DNA of 64,000 nt from Macrostomum lignano (Eukaryota): NCBI GenBank assembly GCA_002269645.1, contig NIVC01004013.1:738-64737 (forward strand). The letters run 5' to 3'. The notes under the pieces are model-generated. The model did not search any database. It saw only the letters and a list, made by a program, of their open reading frames with translations, and was not told where the DNA came from. This document shows, piece after piece, positions 1 through 64,000 of the stretch. Both the position numbers and the translations under genes were made by a program. Within the stretch, counting starts at the first letter, position 1, and the number at the start of each line of letters is the position of its first letter.

Positions 1-1460
1 ACTGGATAACTTCCTAATCCTAGATAAACTTTTATAGCCTTCAAATATTTCAAGAACAGGATGAGGAATGAACAATGAACATTAACACAACACAAAGAGC
101 AACATGGAACACAATATGATCATAAATCATGGAACAGTCGTGAATCAAATCAAATTTGCGTAATGCTAAATGAACAATCCGTTGCACAATCCAAGGTTGT
201 TAAGGAGTAGCAATCTAGTCATGAACGCAGATCGTTTTTCAACATCAGATCGGCATGCTCTAGACGGGTACTCCCGCACAAACCAGAGATTAATTTAAGT
301 GATAAATAGGGGGAGGCAGTACAATCGAGTCCTGAATAAGCTTGTCATAACTCATAACCCGCAACACAGGCAACAAACCAGGCTTCGAAAGCGTCTTTGT
401 TGCAGTATTACTGATTAACCGGTTAAAGCTTTTCTGATTCTTCGTCTTACCTTGTGCTGCGCTATCTCTCTGGATGACCGCGCTGGTTCTACGTGCAACG
501 CGGAGCGAGTAAGACAGTAAAACGAAGGCGTGCCCCTGCTTTACTTTTATGCGCTTGTGTCGGGTGGGTGAGGGCCCGTCCCCCAGATTGAATTAAAAAG
601 AGAGAATGGACTGAATGCTAGCAGAGGGCTGGGGGAGGAAGGGGCCAGTGCCGCTATGTACAGCGAGAAACTAAAATGACTCACTATATAACAAGCAGAG
701 ACGTTTAATACAACACGGGCGCGCTTTTAAGACCCCCACACCTCTTTATCAACCCAAACCTAATTTCAAGCTTCAAGCCATAGCAAGCAGGGTTTTCGGC
801 CTAACTTGAGGGGGACTGTCTGGAGAAGCACCCCTCACCCCAACACCCCAGCGAGCACCCCACCTCCAACTGACCAATTAGGCGGTCCGGATCGAAGTGT
901 GAGTTTTTCCGCCGGGCTGGAATTAACGTACATCGTTGTACATACACACCCTCAAGTCAGGCATTGCCGCTCTTTGGTTTTGTTTTCCTTTCAGATTGGA
1001 GAGGGGGGCTGGGTGACCCTTACCGGTGGATGCGCCTTGGACTGAGTTTTGTTTTCGATAGCAGCAGCACTTGTCCCGGCGCCCACAAATTCACCCACCC
1101 ACCTTCGTTTGGCCACCTACTGACACTGACCCACCCGTTTCTGCCACGGTTTCGCTCAGTGTCCACTACTAGGGCTAGGCTGCTGCCTGCTAGCTCTCGC
1201 CTCTCATTTAAGTTTTAGTCTTAAGTAATCTGGTAGCCTGGTAGTTGGTATTGGTATTGGTACGTTGTATCTTGTGTCTAGGGATTGCAATCCAGGAGTG
1301 CCGAATCTCGGGACAAATTTTTGTGTTCAATTTTGCAACACTGCTTCCGTTTTACGAGTTTGCTTGCTGCAAATGCTTGCTACAAGTTCCAGAGCATTAT
1401 TTTTGCATCAGTCCATCAACATTCGACCGAGTCTTGAAGGACATTTCTTAGTCTTGATAG

Positions 1461-2267
1461 TAGGGATGTCGACCCCGGGGAGTGCTCCCCGGGGCCCAGG
1501 GGAGCTTGTTGGGGAATACTCCCCGGGGAGTTGGACCGGGGACCCCGGGAAGAAAAAAAGCATTTTTAACTTATTTTTTGCCATTAAAATAAGAAAATGA
1601 TTCACTGAAAGCTGATTGAAACTCTGTCTATGCTTTTTTTTACCGCAAAGCTGCTTATTTAAATGTATTATTTCAAACACAACACACGTTTAAATGTTTT
1701 TTTCACTATTAGTCTTTCAATCAAGCAAATTGCACGTAGAAACCCGTCAGGAAAAAGAAGCCTTACTGACTACTGTGTTGGTCTGCGTTGACGGCCTGAC
1801 GCATTTGACGCAGGCACAGCGCTGCGTCCTGCGTCAGTCACTGACGCATAGGGGGTGTCATACAATAAAAAAATACTCCCTATTAGACAAGGACAAAATG
1901 GTGATTTATCGCAGAAATAAAAATTCCGATTATAACAGCAGTCTCATTCATTAATTATCCTCCCACGAGCACAGCTGCTGAGCATGCATTTTCCGCCTCC
2001 GGAGTCTGGACTCTTTCTGACAAAGGTGCGCGCACGATTTGGTGATGCCACGTTGTCAAATGCAGTTTTAAATAAACATTTTTTTAGAGTTTTTACCCTT
2101 GCGCCTTGAACACGTAGTCCAAAGCTTAAATCAAAGTTAAAAAATTCCACTTAAAAGTTATCCGCCGTATTTTACTTATTTTTTCTTTTCCTCGGAGTCC
2201 CCGGGGAACGACAGTAAATTCCCCGGGGTCCCCGATAAGAAAATTCCCCGGGGAATCGACATCCCTA
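1461..2267. mobile_element. hAT-type non-autonomous DNA transposon (MITE)
   Basis: Termini TAGGGATGTCGA (1461) and TCGACATCCCTA (to 2267) are inverted. The 8-bp TSD CTTGATAG is at 1453-1460 and 2268-2275. Subterminal CCCCGGGG motifs occur at both ends. No transposase ORF. Confidence 0.85.
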
Positions 2268-2286
2268 CTTGATAGTAATATGTAGG

Positions 2287-3413
2287 AGAGTTTTGCCAAT
2301 CCCGGGATTCTCGGGATCAGGATATCCCGGACTTTGCCAATCCCGGGATCCCGACCAATTAGGCCGGGACCCCTGGATCCCGGAGTTGAAAATTTTCTAA
2401 TCTTTGTTGGTGCAATTTTGGCTGTCGAAGGCGAAGCCATCGTTTAAGGGGCTTTCAATAACAAAGTAGAACAGAATAAAATATTTTGCAAAGAAGAAAC
2501 TGACAGTGAGCTCTGAATTGGAGTGTGATGTACGGGCTGGCGCAATAGACGCGCATTTTTACATTCAGCTCATGAAAATCACACTTCATGCCTGTGATGC
2601 AACCTGGGGAATGATAGCTTACAGAGCTATACACGTATGGCCTGAGGTACTGCTGGATACCTGGTTAGAAGGGGATTAGACCTCACCCTCCCAGGGGCAC
2701 CCGCCCTATAGATGGAGAATTGGTATATATGTAGCTTGGGTTGTGGGTGAGTGGTCCGATAGCAAGGTCGCACTATTCTAATCCCAACTACGGCCAAGGA
2801 GTTTTGAAAGTAGGGACTGCTTTAAGTACATGTAGTTCTGCCACCACTTCCTATGTGCTGGGCATCTAAATTGGGTATCCTGACAGTGCTGAGAATGTCT
2901 TTCGCATAGAGAGGGGCTTCTGATCTGCGCAAGGTCGAGAGTCGAGACCCCCTGGGCCCTGATTTTAGCTGGGTTTGAGATAGTGGGAGAGTTCAAATGA
3001 AAAATTATTTGACTCCCGTCTGGCAAGCGCCAGCGCTGTGATCGGAAACAATGAGGAATCGCCTTGCTGAATGCTGCGTTCACCAGCATAATTGGCTTCT
3101 ATTGCTTTAGGCTCTGTGTACAGGTTTTGGAATAATAATTACATTAGTCTGCGAGTACTTATGCATATAGTTGCACGTACATTATTACACCTGAAATCTT
3201 ACGATCTGCCAACAGCTTCAGTTTTATATCCCTGCAGCCCTATAGCCTTCTCACTAGCCTGCATGATTAAAAGATTAATAAATCAAAGCACGATTACGAT
3301 TTTCACCTGACAAGTGCCGGTAGCTCAGCTCAGCGGTAGGCCCAATTCGTCGGGATCCCTGGATTGGCAAAGTCCGGGATATCCTGATCCCGAGAATCCC
3401 GGGATCACAACTC
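2287..3413. mobile_element. Non-autonomous TIR element with long subterminal inverted repeats
   Basis: 2299-2343 is the exact reverse complement of 3361-3405 (45 bp), extending inward to about 67 bp with a few mismatches. ATCCCGGGAT motifs are repeated. Outer ends and TSD are not resolved. Confidence 0.65.
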
Positions 3414-4483
3414 ACATCAGAACTCCCCTCAAAACAAGTACCCTCTCTCTAACACCCTGTCTGTTTCCGTCTCATTTCCCCCGCCTGCACCTCCGCCTGA
3501 ATTCCCCTGTATCCCTGTCTTATTTTTCCAGTACCTCACTTCATCAGCAGCTATGTGTAGCAATTGTTCTTCAAAATCCGGGAATGAATAATTCAATTCT
3601 GGATCAAAAAAGCAGCAAATGTCAAAACAAATCAAAAGAAACGATTAACAAATGTGCATTGACGAAAAAGAACGGATTCCAAAGATGAAAATCCAGCTTT
3701 TGCCAGAGTATTTAACTCAGCTGCATCACCTTTCAAAAGCGCTGGAGCGAGATTTCACAGCTTAATGCATATTCAATATAGAGCTATAGTATGAAAGGTT
3801 TTGCAGATATTGTCAGAAAGATTGACAGACGGGTGAATGAGCGGAGGCCAGAGACAGCAACTCAAGATTGTAATAAGCTCTTATAGGGTCATTATAGAAA
3901 AGCATCCAAAAAGCCTCGAGAGCTCGGAGTTCTCTACCACCTTCTCTCCTAACTCTGTGAGCATGCATAGAGCAAGGGTCACTCTAAGGACACCTATATA
4001 CGAGCGTAGAGTAATTAAATTCGAGTATAATAGAAACGTATAAACGAGTTGGAGCAGATAATTTTGAGCAGCACTGAGCACTGATCTATTTGCACTGTAT
4101 GCTATATGCCATGGTGGTTGCGGTGGCCTATCCACTAGAGTAATCAGCCAAGCCTTGAGAGATTGTACAGAATAGAAAAAAAGTAATTTGGAAACAGGCC
4201 ATAGCAAGAAGTGGGTTGCATACAGGCGCTATCTTAAACCAGAAAAATATAAATGCTACGCTGTCTTTAATTATTCCAATTATTATACTCGTATAATGCA
4301 CCCCCAGCCGTCATCTATCAGCTAATTGGGGCAAGAGCTAGAGGCTGGGGCTGATGCATACAGTGGGTCTATGAGAATTTCCCGCAGGAAGTTTTCCCGC
4401 CGAGGTTCGCCCTCGCGTGCTTTTCCCGCAGCGATATTCTCCCGCAGCGAGTTTTCCCTCTGGAGGTTTTCCCCCTGTTGATT

Positions 4484-4782
4484 GCAGAAGGAAGTTGATG
4501 GCGAAAATTAGGAGACGGCAGGTTGGAGTCCTTTGGCCTTATTATGAAGAAGGTACAGGAATCGAGCAGCTGTCACGCCTGTCAGTGACTGGGCAGATTG
4601 AAGGAAAAAGAGACCATGGGAGGCAGGGCAACGAAAAATATTTCTGAAGAACCTGTCTCAATGGATGACATGAACAAGACTGGAAATACTCCACGCCTCA
4701 ATGGACCGTGCTTTGTGGAAGACTGTGGTCGCCATCGCCAACGTCCTCCGTCGATACATGTATGGCACCTTGAGAGAGAGAG
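4484..4782 (+). mobile_element. Degenerate 3' end of an RTE-clade LINE
   Basis: Frame-broken translation KLMAKIRRRQV...GIEQL...VTGQIEGKRDHGRQ...DRALWKTVV..ANV...GT resembles the RTE ORF2 C-terminus and is followed by a (GA)n tail. Confidence 0.6.
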
Positions 4783-5341
4783 AGGTAATGATAGAAGAAA
4801 CGATCCATATTCCCTACGCTAGTAGTACTGCCACTGCCCTTTTAATTTACTCATACGAGCGTACCGTCGAGTACCCTATCGTTCTTTTCAAAATAACGAA
4901 AAAAGGAGAAAGTATCGTTTGATACTATCATTAATAAGTCAGGCTATTTGAATGCTATTGCGTTGAAAAACGGAAATTCGATCGTAATTTATCTGTCTAC
5001 ATTAGCGTAACATACTACTTAGTAACTCATTATTTAGTAGACAGACACATTATAGGGCGCTTTAAATTTTAGAAGTTCTTTATTTTTAGCGTATTGAGCT
5101 GGTTTGTTTACTGCTGGACACTGGACTCACTACGATGCACGAAAAAATAGTGTCAGACACTGCTTCAGCGTAACATGATTTGGTGTGTAATAATCATATA
5201 TCATATTACGTGTTGGTAAATGGAAATTCATTAGGACACACGATTGCTCTTTTCACCTTATTGTTTTTATTGTTGTATTATTGAAGCTGTAAATCAAAGG
5301 CATCATCCCAAAAGCTACAGTTGCATTCCAGCTCTTGCCCC

Positions 5342-5860
5342 TCATTCTTTCTTTCCTTGCTGTCGGTGCTTTCTGGCGCGTCTCCGCTGAAACCGACGAT
5401 AAGCCCACGGAGCCATTGGCGTCTGTCCGGGCGTCCACAGACCGAGCCCTGCGACCCTGGCAGCGCTGGTGGCTGCTTTGTACCGCAAGTTGCAGGTGTT
5501 GTGGTAGCACCAGGCGTGTCCTTCGGCCAGCATCCGGTAGGCGATGTCGTCTTTAGCTAGACAGACAAATCCAAGTATTCGATGATAGGAATCCCGACCA
5601 GGTGAGATCACGCAGACTCGGGTACCGCGCGGCAGCCTGCTGGCCAGTGCTTTGCGAGAATCTCGTCCGTGAGCTTGGCTCAACTCCGGCGCGTCGATCT
5701 GCATCAGGCGGACACGAACCGACGCCCTGTCGCCGTCGTCGTTCGTCTCCGGGATGATGCGCAACGAGTCGCCGTCGTGCACCGATTTGACTCGGCCGCA
5801 CAGATACTTGGCTGAATTTTTGAGGCGATAAGATAATGATTTTGTTTTTACTGAGTTCAT
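5342..5860 (-). CDS. Stand-alone thermonuclease (staphylococcal/micrococcal nuclease, SNase family), 172 aa, no coding intron
   Basis: Motifs VHDGDS, VRLMQIDAPE, RDSYHRIL, AEGHAWCY and ARVAGLGLW..P.APWAYRR match single-domain bacterial/viral SNases. The catalytic D, D, R, D, E, R equivalents are retained. AATAAA lies on the minus strand at 5266-5271. Confidence 0.9.
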   Translation of the reverse strand: MNSVKTKSLSYRLKNSAKYLCGRVKSVHDGDSLRIIPETNDDGDRASVRVRLMQIDAPELSQAHGRDSRKALASRLPRGTRVCVISPGRDSYHRILGFVCLAKDDIAYRMLAEGHAWCYHNTCNLRYKAATSAARVAGLGLWTPGQTPMAPWAYRRFQRRRARKHRQQGKKE

Positions 5861-6225
5861 TCTGTCAATGAGTAGAGTTCCAATGAGTCAATATGCTTGG
5901 TTGGACAAGGTTATTGTTTGGTGAAACTAATTCACAACATCGAACAAATCACTAAATCAGTGATGCCCGAGCTACAAAGCGTCGAAAAGTGTGAATTATC
6001 CGTGTGATCGCGCTAAAATTGACTTTATTTTGATGGCGGTGTGAACGAGTCTATACTTAGAACTTAAGTAGCTTCCTGAGTAAATACTTGGAAGCACAAA
6101 GAGAGCACCCGGATGGGGTGTAGTTTCTCAGTGTTTTTAGTTGACTGGTCAGAGAAGTAATAGATTTGGGTCGGCTTGGTTCAGTCCAGAGCTTTACTTC
6201 GGTTCCGGCGCTTTAGTTGGCGTCC

Positions 6226-6233
6226 CTTTTATA
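6226..6233 (-). promoter_or_regulatory. Candidate TATA box (TATAAAAG) upstream of the nuclease gene
   Basis: The minus strand reads CTATAAAAGGG, about 370 bp upstream of the ATG. A 3' splice acceptor (TTGACAG|A ATG) lies 1 nt before the ATG. Confidence 0.4.
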
Positions 6234-6544
6234 GTTAGCTGCATGTAGTGATTTTAAATATAGCTTGTGTTTTAGGTGTCTTGACTTTTACGTTGTGGAA
6301 TGTTGAGTGAATATGTATGAATACTGAATAAATTCATATTCACTCATCTCTAATAGAATAGATGGAAACGTTTATGTCATAATTTCACCGAAGTTAACAG
6401 GCGATATTTTTATAGTGGAAGCTTTTGGTTTCATGAAATTCTGTGCTTCTGCTTTGTCCAGGTTCTTTAAAGGACCCAATTAAAAAATTTTCTATTTTAG
6501 TATATAGCATTTCGATAGAGCACCTAGCTATACAGTAAGACTCA

Positions 6545-6678
6545 CGATCAGTTGTGCAATTGACCCGGCCTTTGGCTTGGCGCCAGGAAATCTTCCGCCC
6601 AGTTGAAGCAGCCGCAGTGCTGCCTATGAATATAATCAGCAGCAGCACGGGAGCAGATGAGCACAGATAGGATGCCAT
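6545..6678 (-). CDS. Possible first exon of a small secreted protein
   Basis: MASYLCSSAPVLLLIIFIGSTAAA is signal-peptide-like, and a GTGAGT donor follows ...NCTTD. No downstream exon was found. Confidence 0.25.
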
Positions 6679-7253
6679 GCTTTTCTTTCACTGCTTCCGT
6701 TGTCAGTTAAAGAAATGATAAAATTTAATAGTTTTCTTTTAAGCTGAAATTTGGTATTTGGGCGAATCTTTCTTTCTTTATAAGTTCTTGAGATTGCTCT
6801 CGGCCCGAAGCCTCGGTGCGATCAAGCTTATAAACTGCATGAAACTATATGCTTGAACTTATCAGGTATGTTGCCAACTAGTTAGCCAGGCAGATAGTGA
6901 AATCTGCCGATAAAGATCTTAGCCTATGGCTATAGAAGTTCAGGCGTCGCAGATTCCTAGAAATTTTCTTGGAAATGCGCACGATTGTAAATGTGCAAAC
7001 GTGCAGCAGCACCTTGAATTTCCGTTGCGAACCAGTTCACTGTGGAGAGCATGCCATTTCAATTTTGCCGTTCCACACCCCGACAGATTTACGGCGCCTG
7101 TACGAACCCTCTTAGAAATAAAGAGTAAACATAACCAATGGGACCAACGAAGCTTAAATTCCAACCTTTAAATCTCGTGCATTCCAACATTATAAAGTTG
7201 GTTTTGAATTCAGTTGGACTTTAATTTAATTATGCAGTTACCTCGCTCTAAAA

Positions 7254-7430
7254 CAGGGGTTGGCAAACTTTTTTTAACTTAATAGTCAGATAGCGCATGA
7301 CTGCGGGCCAGGTGAGATAAGAGGAGAGAAGAGAGGAGAGGTGAGAGGAAGAGAGGAAGAGAGGAAGAGAGAGAGGAGAGAGGAGGGGAGAGAGGAGAGA
7401 GGGGAGATGAGAGAGGAGAGGAGAAAAAAG
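7254..7430 (+). mobile_element. hAT/Charlie-like left terminus followed by a GA-rich tract
   Basis: CAGGGGTTGGCAAAC at 7254-7268 is preceded by CTCTAAAA (Charlie-like target). (GAGAG)n-like sequence at about 7315-7430. Confidence 0.45.
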
Positions 7431-7873
7431 AAACGGAAACAAAATGAAATCCTCATCTTTTTCTGACGAGATGCATTCAAATCGGTGAAAAGATTTCATG
7501 TTTTGTTGGTTGATTTCTTACTCTGTTTGGTCAGCTCAGTTTTTCAGCTGAAATTTTTCTATAAGAGCCTTTGAATTTTTTGTCTTTAGGCTCTTATTGT
7601 AGAAAAATGCAGCCATACGCAGACATCGGCTGATCAGCCAATCAGAATCGGGGGATAGACTCCAGCGAAGGCTTGTCTCAGCTTAGCTGCATCCTAATAC
7701 AGAGCTGGCCAGAGCAATGGGCTTCTGGAAGCTGCCAGTGCCGTGAGTAGAGGCTGCAAAAGAAACGTGGCGATCCAACACGCGTGAACTACAAGTAATT
7801 ATAGCTGTCTTTGCAGAAGTTCAGTCAGAAATTTACTAACTATAAAAATCGAGTTAATCCAATTCGGCCTCAA

Positions 7874-8401
7874 ATGATTAGCAAGTGCTCAGTTTCCATC
7901 AATGACGCCCCAACCAAAGCCGAAGATCAACGTGAGCAGCAGCAGCAGCAGCAACAGCAGCAGACTCAGCAGCAGCGCCAGAGTCAGAGCCAGGGCACCA
8001 ATCAGGTCGTGGTGCCATGCCAGCAGCGACTCTGGCAGCTGGGCTCGGTCCTGTTATTCGTGCTTGGCCTAAGCGTCTTCATTCTGGCCTCGCTTCTTCT
8101 GTCTGTACGCACCGGCCTCGGACCAGACGGTACTAGCGCGAGCAGCCTGATGGCTAGCGGCTTTGCCAGTCTCACCGGCAGCTGCGCCATAATGCTAGTG
8201 GGGGCCGCATTCTGTGCTCTAGCAAAACGACGCGCAGAGTTTTCAATAGTTGCCAGGTGCTGTCACTGGTGTCTCAGCTGGTGCAGATGCTGCTGCTGCT
8301 GCTGCCGACCCGGCCAGACGTCCAGTTGGCGCGGCGGCGCTGCCGGTGGCGTCGGCGGCGAGTTCGGCAGCGTCTTTGACGACGGACCAACGGTTGCATA
8401 G
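7874..8401 (+). CDS. Small membrane protein with polyQ N-terminus, two TM helices and a Cys-rich tail
   Basis: The first ATG of the ORF is at 7874. Two hydrophobic segments (LGSVLLFVLGLSVFILASLLLSV; LMASGFASLTGSCAIMLVGAAFCAL) are followed by KRR and CCHWCLSWCRCCCCCC. Codon usage is GC-rich like the other genes. Confidence 0.6.
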   Translation: MISKCSVSINDAPTKAEDQREQQQQQQQQQTQQQRQSQSQGTNQVVVPCQQRLWQLGSVLLFVLGLSVFILASLLLSVRTGLGPDGTSASSLMASGFASLTGSCAIMLVGAAFCALAKRRAEFSIVARCCHWCLSWCRCCCCCCRPGQTSSWRGGAAGGVGGEFGSVFDDGPTVA

Positions 8402-9039
8402 CCCAGTTGAAGCACGAGCTGATCCCGCGGTCCCTCGGCATACTGAATCGGCAACAGGATATAATCGCATTCTTAATTCTATTCGCTAAAATCTGGGCTC
8501 TGTCACGCCGACTTGTGATTTTATCCATCGTTCTTTACTTCCACTCGGAGTGCCTTTCCTTGTGCACGATGTAAATAAGTGGTATATTTAGACAATAGGC
8601 ACCAGCGTTACTGCTATCAAATACCGTCTCAGCTATCATTGAAAGTGATTAAACCTGAGGATTTGTAGAAAATTATAATCCTGCCTATCTCTGCTGGCTA
8701 AGAAGTTTTTTGTTTTTTATATTAAATATATCTTGAGTTATTCCATGCTTAGACCATGTAATTTTGTCTAGCCCAGCAGAACAGAAATAGCCAGTCATGC
8801 AATAGTCACGCATGGTTAAATCAACTTGCTCATGGCTGCTTTCGTAAGACGGTTTTGAAACATACTCTTAACATAAATCACATTTGCAAACTGCACTGCA
8901 TGTGGTAACGACATTTGAAGTAGTAATTAGGCTAGAGATTTTGCACACATGCGGTCAGTCGAATGTCAAGAATAATACCGTATACCGATTCCGGGAGACG
9001 AGACCCCACTATGGGGTTGAAATTGATATTTGCATGACA

Positions 9040-9700
9040 TCGTTCCACAACTAGCGCTGACGGCAACTCTGCCCATTCCGCTGACTCCTAAGCACATGAA
9101 AATGCGCCAATACTGTACCGCAGTCGGGCTGTTTCAAGCAGTCGTTGAGACTGTCTCGTTGTACAACGCCGAGACCTGGACCTTGACGGACGCTTTGGAG
9201 AGGCAGCTGGACGCTGCGTATGCGGCCATGCTGCGTGCGGCGTTAGGAGTGCGCAACGGTCCAGGCAGCGAGACCAACGCCGCGCTCTACACGAGGGCAC
9301 GCCTGAAGCGGCCTTCTGACCTGCTGCTCGGGCGGCGACTTCGACTGGCTAGCCACGTAATCAGGTCGGAGGCTCGCCGCCTTGAGCCGCTGCACGAGGT
9401 GCTGCTGCTCAAGCTGCAGGGACCGCGTAGGCGAGGCCAAGGGCGAACGGCGAGATGTCCTGACAGGCTTTCGACGGATGCTGGCGCCCCGGACCAAGCT
9501 GGGGGGTGTGACTTTCTGAGGGCTATGGCCCAGAGACGCACTCGCTGACTTCTCCCCCTATCTGGCCACTGCATGGCTGGCAGGTAAAGTACTTTGTTGT
9601 TGTTGTTGTTGTACCGCAGGCACGCACTCATACACTCGCTCACACAGGGTGTACAGCGGCACTGACTTTCCAATCGTCAGGCATGCCCTCATGATTGTGA
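9040..9700 (-). mobile_element. Headless SINE-family copy split by a LINE insertion
   Basis: 9050-9123 and 9620-9690 align with 28330-28505, 34805-34935 and the reverse complement of 25930-26040 (e.g. GCCCATTCCGCTGACTCC, GTGTACAGCGG, TCAGGCATG). Confidence 0.6.
9124..9610 (+). mobile_element. 5'-truncated RTE/RTE-X-like LINE, copy 1
   Basis: LFQAVVETVSLYNAETWTL...RRLRLASHVIR...GPRRRG; (TTG)n tail; TSD (T)GTACCGCAG at 9114-9123 and 9610-9619. Confidence 0.85.
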
Positions 9701-9830
9701 ATCTCACAACCGTTGGCTAACTTTTCGTGCACAAGCCCCAATGTGACAAAGTCAAGGCTGCTAGACAATGTAGACAAGGATGCTATCTGACAAAGTTCAT
9801 TTTGAAGCACTTTAACAGAACGTACTTGTC

Positions 9831-11093
9831 CTGGCGACGAGCTCAGCCTTTAGCCGCATTCCGGAGTTATCAAGGGACTCCGACTTCGAAGTTTACATTG
9901 AGAGACTCGAACAATACTTCGTATGCGCTAAAGTCACTGAGGAGCCCACCAAAGTGGCCACACTTTGCACTGCCATAGGAGAAACCGCCTACACGGTGCT
10001 TCGCAACCTATGTCAGCCGGACAAGGTTTCAGAAAGGTCATACGACGGCCTAAAGAAAATTCTGCAAGACCATTACGCTCCCGCGCCATCCGAGATCGCC
10101 GCATGCTTCAAGTTCCAGCAGAGAATGCAATTGCCGGGAGAGGACTTCGCCACCTTCCTGGCAGGGCTGAAGGCAGCCACTCTGCACTGCAACTTCGGCA
10201 CGGCGCTGGAGGAGAGACTGCGAGACCAGGCCGTCTTCGGTCTCAGGAACGATGCCATCCGCTCAAAGCTGCTGGAAATCTCAAAGCTGACTTACGCCCT
10301 GATGGTCGCGACGGTGTCATCGATGGAGGCAGCGCAGCGCTACGCGAGCGAGATCGCGCCCAGAACACTGGAGACCGCCGCAGCGATCAGCAAGGATGTT
10401 GGCAGCGGACAGACGCGTAAGCACGAGAGGCCGCAGCTCCTGACTCGCTGCTTAGCGTCGCCGCACCCACACCAGCAGCAGCCGTGCGCCAGCTGCGGTG
10501 GCCGTCACGATCGACAAAGCTGCAAATTCCGCGATGCCAAGTGCCACGCCTGCGAGAAGACAGGCCACATCCAGAATGTTTGCAGGTCAGCCAGGGTCAA
10601 GCAACTGGACTCCGCTGCAGCTGCGTCGGACCAGGACAGTGACAGCCAGGGCTCGATCCTCTACGTCGGATCTCGATCGTCCCGATCCTTGACGGTCACT
10701 TTGGAGGTGGACGGTCGCGACTGCCCGTTCGAGCTGGACACTGGATCAGCCGTCACGCTGATCCCAAAGAAAATGGCGGATGAGCGGCTCCCAGGACTGC
10801 GTCTACAGCCAACGGCGATGGTGTTACGCACATACACCAACGAGCAGTTCAAGCCGCTAGGTGAAGCCAGAGTCGCTGTCAGTCACAATGGCCAGAAGGC
10901 AATCCTCCCGCTGCTCGTGGTCTCCCAGGGCAGTGTCCCTCTCCTAGGACGAGACTGGATGGCTCGACTAAAACTGGACTGTCACGCAATCATGGCTCAG
11001 GTCAACTCAGTCAGCACCAGCTCTGACACCACTGACCTAACGCAGCAGCCACACCGCGGTTTTTCAAGGCCAGGCCGGTCCCGTACGCTCTGA
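9831..11093 (+). pseudogene. gag: gag-protease frame
   Basis: The frame is open from the TAA at 9813: ...DFEVYIERLEQYF...IGETAYTVLRNLC...RLRDQAVFG; CASCGGRHDRQSC and CHACEKTGHIQNVC knuckles; protease ELDTGS. Confidence 0.88.
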
Positions 11094-11101
11094 GGGAGCG
11101 G

Positions 11102-11821
11102 GTGAACGAGGAGCTGAGACGACTTAAGACCCAAGGCATCATCACGCCCATCAAGCACTCAGACTGGGCGGCTCCCATTGTCCCGGTAGTGAAGGCGAAC
11201 GGCGAGATCGAGGACATCTTCGCCAAGCTCGGCGGAGGCTGCAAGTGGACAAAGCTCGACTTGTCCAACGCATTTCTACAGCTGCCGCTGTCCGAGGAGA
11301 GCCGGGCCTAATTGGTATTGGTCATCAACACGCCGCGAGGTCTGTTTCAGCTCAACAGACTGCCCTTCCGCATCAAATCAGCCAGCGCCATCTTTCAGCG
11401 CACACTGGAGACGCTGTTGGGTGACCACGACGGCGTCCACCTGTTCGTGGACGACATTCTCATCACGGGCAAGACTCAGGTGCAGCACAGACAGAACCTG
11501 ACCAGCGTGCTGCAGCGTCTCCAGGAAGCCGGCCTTCGACTGAACAGGTCCAAGTGCCTGTTCTTTCAAGACTCCGTCGAGTACCTCAGTCAACACTCCG
11601 TCGATTACCTCGGTCATCAAATCGACGCGCATGGCCTGAAGCCTCTGCCAGACAAGGTCGCAGCGGTGCAGAACGCGCCGGCACCAAAAGACGTTAGCCA
11701 GCTGCGCGCCTTCCTCGGCATGCTGACCCACTACTCGAAGTTCATGCCGCACCTGTCTGCGGTAGTGGCGCCAGCTGCTGAACCAGCTGCTGACCAAGAA
11801 CACCAAGTGGTTCTGGGGTGA
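11102..11821 (+). pseudogene. pol: Reverse transcriptase, disrupted
   Basis: WAAPIVPVVK, LDLSNAFLQL, RLPF.IKSASAIFQR, FVDDILI, YLGH. The RICGDY segment is missing, there is a stop/frameshift at about 11311, and a 24-bp tandem duplication (SVEYLSQHSVDYLGH). Confidence 0.88.
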
Positions 11822-11879
11822 CGCGCAGCAGCGAGCATTCGAGCAGTCCAAGCAACTGCTGCTGTCCTCGGGCGCTCTC

Positions 11880-13405
11880 GTGCACTACAACCCAGACTTG
11901 TCACTGTACCTGGAGTGCGACGCCTCGCGATTCGGTCTGGGGGTGGTCCTGTCGCACAAGATCGGCGGCCAGAGGCAGGCGATTGCCTTCGCGAGTCGCA
12001 GCCTGACCCCGCTCAGCGCAACTATGCGCAGCTGGACGAAGAGGCGCTCGCCATCATGTTCGGCCTGCACCGGTTCCACCAGTTCCTGTACGGGAGGCAC
12101 TTTGTCATCGTGACGGACCACCAGCACCTACTTGGACTGCTTGGTGAGCGCAAGGCCATCCCGGCACACGCCGCAGCTCGCATGCAGCGCTGGGCCATCC
12201 GGCTCTCCAGCTACGACTACAGCCTGGAGTTCAGACGAACGGCGCGGCACGGCAACTGCGACTCGCTCTCTCGCCTTCCGCTCGGCACCCAGTTCATCGA
12301 GGAGCCAGCTGTGAACTGCCTCCTCATCGACGAAGATGTCGGTTCGGCCCTGACGGCAAAGGTGATTTCTTCTTCTTCTTCTTCTTCGGGCGTGCTCGGG
12401 CCAGGGCCCATGGCACCGGGCGTCAGATGGCGCCCGCCTTCCCGAGGAAGTTCAACACCGCGACGCAGTTCTCGAAAACTGCCGCGGGCTCCGGGCTTGG
12501 CCCCCAGAGGCGGCAGCGGTGTGATGTCAGGGCGGGGCAGGAGATCAGCAGATGGGCCGCCTCTGCGAAAGGTGATTTCGCAGAGGACGCGGACGGACGC
12601 GCAGCTCGGCAGAGTGCTGCTGTGTCTGCAGTCGGGCGCCCGGATCCCAGCTGCAGGGGGCCTCAAAGCGTTCTCTGGCCGACAGCACGAGCTGAACATC
12701 GAGCAGGGCTGCCTGCTTTGGGGGTCCAGAGTCATCGTTCCGTCCGCCCTCCGCTCGAAGGTCCTCAGCGAACTGCACCAGGCCCACCCTGAAGCCAGCC
12801 GCATGCGGGCGCTCGCTCGCAGCTACGTGTGGTGGCCCGGCCTGGACAAGGACGTGGAGGACTCCGTCAAGGCGTGCGAAACCTGCCGGCTCAACCAGGC
12901 CGATCCGCCCAAGGCGCCTGTGCACCCGTGGCCCTTCCCATCGGAGCCGTGGTCCCGGCTACACATCGACTTCGCTGGCCCTGTCGACGGCCGCACCTTC
13001 CTGGTGCTTATCGACGCGCACAGTAAGTGGCCGGAGGTAAAGCAGCTGACCAGCACGACGTCAGGCGCGACCATCAACTGCCTTCGCGAGATCTTCGCGC
13101 GCCAGGGTCTACCTCGGACTCCGGTGTCTGACAACGGAGCTCAGTTCACGTCATCCGAATTCAGCGAGTTCCTGCGTCTCAACGGCATCGAGCATGTGAC
13201 TTCAGCTCCGTTTCATCCTGCGACCAACGGGCAAGCCGAACGGTTCGTCAAGGTGCTGAAGCAGCACCTAAAGAAATCGGGACTGTCAGAGAGCTCTGCA
13301 GCAGCTCCTACTCGCCTATCGCAACACGCTGCATTCGGCCACAGGCGCAGCTCCCAGCCAGCTGCTCTACTGCTCTACGACTCCGATCTCGGCTGGACCT
13401 GCTGA
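11880..13405 (+). pseudogene. pol: RNase H - integrase, disrupted
   Basis: LECDASRFGLG, NYAQLDEEALAI, TDHQHL, RMQRWA; zinc-binding LHQAHP...CETC; catalytic HIDFAGP, VSDNG, AERFV. Confidence 0.88.
12370..12567 (-). mobile_element. 5'-truncated LINE 3' end with (GAA)n tail, nested antisense in Gypsy pol
   Basis: 12-bp TSD AAAGGTGATTTC at 12358-12369 and 12568-12579. The minus strand reads AEAAHLLISCPALTSHRCRLWG...VLNFLGKAGAI-stop, then a short UTR and (GAA)6. Confidence 0.85.
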
Positions 13406-13947
13406 CGCCATCGCTCGTCAGCAACCGTCACCGGCAGCAGGAGGCAGCGCTCCAGCAGTCGCCAAGACCGACCAGGACGTTTGCCGAGACCGGCGACCTG
13501 CCAGCGGCCCACCAGGACGGCTCTTCCGACGGAAACCTGGCGCCCGGCCCCGGGCCTGGCGATGGCATTGTGAAGCCTGCGGCGGGCTCGCCGGCCCGGC
13601 GGTACCCCGAGCGAGCCAGGGTACCTCCTGACCGACTTCGACTCGGCTGAGCACCAGCCTGAGGGGGGAGATGTCCTGGCCTGGGCTGCGGACCCTCCGC
13701 AGCAGGGCCAGTATGCGTTCTCCCACTGACTAAGCAGCACCGATTGTTCCCCTCACTGACTCACCCGTGTCACCCCTACTGCACGCTCTCCATTGCTTCA
13801 TGCTACGCATCCCCTGTACGTGTTCGTACCACAGCACGCCTATACGGTTCGGGCCCCAGAGCCCAGAAATATAACGGCAAACACGACCCCCTCGGTCTCT
13901 CCACGTTTTTACTGACTGCCTGCCTGCTCACGGGATCCGCTCCCAGG

Positions 13948-14363
13948 GGGGTGCTTTCACAAGGTCGAAACTTCACAAGGTCGAAATTTCACAACATCGA
14001 AAACTTTAGCAAGAGACTTCATAAGGTCGAAATTTTACGAGGTCGAAATTTCACAACATCGAAAACTCTAGCAGAATACCTCATAAGGTCGAAATTTCCC
14101 AAGGTCGAAATTTCACAACATCGAAAACTCGAAAAGCAGCCACTTTCATAAGGTCGAAATTTCACAAGGTTGAAATTTCATAACATCGAAACTCAAACTT
14201 GTGAAAGTGGCTGCTATTTGAGTTTTCGACCTTGTGAAATTTCGACCTTATGAAGTCTCTTGCTAAAGTTTTCGATGTTGTGAAATTTCTACCTTATGAA
14301 ATTTCGACCTTATGAAGGAGGGTGCTTTCGACGTTGTGAAATTTCGAGTTTGTGAAACCCCCC
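13948..14363. mobile_element. Foldback-like MITE made of internally repeated TIRs
   Basis: AAGGTCGAAATTTCACAA units run forward in 13955-14195 and inverted in 14195-14360. G-run/C-run termini; candidate 8-bp TSD CTCCCAGG at 13940-13947 and 14364-14371. Confidence 0.75.
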
Positions 14364-16142
14364 CTCCCAGGCAGAGCTTTGGACTAAACGTCAAGACTTA
14401 CTTCTAAGTCATTACAGTACTCGTACTATATAGAAAACCAAAGCCGTCTGTTGAGATTATTTATTATAGCTCGTAGCTCAGCCCGCTATCAGTCCTCAGA
14501 AGTTACGAACCGTATTCTATGGCGGATTACAGAAAAGCGAATTCTGTGACACATTGATTGTCCCTCCCCAGTCATCTGCTCAATCGCCAATAGATATTAA
14601 ACTCAGCACTGCATCTATTGCTCGGAAGTAATGCCTTGACAAAAAATTGTAACTTCCAGCACTTTAGCGCAATATAGTATAGGTGGATTATTAGTTTTCG
14701 TGACTTGAGTTTCCTTGTTGACAAATGGATAAGCTTCTTTTTAGTCTGCAAAATTGCACGACTTGCGTGAGTGGAAAACAAATGAATCTGAATAAATGCA
14801 ATAGACCTATAAACCTGCGACGAGCGATTCGAAATCAGCCCTAATTAGAGACACTCGGAGACAGACAAACGAGCGCAGCAAAGTGCCGATTACTAACTGA
14901 TTACCATGCACTTGTGCGAGCTCTTTGCGTGCAAGTGCCCGGCCTTATTGACGTGCGTCGGGTAACTGAAATATGCGGGGCCCAAGGAGAGGCCCGTGCA
15001 GCTGCTTTGCCGCGCTGCTTTGCGGAAGAAAAAAAACGAGGGTAGTTAAGAGGAGGAGGTTGAGTTGAAGATAAGCCGATAGCGGGAGAGAAGGCTTAAT
15101 TGTACCGGGACTAAGTGCCTAGAAAGAGCGGGAGGCAACCGGGAAGGGAGAATGTGGTGAGAGGAATTATGGGGCTATATACTGGGTCCATAGTGAGATA
15201 AATCAGCCGGAGAGGCCCGAGCAGGCACGCCGGGTGTGAGCAGCGGGCGGAAGCCTTTGGCCAAGGTGGTGCCGAACATGCGGCCAATATTGCCCCGCCC
15301 TCCACGGGACGCAAAGTGAGTGCGGGAGAAGAAAAAAGGGAATTAGGAATACGCGATCCTAGTGGAGAGGGAGATAGCGCTGAAAATGGGAAATAGAAAC
15401 GAAAGAACGCAGGAAGGAAAGATGGACGAACGTAAAAAAAATGGCGCGGGAAAGAACCAGCGTGAGTGCCCGAGGCTCTGCTCCCCTGGGAGGGGGCGAA
15501 TGAGTGCTGGAATTCGCGGGCTGCGGAGTAAGGCGCGTAGTTTGGCTGAGCAGCGAGATGGATGCCTGCCGTCCTTTTATCATTGCGCCCTTGCAGTTCG
15601 TATTTATAAACACACTTGCCGGACTGTACTGCTTGCAGGTCTGTCAGCAAACTATCGATTTGGCTAACTTAAAGCCCTAGTTTATAACCGACATCGAAAA
15701 GTCAAGGCTGGGTTTCTGTGGAAAATTTATGATGGCTTATGCTTTCCGGTAATTTACATCTTTTGCGTAATCTTTTAAACTGGGGCGCAAAGCCTATCCG
15801 ATAAAAAACAATATTTTTCAGATACATCCTTGATAAAAACAGAAAGAAAGTTTATGCAGATCAAGAAACTAGTTAATGGCACGACCTCAACTTGCTACTT
15901 AAAGTAGAAAACTGAGGGTAGAGCCATCCCAATGCAGAAATAGTGAGTGAGTGAGAGGAACAGTGGGTTGGAGGGGAGAAAATCCGGTTGCCTAAGCAAC
16001 CGCAGTATTTATCAGGCAATAAAAGACTGTCAGATTACTATTTAACTACTTGCTGCTCCGGTACCAGCTTCCCATTGCTTATCAAATTGACTTGGAAACT
16101 CCAATTGAAGCAACACTGTTTCTCGTGCACTGCAATCGCCAG

Positions 16143-17249
16143 ATGAAAAAACTCCAAATCGTTGCCTTCTGGTCGCTTCTAGCGTGTGCTACCACTGTAT
16201 CAGCCTTAGAGAGTCAAGGTGAGAGCTAAACTCCATTACTGTTACGACTGGTATGTTATGATGCGGTACGGTACTTGTAACAACGACTCATCAACTTATA
16301 TAGACTTTAATACCGATTGTCGTAGAGTTTTCTACCGAGCCCGCTGAGCCGTTGGACGCCACGGCTGCGCTGACATCGGCACCAGGCCGCAGCGATACGC
16401 ACTGCGCCATTCAGTGCGCTGCAGCCGGACGCAGCGCCTGCTCTGCCACTGCTTTCGTATCGGGCTCGCGGCTCTGCCTTTTCTCTGCTGCCAGGAATGC
16501 GGACTTTGCCGCGACTGCTCCTGGAAGCCTCGTGTATCGAATCCGCTGGAAAGGTAATGATAGATCATTATACCAGAAAATACTTTCTTACATTTATACT
16601 TATTGCTTATTAGTAAATATTGGGCTCATGAAACCGGTGACAGATCTACCGGATGGAGTCATGCTGATTCGAACTGGCGCCAGTCTGAGCTTCGCCAGGA
16701 GCTGGTCCGAGTACGAAAACGGATTCGGCAACGAGGTCGACGGTTGGATGGGTGAGCAGTTCTGCAGAATGCTAACTATCTAAGATTTTAACTGAGTGAA
16801 TTACTGTGTTTGCCAATTGTCATTCAGGTCTGCGAAAAATCCACGAACTGACTGGAAACACGCCCAGGCGCCTGAGAGTGGAAGCTGTCACCTGGTCGAA
16901 TGTGTTGTACGTCTGCGAGTACTCCGGCTTCTCCGTGGGAAACGCCAGCACTAACTACACGATGACCTTCGACAAGTATCTGTCCGGCAGCTCCAACACG
17001 ACATCTGACTCTCTATTTTATCACAAGGGGATGCAGTTTTCCACAATGGACAGAGACAATGATCAGCATAGTTCTGTATTCTGCTCTTCTTCGGGAGGCA
17101 ATGGTGGTTGGTGGTTCAAATCCTGCTCGCATTGCAACCCAAACGGAATCTACTTTGCTACTCGATCTTCCTCTCTTGGAAGATGCTATTGGAATGGCGC
17201 TGATGGAAGCTACTCGCTGAAAAGCATCAAACTACTGCTGGTTGTCTAA
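16143..17249 (+). CDS. Secreted PAN/apple-like + fibrinogen-related domain (FReD) protein, 277 aa
   Basis: Exons 16143-16218, 16326-16553, 16644-16751 and 16828-17249 have GT-AG introns with compatible phases (834 nt). Signal peptide MKKLQIVAFWSLLACATTVSA; HCAIQC...C...F...CL module; FReD motifs FARSWSEYENGFG, WMGL, FSTMDRDND, GGWWFKSC..CNPNGIY. Confidence 0.85.
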
Positions 17250-17544
17250 GTCAAAAACTTTTTGTTTTAACCATGAGATGACAGAAACAAAGTACAGTTA
17301 GGATTAGCTACAACTCTCAATTTTTAAGAGATCCGTTTATGATGGTAGATATTAATCGAAAAAATAAACAACAACTTAGCTGCAACTATAAAACTGATGG
17401 CGGGCATGGTTTGAAAACTGATTCGTTACGTTCCGCATCCCTGAAATATAATATACTTTTTGTCAGAAACTTCCTCTTCTATTTTCCAACGGCTATCTAC
17501 CATGGCACCTAAAGTAGTAGGACGCTATACTCGCTCAACCGACG

Positions 17545-17900
<356 letters not shown>

Positions 17901-18334
17901 CTGTTTGCCCAGTAGCGCTGGATCGGTGGTAAATATCAGAGTTTGCAGTTACCATGATAAATGTTGGCAGGTCACACCAACCCAATGCCGGATGCAAACT
18001 TCAACAAATAAAGTAGCTGGCACATGTAGCTTGTAGATTTCCTTTTTGAGTTTTGCAACCGGATCTGAATTTCGTTCAAACAATGGAACTCGACTTAAGT
18101 TTAGATAGGGAAAATGTCTCTAGCAGAAATTGCACGAATTTCTCTACAAATATGGATATAGCTTCATGGGTGCCAGCTGCAGTATTCTGATCAGTTCTAC
18201 AAAGTAAATTTAGAGTGTGGGAATTGACAAACGTCTGGCTGGTCGAGACAACAAAAATTAATATTGGATATACAGTTTTCTAGGAAGAAAAAATTCGTCT
18301 AATTTCGAGACAGCTCTGGAAAGTGTGCATGTCT

Positions 18335-18343
18335 GATAGACAG

Positions 18344-18394
<51 letters not shown>

Positions 18395-18403
18395 GATAGA
18401 TAC

Positions 18404-18463
<60 letters not shown>

Positions 18464-18833
18464 TGAGAAAGAGCGAGCGAAGCGAGCTCTTTCGAGCTTG
18501 CTTGCCGCAGCCAATCAAGCTGAAAGCACGCACACAAGATCACCGGAAACGATTAAGGCAGCTGGAAAGCCAATGGGCGCGGTAAGCGCTTTTATCCAGA
18601 GGAACTACCTGCTGGAACCAGCCATGCCGAACGAAAATCAGACTACTCAAGTAGTGCAAAAGAGTACGTGCAACTACCGAGATATCTAATTTTCGTAACC
18701 GCTCCGGTGCAGGTCCTGGCTATAGATGGTAGATAGCGAGAAAGAGCGAGCGAAGCGAGCTCTTTCGAGCTTGCTTGCCGCAGCCAATCAAGCTGAAAGC
18801 ACGCACACAAGATCACACAAAATCAATCTAAAA

Positions 18834-18895
<62 letters not shown>

Positions 18896-18905
18896 GGATA
18901 GATAT
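18335..18905. repeat. (ATAG)n tracts with an identical 79-bp segment duplicated at 18465-18543 and 18738-18816
   Basis: Read directly. The segment begins with the hairpin GAAAGAGC-11 nt-GCTCTTTC. Confidence 0.85.
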
Positions 18906-19029
18906 TTTTTATAGATAAATACAAGGATCACTAGTATTATATCCTTGGATCTAGTGTGGTCCTTGGAAAAAATATTTCAGTAGTTTTTGTCAGTTCTCCA
19001 GGTATGTGGATTCAAGAGGTCCTACGTAC

Positions 19030-19145
19030 CATGAGACTCTGAGCTATGAAACTCTGAGCTACGGGATTCTGGGCTATGAGACTCTGAGCTATGAGACTCT
19101 GAGCTATGAGGCTCTGAGCTATGAGGCTCTGAGCTACGAGTATGA
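19030..19145. repeat. 15-bp minisatellite (GAGACTCTGAGCTAT)
   Basis: About 7 tandem units. Confidence 0.85.
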
Positions 19146-19722
19146 AACCCTGATTCGAGAAAGTGCCTATATTTTCAAATTTTCTCTGTCTATGCATAGT
19201 TTTACTGAGCAAAAAGCAAACTGGCTTGATTCCCCATCCCCGAAAAACAATCCCCGAACAAAATCCCCGAAATGCCACCGCAGTATTGAATTTCAGCAGC
19301 TAATTTCGTGTGGGGCTCTTCTTTCGCCACCATTCGGGGAATTCCGACAGTACGGGGAGACTTCCCGTGGCAATCAGCTTTGGAGGTGGGGAATTAATGA
19401 AAATCAAAGCTGAGAAGAGTCTTATGGTATTTGTCTTCGGCAGACCTTGAAAACGTTCGAGTCTCAGGGATCGGATTTGGGCTTCTGAGATTTTTCCGCA
19501 CACACTCGAAGAGCCTCCATCTGGCGCGGTTCCCTTCGCAAGGAGGCTGGGCGCGGAACATGCCTGGGCGAAAAGTAAACTTTCATCATCGCATCATCAC
19601 TCCATCGGTTTCTAAGCTCATCGGATTGCAGGCCGCTCCAGAGAGGATCTTGTGTCTATTTAAACCCGGTGTGCGGGGACGCTCTCTGATTTCAACCGTG
19701 GGGCTGACACACTCGATCTAGA

Positions 19723-21047
19723 ATGAGCCAAGCTGGAAGCAACTCAACAGTGAGTTTCACCATTGACAGCATACTGCACACTCCGGTGTCGAGCGAACTT
19801 GGAGCTGCCGGAGCTGCAGATGTCAGCAATTATCGGGCTCTACTACGGAATCAAACAAGCGCGCACCTGTGTGAGTTGTGTGCGGCTCATAATCTGTTGG
19901 AGCCTACGTATACAACCTACAAACTACGTATACAATTCTTGTTAAATTTAGTCATACCACCTGTTGATCAGGAAACTTTTACTTACCGCCAGTGTGTGTA
20001 TGCGTCCTGTTAAACTAGGATCTTGTAGGGTCAAAGCCGGCACCTGTTGGGATTTAGCTACATCACCTGCTAATTTACCAAACGTTGTTCAACAGGCAAT
20101 AATTTTGTTCAGCTTCTGCAGCAGCAACAACTTATTGCGCCCGCATTTGCCGCTTATCACGATTGTCGCTGCTCTTTCATCTTGCCGACGCAGCCTCCGC
20201 AGCAGCCTCCATCTTTTTCAGTAGCGGAGCCGCGGCAGGTCATGGAAGAGCAGAACCGTCGGAGCTTCGGGCGAAGACGACGTAATCGAACCATATTTAG
20301 TGAGCGCCAATTGGAGGAGCTGGAGCGACTGTTCGCGCTGACCCACTACCCGGATGTGACCATCAGGGAGCAGCTGGCGGCCAGGATTCAGCTGCGAGAG
20401 GAACGGGTTGAGGCGAGTGCATGTTTACAGTAATTGCGACCTGCTTCTGGCTTGTGGCGCCACTGCCTAGCACCAACCTGATGGCTTGTGGTGCCACTGC
20501 CTAGCACCAACCTGATGGCTTGTGGCGCCACTGCCTAGCACCAACCTGATGGCTTGTGGTGCCACTGCCTAGCACCAACCTGATGGCTTGTGGCGCCACT
20601 GCCTAGCACCAACCTGATGGCTTGTGGTGCCACTGCCTAGCACCAACCTGATGGCTTGTGGCGCCACTGCCTAGCACCAACCTGATGGCTTGTGGCGCCA
20701 CTGCCTAGCACCAACCTGATGGCTTGTGGCGCCAACCCTAACCTGATGGTTTGTGGCGCCAACCCTGATGGTTTGTGGCGCCAACCCTAACCTGATGGTT
20801 TGTGTCGCCAACCCTGATGGTTTGTGTCGCCAACCCTAACCTGATGGTTTGTGTCGCCAACCCTGATGGTTTGTGTCGCCAACCCTAACCTGATGGTTTG
20901 TGGTGCCACCATATCCATTAGAACCCCAATTTACCAGATAGACACCAACACCACAACTGAAAGAGACCAATAGAATCAGCACTATTTACTTCCTTTCAGG
21001 TTTGGTTCAAAAACCGACGTGCAAAGTTTCGCAAGCAGAATCGCTGA
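19723..21047 (+). CDS. gsc: Goosecoid-like paired-class K50 homeobox protein, about 170 aa
   Basis: Exons 19723-19870, 20096-20412 and 21000-21047 (513 nt). N-terminal eh1 motif FTIDSIL. Homeodomain [47 protein letters not shown]|[13 protein letters not shown] with Lys50. The intron 1 boundaries are less certain. Confidence 0.85.
20451..20905. repeat. 34-bp intronic minisatellite decaying into 26/20-bp variants
   Basis: GCCACTGCCTAGCACCAACCTGATGGCTTGTGGC in tandem inside homeobox intron 2. Confidence 0.95.
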
Positions 21048-21412
21048 CAATGGCAACGAATATTTTTCTGCACTTTACTTAAAAAACTGCTTATTTTCGT
21101 TACTGACTACTTATTTCACTTGCAGCAGCAAAGTAGTGAGCTAAGCAAACCTGTAATCCTGCTACGCTCTAAAGTACGATCTGAAGTGGTTCGTTTGCTT
21201 CATTCATATCGGCATAAAATTTACTGATTATTATTCCATGAAGGAAGGTAAAGAACAAAGTATAAAGTATGACTCAAATATAAATTAAATTTCACTTATT
21301 GATTTCTATAATACCGTTAAATCGATTGATCTATAGAACTGCGAATAAAACTACTCATCTTTACCTTCATCTTTAAATGAGGCGGGTTGGATGTGACTAG
21401 GAGTTTGAGAAG

Positions 21413-21900
21413 AGTGAGAGGAGGGGTGGCCGGGAGTGAGAGGAGGGGTGGCCGGGAGTGAGAGGAGGGGTGGCCGGGAAGTGAGAGGAGGGGTGGCCGG
21501 GAAGTGAGTGGAGGGGTGGCCGGGGAGTGAGTGGAGGGGTGGCCGGGGAGTGAGTGGAAGGGTGGCCGGGAAGTGAGTGGAGGGGTGGCCGGGAAGTGAG
21601 TGGAGTGGTGGCCGGGAAGTGAGTGGAGGGGTGGCCGGGGAGTGAGAGGAGGGGTGGCCGGGGAGTGAGTGGAGGGGTGGCCGGGAAGTGAGTGGAGGGG
21701 TGGCCGGGAAGTGAGTGGAGGGGTGGCCGGGAAGTGAGTGGAGGGGTGGCCGGGGAGTGAGTGGAGGGGTGGCCGGGGAGTGAGTGGAGGGGTGGCCGGG
21801 GAGTGAGTGGAGGGGTGGCCGGGGAGTGAGTGGAGGGGTGGCCGGGGAGTGACCGGGGAGTGAGAGGAGGGGTTGCTGGCGGTGAGAGGAGGGGGTGGCT
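21413..21900. repeat. G-rich ~23-bp minisatellite
   Basis: GGGAAGTGAGTGGAGGGGTGGCC units. Confidence 0.92.
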
Positions 21901-22615
21901 GTGGACCGGAGAGGAATTATGAAAGCTAATTTGTGATTAAAATTCGTAATTACAGGCAGATTTTGTTCGTACATCATTAGAAGGCATTGAACCATTTAAG
22001 CAAAATTGGGTGCCAGATCTACGCTTGTAGCTTAGGTCGCGTGGTTGGATCATTCTCAGTGCTAATCAAATAAATTCTCACTCCTACAACTTCGAATTCT
22101 GTCTTGCAGTCAACGCCCTTTTCTGCCCTAGAAGCCTCCCTATACATGTAGATAGCCTGTGCAATGCAAATTGTTACTAATCAGAAGATTCGCGAACCAA
22201 ATGCAATAAATTGTGCACTCAGATCAAATGTCTGCTGGGCAAAATTTGCATTCATTATACGCTCTCGCACATAGATAGCTATATAGGCGCATCCTGTGCA
22301 GACCTCATCCAATGCTGGTGTAAGAACTACAATAGTAGGTTATTTTATTCAACGTACAAGAAAGACTTAATGCGCCTGCTAAAAAGCTGCAATACTGCTG
22401 AGTACGTTGGCAGTTTTGTAGCTAAAGAGCAGACTGATTGATTGATTAGGGTGGCGCGGGTTTAGGCGTGCTGCTATTGGGGAATTGGGATCGATTCAAG
22501 GGCTTGGCGAGTCACACGGAAAGAGAGAGGCAGTGAGAGACGCAAAGAGACAAGCAGCCTTACTGTAAGAACGCAGAGCTACCAGCACAACAGCTGGCCG
22601 CGAAGAGTTCAAGCG

Positions 22616-26661
<4,046 letters not shown>

Positions 26662-26796
26662 ACTCCGAAATTCGATAAGAGCTGGACTCGACTGGAATTC
26701 TCTCTGCTCTGTTTTAGTGCATTGTTTTTCAAATTTTCCCCTGCATCCTAATGAGAATGCTGGCGCAGGATTCGCAATCCCTTTTTCTACACCTCG

Positions 26797-27400
26797 AACC
26801 CCCACCTCCTTTCCTACCCCAACCCCACCTCCTTTCCTACCCCCAAACCCCCACCTCCTTTCTTACCCCAACCCCACCTCCTTTCCTACCCCCAACCCCA
26901 CCTCCTTTCCTGCCCCAAACCCCCACCTCCTTTCTACCCCAACCCCACCTCCTTTCCTACCCCCAACCCCACCTCCTTTCCTGCCCCCAAACCCCCACCT
27001 CCTTTCTACCCCAACCCACCTCTTTTCCTACCCCAAACCCCCACCTTCTTTCCTACCCAAACCCCCACCTCCTTTTCTACCCCAAACCCCACCTCCTTTC
27101 TACCCCCAACCCACCTCTTTTCCTACCCCCAAACCCCCCACCTTCTTTCCTACCCCCAAACCCCCACCTCCTTTCTACCCCCAACCCACCTCTTTTCCTA
27201 CCCCCAAACCCCCACCTTCTTTCCTACCCCCAAACCCCCAACTCCTTTTCCTACCACCAAACCCCCACCTCCTTTCCTACCCCAAACCCCCACCTCCTTT
27301 TCTACCCCCAAACCCCCACCTCCTTTCCTACCCCCAAACCTCCACCTCCTTTCCTACCCCCAAACCCCACCTTCCTATTCCAACCCCTTCTTTTCTTACC
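26797..27400. repeat. C-rich degenerate minisatellite
   Basis: CCCAAACCCCCACCTCCTTTCCTAC-like units. Confidence 0.9.
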
Positions 27401-28319
27401 CTAACTCCCGCCTTTCCTACCCCGACCCGTCACTGCTACCATAAACTCCGTCGGCTCTCTTCCAATCGCAACTCAACCTCACTACTTTTTTTCTAACCAA
27501 AATTATGGATGAAGGAATTCATCCATGACCAAAACAAATGATATTTACTAGTTGCATGGGTGATTGGTAACTTTTTCATTGGTTTGCCTTTTCAACCGAT
27601 GCTTACTTTTGTTATTTGTTATCAACCATCTATCACTAAAATAAAATACATTGGCAACTTAGCTTGCCTTTGAAAATTAGAGCTCCCAGCGACTCCAGTA
27701 CGCTTTCACTGCTTAACTAGTACTAGTACGTACAGACACAGTGCATTAAAAATGTAGATTATTTGCTAATCTCTCTAATCCACTGACAAAGTTTCACCCG
27801 AAGGATTGTTCAGGGGGGTTTGTAATAAAAGCATCCTGCGTATTTTCTCCGCTGCTGCTCCCAGACTATTCCACCAAAACTTCATCCCAAAAGCGAATTC
27901 TGAACTAGAAAAACGTCTGACTCAACTAAGTGAGGACATCAACAGGGGATTACCGACCGAGCCTTTTAACATCCGACAGCGCTAATCTTTCAACAAAAGC
28001 TTGCAACGTTAATCCTCTCTCTCTTACCGGATCCCCAGTAAGCAGTCACAACCCCTACGGATTAACGATCAAGTATTGTATATACTACCTTTGTAAGTTA
28101 TAGTTCAAGAAAGTCCACAGAATAGAGTATAGGACAGTTAATTGCTAGCAGATTGACTACCAAATTATTGCGTAACAAACATCCAGAAGTACACTAGAAA
28201 AGTACATTTTTTAGCGTCAACTAAGAGGGAAATAATGATAACTGTGTTAGGCCAAATAAATATTTTAAGCACTCGTATTTCAGCAGTTATTCAACTCTGC
28301 AACATACCAACCAATCTAC

Positions 28320-28510
28320 CATTGTCACACAACCGGCGAGAGGCATTGCTGCCCATTCCGCCGACTCCCCTGAGCAGGCACACAATCGCGCGGATACGTA
28401 CGCAGTACGTCATACGCACAGGCACACACTCACACAGGAGTGTACAGCGGCCCTAACTTTATTTATCGTTAGGCATGTACACTTCACTGTGCCTATGGGT
28501 TGGCCCGCTT
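28320..28510 (-). mobile_element. Headless copy of the SINE family
   Basis: GCCCATTCCGCCGACTCCCCTGAGCA...GTGTACAGCGG...AGGCATGTACAC...GGGTTGG aligns with the other copies. Confidence 0.6.
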
Positions 28511-29451
28511 AACTCTTTTTTTATCTCTACCTTCGGCTTGGCCTACCAACAACTTCCAATTGATCTTTGGCATCTCAGCAAGCCTCCCCAGCAGGCACAG
28601 CGTTTCAGCAATCACGGCATAAGTCTTGATATCTCACGCCGCAACTCTCTTCTCGTATCTTCATCTTAGCAGCATCTCAGCCCAGAGCACAAGACCACTA
28701 AGCTACAGCCCCCCCCCCTAAGTCAGGGTCCTGACTTAGTAGCACAGTAAGAGTTCACAAGATGTCATCGAAGGTGACAGGCCACGGGTTGCCAGATCCC
28801 CATATTGCAACTAACCAAATGCATGTAAAACATCGCAAAGCCTCTTGCCTGCAGGTCCGCCTTCTGCCACTCCACACAAGCGAGCTCTCATGAATTCAAA
28901 GTCACGCCGAGAAAAACTCAATAATAGACACCGGCTTAGGGAGGGGGACATGTATGCGGTGCCGCTTATGCATAGGAGCTCCTATAGATATAGAGACCGC
29001 ATCCTGAGCACTGTAAATAATGCATGCAGCTTGCAAGATGCTGAGCACCAACCCACCACTCCCGACTTGCTTGCTGCGTCATTAATCTTGCAGCTCAGGC
29101 CAAGGGGGACGGCGGGGACCATCGATCTCCCTTCCAGCCTCCTTCGCTCGCTGATCCCCTCGCTGACAACGGGGAAGCTGCCGCTGCCTCTCACTGTTCA
29201 AACAGAGTCTGAAGGTCTTCCGTTCGATGGCCGCGGCAGGTTCCGTGTCTCTCAATCACCCCTCCCCCCCGCGCCTCATCTGCTGGTTTCATCTCTCGAC
29301 TCAAGGAACAGCTTTGCTATCTGATAATAATTGACTTTGCCGCACAGCCTCGATCGATTCTATCGCTTCATCTTCAATGAGAAAAAGTTCTCAGTGAAAG
29401 GCCAATGAACTCAGGGAAATTGAAGGTGACGCAGGCACAAAGTGACAAGAG

Positions 29452-30008
<557 letters not shown>

Positions 30009-30783
30009 GAAAAGCGAGTGACTCATCCCTTTCCCCTATCCCTTCTCGCTGCAACTGTCTGCTTAAGTAACTTCGCATCCTGGAAGCCCACTTACCCCCC
30101 TAGTTTCCCGTCACCGCTGCCCTCGAGGAGCAGATCTCAGGCAGTGGCCCGTGTTATCTGCCATCCACCTACAATACTTGGTCTCCCGGACAGTTGGGAA
30201 AGCTTGCTCCAAAAAATGTCTCTTCATTCATGTTGACTGCAGTTTTGATATTTTCATTCTTTAGTGTGGTAGCCGCACAATGGGCTGAGGAACTGAATGC
30301 GGGGCGGGCTTGTCGGAGGAGGAGGGCTGGATCTGATCAGGAAGCAGGATTTTTCTTGGATAAAATTAGGAGAAAGCATTAAAGCATTTCATGCTTGATG
30401 ACCATCTGATTGCAAAAAAGGCAGTCACCTCCACGGATGCCCTTAATTTCTCACAGTCATACAAGGTGTACACTCACTGTGCCCTGGCTCAATCCAATTT
30501 TTGAGGAACATTTCTGTCGACTAAAAGCGCTCACAGCAGATCTCCCGATGCCACTCCCAGAAGCCATTCTTAGATGCAAAAATAACAGAAGACCTGACGA
30601 AGGACAGCAATAGGCAATTTGTTTAATGCGCCCGACTGACTGCCCGCATGGCTCCACCCTGCGCCACTGTCTTTCTAATCTCACCGCTCTCGACATACAA
30701 ACAGCTGATTTCACAATCAATATGACCTGAGTTTGTTAACGCGTTTTAACGATGCTAGATATTGTCGATTGACTAGACCATTC

Positions 30784-31224
30784 CCGCACACCCGTGAGTG
30801 CTCCAGTCATTGCCGCACACCTGTGAGTGCTCCAGTCATTGCCGCACACCTGTGAGTGCTCCAGTCATTGCCGCACACCTGTGAGTGCTCCAGTCATTGC
30901 CGCACACCTGTGAGTGCTCCAGTCATTGCCGCACACCTGTGAGTGCTCCAGTCATTGCCGCACACCTGTGAGTGCTCCAGTCATTGCCGCACACCTGTGA
31001 GTGCTCCAGTCATTGCCGCACACCTGTGAGTGCTCCAGTCATTGCCGCACACCTGTGAGTGCTCCAGTCATTGCCGCACACCTGTGAGTGCTCCAGTCAT
31101 TGCCGCACACCTGTGAGTGCTCCAGTCATTGCCGCACACCTGTGAGTGCTCCAGTCATTGCCGCACACCTGTGAGTGCTCCAGTCATTGCCGCACACCTG
31201 TGAGTACTCCAGTCATTGCCGCGC
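30784..31224. repeat. 29-bp minisatellite, near perfect
   Basis: GCCGCACACCTGTGAGTGCTCCAGTCATT, about 15 units. Confidence 0.96.
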
Positions 31225-31779
31225 ACTTATCCCTACACAGGAGAACTTTATTTGACAATATCTTTACTTTCCGAGCTTCCAAATTCCCAAATTGAACGAA
31301 TATATTCAAAACTGTTCTTTCTGTGGCCTTGGTTGAGAGCTAAGACAACTGATAACTCCCTATCTCACTACTACAGTTTAACTTTAGCTGTCCAATGTCC
31401 ATTTTTCAGTATTGAAGGTGAAGAATTCTACCAATGCGACTGATATGTGAGCACAATCTGCAGCCAAGCAACTGACCACGCAGTAGTCACTGCCAGTCAA
31501 AATTCTCCTTTTCATTGCTTGTTCAATTCTCCACAGGGCCATACCGCAGGAACACAGTCTGTTGGGTAGCCATTGTCCCTTAGTTGGCTGCCTAATGGAG
31601 CTTTGGGGTTGGCCTGGTTGAAATGAGCTTAACCAGCATTAATCGCTCCCTAACCCTTGCCGCTTGACGTGGACGAGTGACGGATGAAATTGGGCTGTTT
31701 ACTCTTCATCTCTGTTCTGCTTTTTAGGAGCAATGCACGAACGGAATGAAAGCTGAGTTGAGTACATGCAGAAGGGAGA

Positions 31780-32060
31780 GGGGATGGAAGGGGGTAATGG
31801 AGAGGAGTAGGGAATGAAGAGGGTAATGGAGAGAAGTAGGGAATGAAGAGGGTAATGGAGAGGAGTAGGGAATGAAGAGGGTAATGGAGAGAAGTAGGGA
31901 ATGAAGAGGGTAATGGAGAGGAGTAGGGAATGAAGAGGATAATGAAGAGAAGTAGGGAATGAAGAGGGTAATGAAGAGAAGTTGGGAATGAAGAGGGCTG
32001 GTGCACGAATGAAGAGGGTAATGGAGAGAAGTAGAGAATGAAGAGGGTAAAGGAGAGGGA
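31780..32060. repeat. 29-bp purine-rich minisatellite
   Basis: GGGAATGAAGAGGGTAATGGAGAGAAGTA units. Confidence 0.9.
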
Positions 32061-32781
32061 GAGGGAACGGGAAGAGAGGACTGAGAGGAAAGTTTTATAG
32101 GCCTAGTCAGAGGAAAGTGGTTGCGGAGTTTCAGGAAGGGCGGCCGCTCGCACCGGGAGCAGGTGCGCACAGACTCTGCTTCATCTAATCAGCGACACTC
32201 CACTTATTTCATTAATCGCTTTGACAGGCTTGGCCGGGCTGTTGTGAGCCACGCGTGGCAGGGCTCTTTAGGGCGGAGGTTTGCTACAAAGAAATCGACT
32301 TCCGCAAAAATCCCAAAGGGACTCTGGGACAGATAAAACAGGGAAGATTGGGGGAAGGCACAAGGGAGTGACGAGAATTCCCTCATTTTCCACGCGGCCT
32401 GTTCCCTCTCCTCTTTCTCTCCTGCGTCCTTCAGCTTGCCTCGTCCGCTCGTTCGGGGCCACTTGAATTCCCGAGCGCTCGCAGCTCTTCACCCTGCCGT
32501 GTGCAACTGCTAATTTAACTGAGCAGAGTGCGAATTGGGACAAGGCGATAATTAGGCTTGGGGGGGGGAGGTGGCTGACAGGACTCAGCTGAGGCCCGGA
32601 TCTTTTTTGCACTTCTTAATTGACCCCGCTGGTGCACGAGGTGAATGAATATCTAATCTACCGCGATCTTGATTGCACATGTACCTAATTAGGAATCTAT
32701 CCAGGTTTGCGGTGTCAATTCCGTGTATAGGATGTTATAAATCGATTTATAACGGCTCGGAGTAAGTGCCACCTGATTTAG

Positions 32782-33218
32782 GCTGGGTGCTGCTTGGTTT
32801 GGGGTGGGTGCTGCTTGGTTTATGGTGGGTGCTTGGTTTGGGGTGGGTGCTGCTTGGTTTGGGGTGGGTGCTGCTTGGTTTATGGTGGGTGCTGCTTGGT
32901 TTGGGGCGGGTGCTTGGTTTGGGGTGGGTGCTGCTTGGTTTGGGGTGGGTGCTTGGTTTGGGGTGGGTGCTGCTTGATTTGGGGTGGGTGTTTGGTTTGG
33001 GGTGGGGCTGCTTGGTTTGGGGTGGGTGCTTGGTTTGGGGTGGGTGCTGCTTGGTTTGGGGTGGGTGCTGCTTGGTTTGGGTGGGTGCTGCTTGGTTTGG
33101 GGTGGGTGCTGCTTGATTTGGGGTGGGTGTTTGGTTTGGGGTGGGTGCTGCTTGGTTTGGGGTGGGTGCTGCTTGGTTTCGGGTGGGTGCTTGGTTTGGG
33201 GTGGGTGCTGCTTGGTTT
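32782..33218. repeat. 18/21-bp G/T-rich minisatellite
   Basis: GGTTTGGGGTGGGTGCTGCTT units. Confidence 0.92.
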
Positions 33219-33937
33219 TCGGTGTACACTATAGTTTCCAAGTGTTTTCAACTCTAAAAAAAGTAAATATTGTTTAGAACTAACATTTAGTAGCGTGCAT
33301 GATCCAAAAGCGACTCAAAACTCGCTCAAAAAAGTAAAAGTCCAATTTATTTTGCCGGCACAACACATACAGCTACCAGGCTAAGACAACATGCAAACGG
33401 TGAAGTGACTGCAGTTCACAATTCAGAGAAATAACCGTGAATGGATGCGGAGTCTGTGCACAGTGAGTAGTTGATACAGTCTGCAGTATAGTACACACAC
33501 AGCGAAACAGATCAGCACAAAAGCAAATGATTGATAATATATAACAAAAAAATCAGAGAAAATCTCTACTCAAGTACTCAGATCATATTTAATCGGTGTT
33601 AAAAAAACCAAGCCGATTATGCAAAGAATACAAGTGGTAACTCTTTGTGCGACTAAAATTATCTCCATGTGTGCAATAAGAACTTCCACAATTTCTAGGG
33701 ATTCACAATTTTTCTCATTTTTCGAGTTAAATGAAGGAATTTCCATTTCAGATGCTACTTTCAGAACTCCACGAACGGGTTTCTAGGCTAAAGGCCGGTT
33801 TACATACCCCCTCCAGCTCTGCGGTTACAAGATTGCTCAAATCAATGCACAGTTGGTTCAGACCTTTTTCAATGTGAATTGGACTTTTGAACACTTGGCT
33901 TTTGAGTTAGTACATTAGCTTGATAGAGTTGCATTAA

Positions 33938-34040
33938 ACTGCTCAGAAACTGCTCAGAAACTGCTTAGCAACTGCTCAGCAACTGCTTAGCAACTGCTCA
34001 GCAACTGCTCAGCAACTGCTCAGCAACTGCTCAGCAACTA
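33938..34040. repeat. 11-bp tandem repeat
   Basis: GCAACTGCTCA units. Confidence 0.85.
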
Positions 34041-34228
34041 AGCAGCATTATACTTAAGACTGGAACCGACTTAAAATGAAGTAAAATGTCACTTTTTCCG
34101 TTTACTATTGGACGAAATCGAAATGACTTTTTATGAACTTTTGCGACACTTAAGGGGGTTTCTCTGATGACGAATGTGAAGATTCTGGCTGCGATATTCC
34201 CGCACGGCTTCTACAGTAGGCAGCTCAC

Positions 34229-35943
34229 TCAGTCAGCGGCAATCTCGCCGTTCCACTCGAACGAGTGGTTCAAGTGCGCCGCAGCGACCGACGACGCTCC
34301 TCCGACGGGCTCGTCGCCACCGGCGAACTGCTCCGACCAGCAGGCCGCCGCCGGACCGGAAATTGCCGCCGCCGACGATGCCGCAGCAGCAGCAGCAGCA
34401 GTTGCGGCCGAGGCCGAGGTAGAGGCGGACGCAGAGACGACTGTCCCACTCGTCGACCTCCAGCTATGCGGCCGCCGACAGTCGAGGCTCGCCGGCGTCT
34501 GCACAGTCCGGCGCTGCTGCACCGAGGTCAACGCGGCCGCTCGCTGCTGCTGCGGCTGCTGGCAGGTCGCCGATTCCAGCGTCAGGCTGAGCACCTGCGA
34601 CAGACTGTCGGAGCTCATCTCCTTGTGACCGGAGTCCGGCGACACGTCGCCATTGTCGTCAATGTCTAAAGAGGAGTCCTCCGGATGCTGCTGCTGATGC
34701 GGACGGACTCGCAGCGAAGCGTGAGGCGGCTGCTGGCCTGCGGAGCATCTGGGAGGCCGGGGATGTCGAGGGAGTGTATAGATTACCTCTGAGGGTCATG
34801 GTCAGGCCCATTCCACTGGCACCTGAGCACTTACAAGGGTTCGTACGCAGACACACACTCAACAAAGAGGGTGTACAGCAACCCCAACTTTGCCATTATC
34901 AGGCGTGTACAACACTCTGTGCCTTGTGGGTTGGTGCACATGGTCAAGTGCCTCAATTACCTGGGCTGTTGCAGCTCCAACTGCTGCTGATGCAGGCGCA
35001 GCTCCAGGGCCCGAGTCCGATGCACCAACTGGTTGAGGTGGTCCAGCAGGTCGCGGTTCTGGTCCAGCAGCCGTTGCGCTCTCGACTGAGCCTCGGTCCG
35101 GGCAGCCGACTCCGCGGCCAGCTGGTCGCGAAGCAGCTGCACTTCGGCAAGCGCGGTCTGGGTCTGCTGCGCCCGGTGCTCCAGCTGCTGCTGCATCAGT
35201 TGCCTGCTGTGCCGCCGCCAGAGCGCCGTCTGGCAGTCAAAGCTCTCGCTGGTGTCACCGCTGCCGTCGGCTGCCGCAGCGATCAGCTGATGCTGGAGCT
35301 CCTCCCAGCTCGGCGAAGTCTCGGTTGCCACCGAAACCATCGACTGCTGCGACTTTGACTGCTCCCGAGGCGACTTCCCCGATGCTGCCGCTGTCTCGGA
35401 TTTGGATGAAGCTTTACCAGCATCCGCCTGCTGGGACCGCTGCTGCTGCAATAGCTGCTGCTGCTCCTTGGATGCCAGCGACAGCTGGTGGCAGATCTCG
35501 AAGGCCTGGCCAATGGTGCGCACGATGCGCACCGCTTGCACCTTCTTGGCGGCTTTGAACACGTTGCACTTGAACGCGTTCCGATGGCTGTCTCGGGCGA
35601 TGTAGCTGAAAATCTTCAGGTCCTGCGAGTCGTGCGACACGTAGAAGATCCGGTAGATGGGGTGGTGCATGAGCAGCTGGCCGCAGCCCGGCCCGACGCC
35701 ACCGCCCAGGCTGGCACCCTCGTGCCAGGGTTTGGGCGGTCGTTTAAAAATCAGACTGACGCCGTCCAACGAGATCGCGACGACCACCTTGCGCTTTTTG
35801 GCCGCCTTGGCTTTGAATTCGAATCGGACGCGACGCATCGCGGCAACAATTTCTGTGCGGCTCTGCGGCCTGGCCACGTCCATGCTGCCGATGTAGCGGG
35901 CCTCGTACTGGATGCCCCGGTGGAAGGCCTCCTCGGGATGCAT
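34229..35943 (-). CDS. NOS1AP: NOS1AP/CAPON (DYC-1)-like PTB-domain adaptor, about 500 aa
   Basis: PTB: EEAFHRGIQYEARYIGSMDV.RP.SRTEIVAAMRRVRFEFKAK...HPIYRIFYVSHDSQDLKIFSYIARD...FKCNVFK...VRTIGQAFEICH, then a coiled coil. Exons 35943-34961 and probably 34748-34229, ending EIAAD. An alternative acceptor at 34789 would give a shorter tail. Confidence 0.9.
34805..34940 (-). mobile_element. Headless SINE-family copy in the NOS1AP intron
   Basis: TTATCAGGCGTGTACAACACTCTGTGCCTTGTGGGTTGGT matches the reverse complement of 25928-25966. Confidence 0.6.
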
Positions 35944-37937
35944 CGGGTAGGCCTCCTCAGGTGTTTAGTCGTCTGACATGGCTGAGTGCGTTTCTTAAAC
36001 ACTTTAAACAGCGTGCTCTGCAGATTTTACCCGTGAAATGATGATGCGGTCACGAGGGTTGGGAGTGCGTGAGTTCCGGCAACTCTTAGCTGGACTCTTT
36101 GGTCAGTGCCGCAGCTCGAGACGATAGCGAGGAAGGAGCCAAGCGAGGAGGTTGCAGGAGGGGTTGCCCCTCTTGAATTGATTTTTTGTGCCGTTTAAGT
36201 CAAACAAAGCAACAAAGACTTTTGAAGTAGGGCTTTCAGACTAGCATTAAGTTGCCCTTATAAGAACTGCTAACAATGCATGCTTTGGAGAACTTTTTTT
36301 CAGCAATATTGAATGGGCAACACATAAACTGACGTTGCTTACAGAAATTGTTGATTGATGACGTCACGCCGATGCCTATATTGCTTGTTGCTTGGTTAGA
36401 CCAGATTTTAGCTTGTAAAGGAGTTGTTCCCAACTATAGGCCTGCTGTAACTTTATACCGTTCTAAGCGAGAGACAGTGAGAGAAAAAGAGAAGGTCGAG
36501 AAAGAAAATGAAATTGCACTGGGCGTGCTGCCGGGATTGCGCGCAGGAGGCTGTGAAGGGCTTTGACACATCTCTCGCTGCCTCCCTCATCTGCCCCCCC
36601 CCCCCCAGACGCTCGTCGCCTCTCGCTCCCTATCTCCCCTATTTTCCCATTCGCCATTTGCGGAGCGGTCATTCAGCAAATCAGACACACGCAGAGCTCT
36701 GCACAGGCGGCAGCAGAGCAGGCCAAAGAAGTGCCTCCAACCGTCAGCCACCCCTACTAGGAGAGGAAATGAGTTTGGCGCCTGACACAGCCAGCCGCAT
36801 AGGCGCATGGTGCAGCCTCTCGGCCATGCTCAATAGCCCTGTGTCACGCGCTGTCCGAGTCCCGCCAACCCCCGGCAAGAGACAACACCGGATGAATATG
36901 CGGAAGACACGGCAGCACGGGTGGGAATTCCCGCGGATCGAGAAGAAAACGCACGAGGCTGCTTATAGTCTCGCCGCAGCAGCTGATGATGGGATATATC
37001 TCCCCTAACCCCTGCCCCATGGGGAAATGAATTTTTTGACCACAGCACACCATTGCCACTGGCCAGTCATGGACATGCATGACCGACTGAATGAATATTT
37101 CCACTGCGGATTGGTCGATAGGAACAACCTAGTTCAATAAGAAGCAGAGAAGTGAGATGCTCCTATAGTTATTAATTCAGGGAATGTGTCCAGAAATTGG
37201 TGCCTCAGATATTCAATAACCATTACTGCCAGAAGGATGTAGCCAGGATCTTTATTAACTGCGTGCTTTTGGGCGGGGCGCCGTGTCAATTGGAGGGGCG
37301 CCAGCACCAGGGGCTTTAGCACCAGGGCGGCATATGCATTTGGTAGTTAATCTGGGGGGTGGGCGGCCCCTTCGCGTCGTCCTTGGTTCTCATTTCACTT
37401 GTCTCCTTTGTCCTTTCTTATTCCTATTCCTATTCTTATTTGGTTCTCAGCTCAGGGGCTGTTTAACAATTGAAAAGCACCCTATATATGAGCTCTTACC
37501 TATGCCTGTCCTTCTGTCTGAGTGATCAATGGCCTGCATCCGTAATGCGGCATGAAGCCAAGTCAAGCCAACCCTAAGGCGGTGGAAGTGTATTGATTAA
37601 AAATGCGGGCCTATGCAGCAAAGCACGAATTTATTGCCCATATAACAGAGCTACTTCGTACCTCTGACGCCATCTAACTGATTGGCCAGCAGTATATACT
37701 TGGAACTGTGTTAACTATTTAGGAAGTTATTGATCTTTAATAGGCACGGTAGTTGCTGGCCACGGAGAACTAAAGTTTCTATAAAGTTAACAATATTTTA
37801 TTTCTAGACAGGGAGATAGGGAATCTAGCACACGGCGGCACGCCTGAAGAGAGGAAGGGAGAGGGAATAAAGATGAGAGGAGAGGAGGGGAGAGGTGAGG
37901 AGAGGAGAGGAGAGGAAAGGAGAGGAGAGGAGAGGAG

Positions 37938-38344
37938 ACGTGGACGCTGACGGCTACGCTGGAGCGGCAGCTGGACTCGGCGCACTCAGGTCTGCTCCGT
38001 GCGGCCTTTCGAGCTGACGAGAGCGTCGGGACCGAGGCCCTGTACGATCGGGCCAAGCTGCAGCGCCCGTCCACCATCCTGCGCCGACGGCGACTCCAAC
38101 TGGCGGGCCACGTGATCCGGGTCGAGAGCTACTGCCCCCAACCCGTTCAGGATGTCCTGCTGCTCACCTTGCAGGGCCCGTTCAGGCGGGGTCAGGCCCG
38201 AACCCGTCGATACGTGGACTGCCTGCTGTGCGGCGCTGGGGCGCCCGACACTGCCAACGGAGCGGACTTTTTTCGCTCCCAGGCTCTGCGGCGCGCCATC
38301 TGACGCGCCCTGCTCTAACTGACTTGCTTGCGGGGCCGCGTATT

Positions 38345-38376
<32 letters not shown>
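37938..38376 (+). mobile_element. 5'-truncated RTE-like LINE, copy 2, inside a GA-rich tract
   Basis: TWTLTATLERQLDSAHSGLLRAAF...RRRRLQLAGHVIRVE...GPFRRGQARTRRYVDCL...RAI-stop, followed by a (TTG)n tail. Confidence 0.85.
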
Positions 38377-38880
38377 GAGAGGAAAGGAGAGAGAGGAGAG
38401 GAGAAGAGAAAGAGAAGAGGAGAGGAGAGGAGGGGAGAGGAGAGGAGAGGAGAAGAGGTGAGGAGAAGAGGAGAGGAGAGGTGAGGAGAGGAGAGGAGAA
38501 GAGGAGAGGTGAGGTGAGGAGAGGAGAGGAGAGGAGAGGAGAGGAGAAGAGGTGAGGAGAGGTGAGGAGAGGAGAGGAAAAGAGGAGAGGAGAGGAGAGG
38601 TGAGGTGAGGTGAGGTGAGGAGAGGAGAGAAAGAAGAGAGAGGAGAGGAGAGGAGAGGAGAGGAGAGGTGAGGAGAGGAGAGGAGAGGTAAGGAGAGAAG
38701 AGAAAGAAGAGAGAGGAGAGGAGAGGAGAGAAGGAGAGAAGAGAATGGAGAGAGAGAGGAGAGGAGAGGAGAGGAGAGGAGAGGAGAGGAGAGGAGAGGT
38801 AAGGAGAGAAGAGAATAGAAAGAAGAGAGAGTAGAGGAGAGGAGAGAAGAGGAGAGGAGAGGAGAGGAGAGAGCTGAGAA
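38377..38880. repeat. (GAGAG)n-like low-complexity tract (also at 37845-37936)
   Basis: Read directly. Confidence 0.92.
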
Positions 38881-38889
38881 GAGACACAA

Positions 38890-38998
38890 ACCGTGAGCGG
38901 GCCGGATTGCTATTGTGAAGTTTCAAAGGACCCGAGGGCCGGATAGAAAGGCTTCACAGACCGCACGTGACCCGCAGGCGGAAGTTTGCCGACCCCTG
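38890..38998 (+). mobile_element. hAT/Charlie-like right terminus
   Basis: Ends in GTTTGCCGACCCCTG (38984-38998), followed by GGCTAAAC. Confidence 0.5.
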
Positions 38999-39974
38999 GG
39001 CTAAACAATAAAAAGGATCTCGTACAGCGACCAAACCTCACTAGTTAATATCTCCCAAATGTACTATTATCTCGACCCAATTCGTCTATGGTTCATCTTA
39101 AAATGGTTAGTCTATTTTAACGCAACGCAAAAATGCAAAAAATTCTGGCTTCATATGCAGATTCGGATGTCCAGAAGTTGAGATATTGTCTTTTGATTTT
39201 TCAGCACTAGATGTATTTTATTTTCTACAAAAACTGGGTCTCCAGCAAAATTAGCACGATTGGCGAGTGTAGCCCGCCAAAGAATTCTTATCAAAGTCCT
39301 TGTTGCTAATCGACCACGGAAACAGCCAACGACAGATATTAGAATAATTGCAAACCAAATCCAAGGCAGCCTCTATATTTATCCATCTATAGCCGCACAA
39401 GATTCTGAACTGTTCGCCTCTCAAAGAGCTCTGCAGCTACATCCAATCTCCCAGAAGCCTCAAGGGGATATAAGCTGCTGAGCTGCAATCCTGAAAGCGA
39501 GAGCTAGATAGATTAAACGAGAACAGAAACGACACACATACAGGGAGGCGAGACCGCCTCTGTCACCCAGTTTGCTCCGATTGTGCATTGATCTTTTCCT
39601 CCATCTCTCCGTCCCTTAACGGACTCAGGCTCCATATGCGAGTACAATACATGTGCAGTAGGCTGTGTTTACATTGGATCCCTGCATTATTATTAAATAC
39701 TAAATTTTAACTCCATATAGTCATAAAAAACTTCAATAAACTACATTAAAAAGTTGTCGACTAAACTACGAGTACATACATAAACTATAGCAACCTGCGC
39801 CCCCCGTTGGGCAGGCAACAAAGAAAGAAATAAAAACTTTTAAATAAACTACATGTAGATTTTGATCTCGTACAGTCACTATTGGAAAATGATGTTTAAA
39901 GTAAAAGAAGCATCCGCCCTGAATGCCTGCTATCTGGCCTAAGATTTCAGCATTCTCTGTGAGCTCAAAGCATC

Positions 39975-41750
39975 TGAGTAACCCCCATGAGCCACAGCAT
40001 TTCAGCACTTACCCCATGAGCCTTGACATCTCAGCACTTACCCCATGAGCCTTGACATCTCAGCACTTACCCCATGAGCCTTGACATCTCAGCACTTACC
40101 CCATGAGCCTTGACATCTCAGCAATTACCCCATGAGCCTCGACATCTCAGCAATTCCCCAGTAAGCCTTGACATCTCAGCAATCCCCAGTAAGCCTTGAC
40201 ATCTCAGCAATTCCCCAGTAAGCCTTGACATCTCAGCAATTCCCCAGTAAGCCTTGACATCTCAGCAATTACCCCATGAGCCTTGACATCTCAGCTATTA
40301 CCCCATGAGCCTTGACATCTCAGCAATTCCCCAGTAAGCCTTGACATCTGAGCAATTCCCCCATGAGCCTTGACATCTCAGCAATTCCCCAGTAAGTCTT
40401 GACATCTCAGCAATTACCCCATGAGCCTTGACATCTCAGCTATTACCCCATGAGCCTTGACATCTCAGCAATTCCCCAGTAAGCCTTGACATCTGAGCAA
40501 TTCCCCCATGAGCCTTGACATCTCAGCAATTCCCCAGTAAGCCTTGACATCTGAGCAATTCCCCCATGAGCCTCGACATCTCAGCAATTCCCCAGTAAGC
40601 CTTGACATCTCAGCAATTCCCCAGTAAGCCTTGACATCTGAGCAATTCCCCCATGAGCCTCAACATCTCAGCGATTCCCCAGTAAGCCTTGACATCTCAG
40701 CAATTCCCCAGTAAGCCTTGACATCTCAGCACTTACCCCATGAGCCTTGACATCTCAGCTATTACCCCATGAGCCTTGACATCTCAGCAATTCCCCAGTA
40801 AGCCTTGACATCTGAGCAATTCCCCCATGAGCCTTGACATCTCAGCAATTCCCCAGTAAGCCTTGACATCTGAGCAATTCCCCCATGAGCCTCGACATCT
40901 CAGCAATTCCCCAGTAAGCCTTGACATCTCAGCAATTCCCCAGTAAGCCTTGACATCTGAGCAATTCCCCCATGAGCCTCAACATCTCAGCAATTCCCCA
41001 GTAAGCCTTGACATCTCAGCAATTCCCCCATGAGCCTCGACATCTCAGCAATTCCCCAGTAAGCCTTGACATCTCAGCAATTCCCCAGTAAGCCTTGACA
41101 TCTGAGCAATTCCCCCATAAGCCTTAACATCACAGCAATTCCCCGATAAGCCTTGACATCACAGCAATTCCCCGATAAGCCTTGACATCACAGCAATTCC
41201 CCAGTAAGCCTTGACATCTCAGCAATTCCCCAGTAAGCCTTGACATCTGAGCAATTCCCCCATGAGCCTCAACATCTCAGCAATTCCCCAGTAAGCCTTG
41301 ACATCTCAGCAATTCCCCCATGAGCCTCGACATCTCAGCAATTCCCCCATAAGCCTTGACATCTCAGCAATTCCCCGATAAGCATTGATATCTCAGCTTT
41401 TCCCCCATAAGCCTTAACATCACAGCAATTCCCCGATAAGCCTTGACATCACAGCAATTCCCCGATAAGCCTTGACATCACAGCAATTCCCCAGTAAGCC
41501 TTGACATCACAGCAATTCCCCAGTAAGCCTTGACATCTCAGCAATTCCCCCATCCCCATGAGCCTTGACATCACAGCAATTCCCCGATAAGCCTTGACAT
41601 CTCAGCAATTCCCCCATCCCCATGAGCCTTGACATCACAGCAATTCCCCAGTAAGCCTTGACATCTCAGCAATTCCCCGATGAGCCTTGACATCTCAGCA
41701 ATGTCCACCATTAGCCTTGACATCTCAGCAATGTCCCCCATGAGCCATAG
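39975..41750. repeat. 29-bp satellite, about 60 units
   Basis: AGCCTTGACATCTCAGCAATTCCCCAGTA and variants. Confidence 0.96.
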
Positions 41751-42284
41751 CATTTCCTTTCCTTGTCTTCAGAAGCAGTTCAGGAAAAACAGCACGAAAA
41801 CTGAAAACCGGCGAAACTTGCTGTAGCTGTCCCTGTACGTGGATTAATAATGCGGACTTGGCATGTCCAGGCCCGACAGTCGACAACGTTTTTGTCGTGT
41901 TCGGTTAACCCCCCCCCCGGCCCCCCCGGTCGCTATAGCTTAATCTCCAATCTACCGACCAAGCCAGGAACTCCATAAAAACGGCTCCTTGATCCCTTCG
42001 TGCTTCCCTGTTTCATCTATTTCCTATTTTAGTCCATCCGTAATCCCCGAGACTAAGCATTCGGGTGGTTGGTTTTATTAACAAAAAGTTTACAGTGTCC
42101 TTCCTGTTCATACGATGCGCAAAAAGCTGCATTCATTTCTGCTGAACTATAACTATAACTGTAACTTCAAAGAAAATCTTTGAGAACTATATAGTGGAGA
42201 AAACTGCAGATTTCATTAGCGATATGGGGCGATTACTTAAATAGGAAATGCAGGCTGTCATAAAATGTGATTCTACAGGGTCAT

Positions 42285-42910
42285 AGGGCGCGATTCTACA
42301 GGTTCAAACTAGGCGATTCTGCAGGTTCATAAGGGGCGATTTTACAGGGTTACAAGGGCCATTCTACAGGGTCATAAGGGGCGATTTTACAGGGTCATAA
42401 GGAGCGATTTTACAGGGTTATAAGGGCCATTCTACAGGGTCATAGGGCGCGATTCTACAGGTTCAAACTAGGCGATTCTGCAGGTTCATAAGGGGCGATT
42501 TTACAGCGTTATAAGGGCCATTCTACAGGGTCATAAGGGGCGATTTTGCAGGGTCATAAGGGCCATTCTACAGGGTCATAAGGGGCGATTTTACAGGGTC
42601 AAAAGGGGCGATTTTACAGGGTTATAAGGGCCATTCTACAGGGTCATAAGGGGCGATTTTACAGGGTCATAAGGGGCGATTTTACAGGGTTATAAGGGCC
42701 ATTCTACAGGGTCATAAGGAGCGATTTTAAAGGGTCATAAGGGGCGATTTTACAGGGTTATAAGGGCCATTCTACAGGGTCATAAGGGGCGATTTTACAG
42801 GGTTATAAGGGCCATTCTACAGGGTCATAAGGGGTCATTCTACAGGGTCATAAGGGGCCATTCTACAGGGTCATAAGGGGCCATTCTACAGGGTCAAAAG
42901 GGGCGATTCT
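42285..42910. repeat. 22/23-bp alternating minisatellite
   Basis: CAGGGTCATAAGGGGCGATTTTA / CAGGGTTATAAGGGCCATTCTA. Confidence 0.93.
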
Positions 42911-43361
42911 TTAATAGTTCAAAGTTTTAAAATAAACATTTGAACAAACGAAATGTCATTTAGATAAAAAATTAACTACTTACAGTAGAAGATCAACGTT
43001 AGTTGAATAATCAATAAGTTCACCATGGGCGCGTGTATTTCTCTGGCTTTTTGAACCGGTTGCAACTTTGTAATCAAGCTGGCATATTATATATATAAGG
43101 ACTAAGGATATATGAAACTAAAGCCTATTAGATCTAATAATTTATTATGGGAACTATCTGATAAATTAAACTGCATGACAGAGTGGTTCTGTTCTAAGCG
43201 CAAGGCGAAAGAGCGTTTCCTACAAAGTGCAAGTACATTTGAGCACGATAAAAATTCAATAACGGACTAACCAATGTATAGATTAATATATTCATATTTC
43301 TTCTGATTTCTCAAAAAGAATGAAGGCCACTGGAACTGATATTTATTAATTATAGTCTAAT

Positions 43362-43888
43362 GAGTGGCACAGTCCACTACAGAGTGGCACGGTCCACTAC
43401 AGAGTGACACAGTCCACTACAGAGTGACACAGTTCACTACAGAGTGACACAGTTCACTACAGAGTGACACGGTCCACTACAGAGTGACACAGTTCACTAC
43501 AGAGTGGCACAGTCCACTACAGAGTGGCACAGTTCACTAGAGTGACACGGTCCACTACAGAGTGGCACAGTTCACTACAGTGACACAGTTCACTACAGAG
43601 TGACACGGTCCACTACAGAGTGACACAGTTCACTACAGAGTGACACAGTTCACTACAGAGTGACACGGTCCACTACAGAGTGACACAGTTCACTACAGAG
43701 TGACACAGTCCACTACAGAGTGGCACAGTTCACTAGAGTGACACGGTCCACTACAGAGTGGCACAGTTCACTACAGTGACACAGTTCACTACAGAGTGAC
43801 ACAGTTCACTACAGAGTGACACGGTCCACTAAAGAGTGACACAGCTCACTAAAGAGTGACACAGCTCACTAAAAAGTGATACAGTTCA
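43362..43888. repeat. 20-bp minisatellite
   Basis: AGAGTGACACAGTTCACTAC units. Confidence 0.95.
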
Positions 43889-44127
43889 CCCTACGAACCA
43901 TCATATTTACATAAGTTTATATTTTAATAACAAAATCAAACTTTGGAGCCAAGTAGCAAAGACAGGTTTTGGGAAGACTCTATCTTGTCATACTTTTTAG
44001 ATCCCAAGCGCGAGAATCTGGAAACTAACGTAACCAGCAGTAGACACGTGTCACTCTCTATTAACTTGAAAGTCACGAAAGAAATATGAAAAAAGCCAAT
44101 TGGTGACCTCCTCATCAATATCAAGGG

Positions 44128-47100
44128 TCACTTCCAGCCCACCTGTCTGCGCTCAACGTCAATCAGCAGGGCGTACCGGTCCTGCTCGAATGCGTCGCCG
44201 CACTGGTCGCTAAGCAACAGGTGCGAACGGGCCGGCCGAGAAGGCAGCTGGCCGAGAGCCTGGCCAATGTCCATGGCTACCAGGCGGGACTCGGCTGTTG
44301 GACTGGGAGCATCGGCTTCGCTGTGGGAGTCCTTGGCTCCGGATTCCTGCATTGGATTGTGGGATTGGCTGGAGTGAGGATGGGTCTAGTAGAATCCATT
44401 ATAGAGTGACCAGAATTCTTATAGAGTGACCAGAATGATTATAGAGTGACCACAATTCTTATAGAGTAACCAGAATGATTATAGAGTGACCAGAATGATT
44501 ATAGAGTAACCAGAATGATTATAGAGTGACCAGAATGATTATAGAGTGACCAGAATGATTATAGAGTGACCACAATTCTTATAGAGTAACCAGAATGATT
44601 ATAGAGTGACCAGAATGATTATAGAGTGACCAGAATGATTATAGAGTGATCACAATTCTTATAGAGTAACCAGAATGATTATAGAGTGACCAGAATGATT
44701 ATAGAGTAACCAGAATGATTATAGAGTAACCAGAATGATTATAGAGTGACCAGAATTCTTAAAAAGTGACCGCAATCCCTATATAGAGACGAGAATCCTT
44801 AGAGTGACCAGAATTCTTTCAGAGGGACCAGAATCCTTACGAAGTGACCGGAATCCTTACGAAGTGACCGGAATCCTTACGAAGTGACCGGAATCCTTAT
44901 AGAGTGACCAGATTTCTTTAGTGAACAGGATCTTTAACATAGAGTGACCAGAATTCTTGTAGAAAGACGAGAGTTCTTATAGAGTGACCAGAATTCTTTT
45001 AGAGTGACCAGAATCTTTATAAAGAGTGACCATAATAATTATAGAGTGACCAGAGTCATTATACAGTCAACTAACTGAAATCCTAATAGAATGACCAGAA
45101 TCCTCAGAGTGACCAGAATCCTCAGAGTGACCAGAATCCTTAGAGTGACAAGAGCCCAGTAGAGTGAGCAGATAAGTGAATCTCGTACAATCATCAATAA
45201 CGAACCTGTTCAGCAGGCGGCAGCACCCTAACCAAGCCGAGCGCCGTCAGCAATTCAACAGGCCTATCCGAGTCAAATTCAATAGCGGAGCCGCAGGCGG
45301 CCATAGCCCAGTCTTGAGCAGCCTGCTCCAACTGTAGCGGAGTGAGGCCGTCGGGCTTAGCGAACAGCATGCAATAAGCCAGCAGAGCGGATTTAAACGC
45401 CTCATCTTCGGCTCGATCAGTGAGCAGTGCTAGCAGAGGCCGGTTGCCAGCCAGGCAGTTGTGATAAACCAGAGCGGCCAGTTCGGCCAAATGACGCGCC
45501 TTTCTCTCTTTGTAGGTGACGGTCCCCCGGAATGCGGCTAGGAGGCTGACGCCGGTGACCAGGCCCCAGTAGTCTATGTAGGTCAGGTGGTGCTTCCAAG
45601 CGTAGCTGGCGAACAGCGCTCCGCCCGTGCCCACCGACAGGGTGCTGAATATGATGCCCCTGTCCAGGGGGGACATCACCAGGGTGCCTGCGGGATTGTG
45701 CAGTAGCTATAATAGATCAGAGATATGTGCAGTAGCTATAATAGATCAGAGATATGTGCAGTAGCCATAATAGATCAGAGATATGTGCAGTAGCTATAAT
45801 AGATCAGAGATATGTGCAGCAGCTATAATAGATCAGAGATATGTGCAGTAGCCATAATAGATCAGAGATACGTGCAGTAGCTATAATAGATCAGAGATAT
45901 GTGCAGTAGCCATAATAGAGAGATATGTGCAGTAGCGATAATAGATCAGAGATACGTGCAGTAGCTATAATAGATCAGAGATATGTGCAGTAGCGATAAT
46001 AGATCAGAGATATGTGCAGTAGCTATAATAGATCAGAGATATGTGCAGTAGCTATAATAGATCAGAGATATGTGCAGTAGCTATAATAGATCAGAGATAT
46101 GTGCAGCAGCCATAATAGATCAGAGATATGTGCAGTAGCCATAATAGATCAGAGATATGTGCAGTAGCTATAATAGATCAGAGATATGTGCAGTAGCTAT
46201 AATAGATCAGAGATACGTGCAGTAGCTATAATAGATCAGAGATATGTGCAGTAGCCATAATAGAGAGATATGTGCAGTAGCGATAATAGATCAGAGATAC
46301 GTGCAGTAGCTATAATAGATCAGAGATATGTGCAGTAGCGATAATAGATCAGAGATATGTGCAGTAGCTATAATAGATCAGAGATATGTGCAGTAGCTAT
46401 AATAGATCAGAGATATGTGCAGTAGCGATAATAGATCAGAGATATGTGCAGTAGCCATAATAGATCAGAGATATGTGCAGTAGCCATAATAGATCAGAGA
46501 TATGTGCAGTAGCCATAATAGATCAGAGATATGTGCAGTAGCCAAACCATAAATAGGAAAAGCTGCTCAATCTACCCAAGACTGCAGGGCTAAAAAAGTC
46601 CGGAGACAGTGGCAGCAGCATCCATTCCTTCCCTTGCCTGTCTGCCCGGCTACCAAATATAGTTTATAACTACAGAAAGTAGAGGAGAGAACTGACTGAC
46701 TGTCGTTAGCTGTTCCAGTCTGGATTCTCTCTTGTCTAAGGGTAAGCGGCATTAACAATGCCAACAACAAAGTCGGGGGCCACCCCTACCCCGCTCTCAC
46801 TCTCAAGGCGGGACACGCAACAGCCGCAGTTGGGTGTTGCAAAACGCGACAACTAAAAGAGGCAGTAAAGACTTGGGAAGTGGGGAGGAGGGAGGAAGAG
46901 GAAAGATGAAGAATTATTGATGCCGAGGTGGACTGGCTTGGCAGCTGGGAGGTCCTAGACGGATTGACAGCAGTCAGAGTCTCATAAGACTGTTAGTAGC
47001 GGCATCTCAGAGCATGGCTTGGGCAAGCTTATCACATTAGGGAGGATTTGGGCCCTTTAAGAATCCAATTGTACTACTTGTAGATAGTAGTAGAATTGGA

Positions 47101-50100
47101 AAAAACTAACCCCCAGATATGTGAAATGACAAGAGATTTTGTGATCCCTAATAACGAATTCTTGAAATTCTTAATCCCAAGATATTAATCTTTATCCCAA
47201 GATCTTAATCTATAATCCTGAGATCTTGATCTTTAATCCCAAGATCTTAATCTTTAATCACAAGATCTTGATCTTTAATCCCGAGATTTTGATCAATAAT
47301 CCTGAGATCTTGATCTTTAATCCCAAGATCTTAATCTTTAATCACAAGATCTTAATCTTTATCCCAAGATCTTAATCTTTAATCCCAAGATCTTAATCTT
47401 TAATCACAAGATCTTAATCTATAATCCTGAGATCTTGATCTTTAATCCCAAGATTTTGATCAATAATCCCGAGATCTTGATCTTTAATCCCAAGATCTTG
47501 ATTTTTAATCCCAAGATCTTGATTTTTAATCCCAAGATCCTGATCTATAATCCCCAGATTTGAACCCTAAACACCAAGATTCAGTTCCGTAATCCACAGA
47601 TCTCGCATCCCGAATTCCTGGTGCATCACAGCAAGTGAAAGCGCCTCACCCTCAGGCAGCAGCATGTCAATCTCGCTGGCGTCCACGTTTTTAAACATTT
47701 TAACGCTCAGCCGATCGCTCTGCTTGAGTCTGACGGCCAGCACCAGACGCTGGTACAGCTGCGGCTCTCCAGCGCCACCGCGGCGGCCTCCGCTCATCAG
47801 CACAGACCGAGCCCGCCCCAGTAGGCCGGTGGCAGCGGCTTTAGGCGCCTCAGTCTGGCCGATGACCCACACGCGGAGTACGTCGTATTTGGACAGGTCC
47901 ACGCCCACCTGGGATGCAGAGGTTGGAGCAGCGCAAAATGACAGTTATGGTCCTTTGGATTGGCTGGGAAGACACTGTACATATAATAAAAGATTTGCAT
48001 TGTAAAGAATTCAGGAAAAGACGTACAGTAAGGAAGACTAGGTGAGATGGAGAGACTGGGAGCACATGGGAATGATGGAAAGAGACTGGGAGCACAGGGG
48101 AATGATGGGAAGAGACTGGGAGCACAAGGAAATGATGGAAAGAGACTGGGAGCACAGGGGAAGAGACTGGGAGCACAGGGGAAGAGAGTGGGAGCACAGG
48201 GGAAGAAAGTGGGAGCACAGGGGAAGAGAGTGGGAGCACAGGGGAAGAGAGTGGGAGCACAGGGGAATGATGGGAAGAGACTGGGAGCACAGGGGAATGA
48301 TGGGAAGAGACTGGGAGCACAAGGAAATGATGGAAAGAGACTGGGAGCACAGGGGAAGAGACTGGGAGCACAGGGGAATGATGGGAAGAGAATGGGAGCA
48401 CAGAGGAATGATGGGAAGAGACTGGGAGCACAGGGTAATGATGGGAAGAGAGTGGGAGCACAGGGGAAGAGAGTGGGAGCACAGGGGAAGAGAGTGGGAG
48501 CACAGGGGAAGAGAGTGGGAGCACAGGGGAAGAGAGTGGGAGCACAGGGGAAGAGAGTGGGAGCACAGGGGAAGAGAGTGGGAGCACAGGGGAAGAGAGT
48601 GGGAGCACAGGGGAATGATGGGAAGAGACTGGGAGCACAGGGGAATGATGGGAAGAGAATGGGAGCACAAGGAATGATGGGAAGAGACTGGGAGCACAAG
48701 GAATGATGGGAAGAGACTGGGAGCACAGGGGAATGATGGGAAGAGAATGGGAGCACAGAGGAATGATGGGAAGAGAATGGGAGCACAAGGAATGATGGGA
48801 AGAGACTGGGAGCACAGGGGAATGATGGGAAGAGACTGGGAGCACAGGGGAATGATGGGAAGAGACTGGGAGCACAGAGGAATGATGGGAAGAGACTGGG
48901 AGCACAGAGGAATGATGGGAAGAGACTGGGAGCACAGAGGAATGATGGGAAGAGACTGGGAGCACAGGGGAATGATGGGAAGAGACTGGGAGCACAGGGG
49001 AAGAGAAAATAACAGGTGCAGAACGGGGATGGCAGCAGGACAGCACTGTAACTATTTAAACTCCAGCATAATTTCAAGTCACCTGCACGCCGGCCCTGGA
49101 CTTGTGCAGGCTGAGCGCCCTGGCTACCTGAGCGCTGCCCAATTCGCGAAAATTGCCGGCCTCCAGCACGGCGGCCAGGCGGCGCAGGAAGTCAAATTCT
49201 GCGTCCAGTCGGGCTCTGCGCGGCATCTGATTGGTCGGCGTGTCGTCGTCTGGGTTCAGCGGGGCGAACAGGTCGCTGCGGGAGGGCGAGACATATCGAT
49301 TAAGGAATGGGTGACGGGCACTCCCAGATCCTCAGTGGCTGATCTAGCCTCCCAGATCCTCAGTGGCTGATCCAGCCTCCCAGATCCTCAGTTGCTGGGC
49401 CAGCCTCCCAGATTCTCAGTGGCTGGGCCAGCCTCCCAGATTCTCAGTTGCTGGGCCAGCCTCTCAGATCCTCAGTTGCTGGGCCAGCTTCCCAGATCCT
49501 CAGTTGCTGGGCCAGCCTTCCAGATTCTCAGTTGCTGGGCCAGCCTCCCAGATTCTCAGTTGCTGGGCCAGCCTGCCAGATTCTCAGTTGCTGGGCCAGC
49601 CTCCCAGATCCTCAGTGGCTGGGCCAGCCTCCCAGATCCTCAGTTGATGGGCCAGCCTCTCAGATCCTCAGTTGCTAAGCCAGCCTCCCAGATCCTCAAT
49701 TGCTGGGCCAGCCTCCCAGATCCTCAATGGCTGATCCAGCCTCCCAGATTCTCAGTGGCTGGGCCAGCCTCCCAGATCCTCAATTGCTGGGCCAGCCTCC
49801 CAGATTCTCAGTTGCTGGGCCAGCCTCTCAGATCCTCAGTTGCTGGGCCAGCCTCTCAGATCCTCAGTTGCTGGGCCAGCCTCCCAAATCCTCAGTTGCT
49901 GTGCCAGCCTCCCAGATCCTCAGTTGCTGGGCCAGCCTCCCAGATCCTCAGTTGCTGGGCCACAGATCCACAGTTGCTCACCGCAGCTCCCTCAGAGTGC
50001 CGTAGAACTGCCCCACCAGAGCGTGGTCAAGCGAAGCGGCCAAGTTTTGAAAACCGGCCTGCTGACCGGCCGTGCTCACGGCGGCCTCTTTGCACAGCAG

Positions 50101-50310
50101 ACGGACTAGCGACGCCTTGGCCAGCGGCAGGTGCCGCTCCCTGAAGCCGCCGGCCCCCGGCTCTTGCGGACCGACCTCCAGCTTGGCCAGAGCGGCGCCG
50201 ACATCGCGCAGGCGTCGCCAACTGCCGCCGGGCAGCAGGGGGACGGGCAGCTCGCTGACCCGGTCAAACAGGCGACGATAAGAGACGCCGCCAAGTGACT
50301 TCTTCAGCAT
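44128..50310 (-). CDS. TMEM143: TMEM143/DUF3754-family protein, about 493 aa, 5 exons
   Basis: Exons 50310-49982, 49275-49083, 47908-47650, 45687-45206 and 44346-44128 have GT-AG introns with compatible phases (1482 nt). Motifs FRERHLPL, LFAPLNPD, GNFREL, VKMFKNV...MLLPE, two TM helices, LVYHNCLAGN, RAEDEAFKSALLAY. Confidence 0.85.
44400..45165. repeat. 20-bp intronic minisatellite
   Basis: ATAGAGTGACCAGAATGATT units in intron 4. Confidence 0.93.
45697..46545. repeat. 29-bp intronic minisatellite
   Basis: GTGCAGTAGCTATAATAGATCAGAGATAT units in intron 3. Confidence 0.95.
47165..47570. repeat. 21-bp intronic minisatellite
   Basis: AATCCCAAGATCTTAATCTTT units in intron 3. Confidence 0.92.
48045..49005. 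repeat. 21/30-bp intronic minisatellite
   Basis: GGGAGCACAGGGG(AATGATGGG)AAGAGACT units in intron 2. Confidence 0.94.
49320..49975. repeat. 28-bp intronic minisatellite
   Basis: CCAGCCTCCCAGATCCTCAGTTGCTGGG units in intron 1. Confidence 0.94.
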
Positions 50311-52032
50311 CTGGCTGAGTTAAAGCTGAGTGGTTAGATTGGCAGCAGTTGGTGGGTCACAGGCTAGGTTTTAACTTTATTATCGACATCTTGATGCTAA
50401 ATTGGCACCCAGTTTTTTCCAAGCTGGATTCCTTTCAATTTAAGTTCCATGTATTTTTAAAAACTTTTTTGACCTATTCTAACTGGCAACCCAGTTTTCA
50501 GCTTAACTTTGATGCTTAAGAAAGCCCAGAGTTTTATGCTTTTTAATTGTAATATTCCAATACAATTTGTCTAATCTAAGTTGAGCTCAAGAGTATGGTT
50601 TAGGGATGTTTTTGAAATTCTTTGCTTTAGAAATGTAAAGAATAGGAAAATAATTGCAAAATGCCTGCACTATTAAATATATGCATTATTGATTTTTATA
50701 TTGATTATTGAAAATGTTTTACTATAGCTTGTACTATCTTCAGGCAATAATATTTAAAAAATAGAAGGATAAAAGGATTTAGAATAGTGTAAATAGATAC
50801 TAATTAGGCTTAATATCAAATCATGATCAAATCTCAATTATCTCAAAAGTATAGATCTTGAGTTGCAAAAATTTCAAAAAAAATGTGATTTTGTCTAATC
50901 CCTAGAGATAGGATAAAAGGAAAAATAGGATATGATAATAAAAATAGGATAGGATACAATAAAAATAGGATAGGATAAATAGAAATACCCCATTTCTTCT
51001 GTTGTACTCTACTAAAGCTATGTTTTAAAAAATAAAACTAGGCCTCTTTGCTACATATATAAAAAAGGCCTAAATCATAAATGATCACTTGTGCAACTAT
51101 TTATAGAAATGTTCTATATACACAAACAAGCATAAAGAATAAACTAGCCTAATTAGAGGCTACCACATAAAAAAGAAGATTAAAAAAAAATATTGTTCAT
51201 TTTTATATATAAATCTGCTTGTCACAAAACTAAGTCATATTTTAAATAAAAAATAAGTTGCATAGCTAATGTAACTTCAAAGTATATAGATATATCGATA
51301 AAAATCACTATAATTATTAAGGTCTTGATATCATAGATCTAATCAATGACAAAAAACATTACTTAATGAAAAATGATTCAAGGTCACAAACTAGCAAATA
51401 TTTAATATAAGTTAATAAGACAAAATCTTAGAATGGATAAAAGTCATGATTTAAGTTATAATCACTAATAGTTTGATAGTTTTCAAAATACAAATTATGA
51501 TACCATTGGTATAATGAGTGACAATACTTTAACATATATGTGATTTTTATACAATGCTAAAAAAGGTATTAGATGGCAAAAAAATTTTATTATATCTAAC
51601 CCTATGACAATCAAGGTTCTATTTGTATATGAGAAAAGCCTAGTATTAGGGTTGTACTTTGTTTTTTTTTATGTTGTTTCATCATCATCTCTCTCTCTTT
51701 CCTGTGACTAATCATTCTTATATGCTATTGCTTTATTCCTGACCCTATCTATTGAAATATTTATACTTTCCAACTTGTACATAGTTTTAACCTCCTGCCA
51801 ACCAATAGACATGTCTATTGATATACATAGTTTTGTGTTATAAAGTCAATACTTAGTAAATTTGGTATAGTTCTTTTTGTGTAAGCCTATTTTCTCCTTT
51901 ACTTGCAAATATGTCTTGACTCAGTTTTGCCTAGACTTACACTTAGTGGTTAGCTATTGCTGAGTATATATCAAGTGGCAATCTTCTAGTTTGTTTTAAA
52001 ATGTTATTTTTAATAGGATATATAACAATTAA

Positions 52033-52968
52033 CTGACATCAATTAACTGACATTCCAAGATGTCAGCAGTTCGTCTACCTCGGCGGTCTGGTTCCCGATG
52101 TCCGTGAGGATCTGCAGCGTCGCCAAGGACTTGCCTGGGCTGCCTTTTGTTCTATAAGGTCAGTCCTGCAGTCTGAGGCCCTACCGGACTGCCAGAAGGC
52201 AGCGCTGTTCCAGGCGGTGATCGAGACCGTCCTGTTATACAACACTGAGACCTAGACGCTAACAGACTCACTTGAGGCTCAAGTCAACGCGGCGCACACT
52301 GGCCTGCTGCGTGCCACCTTCAAGATCAGCAACGAGCGAGTCACCAACACGACGCTCTATCATTGCGCCAGCCTGGCCCATCCTAGCAATCTGCTGCGCC
52401 GTCGGCGACTCCAGCTGGCAAGCCATGTCATCCCTGATTGCAGTACATGGGCATTTTGGCGGACGGCGTCCGGCACGGATCAGCCTGCGCGGCGCAGCAT
52501 TGGTGGTGGACCAGGGGTAAGTTGCAAAAATGCCACCCCATAGAATACGGGCGTAGTACTAATTAGATGCCGAGGCATTTAGGCTTGATAAGACAGTCAT
52601 AGTTACTCCTGCCGTTTACCCAAAACTTAAGCGTTAATTTTGCTTTAAGGTTTCTTTCACAGGTAAGTCATTTCACAGCGTGGCGCAGGTTGTGTAGGTG
52701 TCTGGCGTACTTAAGCCATGCGCTGCAATAGGGATGTCATCTACGCTGAGGCCTACTGTCCGGAGCCAGTGCAGGAGATGCTGCTACTTATGTTGCAGGC
52801 ACCCTACCGGCGGGGACAGGCGAGGACTCGGCGCTACGTCGACTGTCTGCTGGCTGACACTGGCGCCCTAGACTCTGCCAATGGTGCGGCCTTTGTTCGT
52901 GCCCAAGCTTCGAAGTGCACCATCTGACGCTGCTTTCGCAAACTGACAGCGTACTCTGTTGTTGTTGT
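52033..52968 (+). mobile_element. 5'-truncated RTE-like LINE, copy 3, interrupted by a MITE
   Basis: FVYLGG...LAWAAF...LFQAVIETVLLYNTET*TL...RRRRLQLASHVI // YAEAYCPEPVQE...RRYVDCL; (GTT)n tail; 14-bp TSD TATATAACAATTAA at 52019-52032 and 52969-52982. Confidence 0.88.
52432..52733. mobile_element. MITE of about 300 bp nested in LINE copy 3
   Basis: Imperfect TIRs CCCTGATTGCAGTACATGG / CCATGCGCTGCAATAGGG; TSD ATGTCAT(C) at 52425 and 52734. Confidence 0.75.
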
Positions 52969-54608
52969 TATATAACAATTAAATACAAATAGTCAATTAG
53001 GGCCTAGTCAGTCAAGCAGTTAGGCCTAGTTAGATAGAGACATTAGTATATTTAGATTATTTCAACTCCAGAAAAGTAATCTACAAACTATTTTAAGTAC
53101 AAAAAACTACCTTTAAGAGACCTTAGCCTGATTAAGCACTAATTCTATGCTTCTAAACTTGTTGTTATAATGGGACTAACATCAGAAAGCCACAAATAGT
53201 CTATGCCATGGCCAAAACATTAAAACATTTTGCAACTTGAAAAAAGTCTATGGTCTAGACTTTAGTCCAAACATCTATGGTCTTTAGGCCCTAACAAGTT
53301 AACAAATAACAAATAGGGCCTAAATAGAAATAGTCTAAACAAGTTTAGAAGCATATAATTAGTGCTTAATCAGGCTTAGGTTTTTTGCAATGCTAGAGGA
53401 ATTCCTCTAGATGTGCCTCAAAAAGGACATCAGACAGAAGTGCTATTCATAATAAAGCTTGGTGTTGCTGGCTAGCTAGCCATGTTGTAAAAAAACTTGC
53501 TAATAAAACTTATCAAACTTGTTCTTGCTGTAGCATACTGCATACATCGTCACATCGATACATTTTGATTTACTTAGTAGGCCTAGTAGATAGTAAAGCC
53601 AGAGCAAGTTATATCTAATGCTAAGAATTTTTAAGAATTTTAAGAATTAGATAAAATAAGAAAAAGCAAGATAAGGCTATTTAAATTTTTATTAGATTCC
53701 TATATAGTGAGATTTCACCTATAGACTAGATACTAGGGGGTGAAATGGAAATATATCCCAAAAACAAATAGGCAGGGTGTTGTTGGTATTTCTTCGCTTC
53801 GCGGCCCGGCGGCCGGCCTAACGCATTCGTAGTCCAAAATTCCATAAAGCAAATAATATTTAAACAAATACTTTTTGAACTAGAAATTAGGTACTAAACA
53901 GATTAGACTTGTAACGGTGCATTTTCTTCATAATTTATGTAAATTTACCCTAAATTCCAGCTTCGTTCACTTGCTCTACCAACATTTTCAACTTCTTAGA
54001 TCATTTCTTCTTATTGCAATACTACTTCAAGTGCTATAACAAAAATATCTAAATTTATAAAACTGTAGAAAGAGATTGATATTTTACTAGGAAATCTTAT
54101 TATTTAGTCATTGTAGTCAGTGCATGAGGGAAGGCGAGGGTGCCAGGTCAATGGCTCCCCTCAGCCGTGTCAAAATGTTTGCTATATCTTTTTGTCTTCT
54201 TTTGCGATTGTCGCCGATTCTTGAACAGTTTGGACTTAGACGCAGACGCATGCATGATGCTGATTTGGAAGAGGCTTAGTATAGGTTGCCCCCTCAAAAT
54301 TTCTAAATTGTCGCTTAATTGTGGTGTCAATGCAAATGCAATTCCCAATGCAATGGGAATTGAGTGCTTTTGCCAGTATGTACACATAGAGCAGTAAATT
54401 GTTTATTTACTGTCATGCATAATGTCATACATAATGTCATACATAGAAAAATTTAATGCATGCTAAACACAGAAACCTTCACATTTTATATTGATTGTTT
54501 CACAATTTTTATTGAAAAAAACGGCCTTAAATTCCTCTTTTTTCAGCAACGGAAGAATAAATTCCTTTGCGAGATACAAAGATGTCAAATCTGGTACCCA
54601 TCACTATC

Positions 54609-54681
54609 GGGGTACTAGCTCAAATGGTAGAGCGCTCGCTTAGCATGCGAGAGGTACAGGGATCGATGCCCTGGTACTCCA
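54609..54681 (+). tRNA. trnA-AGC: tRNA-Ala (AGC)
   Basis: Full 73-nt cloverleaf: acceptor GGGGTAC/GTACTCC with G3:U70, D arm GCTC/GAGC, anticodon arm CTCGC-TTAGCAT-GCGAG, T arm CAGGG/CCCTG. A T-run terminator follows just downstream. Confidence 0.97.
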
Positions 54682-55369
54682 TAGAATTTTTACATGTAAT
54701 GCTTATCGCTTGATTGTTTTATTAAATACGTTTGTACAGAACAAGAATTTTTTAATATAATGACATTTTGCATTTGCATTTTGCTTGCATTTTTGTCTTT
54801 TTAGGCAGAAATTACTATTTAAAACGTGTAGCGATATGTATCGAAAAGAATATAACTAGTTAGAAAAATAAATTGGCATGAAAATATAGCTAAGATCGCA
54901 GGCTTCACAACTTTACTCAGAAATCAGTCGGTTGAATACGAGCGTATCTTGCAGCACAGCAAAAGTTTTTGCAGCTGGCACATATTCTTCTCTACAAACA
55001 TTTAGAATGTGGATAAGGAAGTAAGTGGGAGTTGGATGGGATCAATGTGATCAATAATTACTATTTTTACAGTTTGTTACAATTTACAACGAAAGAAACA
55101 CAAGTGCCATCATCAACTGTGGCTGCGCAACGTTTATTTTAACAAAAGCAGAAAAGGCATCAGCGAAATTAGGAAAATTAAAACCGTGAATTTGAAGCGC
55201 ACTAAAGCCAATAAAACAGAAGTTCCTAATAGGAATCAAAATTTTCTGGCAATACTACTGACCTCATTTAGCGTAGTAGTATACACAATATCTTCAATGT
55301 ATAAAACCTACAGAAGTTTCACAATCATCAGGTTCCTTCGGGTTCAATGATCATTTTATGTTCAGTATC

Positions 55370-55595
55370 TCATCATTGTGTGTCCAATATCCCCATCATT
55401 GTGTGTCCAATATCCCCATCATTGTGTGTCCAATATCCCATCAAATTGTGTGTCCAATATCCCATCATTGTTTCCAATGTCCCCATCATTGCGTGTACAA
55501 TATCCCATCATTGTGCGTCTAATATCCCAACATTGTGTCCAATGTCCCATCATTGTGTGTCCAATATCCCATCATTGTTTCGTTTCCAATGTCCC
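55370..55595. repeat. Short ~23-25-bp minisatellite
   Basis: TGTGTCCAATATCCCCATCATTG-like units. Confidence 0.85.
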
Positions 55596-57641
55596 TATTA
55601 TTATGTGATAATTTGCAGTCCCAAAAAAGATACCTAACATTTAAGGTACTACATGCATATTTTCACAGGAAGGACCCGTGAAGGACCTTTCAAGATGTAG
55701 TTTAAGCCTGTAATTCAGTTTTCAAATTTCAATTCGAATGCACTACAATGGTTCAGAAGCCCCGCACCCAACCCAAAATATTTATCGCATCAAAGTTGAC
55801 AAGCCCTTGGCAGTGCAATGAAGTGCTGCAGTACCGTATGTGCAGGGGTATTATTACAAGTAAATTGACGAGAGCATTAGCTACCCAGTCTATTATCGAA
55901 TACGGATACCCCGCATCGAGGAGTTCGTTTCAAAGTCAACATTCAGTTAACTCTGAACCCAGAGAGAGAGAGAGAGAGATCGGAGAGAGAATTTCATGTG
56001 ACAGAGAGAAAACCATTTTACAATGACAGTATTATAAAATCGCTGAAAATAGCACAACTCAGAGCAATGTCGATGTCAACCTTTGACCTCCTTGGCCAAC
56101 TGGTTAAAACAAGAATGTTTTAGCAACTAAATATAGGTCTGGTAAAGTGGCTCGCTCAATGAAAAGTAAATAAATAAAAGTCATTATCAACATGAAATGT
56201 ATAGTTATTTATTTGAATTGCCGATGCATTTCCAATATTCCACTGTGTTCATTATCCCACTAATGTATTGTTGTAGGTAAACAGTAGGAGTAACTTAACA
56301 GTCTTACAATACGAAAACGCCTCGTCATCTAATTAGTGCCAATTAAAAGAATTGCAACACTTGAATAAATTTCCCCCCCCAACCCCTATCCGACTCCACT
56401 AGGAATTTGGATATGTGCCAACTTTGCATGCACTGGCGGATCCAGGGGTTCAAGGGGTCGTCTGACCCCCCCCCATTCCCGAGAGAATTCGGGGGGGGGG
56501 TGTACATGTATGACCATTCTGGAAAACAGAAAAATGTTTCGTTTGCCCTTTCGTAGCTCGAAGCTTGAACTCACTCGCGGATCCAGGACGGGTCAAGTGG
56601 GTTGGCTGACCCCCTCCCCAGAACAAAATCCTGTCTCTGGCACGAGCCATGAGAAAGGGCCTATTTTAGTGATTAGAAAAATATAGTTAATGTGTTTTTA
56701 AGCTAAATCTCTTAAGCCATCAAACGAATAGCAGCTATTGCCATAAATTACAAGTGACAACGCAATTCGCCGCCTTTCCAATGACGATCGAAGTGAGCAA
56801 TGCTATTCTCGTGTTCAATAGTTGCCTTTGAACACCTCTACAGCCACCGTTTCTTTATTGGGTAACCCCGCTCTGATAAAGGCAAAACCGCTAATAAAGA
56901 AATCACAAACCACTTTTTAAAAAATTACCTGCGGCGGCTTTGCCTCCCCTGGCATCAACTGGTAGCAACCGGTATTGCTGCACCAATGCTCAAGAACTGA
57001 GATAAGAAGCACGTGCAAGAGCAAAATTTTTACTGATTATTTTAAAATTATAAAAAAAATCGAGAAAAAAGATTAAGTTTGACCCGTTTCTCCGGACTTT
57101 GGTCTGTTCAAAAAAATAGTTAAAGTGCGCTTCGTTCTGGAAAAAAATGTACAGAAGAGGCGGAGTGGAGGATTGGCCAGTAGAATACACTCCTGTGCAG
57201 TTCGCAGTTTAAGCTTTAATTGTTCATAGCCTGATGACCTTGCAATGCCATGCTAGTCAGGCCTTTTGTGTGTCTTTACCATAGACGATTTTACAATAAT
57301 GAAGACAATATAGTGTTTACCATAATGGAGACACTAAAACCAAGGACAACTTGATAACTCAGGACCGGAAACGAGCCGATTCATGGCGAAAAAAGTATGA
57401 GGCTCGTTTAAAAGCATTGTTTAGCAATTTGACGATCATTATTCACATTTTTAATGCAGAACAATCCATTACTACAAACAATGCATTGTCTGTAGGATCT
57501 GAAAACAGAAAAACAATACAAAGAATCAGCGGTCGCAGCCAGTGGCGCAACCAGGGGGGGGGGCGGGGGGGCGGTCGCCCCCCCCTTAGGCGGGGGACCG
57601 AAAAAAAATCAAAGAGGGGACCAAGCGAATTTTCGCCAAAA

Positions 57642-59830
57642 ACAGAGACACTACAACACTATGTAGGAACACTGCATCAATGGAGACACTACAACACTAT
57701 GTAGGAACACTGCATCAACGGAGACACTACAACACTATGTAGGAACACTGCATCAACGGAGACACTACAACACTATGTAGGAACACTGCATCAACGGAGA
57801 CACTACAACACTATGTAGGAACACTGCATCAACGGAGACACTACAACACTATGTAGGAACACTGCATCAACAGAGACACTACAACACTATGTAGGAACAC
57901 TGCATCAACGGAGACACTACAACACTGTAGGAACACTGCATCAACAGAGACACTACAACACTATGTAGGAACACTGCATCAACGGAGACACTACAACACT
58001 ATGTAGGAACACTGCATCAACGGAGACACTACAACACTATGTAGGAACACTGCATCAACAGAGACACTACAGCACTATGTAGGAACACTGCATCAACGGA
58101 GACACTACAACACTATGTAGGAACACTGCATCAACGGAGACACTACAACACTATGTAGGAACACTGCATCAACGGAGACACTACAACACTATGTAGGAAC
58201 ACTGCATCAACGGAGACACTACAACACTGTAGGAACACTGCATCAACAGAGACACTACAACACTATGTAGGAACACTGCATCAACGGAGACACTACAACA
58301 CTATGTAGGAACACTGCATCAACGGAGACACTACAACACTATGTAGGAACACTGCATCAACAGAGACACTACAACACTATGTAGGAACACTGCATCAACG
58401 GAGACACTACAACACTATGTAGGAACACTGCATCAACGGAGACACTACAACACTATGTAGGAACACTGCATCAACAGAGACACTACAACACTATGTAGGA
58501 ACACTGCATCAACGGAGACACTACAACACTATGTAGGAACACTGCATCAACGGAGACACTACAACACTATGTAGGAACACTGCATCAACGGAGACACTAC
58601 AACACTATGTAGGAACACTGCATCAACGGAGACACTACAACACTATGTAGGAACACTGCATCAACGAGAGACACTACAACACTATGTAGGAACACTGCAT
58701 CAACAGAGACACTACAACACTATGTAGGAACACTGCATCAACGGAGACACTACAACACTATGTAGGAACACTGCATCAACGGAGACACTACAACACTATG
58801 TAGGAACACTGCATCAACGGAGACACTACAACGCTTACGTAGAACACTACATCAATGGAGACACTACAACACTACGTAGAAACTACATCAATGGAGACAC
58901 TACAACACTGTAGGAACACTGCATCAACGGAGACACTACAACACTATGTAGGAACACTGCATCAACAGAGACACTACAACACTATGTAGGAACACTGCAT
59001 CAACGGAGACACTACAACACTATGTAGAACACTGCATCAACGGAGACACTACAACACTATGTAGGAACACTGCATCAACGGAGACACTACAACACTATGT
59101 AGGAACACTGCATCAACGGAGACACTACAACACTATGTAGGAACACTGCATCAACAGAGACACTACAACACTATGTAGGAACACTGCATCAACAGAGACA
59201 CTACAACACTATGTAGGAACACTGCATCAACGGAGACACTACAACACTATGTAGGAACACTGCATCAACGGAGACACTACAACACTATGTAGGAACACTG
59301 CATCAACGGAGACACTACAACGCTTACGTAGAAACACTACATCAATGGAGACACTACAACACTACGTAGAAACACTACATCAACGGAGACACTACAACAC
59401 TGTAGGAACACTGCATCAACGGAGACACTACAACACTATGTAGGAACACTGCATCAACGGAGACACTACAACACTATGTAGGAACACTGCATCAACGGAG
59501 ACACTACAACACTATGTAGGAACACTGCATCAACGGAGACACTACAACACTATGTAGGAACACTGCATCAACGGAGACACTACAACACTATGTAGGAACA
59601 CTGCATCAACGGAGACACTACAACACTATGTAGGAACACTGCATCAACGGAGACACTACAACACTATGTAGGAACACTGCATCAACAGAGACACTACAAC
59701 ACTATGTAGGAACACTGCATCAACAGAGACACTACAACACTATGTAGGAACACTGCATCAACGGAGACACTACAACACTATGTAGGAACACTGCATCAAC
59801 GGAGACACTACAACGCTTACGTAAAAACAC
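57642..59830. repeat. 38-bp satellite, about 57 units
   Basis: CTACAACACTATGTAGGAACACTGCATCAACGGAGACA. Confidence 0.97.
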
Positions 59831-60500
59831 TATACCGGTACATCGCGAAGCTCACGAGTGTCTCTGTGGCACTAAAAAGTCGTGCGTTCACATCATTTAC
59901 TGGCTATTTCGCAGCAATGGATGCTTGTTTTTACCATAGAATATCACTGCGAGTCTTTATCCATGTAGGCTGGGTTCAGTGCAATTCATGCTTTATAGTA
60001 CAGTGCATTATTGTATTGCAAGCAGACGAGTTTTTAAACACACAATAGGAATAATTATTGTTCTGACTAATTGCTCGTCTTTTTAGCTTAACTAACCTGT
60101 AAACTGTTTATAGATAATTTGGTCAGGCTCGAAAATGCAAAAATTAGTTTTTTCTAACAGAATATTCGAGAAATAAAACTACACGCAGAGAGCGATAAGG
60201 GAACGTCAGCGCCATGCAGGTAAAGTGACGAAAAATGAGCAGCGGGCTGGAAGAAACAGAAGAGCGCGCTCAGGAAACCAGTTCTGATAACTCTAACGGC
60301 ACAGAAACACATAGAGAGGGTGCAGTTTCCTAATTTCAGAGAGTTGTTGAACTTTGCCCCCCACCCTCCCTCTACCCTCCCCAGCAACGAAATCTAAACT
60401 ATTTTGCAGTTTAAGAGAAAGCAGGCTTATCTCCTAACCGAAGTTGCAATCAGTTATGAAATCTGGACCCCAAGATGGACCCTAACAGCTAGTTGAAGGG

Positions 60501-60508
60501 TATAAAAA
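60501..60508 (+). promoter_or_regulatory. TATA box of the lipid-transfer gene
   Basis: TATAAAAA with an Inr-like CCAGTTC about 30 bp downstream; the ATG is at 60643. Confidence 0.6.
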
Positions 60509-60642
60509 GGCGGCTTTGGGGCTCTGGAGTCCAGTTCAACCAATTTTTCCTTTGGCTCTCAGGTCAAAAGAATTCTTTAACTCTATACTTGCAAATTGTT
60601 GCAATCTGAGAAACTTTGCAAACTAAATTGAAGACTCCAACG

Positions 60643-63600
60643 ATGGAGCACAAGACGGTGCTTCTTCTGCTAGTGCTGGCGGCTCTGGCTAATGCTGGTA
60701 AGCTGGAATTTAGTCAGAAATTTTGCTCTTTTGTTCAACAATGTAGGCGTGTATAGCTGTATCTCGTTGTGTAAGTGTAAGACATTTAGCTTCGTATGTG
60801 TCTTGTGTTCATACTAGTCAGATAAATTTATTGAAAGATTGATAGAATTCATGTAATCTGTACCAATCACTGATTTAGATATTCAAATACAGGAATCCAT
60901 CGGCTGAAATTTTGGGGGAAAGCCCAACAACTGATGCGTGTCTATATTTCAAGAATTAATCCGTGGATTAAAGAGAGAACTGAATGACTAGAAGCTCAAA
61001 ACTAATATTTTGCATTTGTCAGCGAAGTTCATAATCAAGCCAATAAAGTTGAGGATTGCCTTTTGGCAGCAGTAGATTTTGGTCTTGCCCATAGACCATA
61101 GAAGTTGACAATTCGGACATAGACATCAGCACAAACAAGGATGCCAGCATCAGCCTCTTTCATAGACTCTCTCAGTTTTCAAAACTGTTATTGAATTTTT
61201 CAACTCATAGAAATCATACTTAAACATCGACTTCCACGCGGTAAAGATCAGAGTTATCAACTTGTTTGCCTTTTTCCGTCTATGTCTTTGTCTATGGGCA
61301 ACAGCCAAATGGGTGTTCAGATTCGAAAATGACTGACCTAATCAACTTTATAACACCGCCAATCACCAAATAACAGGTCCGCTGACACGTCGGCAGGATG
61401 GCGGTTGCGCCAAATCTTGCCCACGCCCAAAGGACGGCGACGCCCCGTCCCCTTACACTCCCGGCAAGTCCTACACTTTCAACTACATGACCGGGTGCGA
61501 TCCGAGATCAAAGGCGCCTCCGAGGAATCTACTGGACTTCGCCTGACTGCCAAAGTCGTGCTGGATGCATTCTCGACCTGCGAGTTGGCCATGCGGATGG
61601 AGGAGGTCCGAGTCAGCGAGCAGGACCCCTCGGACCCGACTCGCTGGACCGAGAGCCCGCATCAGGCGCAGTTCGAAAGTGAGCTCACCGCCTCCGATGT
61701 CCACTTCGTCCTGCGGAACGGCCAAATCCCGGAAGTTTGCGCCGAGCTGCTGGAACCCGAGTGGGTGTTGAACATCAAGAAGGCCGCGATCAGCATGCTG
61801 CAGAACACGAACCCAAACAAAGTCGAGTCCTACAATGGCATCGAGGTGAGTCATTAGATTCGACTCATAATGATCTGAATAGTTTACCCTGTCGATGGCT
61901 TAAGATTAAGAGAAGTGCTTAAACATCTTGCACAATCATTTGTGCTCACCCTTAGTTGAAGCTTGGGACTCATAGCAGGGGAGAAACAAACATGCAGAAC
62001 AACTCACTGCCCGCGTTGCTAAGCTTCAGCTTACGCGAGCTCAAGGGAGAGAAACGGTCGCATCGAGCTCCAGAATAATGCCATCAAAGCTTTTAGTCAA
62101 AGTATTTGGTGCACTTTAAAGACAATCCTCTGTTCCCGGTTTGAAAAACTTGTATTTCTGAGAAATAGACATGTAAAAATTCCTGCATTCACTCTCCGTT
62201 TTTTCCAGACGGACATCAGCGGCAAGTGCAAGGTCACCTACTCGCCAGCCAAGGAGAGCGGCCGAGAATTCGAGGTGGTCAAAGTCACCGACCTGATGAG
62301 CTGCCTGGACCAGCAGCGGGTTCGAGGCAGCTTCCAGAGCAGCTCCTACAGAGTCCCGGCTCAGATCCAGTCGATGCCGCTAACAAAGGCCAACAGGACC
62401 TGCAAGGTTGTCTACTATTCTAGCGGCAATCTCAAGAGCTCCCTGTGCACCGAGGAGCACATCTTCAGGCCGTTCAGCACCGACAACGCCGGCGCTGTCA
62501 CGCAGGTCGAGCAGAGGATGGAGTTTATTGGCTCTGGCGGAATGCCAGGCTCAGTCACCGGTAACATTATTTTACTTTTGCTTGGTTATAATTTGGGTTA
62601 CATGTATTCTGTTGCATGAGTTAATCGATCTGCTGTATTGTACTCTAATGGCGTCCGATAGCAGAAAAAATATTGAAATGCTTTTTTCACAAGATAAATC
62701 TCACTCGTAGGGTGGTAGATTTTAACCTCGTGATTTTAACTCGTGACTCTGACCAGAGGGTCTTATCGCTGACCTATTTCTTCCATACCCAGCTGCTGCC
62801 CTGGAGGAACTGATAAGACGTGACCAGTTTGGTTTAGGCCAGTTTGATCAACACTGGTCCCCTTTGATAAGTTGCCGAGAGTCCACCAAACTTTGATAGC
62901 TCGTACGAAAGTGAAAGTCCGAGGTCAGGGTGAAATCAAAATTCGGGTCGCCATTGAATCTCAGCTATCAAAATTGCTCTGACCAAGTTGGTCAGAGTTC
63001 ATGTTTTGCAGATTTAGTTTTCTGGGTCGAGAATCTAAAGTCGACCGAGGGTACACAACAAAAAACAAAATGCGCGTACACACACACACACACACACCTC
63101 AACCCAAGCCCATCAACAATCTTATTTCAGATCATACTTTCAAGCGAAGCCCGCTAGAATATCAGCACCACGACTTCAAGCAGCCCTCCCGAGTACCCGA
63201 GCAGGATGTCCGGTCAGTTCTGAACGACCTCTGCGAGCTTGGTACCTCCGTGACGCCGCAGACGCCGAAACTGTTCAACGAGCTGATCCATCGACTTCGA
63301 GGTCTATCCAGCCAGCAACTCGCAGCAATCCGAAGCGAAGTAGAAGGCTCTTCTGTTTGCCGGCGCAATGGTCAGATGGCTCAGCAGTTCTTCTTTGACG
63401 CATTGCCCATGGTCTCGACTGCAGCAGCAACCGCAATGATGAAGGAGCTCGTTCTAAGCGGAAAGATTTCGTCGACTATTTCAGAAATGTGGCTCACGTC
63501 TCTTGCTTTTGTGCAGCAACCAGAAAGGGCAATGCTGGAAAGCCTTCTTCCTCTGCTAGAAGCCGAGAACCCAAGTCAACAAGCCCAGCTGGGTATCGGT

Positions 63601-64000
63601 GCCCTGGTGCATCAGTACTGCAAGAGCAGGTCCGAGTGCAGCAAGGATCCGATTGTGAAAAGCATCGGAGCTGCCCTACAGAGGCTTCTTGGCAGGGACT
63701 GTTCCACCGGAGATCGGAAAGCTCTGCTAACGACACTCAAGGCTATCGGAAACGCTGGATATCTCATTGACCTCATGCCCACCCTGGTGCAGTGCGTCAA
63801 TCGAGAGGCCAACCTGGTGGAAGTTCGGGTTGCGGCCATCGAAGCCCTCAGACGAACACCCTGCTCGGAAGACAGAACACCACTGATGAAGCTGATTCGA
63901 AACAAGGACGTGGACTCTGAGCTGCGAATCACAGCCTACCTAGGCCTGATGTCCTGTCCGACAATGGAATTGTTCGACACTGTCAAGGAGCTCCTGACGG
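60643..64000 (+). CDS. Large lipid transfer protein (apolipophorin/apoB/vitellogenin superfamily, Vitellogenin_N domain), 5' part, runs off the window
   Basis: Exons 60643-60697 (signal peptide), 61377-61845 (1-nt frameshift near 61494), 62209-62560 and 63131->64000 (open). Motifs YTPGKSYTFNY, GLRLTAKV, EWVLNIKK, E|TDISGKCKVTY, DALPMV, LKAIGNAG, VRVAAIEALRR, DSELRITAYL.LM.CP. Confidence 0.9.

What the first reader, a model, noticed from the sequence alone, without database searches (positions are those of the whole stretch)
5260..6240. Bacterial/viral-type stand-alone thermonuclease apparently domesticated in an animal genome
Seen: an intact 172-aa single-domain SNase with DGD, RLxxIDAPE, DxYxR and GLW...PW.YR motifs, no signal peptide, a basic C-tail (RRRARKHR, possible NLS) and no coding intron. 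It has a minus-strand TATAAAAG at 6226-6233, a splice acceptor 1 nt before the ATG and AATAAA about 70 nt after the stop. Established: animals normally carry SNase folds only as degenerate repeats in Tudor-SN/SND1; stand-alone forms are typical of bacteria, plasmids, phages and large DNA viruses, with LCL3/CAN in fungi and plants. Inference: a horizontally acquired, host-expressed Ca2+-dependent nuclease that could act in antiviral defence, DNA digestion or cell death. This is the best candidate here for an undescribed system.
Basis: partly seen in the sequence, partly recalled or inferred. Interest (0 to 1): 0.8.

Follow-up and report, generated by a model that had tools for sequence, protein, structure and literature searches.

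The report
Bacterial-type secreted nuclease gene in flatworm
The flatworm Macrostomum lignano carries a working-looking bacterial-type staphylococcal nuclease gene that has gained an intron and a secretion-signal exon and belongs to a small flatworm gene family, so it is a likely old gene transfer from bacteria rather than a new kind of system.

Summary
The ORF and its motifs are real, but the 172-aa intronless, leaderless protein is a single-ORF reading artefact. The window is Macrostomum lignano contig NIVC01004013.1. The gene is already annotated there (BOX15_Mlig022653g4, "TNase-like domain-containing protein", 200 aa) from RNA-seq-based models.

The CDS has two exons: 6678..6546 (signal peptide plus Cys linker) and 5811..5342 (SNase domain). 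They are separated by a 734-nt GTGAGT...CAG phase-1 intron.

The fold and all catalytic/Ca2+ residues of staphylococcal nuclease are retained. M. lignano has at least three diverged paralogue groups (41–47% identity). They share the intron position and phase, a signal-peptide exon and extra cysteines. This implies one old acquisition followed by duplication.

The nearest non-flatworm relatives are bacterial (Burkholderiales and others) and phage proteins at no more than about 47% identity. No other eukaryote appeared among the best hits. Contamination and transposon cargo are effectively excluded.

The most likely product is a secreted, disulfide-stabilised, Ca2+-dependent extracellular nuclease. 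A digestive or extracellular-DNA role is inferred, not shown. The horizontal-transfer idea is supported. The nuclear, antiviral or cell-death idea is not.

The parts
6546..6678 (-). Exon 1, coding part. ATG at 6678. Encodes the hydrophobic signal peptide (about residues 1-24, window 6607..6678) and a linker with a conserved Cys (NCTTD). It ends in phase 1.
   Evidence: The joined exons translate exactly to annotated protein P0002. The hydrophobic core scores KD9 = 3.5. The linker is homologous to that of paralogue P0029.
5812..6545 (-). Spliceosomal intron, 734 nt, GTGAGT...TTCAG, 37% GC.
   Evidence: Searches give the sequence. The same phase-1 position occurs in both paralogue groups. The paralogue introns have no in-frame Met. 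TATAAAAG is at chance level.
5342..5811 (-). Exon 2, coding part, including the TGA stop at 5342..5344. Encodes the whole SNase domain (Pfam match 5432..5716) and the basic C-terminal helix.
   Evidence: Pfam PF00565. A family profile hits S. aureus thermonuclease in the PDB at E~1e-20. The AF2 model has pLDDT 84.6, above 90 across the domain. Foldseek TM-scores to staphylococcal nuclease are 0.72-0.82.
5266..5271 (-). AATAAA, 71 nt downstream of the stop. A plausible poly(A) signal.
   Evidence: Only the motif is shown; its use is not.
6777..6782 (-). TATAAA about 100 nt upstream of the exon-1 ATG. A possible core promoter element. This is a sequence observation only.
   Evidence: It was not tested against chance or transcripts.

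Best explanation
This is a two-exon Macrostomum lignano gene (Mlig022653). It encodes a secreted, single-domain staphylococcal-nuclease-type (thermonuclease/YncB-family) enzyme.

The gene descends from a bacterial or phage SNase gene acquired by an ancestor of M. lignano. After acquisition, a spliceosomal phase-1 intron came to separate a eukaryotic signal-peptide/linker exon from the nuclease exon. This boundary is exactly where bacterial homologues pass from export signal to mature domain. The protein gained cysteines suited to disulfide bonds. The gene then duplicated into at least three diverged paralogue groups, each present in several near-identical genomic copies.

How it most likely works (inferred from homology):
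- The pre-protein enters the ER through the exon-1 leader.
- The mature protein of about 175 residues is exported.
- It binds Ca2+ through Asp59, Asp84 and the backbone of Ala85.
- It cleaves DNA and RNA non-specifically, using Arg79, Glu87 and Arg122. The basic C-terminal helix probably helps binding to nucleic acid.

The most likely role is extracellular. Candidates are digestion or scavenging of nucleic acids from diatom and bacterial food in the gut lumen, or clearing extracellular or biofilm DNA at the body surface. This last step is speculative; I put digestion at about 0.35.
For: Shown by tools:
- The window is identical to GenBank NIVC01004013.1 of M. lignano.
- The joined exons equal annotated P0002, with canonical GTGAGT/CAG splice sites.
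- GC is 54% in exon 1 and 60% in exon 2, against 37% in the intron.
- GenBank models of this assembly derive from RNA-seq/transcript assemblies, not ab initio prediction (PMC5730564).
- A hydrophobic leader is present only in the spliced product, as in the bacterial homologues.
- Pfam SNase match. The profile hits S. aureus thermonuclease at 1e-20, with D21/R35/D40/E43/Y85/R87 equivalents present.
- The SNase fold is predicted with high confidence.
- Paralogues P0029 (47% identity) and P0030 (41%) are M. lignano proteins on other large scaffolds.
- All three groups share a phase-1 intron three residues after the linker Cys, with GTGAGT donors.
- Flatworm paralogues score 125-145 bits against each other. 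No single non-flatworm domain exceeds 79 bits.
- Catalytic residues are conserved 6/6 in flatworm sequences. Cys49, Cys111 and Cys146 are 6/6 in flatworm sequences against at most 2% of 362 others.
- The nearest named non-flatworm relatives are bacterial: Alcaligenaceae/Pusillimonas, Limnohabitans, Neisseriaceae, Melainabacteria and Planctomycetota at 30-47% identity. Others are phage.
- The locus lies among animal genes. It is duplicated with more than 17 kb of flanks at 99.6% identity.
- GC and GC3 of the nuclease exon lie within the range of host ORFs.
Against: - I could not inspect RNA-seq reads. Transcript support is indirect and rests on how the annotation was built.
- No dedicated signal-peptide predictor was available. 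A short N-terminal membrane anchor is not excluded.
- My NJ tree of 368 domains was unresolved, with about 0/200 bootstrap support. The donor lineage and strict monophyly of the flatworm clade therefore rest on HMMER scores and rare shared characters, not on a supported tree.
- By raw p-distance, a phage protein (P0079) is as near to paralogue P0030 as the other flatworm paralogues are.
- Most top hits are unnamed metagenome proteins.
- Coverage of other flatworms in the databases is unknown, so 'absent from other animals' is an absence of hits, not a demonstration.
- One of the three locus copies carries indels in both exons.
- Enzyme activity, Ca2+ dependence, secretion and tissue of expression are all inferred.
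Confidence: 0.8

Rival explanations
1. An intronless, leaderless 172-aa nuclease is translated from ATG 5860, possibly after trans-splicing at the AG just upstream or transcription from the TATAAAAG at 6233. The basic tail takes it to the nucleus, where it acts in antiviral defence or cell death. It could also exist as a minor alternative isoform.
For: The ORF is open from 5860 and an AG sits 1 nt upstream. About 39% of M. lignano genes are trans-spliced (PMC5730564). The C-terminus is very basic.
Against: - ATG 5860 and the TATA lie in the intron of the transcript-derived model.
- TATAAAAG is at chance frequency.
- Neither paralogue group has an in-frame Met upstream of its acceptor.
- The 17 extra residues match nothing in the homologues.
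- The basic tail is shared with exported bacterial homologues.
- The flatworm-specific cysteines suggest an oxidising, extracellular setting.
Confidence: 0.06
2. Ancient eukaryotic gene. This would be a vertically inherited stand-alone SNase, of the fungal LCL3 / plant CAN kind, retained in Macrostomum and lost in most other animals.
For: Stand-alone SNases do exist in fungi and plants (established knowledge). The gene has an intron, a eukaryotic leader and host-like composition. Database coverage of early-branching flatworms is unknown.
Against: - Among the best 150 of 10,731 hits in 1.84 billion representatives, and the best 120 of the profile search, every named non-Macrostomum hit is bacterial. 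The contigs I inspected are bacterial or phage.
- The flatworm proteins carry the motif of the bacterial subfamily, VxSVHDGD[TS], which found 199 bacterial genome loci.
- No fungal, plant or other animal protein was returned as a named hit.
Confidence: 0.08
3. Contaminant or assembly chimera. A bacterial or phage fragment was mis-joined to flatworm DNA.
For: The nearest relatives are prokaryotic. The exon is GC-rich against AT-richer flanks.
Against: - The gene has a spliceosomal intron with canonical sites.
- The same locus sits on three contigs, including a 500-kb scaffold, with 98-99.6% identity running many kb into both flanks.
- Animal genes lie on the same contig.
- A UniRef model that is not among the GenBank proteins of this assembly, and so is probably from another gene set, uses the same exon 1 and the same acceptor.
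- No bacterial sequence is more than about 47% identical.
- Two further paralogue groups with the same intron lie on 354-kb and 608-kb scaffolds.
Confidence: 0.01
4. Cargo of a transposon or endogenous virus, with copy number due to transposition.
For: A Ty3/gypsy-type retroelement remnant lies about 3.3 kb away at 9954..13405. The gene occurs in several copies.
Against: - No LTR or TIR pair brackets the gene within 1..20000.
- The copies share their flanks over 7 to more than 17 kb, retroelement included. They are therefore segmental, homeologous or allelic duplicates, not insertions at new sites.
- The gene lies outside the retroelement and on the opposite strand.
- The paralogue groups are 41-47% identical with introns of different lengths, which fits old duplications.
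Confidence: 0.02
5. Transferred but non-functional. A decaying relic that is transcribed only incidentally.
For: One copy (Mlig022653g1, L003) has two indel events in exon 1 and one in exon 2, and a truncated model. I found no expression-pattern or phenotype data.
Against: - Two copies are intact and identical.
- Three paralogue groups that have diverged to 41-47% identity all keep open frames, splice sites, leaders, every catalytic and Ca2+ residue, and five shared cysteines. That pattern is not expected without purifying selection.
- Long-read indel errors could explain the broken copy.
Confidence: 0.04

Closest known systems
Bacterial exported thermonucleases of the YncB / 'micrococcal nuclease' type (COG1525; Pfam SNase PF00565), e.g. 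Alcaligenaceae/Pusillimonas 'thermonuclease family protein'
   Same: Both are single SNase domains of about 140 residues placed directly after an N-terminal export signal. They share the motifs SVHDGD, IDAPEL, DxYxR, GLW and PWxxR and a basic C-terminus. They are 40-47% identical over the domain.
   Different: The flatworm gene has a spliceosomal intron at the leader/domain boundary and a eukaryotic-style leader with a Cys-containing linker. It has five conserved cysteines that are nearly absent from 362 prokaryotic and phage domains. It has host-like GC3 and a downstream AATAAA, and it lies in an animal chromosome.
Staphylococcus aureus nuclease A (thermonuclease Nuc)
   Same: Same fold (Foldseek TM-score 0.72-0.82). 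Equivalents of Asp21, Arg35, Asp40, Glu43, Tyr85 and Arg87 are all present.
   Different: Identity over the structural alignment is only 15-18%. The Thr41 position is Ala, as in 94% of this subfamily; by established knowledge that ligand is a backbone carbonyl. The flatworm protein has extra cysteines and a long basic C-terminal helix.
Tudor-SN / SND1 (the usual animal carrier of SNase folds)
   Same: SN-like OB-fold domains. SND1 chains are among the top structural matches.
   Different: SND1 has four to five tandem SN domains plus a Tudor domain. The canonical staphylococcal catalytic set is degenerate in its domains (established knowledge). Here there is one 200-aa protein with the full catalytic set, no Tudor domain and a secretory leader.
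Fungal LCL3 and plant CAN1/CAN2 stand-alone SNases
   Same: They are eukaryotic single-domain, Ca2+-dependent SNase-type nucleases (established knowledge).
   Different: No such protein came back as a named hit among the best 120-150 matches. By established knowledge they are membrane-anchored rather than signal-peptide plus Cys-rich. A direct comparison could not be made here.
Phage SNase-type endonucleases (PHROG phrog_452)
   Same: Same domain. The flatworm proteins match phrog_452 at E = 2.6e-11 to 5.8e-16. Forty phage-like contigs carry the subfamily at up to 40% identity. One phage protein (P0079) is among the nearest to paralogue P0030.
   Different: The phage versions lack the leader, the intron and the cysteine set.

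Membership tests
SNase / thermonuclease family (Pfam PF00565) | Match to the family HMM above the curated cut-off | tested here: met
   47.5 bits against a cut-off of 21, E=2.8e-12, covering profile positions 1-106 of 107.
SNase / thermonuclease family (Pfam PF00565) | OB-fold beta-barrel plus three helices, as in staphylococcal nuclease | tested here: met
   The AF2 model has mean pLDDT 84.6, above 90 over residues 46-200. Foldseek gives probability 1.00 and TM-scores 0.72-0.82 to S. aureus nuclease structures. This is a prediction, not a solved structure.
SNase / thermonuclease family (Pfam PF00565) | Ca2+ ligands (Asp21, Asp40, Thr41 backbone) and catalytic Arg35, Glu43, Arg87 | tested here: met
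   The profile-to-PDB alignment maps them to D59, D84, A85, R79, E87 and R122 of P0002. All are conserved in 6/6 flatworm sequences and in 94-100% of 362 relatives.
SNase / thermonuclease family (Pfam PF00565) | Ca2+-dependent hydrolysis of DNA and RNA | not testable with these tools
   Inferred from the conserved residues only.
Exported (secreted) bacterial-type thermonucleases | N-terminal export signal immediately before the domain | tested here: met
   Exon 1 encodes a hydrophobic core (KD9 3.5) followed by small residues (AAAS). The bacterial homologues score 2.4-3.1. Both paralogue groups also have such leaders. This is a heuristic test, because no SignalP-type tool was available.
Horizontally acquired, domesticated gene in an animal | Physically integrated among host genes, and not a contaminant contig | tested here: met
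   The same contig carries PDZ/ZU5, PID and Vitellogenin_N genes. The locus is also on a 500-kb scaffold with 99.6% identical flanks.
Horizontally acquired, domesticated gene in an animal | Eukaryotic gene features acquired (spliceosomal intron, host-like composition, poly(A) signal) | tested here: met
   A 734-nt GT-AG intron is conserved in position and phase in the paralogues. GC3 is 0.67, within the host range of 0.64-0.82. AATAAA lies 71 nt after the stop.
Horizontally acquired, domesticated gene in an animal | Closest relatives outside the recipient lineage are prokaryotic or viral, with a supported phylogeny | tested here: inconclusive
   All named best hits are bacterial or phage. However, the NJ tree has no bootstrap support and many hits are unnamed.
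Horizontally acquired, domesticated gene in an animal | Absent from related animals outside the recipient clade | tested here: inconclusive
   No other eukaryote appears among the best 120-150 hits of two exhaustive searches. Coverage of other Macrostomum species and other flatworms in those databases is unknown.
Horizontally acquired, domesticated gene in an animal | Transcribed and correctly spliced in the host | tested here: inconclusive
   The GenBank CDS comes from a transcript-based annotation pipeline (PMC5730564), and its splice sites check out. I could not view the reads.
Tudor-SN / SND1 | Tandem SN domains plus a Tudor domain | tested here: not met
   There is one SNase stretch in 200 aa and no Tudor match.
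Fungal LCL3 / plant CAN stand-alone SNases | Closer in sequence to LCL3/CAN than to bacterial SNases | not tested
   No LCL3 or CAN protein was returned as a named hit. I could not fetch them by name, so no direct comparison was made.

The most novel reading that the evidence does not exclude
A single ancient transfer of a bacterial or phage thermonuclease gene into the Macrostomum lineage founded an animal-specific family of secreted, disulfide-stabilised nucleases. The family has at least three paralogue groups, each in several copies, and the worm uses them outside its cells, for example to digest nucleic acids of its food or to clear extracellular or biofilm DNA. This would be one of very few documented functional bacterium-to-flatworm transfers, and a rare case of an animal using a catalytically active stand-alone SNase.
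Probability: 0.65. Interest if true: 0.5.

Novelty: new member of a known kind. Interest (0 to 1): 0.42.

Why it matters
Animals are generally thought to carry SNase folds only in Tudor-SN. This flatworm, a model for regeneration and sexual selection, has a catalytically intact, exported, bacterial-type SNase family. The domestication route is clear: an intron lies exactly at the leader/domain boundary, the export signal has been replaced by a eukaryotic one, cysteines have been added, and the gene has expanded into a family.

That makes it a compact case study of how a prokaryotic secreted enzyme is refitted for the eukaryotic secretory pathway. It also adds Platyhelminthes to the animal groups with candidate functional horizontal transfers. 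I found no paper describing it.

It is not a new kind of system. The enzyme family, the mode of action and the phenomenon of transfer followed by domestication are all well known, and the gene is already auto-annotated as TNase-like.

Tried and rejected
- A single-sequence PDB search returned only spurious beta-trefoil design hits. A family profile was needed to recover thermonuclease.
- An NJ phylogeny of 368 domains over 134 columns with 200 bootstraps was unresolved, so I use it only for nearest-neighbour lists.
- P0214 and P0031 looked like possible eukaryotic relatives because of their high scores. They are bacterial tandem double-SNases with lipoprotein-type leaders on gene-dense contigs, and their scores are inflated by having two domains.
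- P0079 looked like an exon fragment. It lies on a phage-like contig.
- P0176 shares a 90% cluster with a paralogue but is not an SNase, so I dropped it.
- P0001, a UniRef model, reads exon 1 out of frame from a weaker GT donor 21 nt upstream and has no start codon. I judge it a prediction artefact.
- Text and supplement searches for the six Mlig transcript names in four papers found nothing.
- Two cluster look-ups meant to name more top hits returned mostly unnamed metagenome entries.
- The search for LTRs or TIRs around the gene found only simple repeats.
- In the large alignment, columns C128 and C151 were misaligned. For those two cysteines I rely on the flatworm-only alignment.
- dN/dS was not attempted. 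The copies are either identical or too diverged (41-47% amino-acid identity) to be informative.
Full report
**1. What is in the sequence**

The minus-strand ORF 5342..5860 (172 aa) exists as described. It matches Pfam SNase PF00565 over the whole model (E=2.8e-12, 47.5 bits against a cut-off of 21). NCBIfam gives only weak sub-threshold matches to the EcnA and NucI thermonuclease models. TATAAAAG occurs twice in the window against 2.06 expected by chance, so it carries no weight.

**2. Whose genome, and what the gene model is**

The protein search returned three Macrostomum lignano entries at 99-100% identity. The next hits were metagenomic 'endonuclease YncB (thermonuclease family)' proteins at no more than 39%.

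- The window is 100% identical over 16.7 kb to GenBank NIVC01004013.1, assembly GCA_002269645.1.
- The annotated protein BOX15_Mlig022653g4 (P0002) has 200 aa, not 172. Its N-terminus comes from the upstream ORF 6394..6678.
- In the window, ATG 6678 opens an exon that ends ...ACT GAT C followed by GTGAGT. The intron ends ...TTCAG at 5812. Exon 2 starts CC AAG TAT at 5811.
- Joining 6678..6546 to 5811..5342 gives 603 nt, which translate exactly to P0002.
- GC is 54% in exon 1, 37% in the 734-nt intron and 60% in exon 2.
- GenBank models for this assembly were derived from RNA-seq/StringTie/TACO transcripts and a de novo transcriptome, with ORFs called by TransDecoder (PMC5730564). The splice therefore has transcript support, although I could not see the reads.
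- A second public model, UniRef P0001, uses the same acceptor. It reads exon 1 in another frame from a weaker GT donor and has no start codon. I regard it as a prediction artefact.

**3. Leader or no leader**

The spliced product begins with a hydrophobic core (Kyte-Doolittle 9-residue maximum 3.5 at residues 11-19) followed by small residues. The bacterial homologues have comparable leaders (2.4-3.1). The unspliced ORF reaches only 0.42.

The intron lies where bacterial homologues pass from export signal to mature domain, just before the G[RK]VxSVHDGD block.

ATG 5860 and the 16 codons after it lie in the 3' end of the intron. Neither paralogue group has an in-frame Met in the equivalent position. 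The 172-aa protein is therefore most likely an artefact of reading the longest ORF.

It is basic in many exported bacterial homologues too. In the model it is a confident helix (residues 179-199, pLDDT 93-97).

**4. The enzyme**

- A profile of the protein and 25 relatives hits S. aureus thermonuclease structures at E about 1e-20.
- That alignment maps Asp21, Arg35, Asp40, Thr41, Glu43, Tyr85 and Arg87 to D59, R79, D84, A85, E87, Y120 and R122 of P0002.
- These residues are present in all six flatworm sequences and in 94-100% of 362 relatives.
- The AlphaFold model has pLDDT above 90 across residues 46-200 and below 50 across the leader and linker.
- Foldseek matches staphylococcal nuclease with TM-scores 0.72-0.82 and probability 1.00. 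SND1 SN domains are also among the top hits.
- Ca2+-dependent, sugar-non-specific cleavage is inferred from this conservation and is not shown.

**5. A gene family, not a singleton**

The exhaustive search of 1.84 billion representatives found 10,731 relatives. The closest are two further M. lignano groups:

- P0029 and relatives (Mlig008456/013652, 47% identity, E=8e-45). The alignment starts at residue 9, so it includes the exon-1 product.
- P0030 and relatives (Mlig018861/002410, 41% identity, E=1e-32).

These lie on 608-kb, 354-kb and other large scaffolds.

Both groups have two coding exons with a GTGAGT donor and a phase-1 intron three residues after a conserved linker cysteine (NCxxx|). 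The introns are 3319 and 3536 nt, against 734 nt here.

With exon-2 parts as queries, the flatworm groups score 125-145 bits against each other. No single non-flatworm domain exceeds 79 bits.

Five cysteines in the domain are invariant among the flatworm paralogues (C49, C111, C128, C146, C151). Three of these columns could be scored cleanly in the big alignment. They are Cys in 6/6 flatworm sequences and in at most 2% of 362 others. With the linker cysteine, the mature protein has six cysteines, which fits a disulfide-bonded extracellular protein.

Shared intron position and phase, the shared leader exon, the shared cysteines and the mutual best scores argue for one acquisition followed by duplication. 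Retention of every catalytic residue at 41-47% identity argues for purifying selection.

**6. Copies of this locus**

The window copy and the copy on the 500-kb scaffold NIVC01000568.1 are identical across both exons and the intron. They are 99.6% identical over more than 17 kb, including the neighbouring retroelement.

A third copy, on NIVC01001516.1 (Mlig022653g1), is 98.3% identical over 7.4 kb. It has two substitutions and two indel events in exon 1, and two substitutions and one indel event in exon 2, and its model is truncated. It is either decaying or carries long-read indel errors.

The window holds only one SNase gene.

**7. Origin**

- In 185,579 bacterial and archaeal species genomes, 199 loci encode relatives that carry the subfamily motif. 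The best are 30-43% identical: Alcaligenaceae, Limnohabitans and other Burkholderiales, Neisseriaceae, Campylobacter, Melainabacteria/Obscuribacterales, Planctomycetota and Verrucomicrobiota.
- Named protein hits include thermonuclease family proteins of Pusillimonas and Alcaligenaceae at 42-44% identity.
- Forty IMG/VR contigs carry the subfamily at up to 40% identity.
- One near neighbour, P0079, lies on a gene-dense phage-like contig.
- The flatworm proteins match PHROG phrog_452 'endonuclease'.
- No eukaryote other than M. lignano appears among the best 120-150 hits.
- My NJ tree gave no bootstrap support at this depth. The donor cannot be narrowed beyond 'bacterium or its phage', and the transfer direction rests on distribution, not on a supported tree.
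- The absence of any sequence more than about 47% identical, the intron, the paralogue divergence and the host-like GC3 (0.67, against 0.64-0.82 for host ORFs on this contig) all point to an old event.

**8. Rivals**

- Contamination or chimera is contradicted by the intron, the three contigs with long shared flanks, the animal genes on the contig (PDZ/ZU5, PID, Vitellogenin_N) and the paralogues on large scaffolds.
- Transposon or virus cargo is contradicted by the absence of flanking LTRs or TIRs and by copies that share their whole neighbourhood.
- Vertical descent with massive loss cannot be excluded formally. LCL3 and CAN proteins could not be fetched for direct comparison, and flatworm coverage of the databases is unknown. 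Nothing returned supports it.
- A leaderless isoform cannot be excluded without reads, but it is not conserved in the paralogues.

**9. How it most likely works**

Steps that are shown:
- a two-exon gene
- a leader-like N-terminus
- an intact SNase active site
- family expansion
- prokaryotic or phage nearest relatives

Steps that are inferred:
- co-translational entry into the ER and cleavage around residue 24
- disulfide formation
- secretion
- Ca2+-dependent non-specific cleavage of DNA and RNA outside the cell

The biological role is a guess. The worm eats diatoms and lives in biofilm-rich sand (own knowledge). Digestion or scavenging of nucleic acids in the gut lumen is therefore the most economical idea (about 0.35). 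Degradation of extracellular or biofilm DNA at the surface, or a role in secretions of the reproductive tract, are alternatives. I found no expression-pattern data for any of the six transcript clusters.

**10. Novelty and verdict**

The enzyme family, its mechanism and the phenomenon of transfer followed by domestication are well known. The gene is already auto-annotated as a TNase-like protein. What appears undescribed in the held literature is that a flatworm has a multigene family of exported, catalytically intact, bacterial-type SNases with a clean domestication signature. I rate it a new member of a known kind, of moderate interest. Its gene anatomy, and the intracellular functions drawn from it, do not.

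Noticed in passing
window 9954-13405 (+): This is a Ty3/gypsy-type retroelement remnant with gag/aspartic protease, an RT fragment, and RNase H plus integrase (Pfam RVP, RT_RNaseH, Integrase_H2C2, rve). Its coding capacity is split over at least three ORFs in different frames, so it has at least two frame interruptions. No LTR pair of 40 nt or more was found within 1-20000. It is shared by the duplicate locus on NIVC01000568.1.
   Followed up: partly
window, throughout (e.g. 57641-59814, 39983-41746, 24813-25760, 29453-30010, 17546-17899): The window is unusually dense in micro- and minisatellite arrays. Tandem Repeats Finder gives 62 rows, including a 38-nt unit repeated 57 times and a 29-nt unit repeated 60 times. 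Many of the long 'ORFs' in the window are just translated repeats.
   Followed up: no
window 54609-54681 (+): A tRNA-Ala (anticodon AGC) gene lies in an AT-rich stretch (Rfam 54.2 bits; ARAGORN).
   Followed up: partly
window 23243-24817 (+), 26137-26661 (+), 34957-35943 (-), 61405-61857 (+): These are host gene exons: PDZ domains and a weak ZU5 match (possibly one scaffold-type gene), a PTB/PID-domain protein, and a Vitellogenin_N / large-lipid-transfer N-terminus. They establish the animal context. Their exon structures were not worked out.
   Followed up: partly
window 7811-8401 (+): A 196-aa ORF runs divergently about 1.1 kb from the SNase start. It has a poly-Gln run, a hydrophobic segment and a Cys-rich C-terminus, and has no Pfam match. 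It may be an exon of the neighbouring gene.
   Followed up: no
protein P0180 (UniRef A0A1I8GL13, 1918 aa, M. lignano): This public model is named as a GPCR-domain protein but contains a paralogue SNase domain (139 bits to this gene's exon-2 part). It is probably a merged gene prediction.
   Followed up: no
proteins P0031-P0036, P0042, P0191, P0197, P0214 (metagenome/Logan): Some bacterial relatives have two to four tandem SNase domains in one exported or lipoprotein-type polypeptide. Their summed scores mimic close relatedness to the flatworm proteins.
   Followed up: partly
L128 10001-10390 (Logan SRR26065815 contig, 18.6 kb): A phage-like contig encodes a leaderless 129-aa SNase next to an AAA protein, a radical-SAM-like protein and a split family-A DNA polymerase. 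It is among the nearest non-flatworm sequences to paralogue P0030.
   Followed up: partly
L003 (NIVC01001516.1), copy Mlig022653g1: The third copy of this SNase locus has three indel events within its coding exons, and its model is truncated and frame-shifted (P0003). I could not tell whether this is real decay or long-read assembly error.
   Followed up: partly
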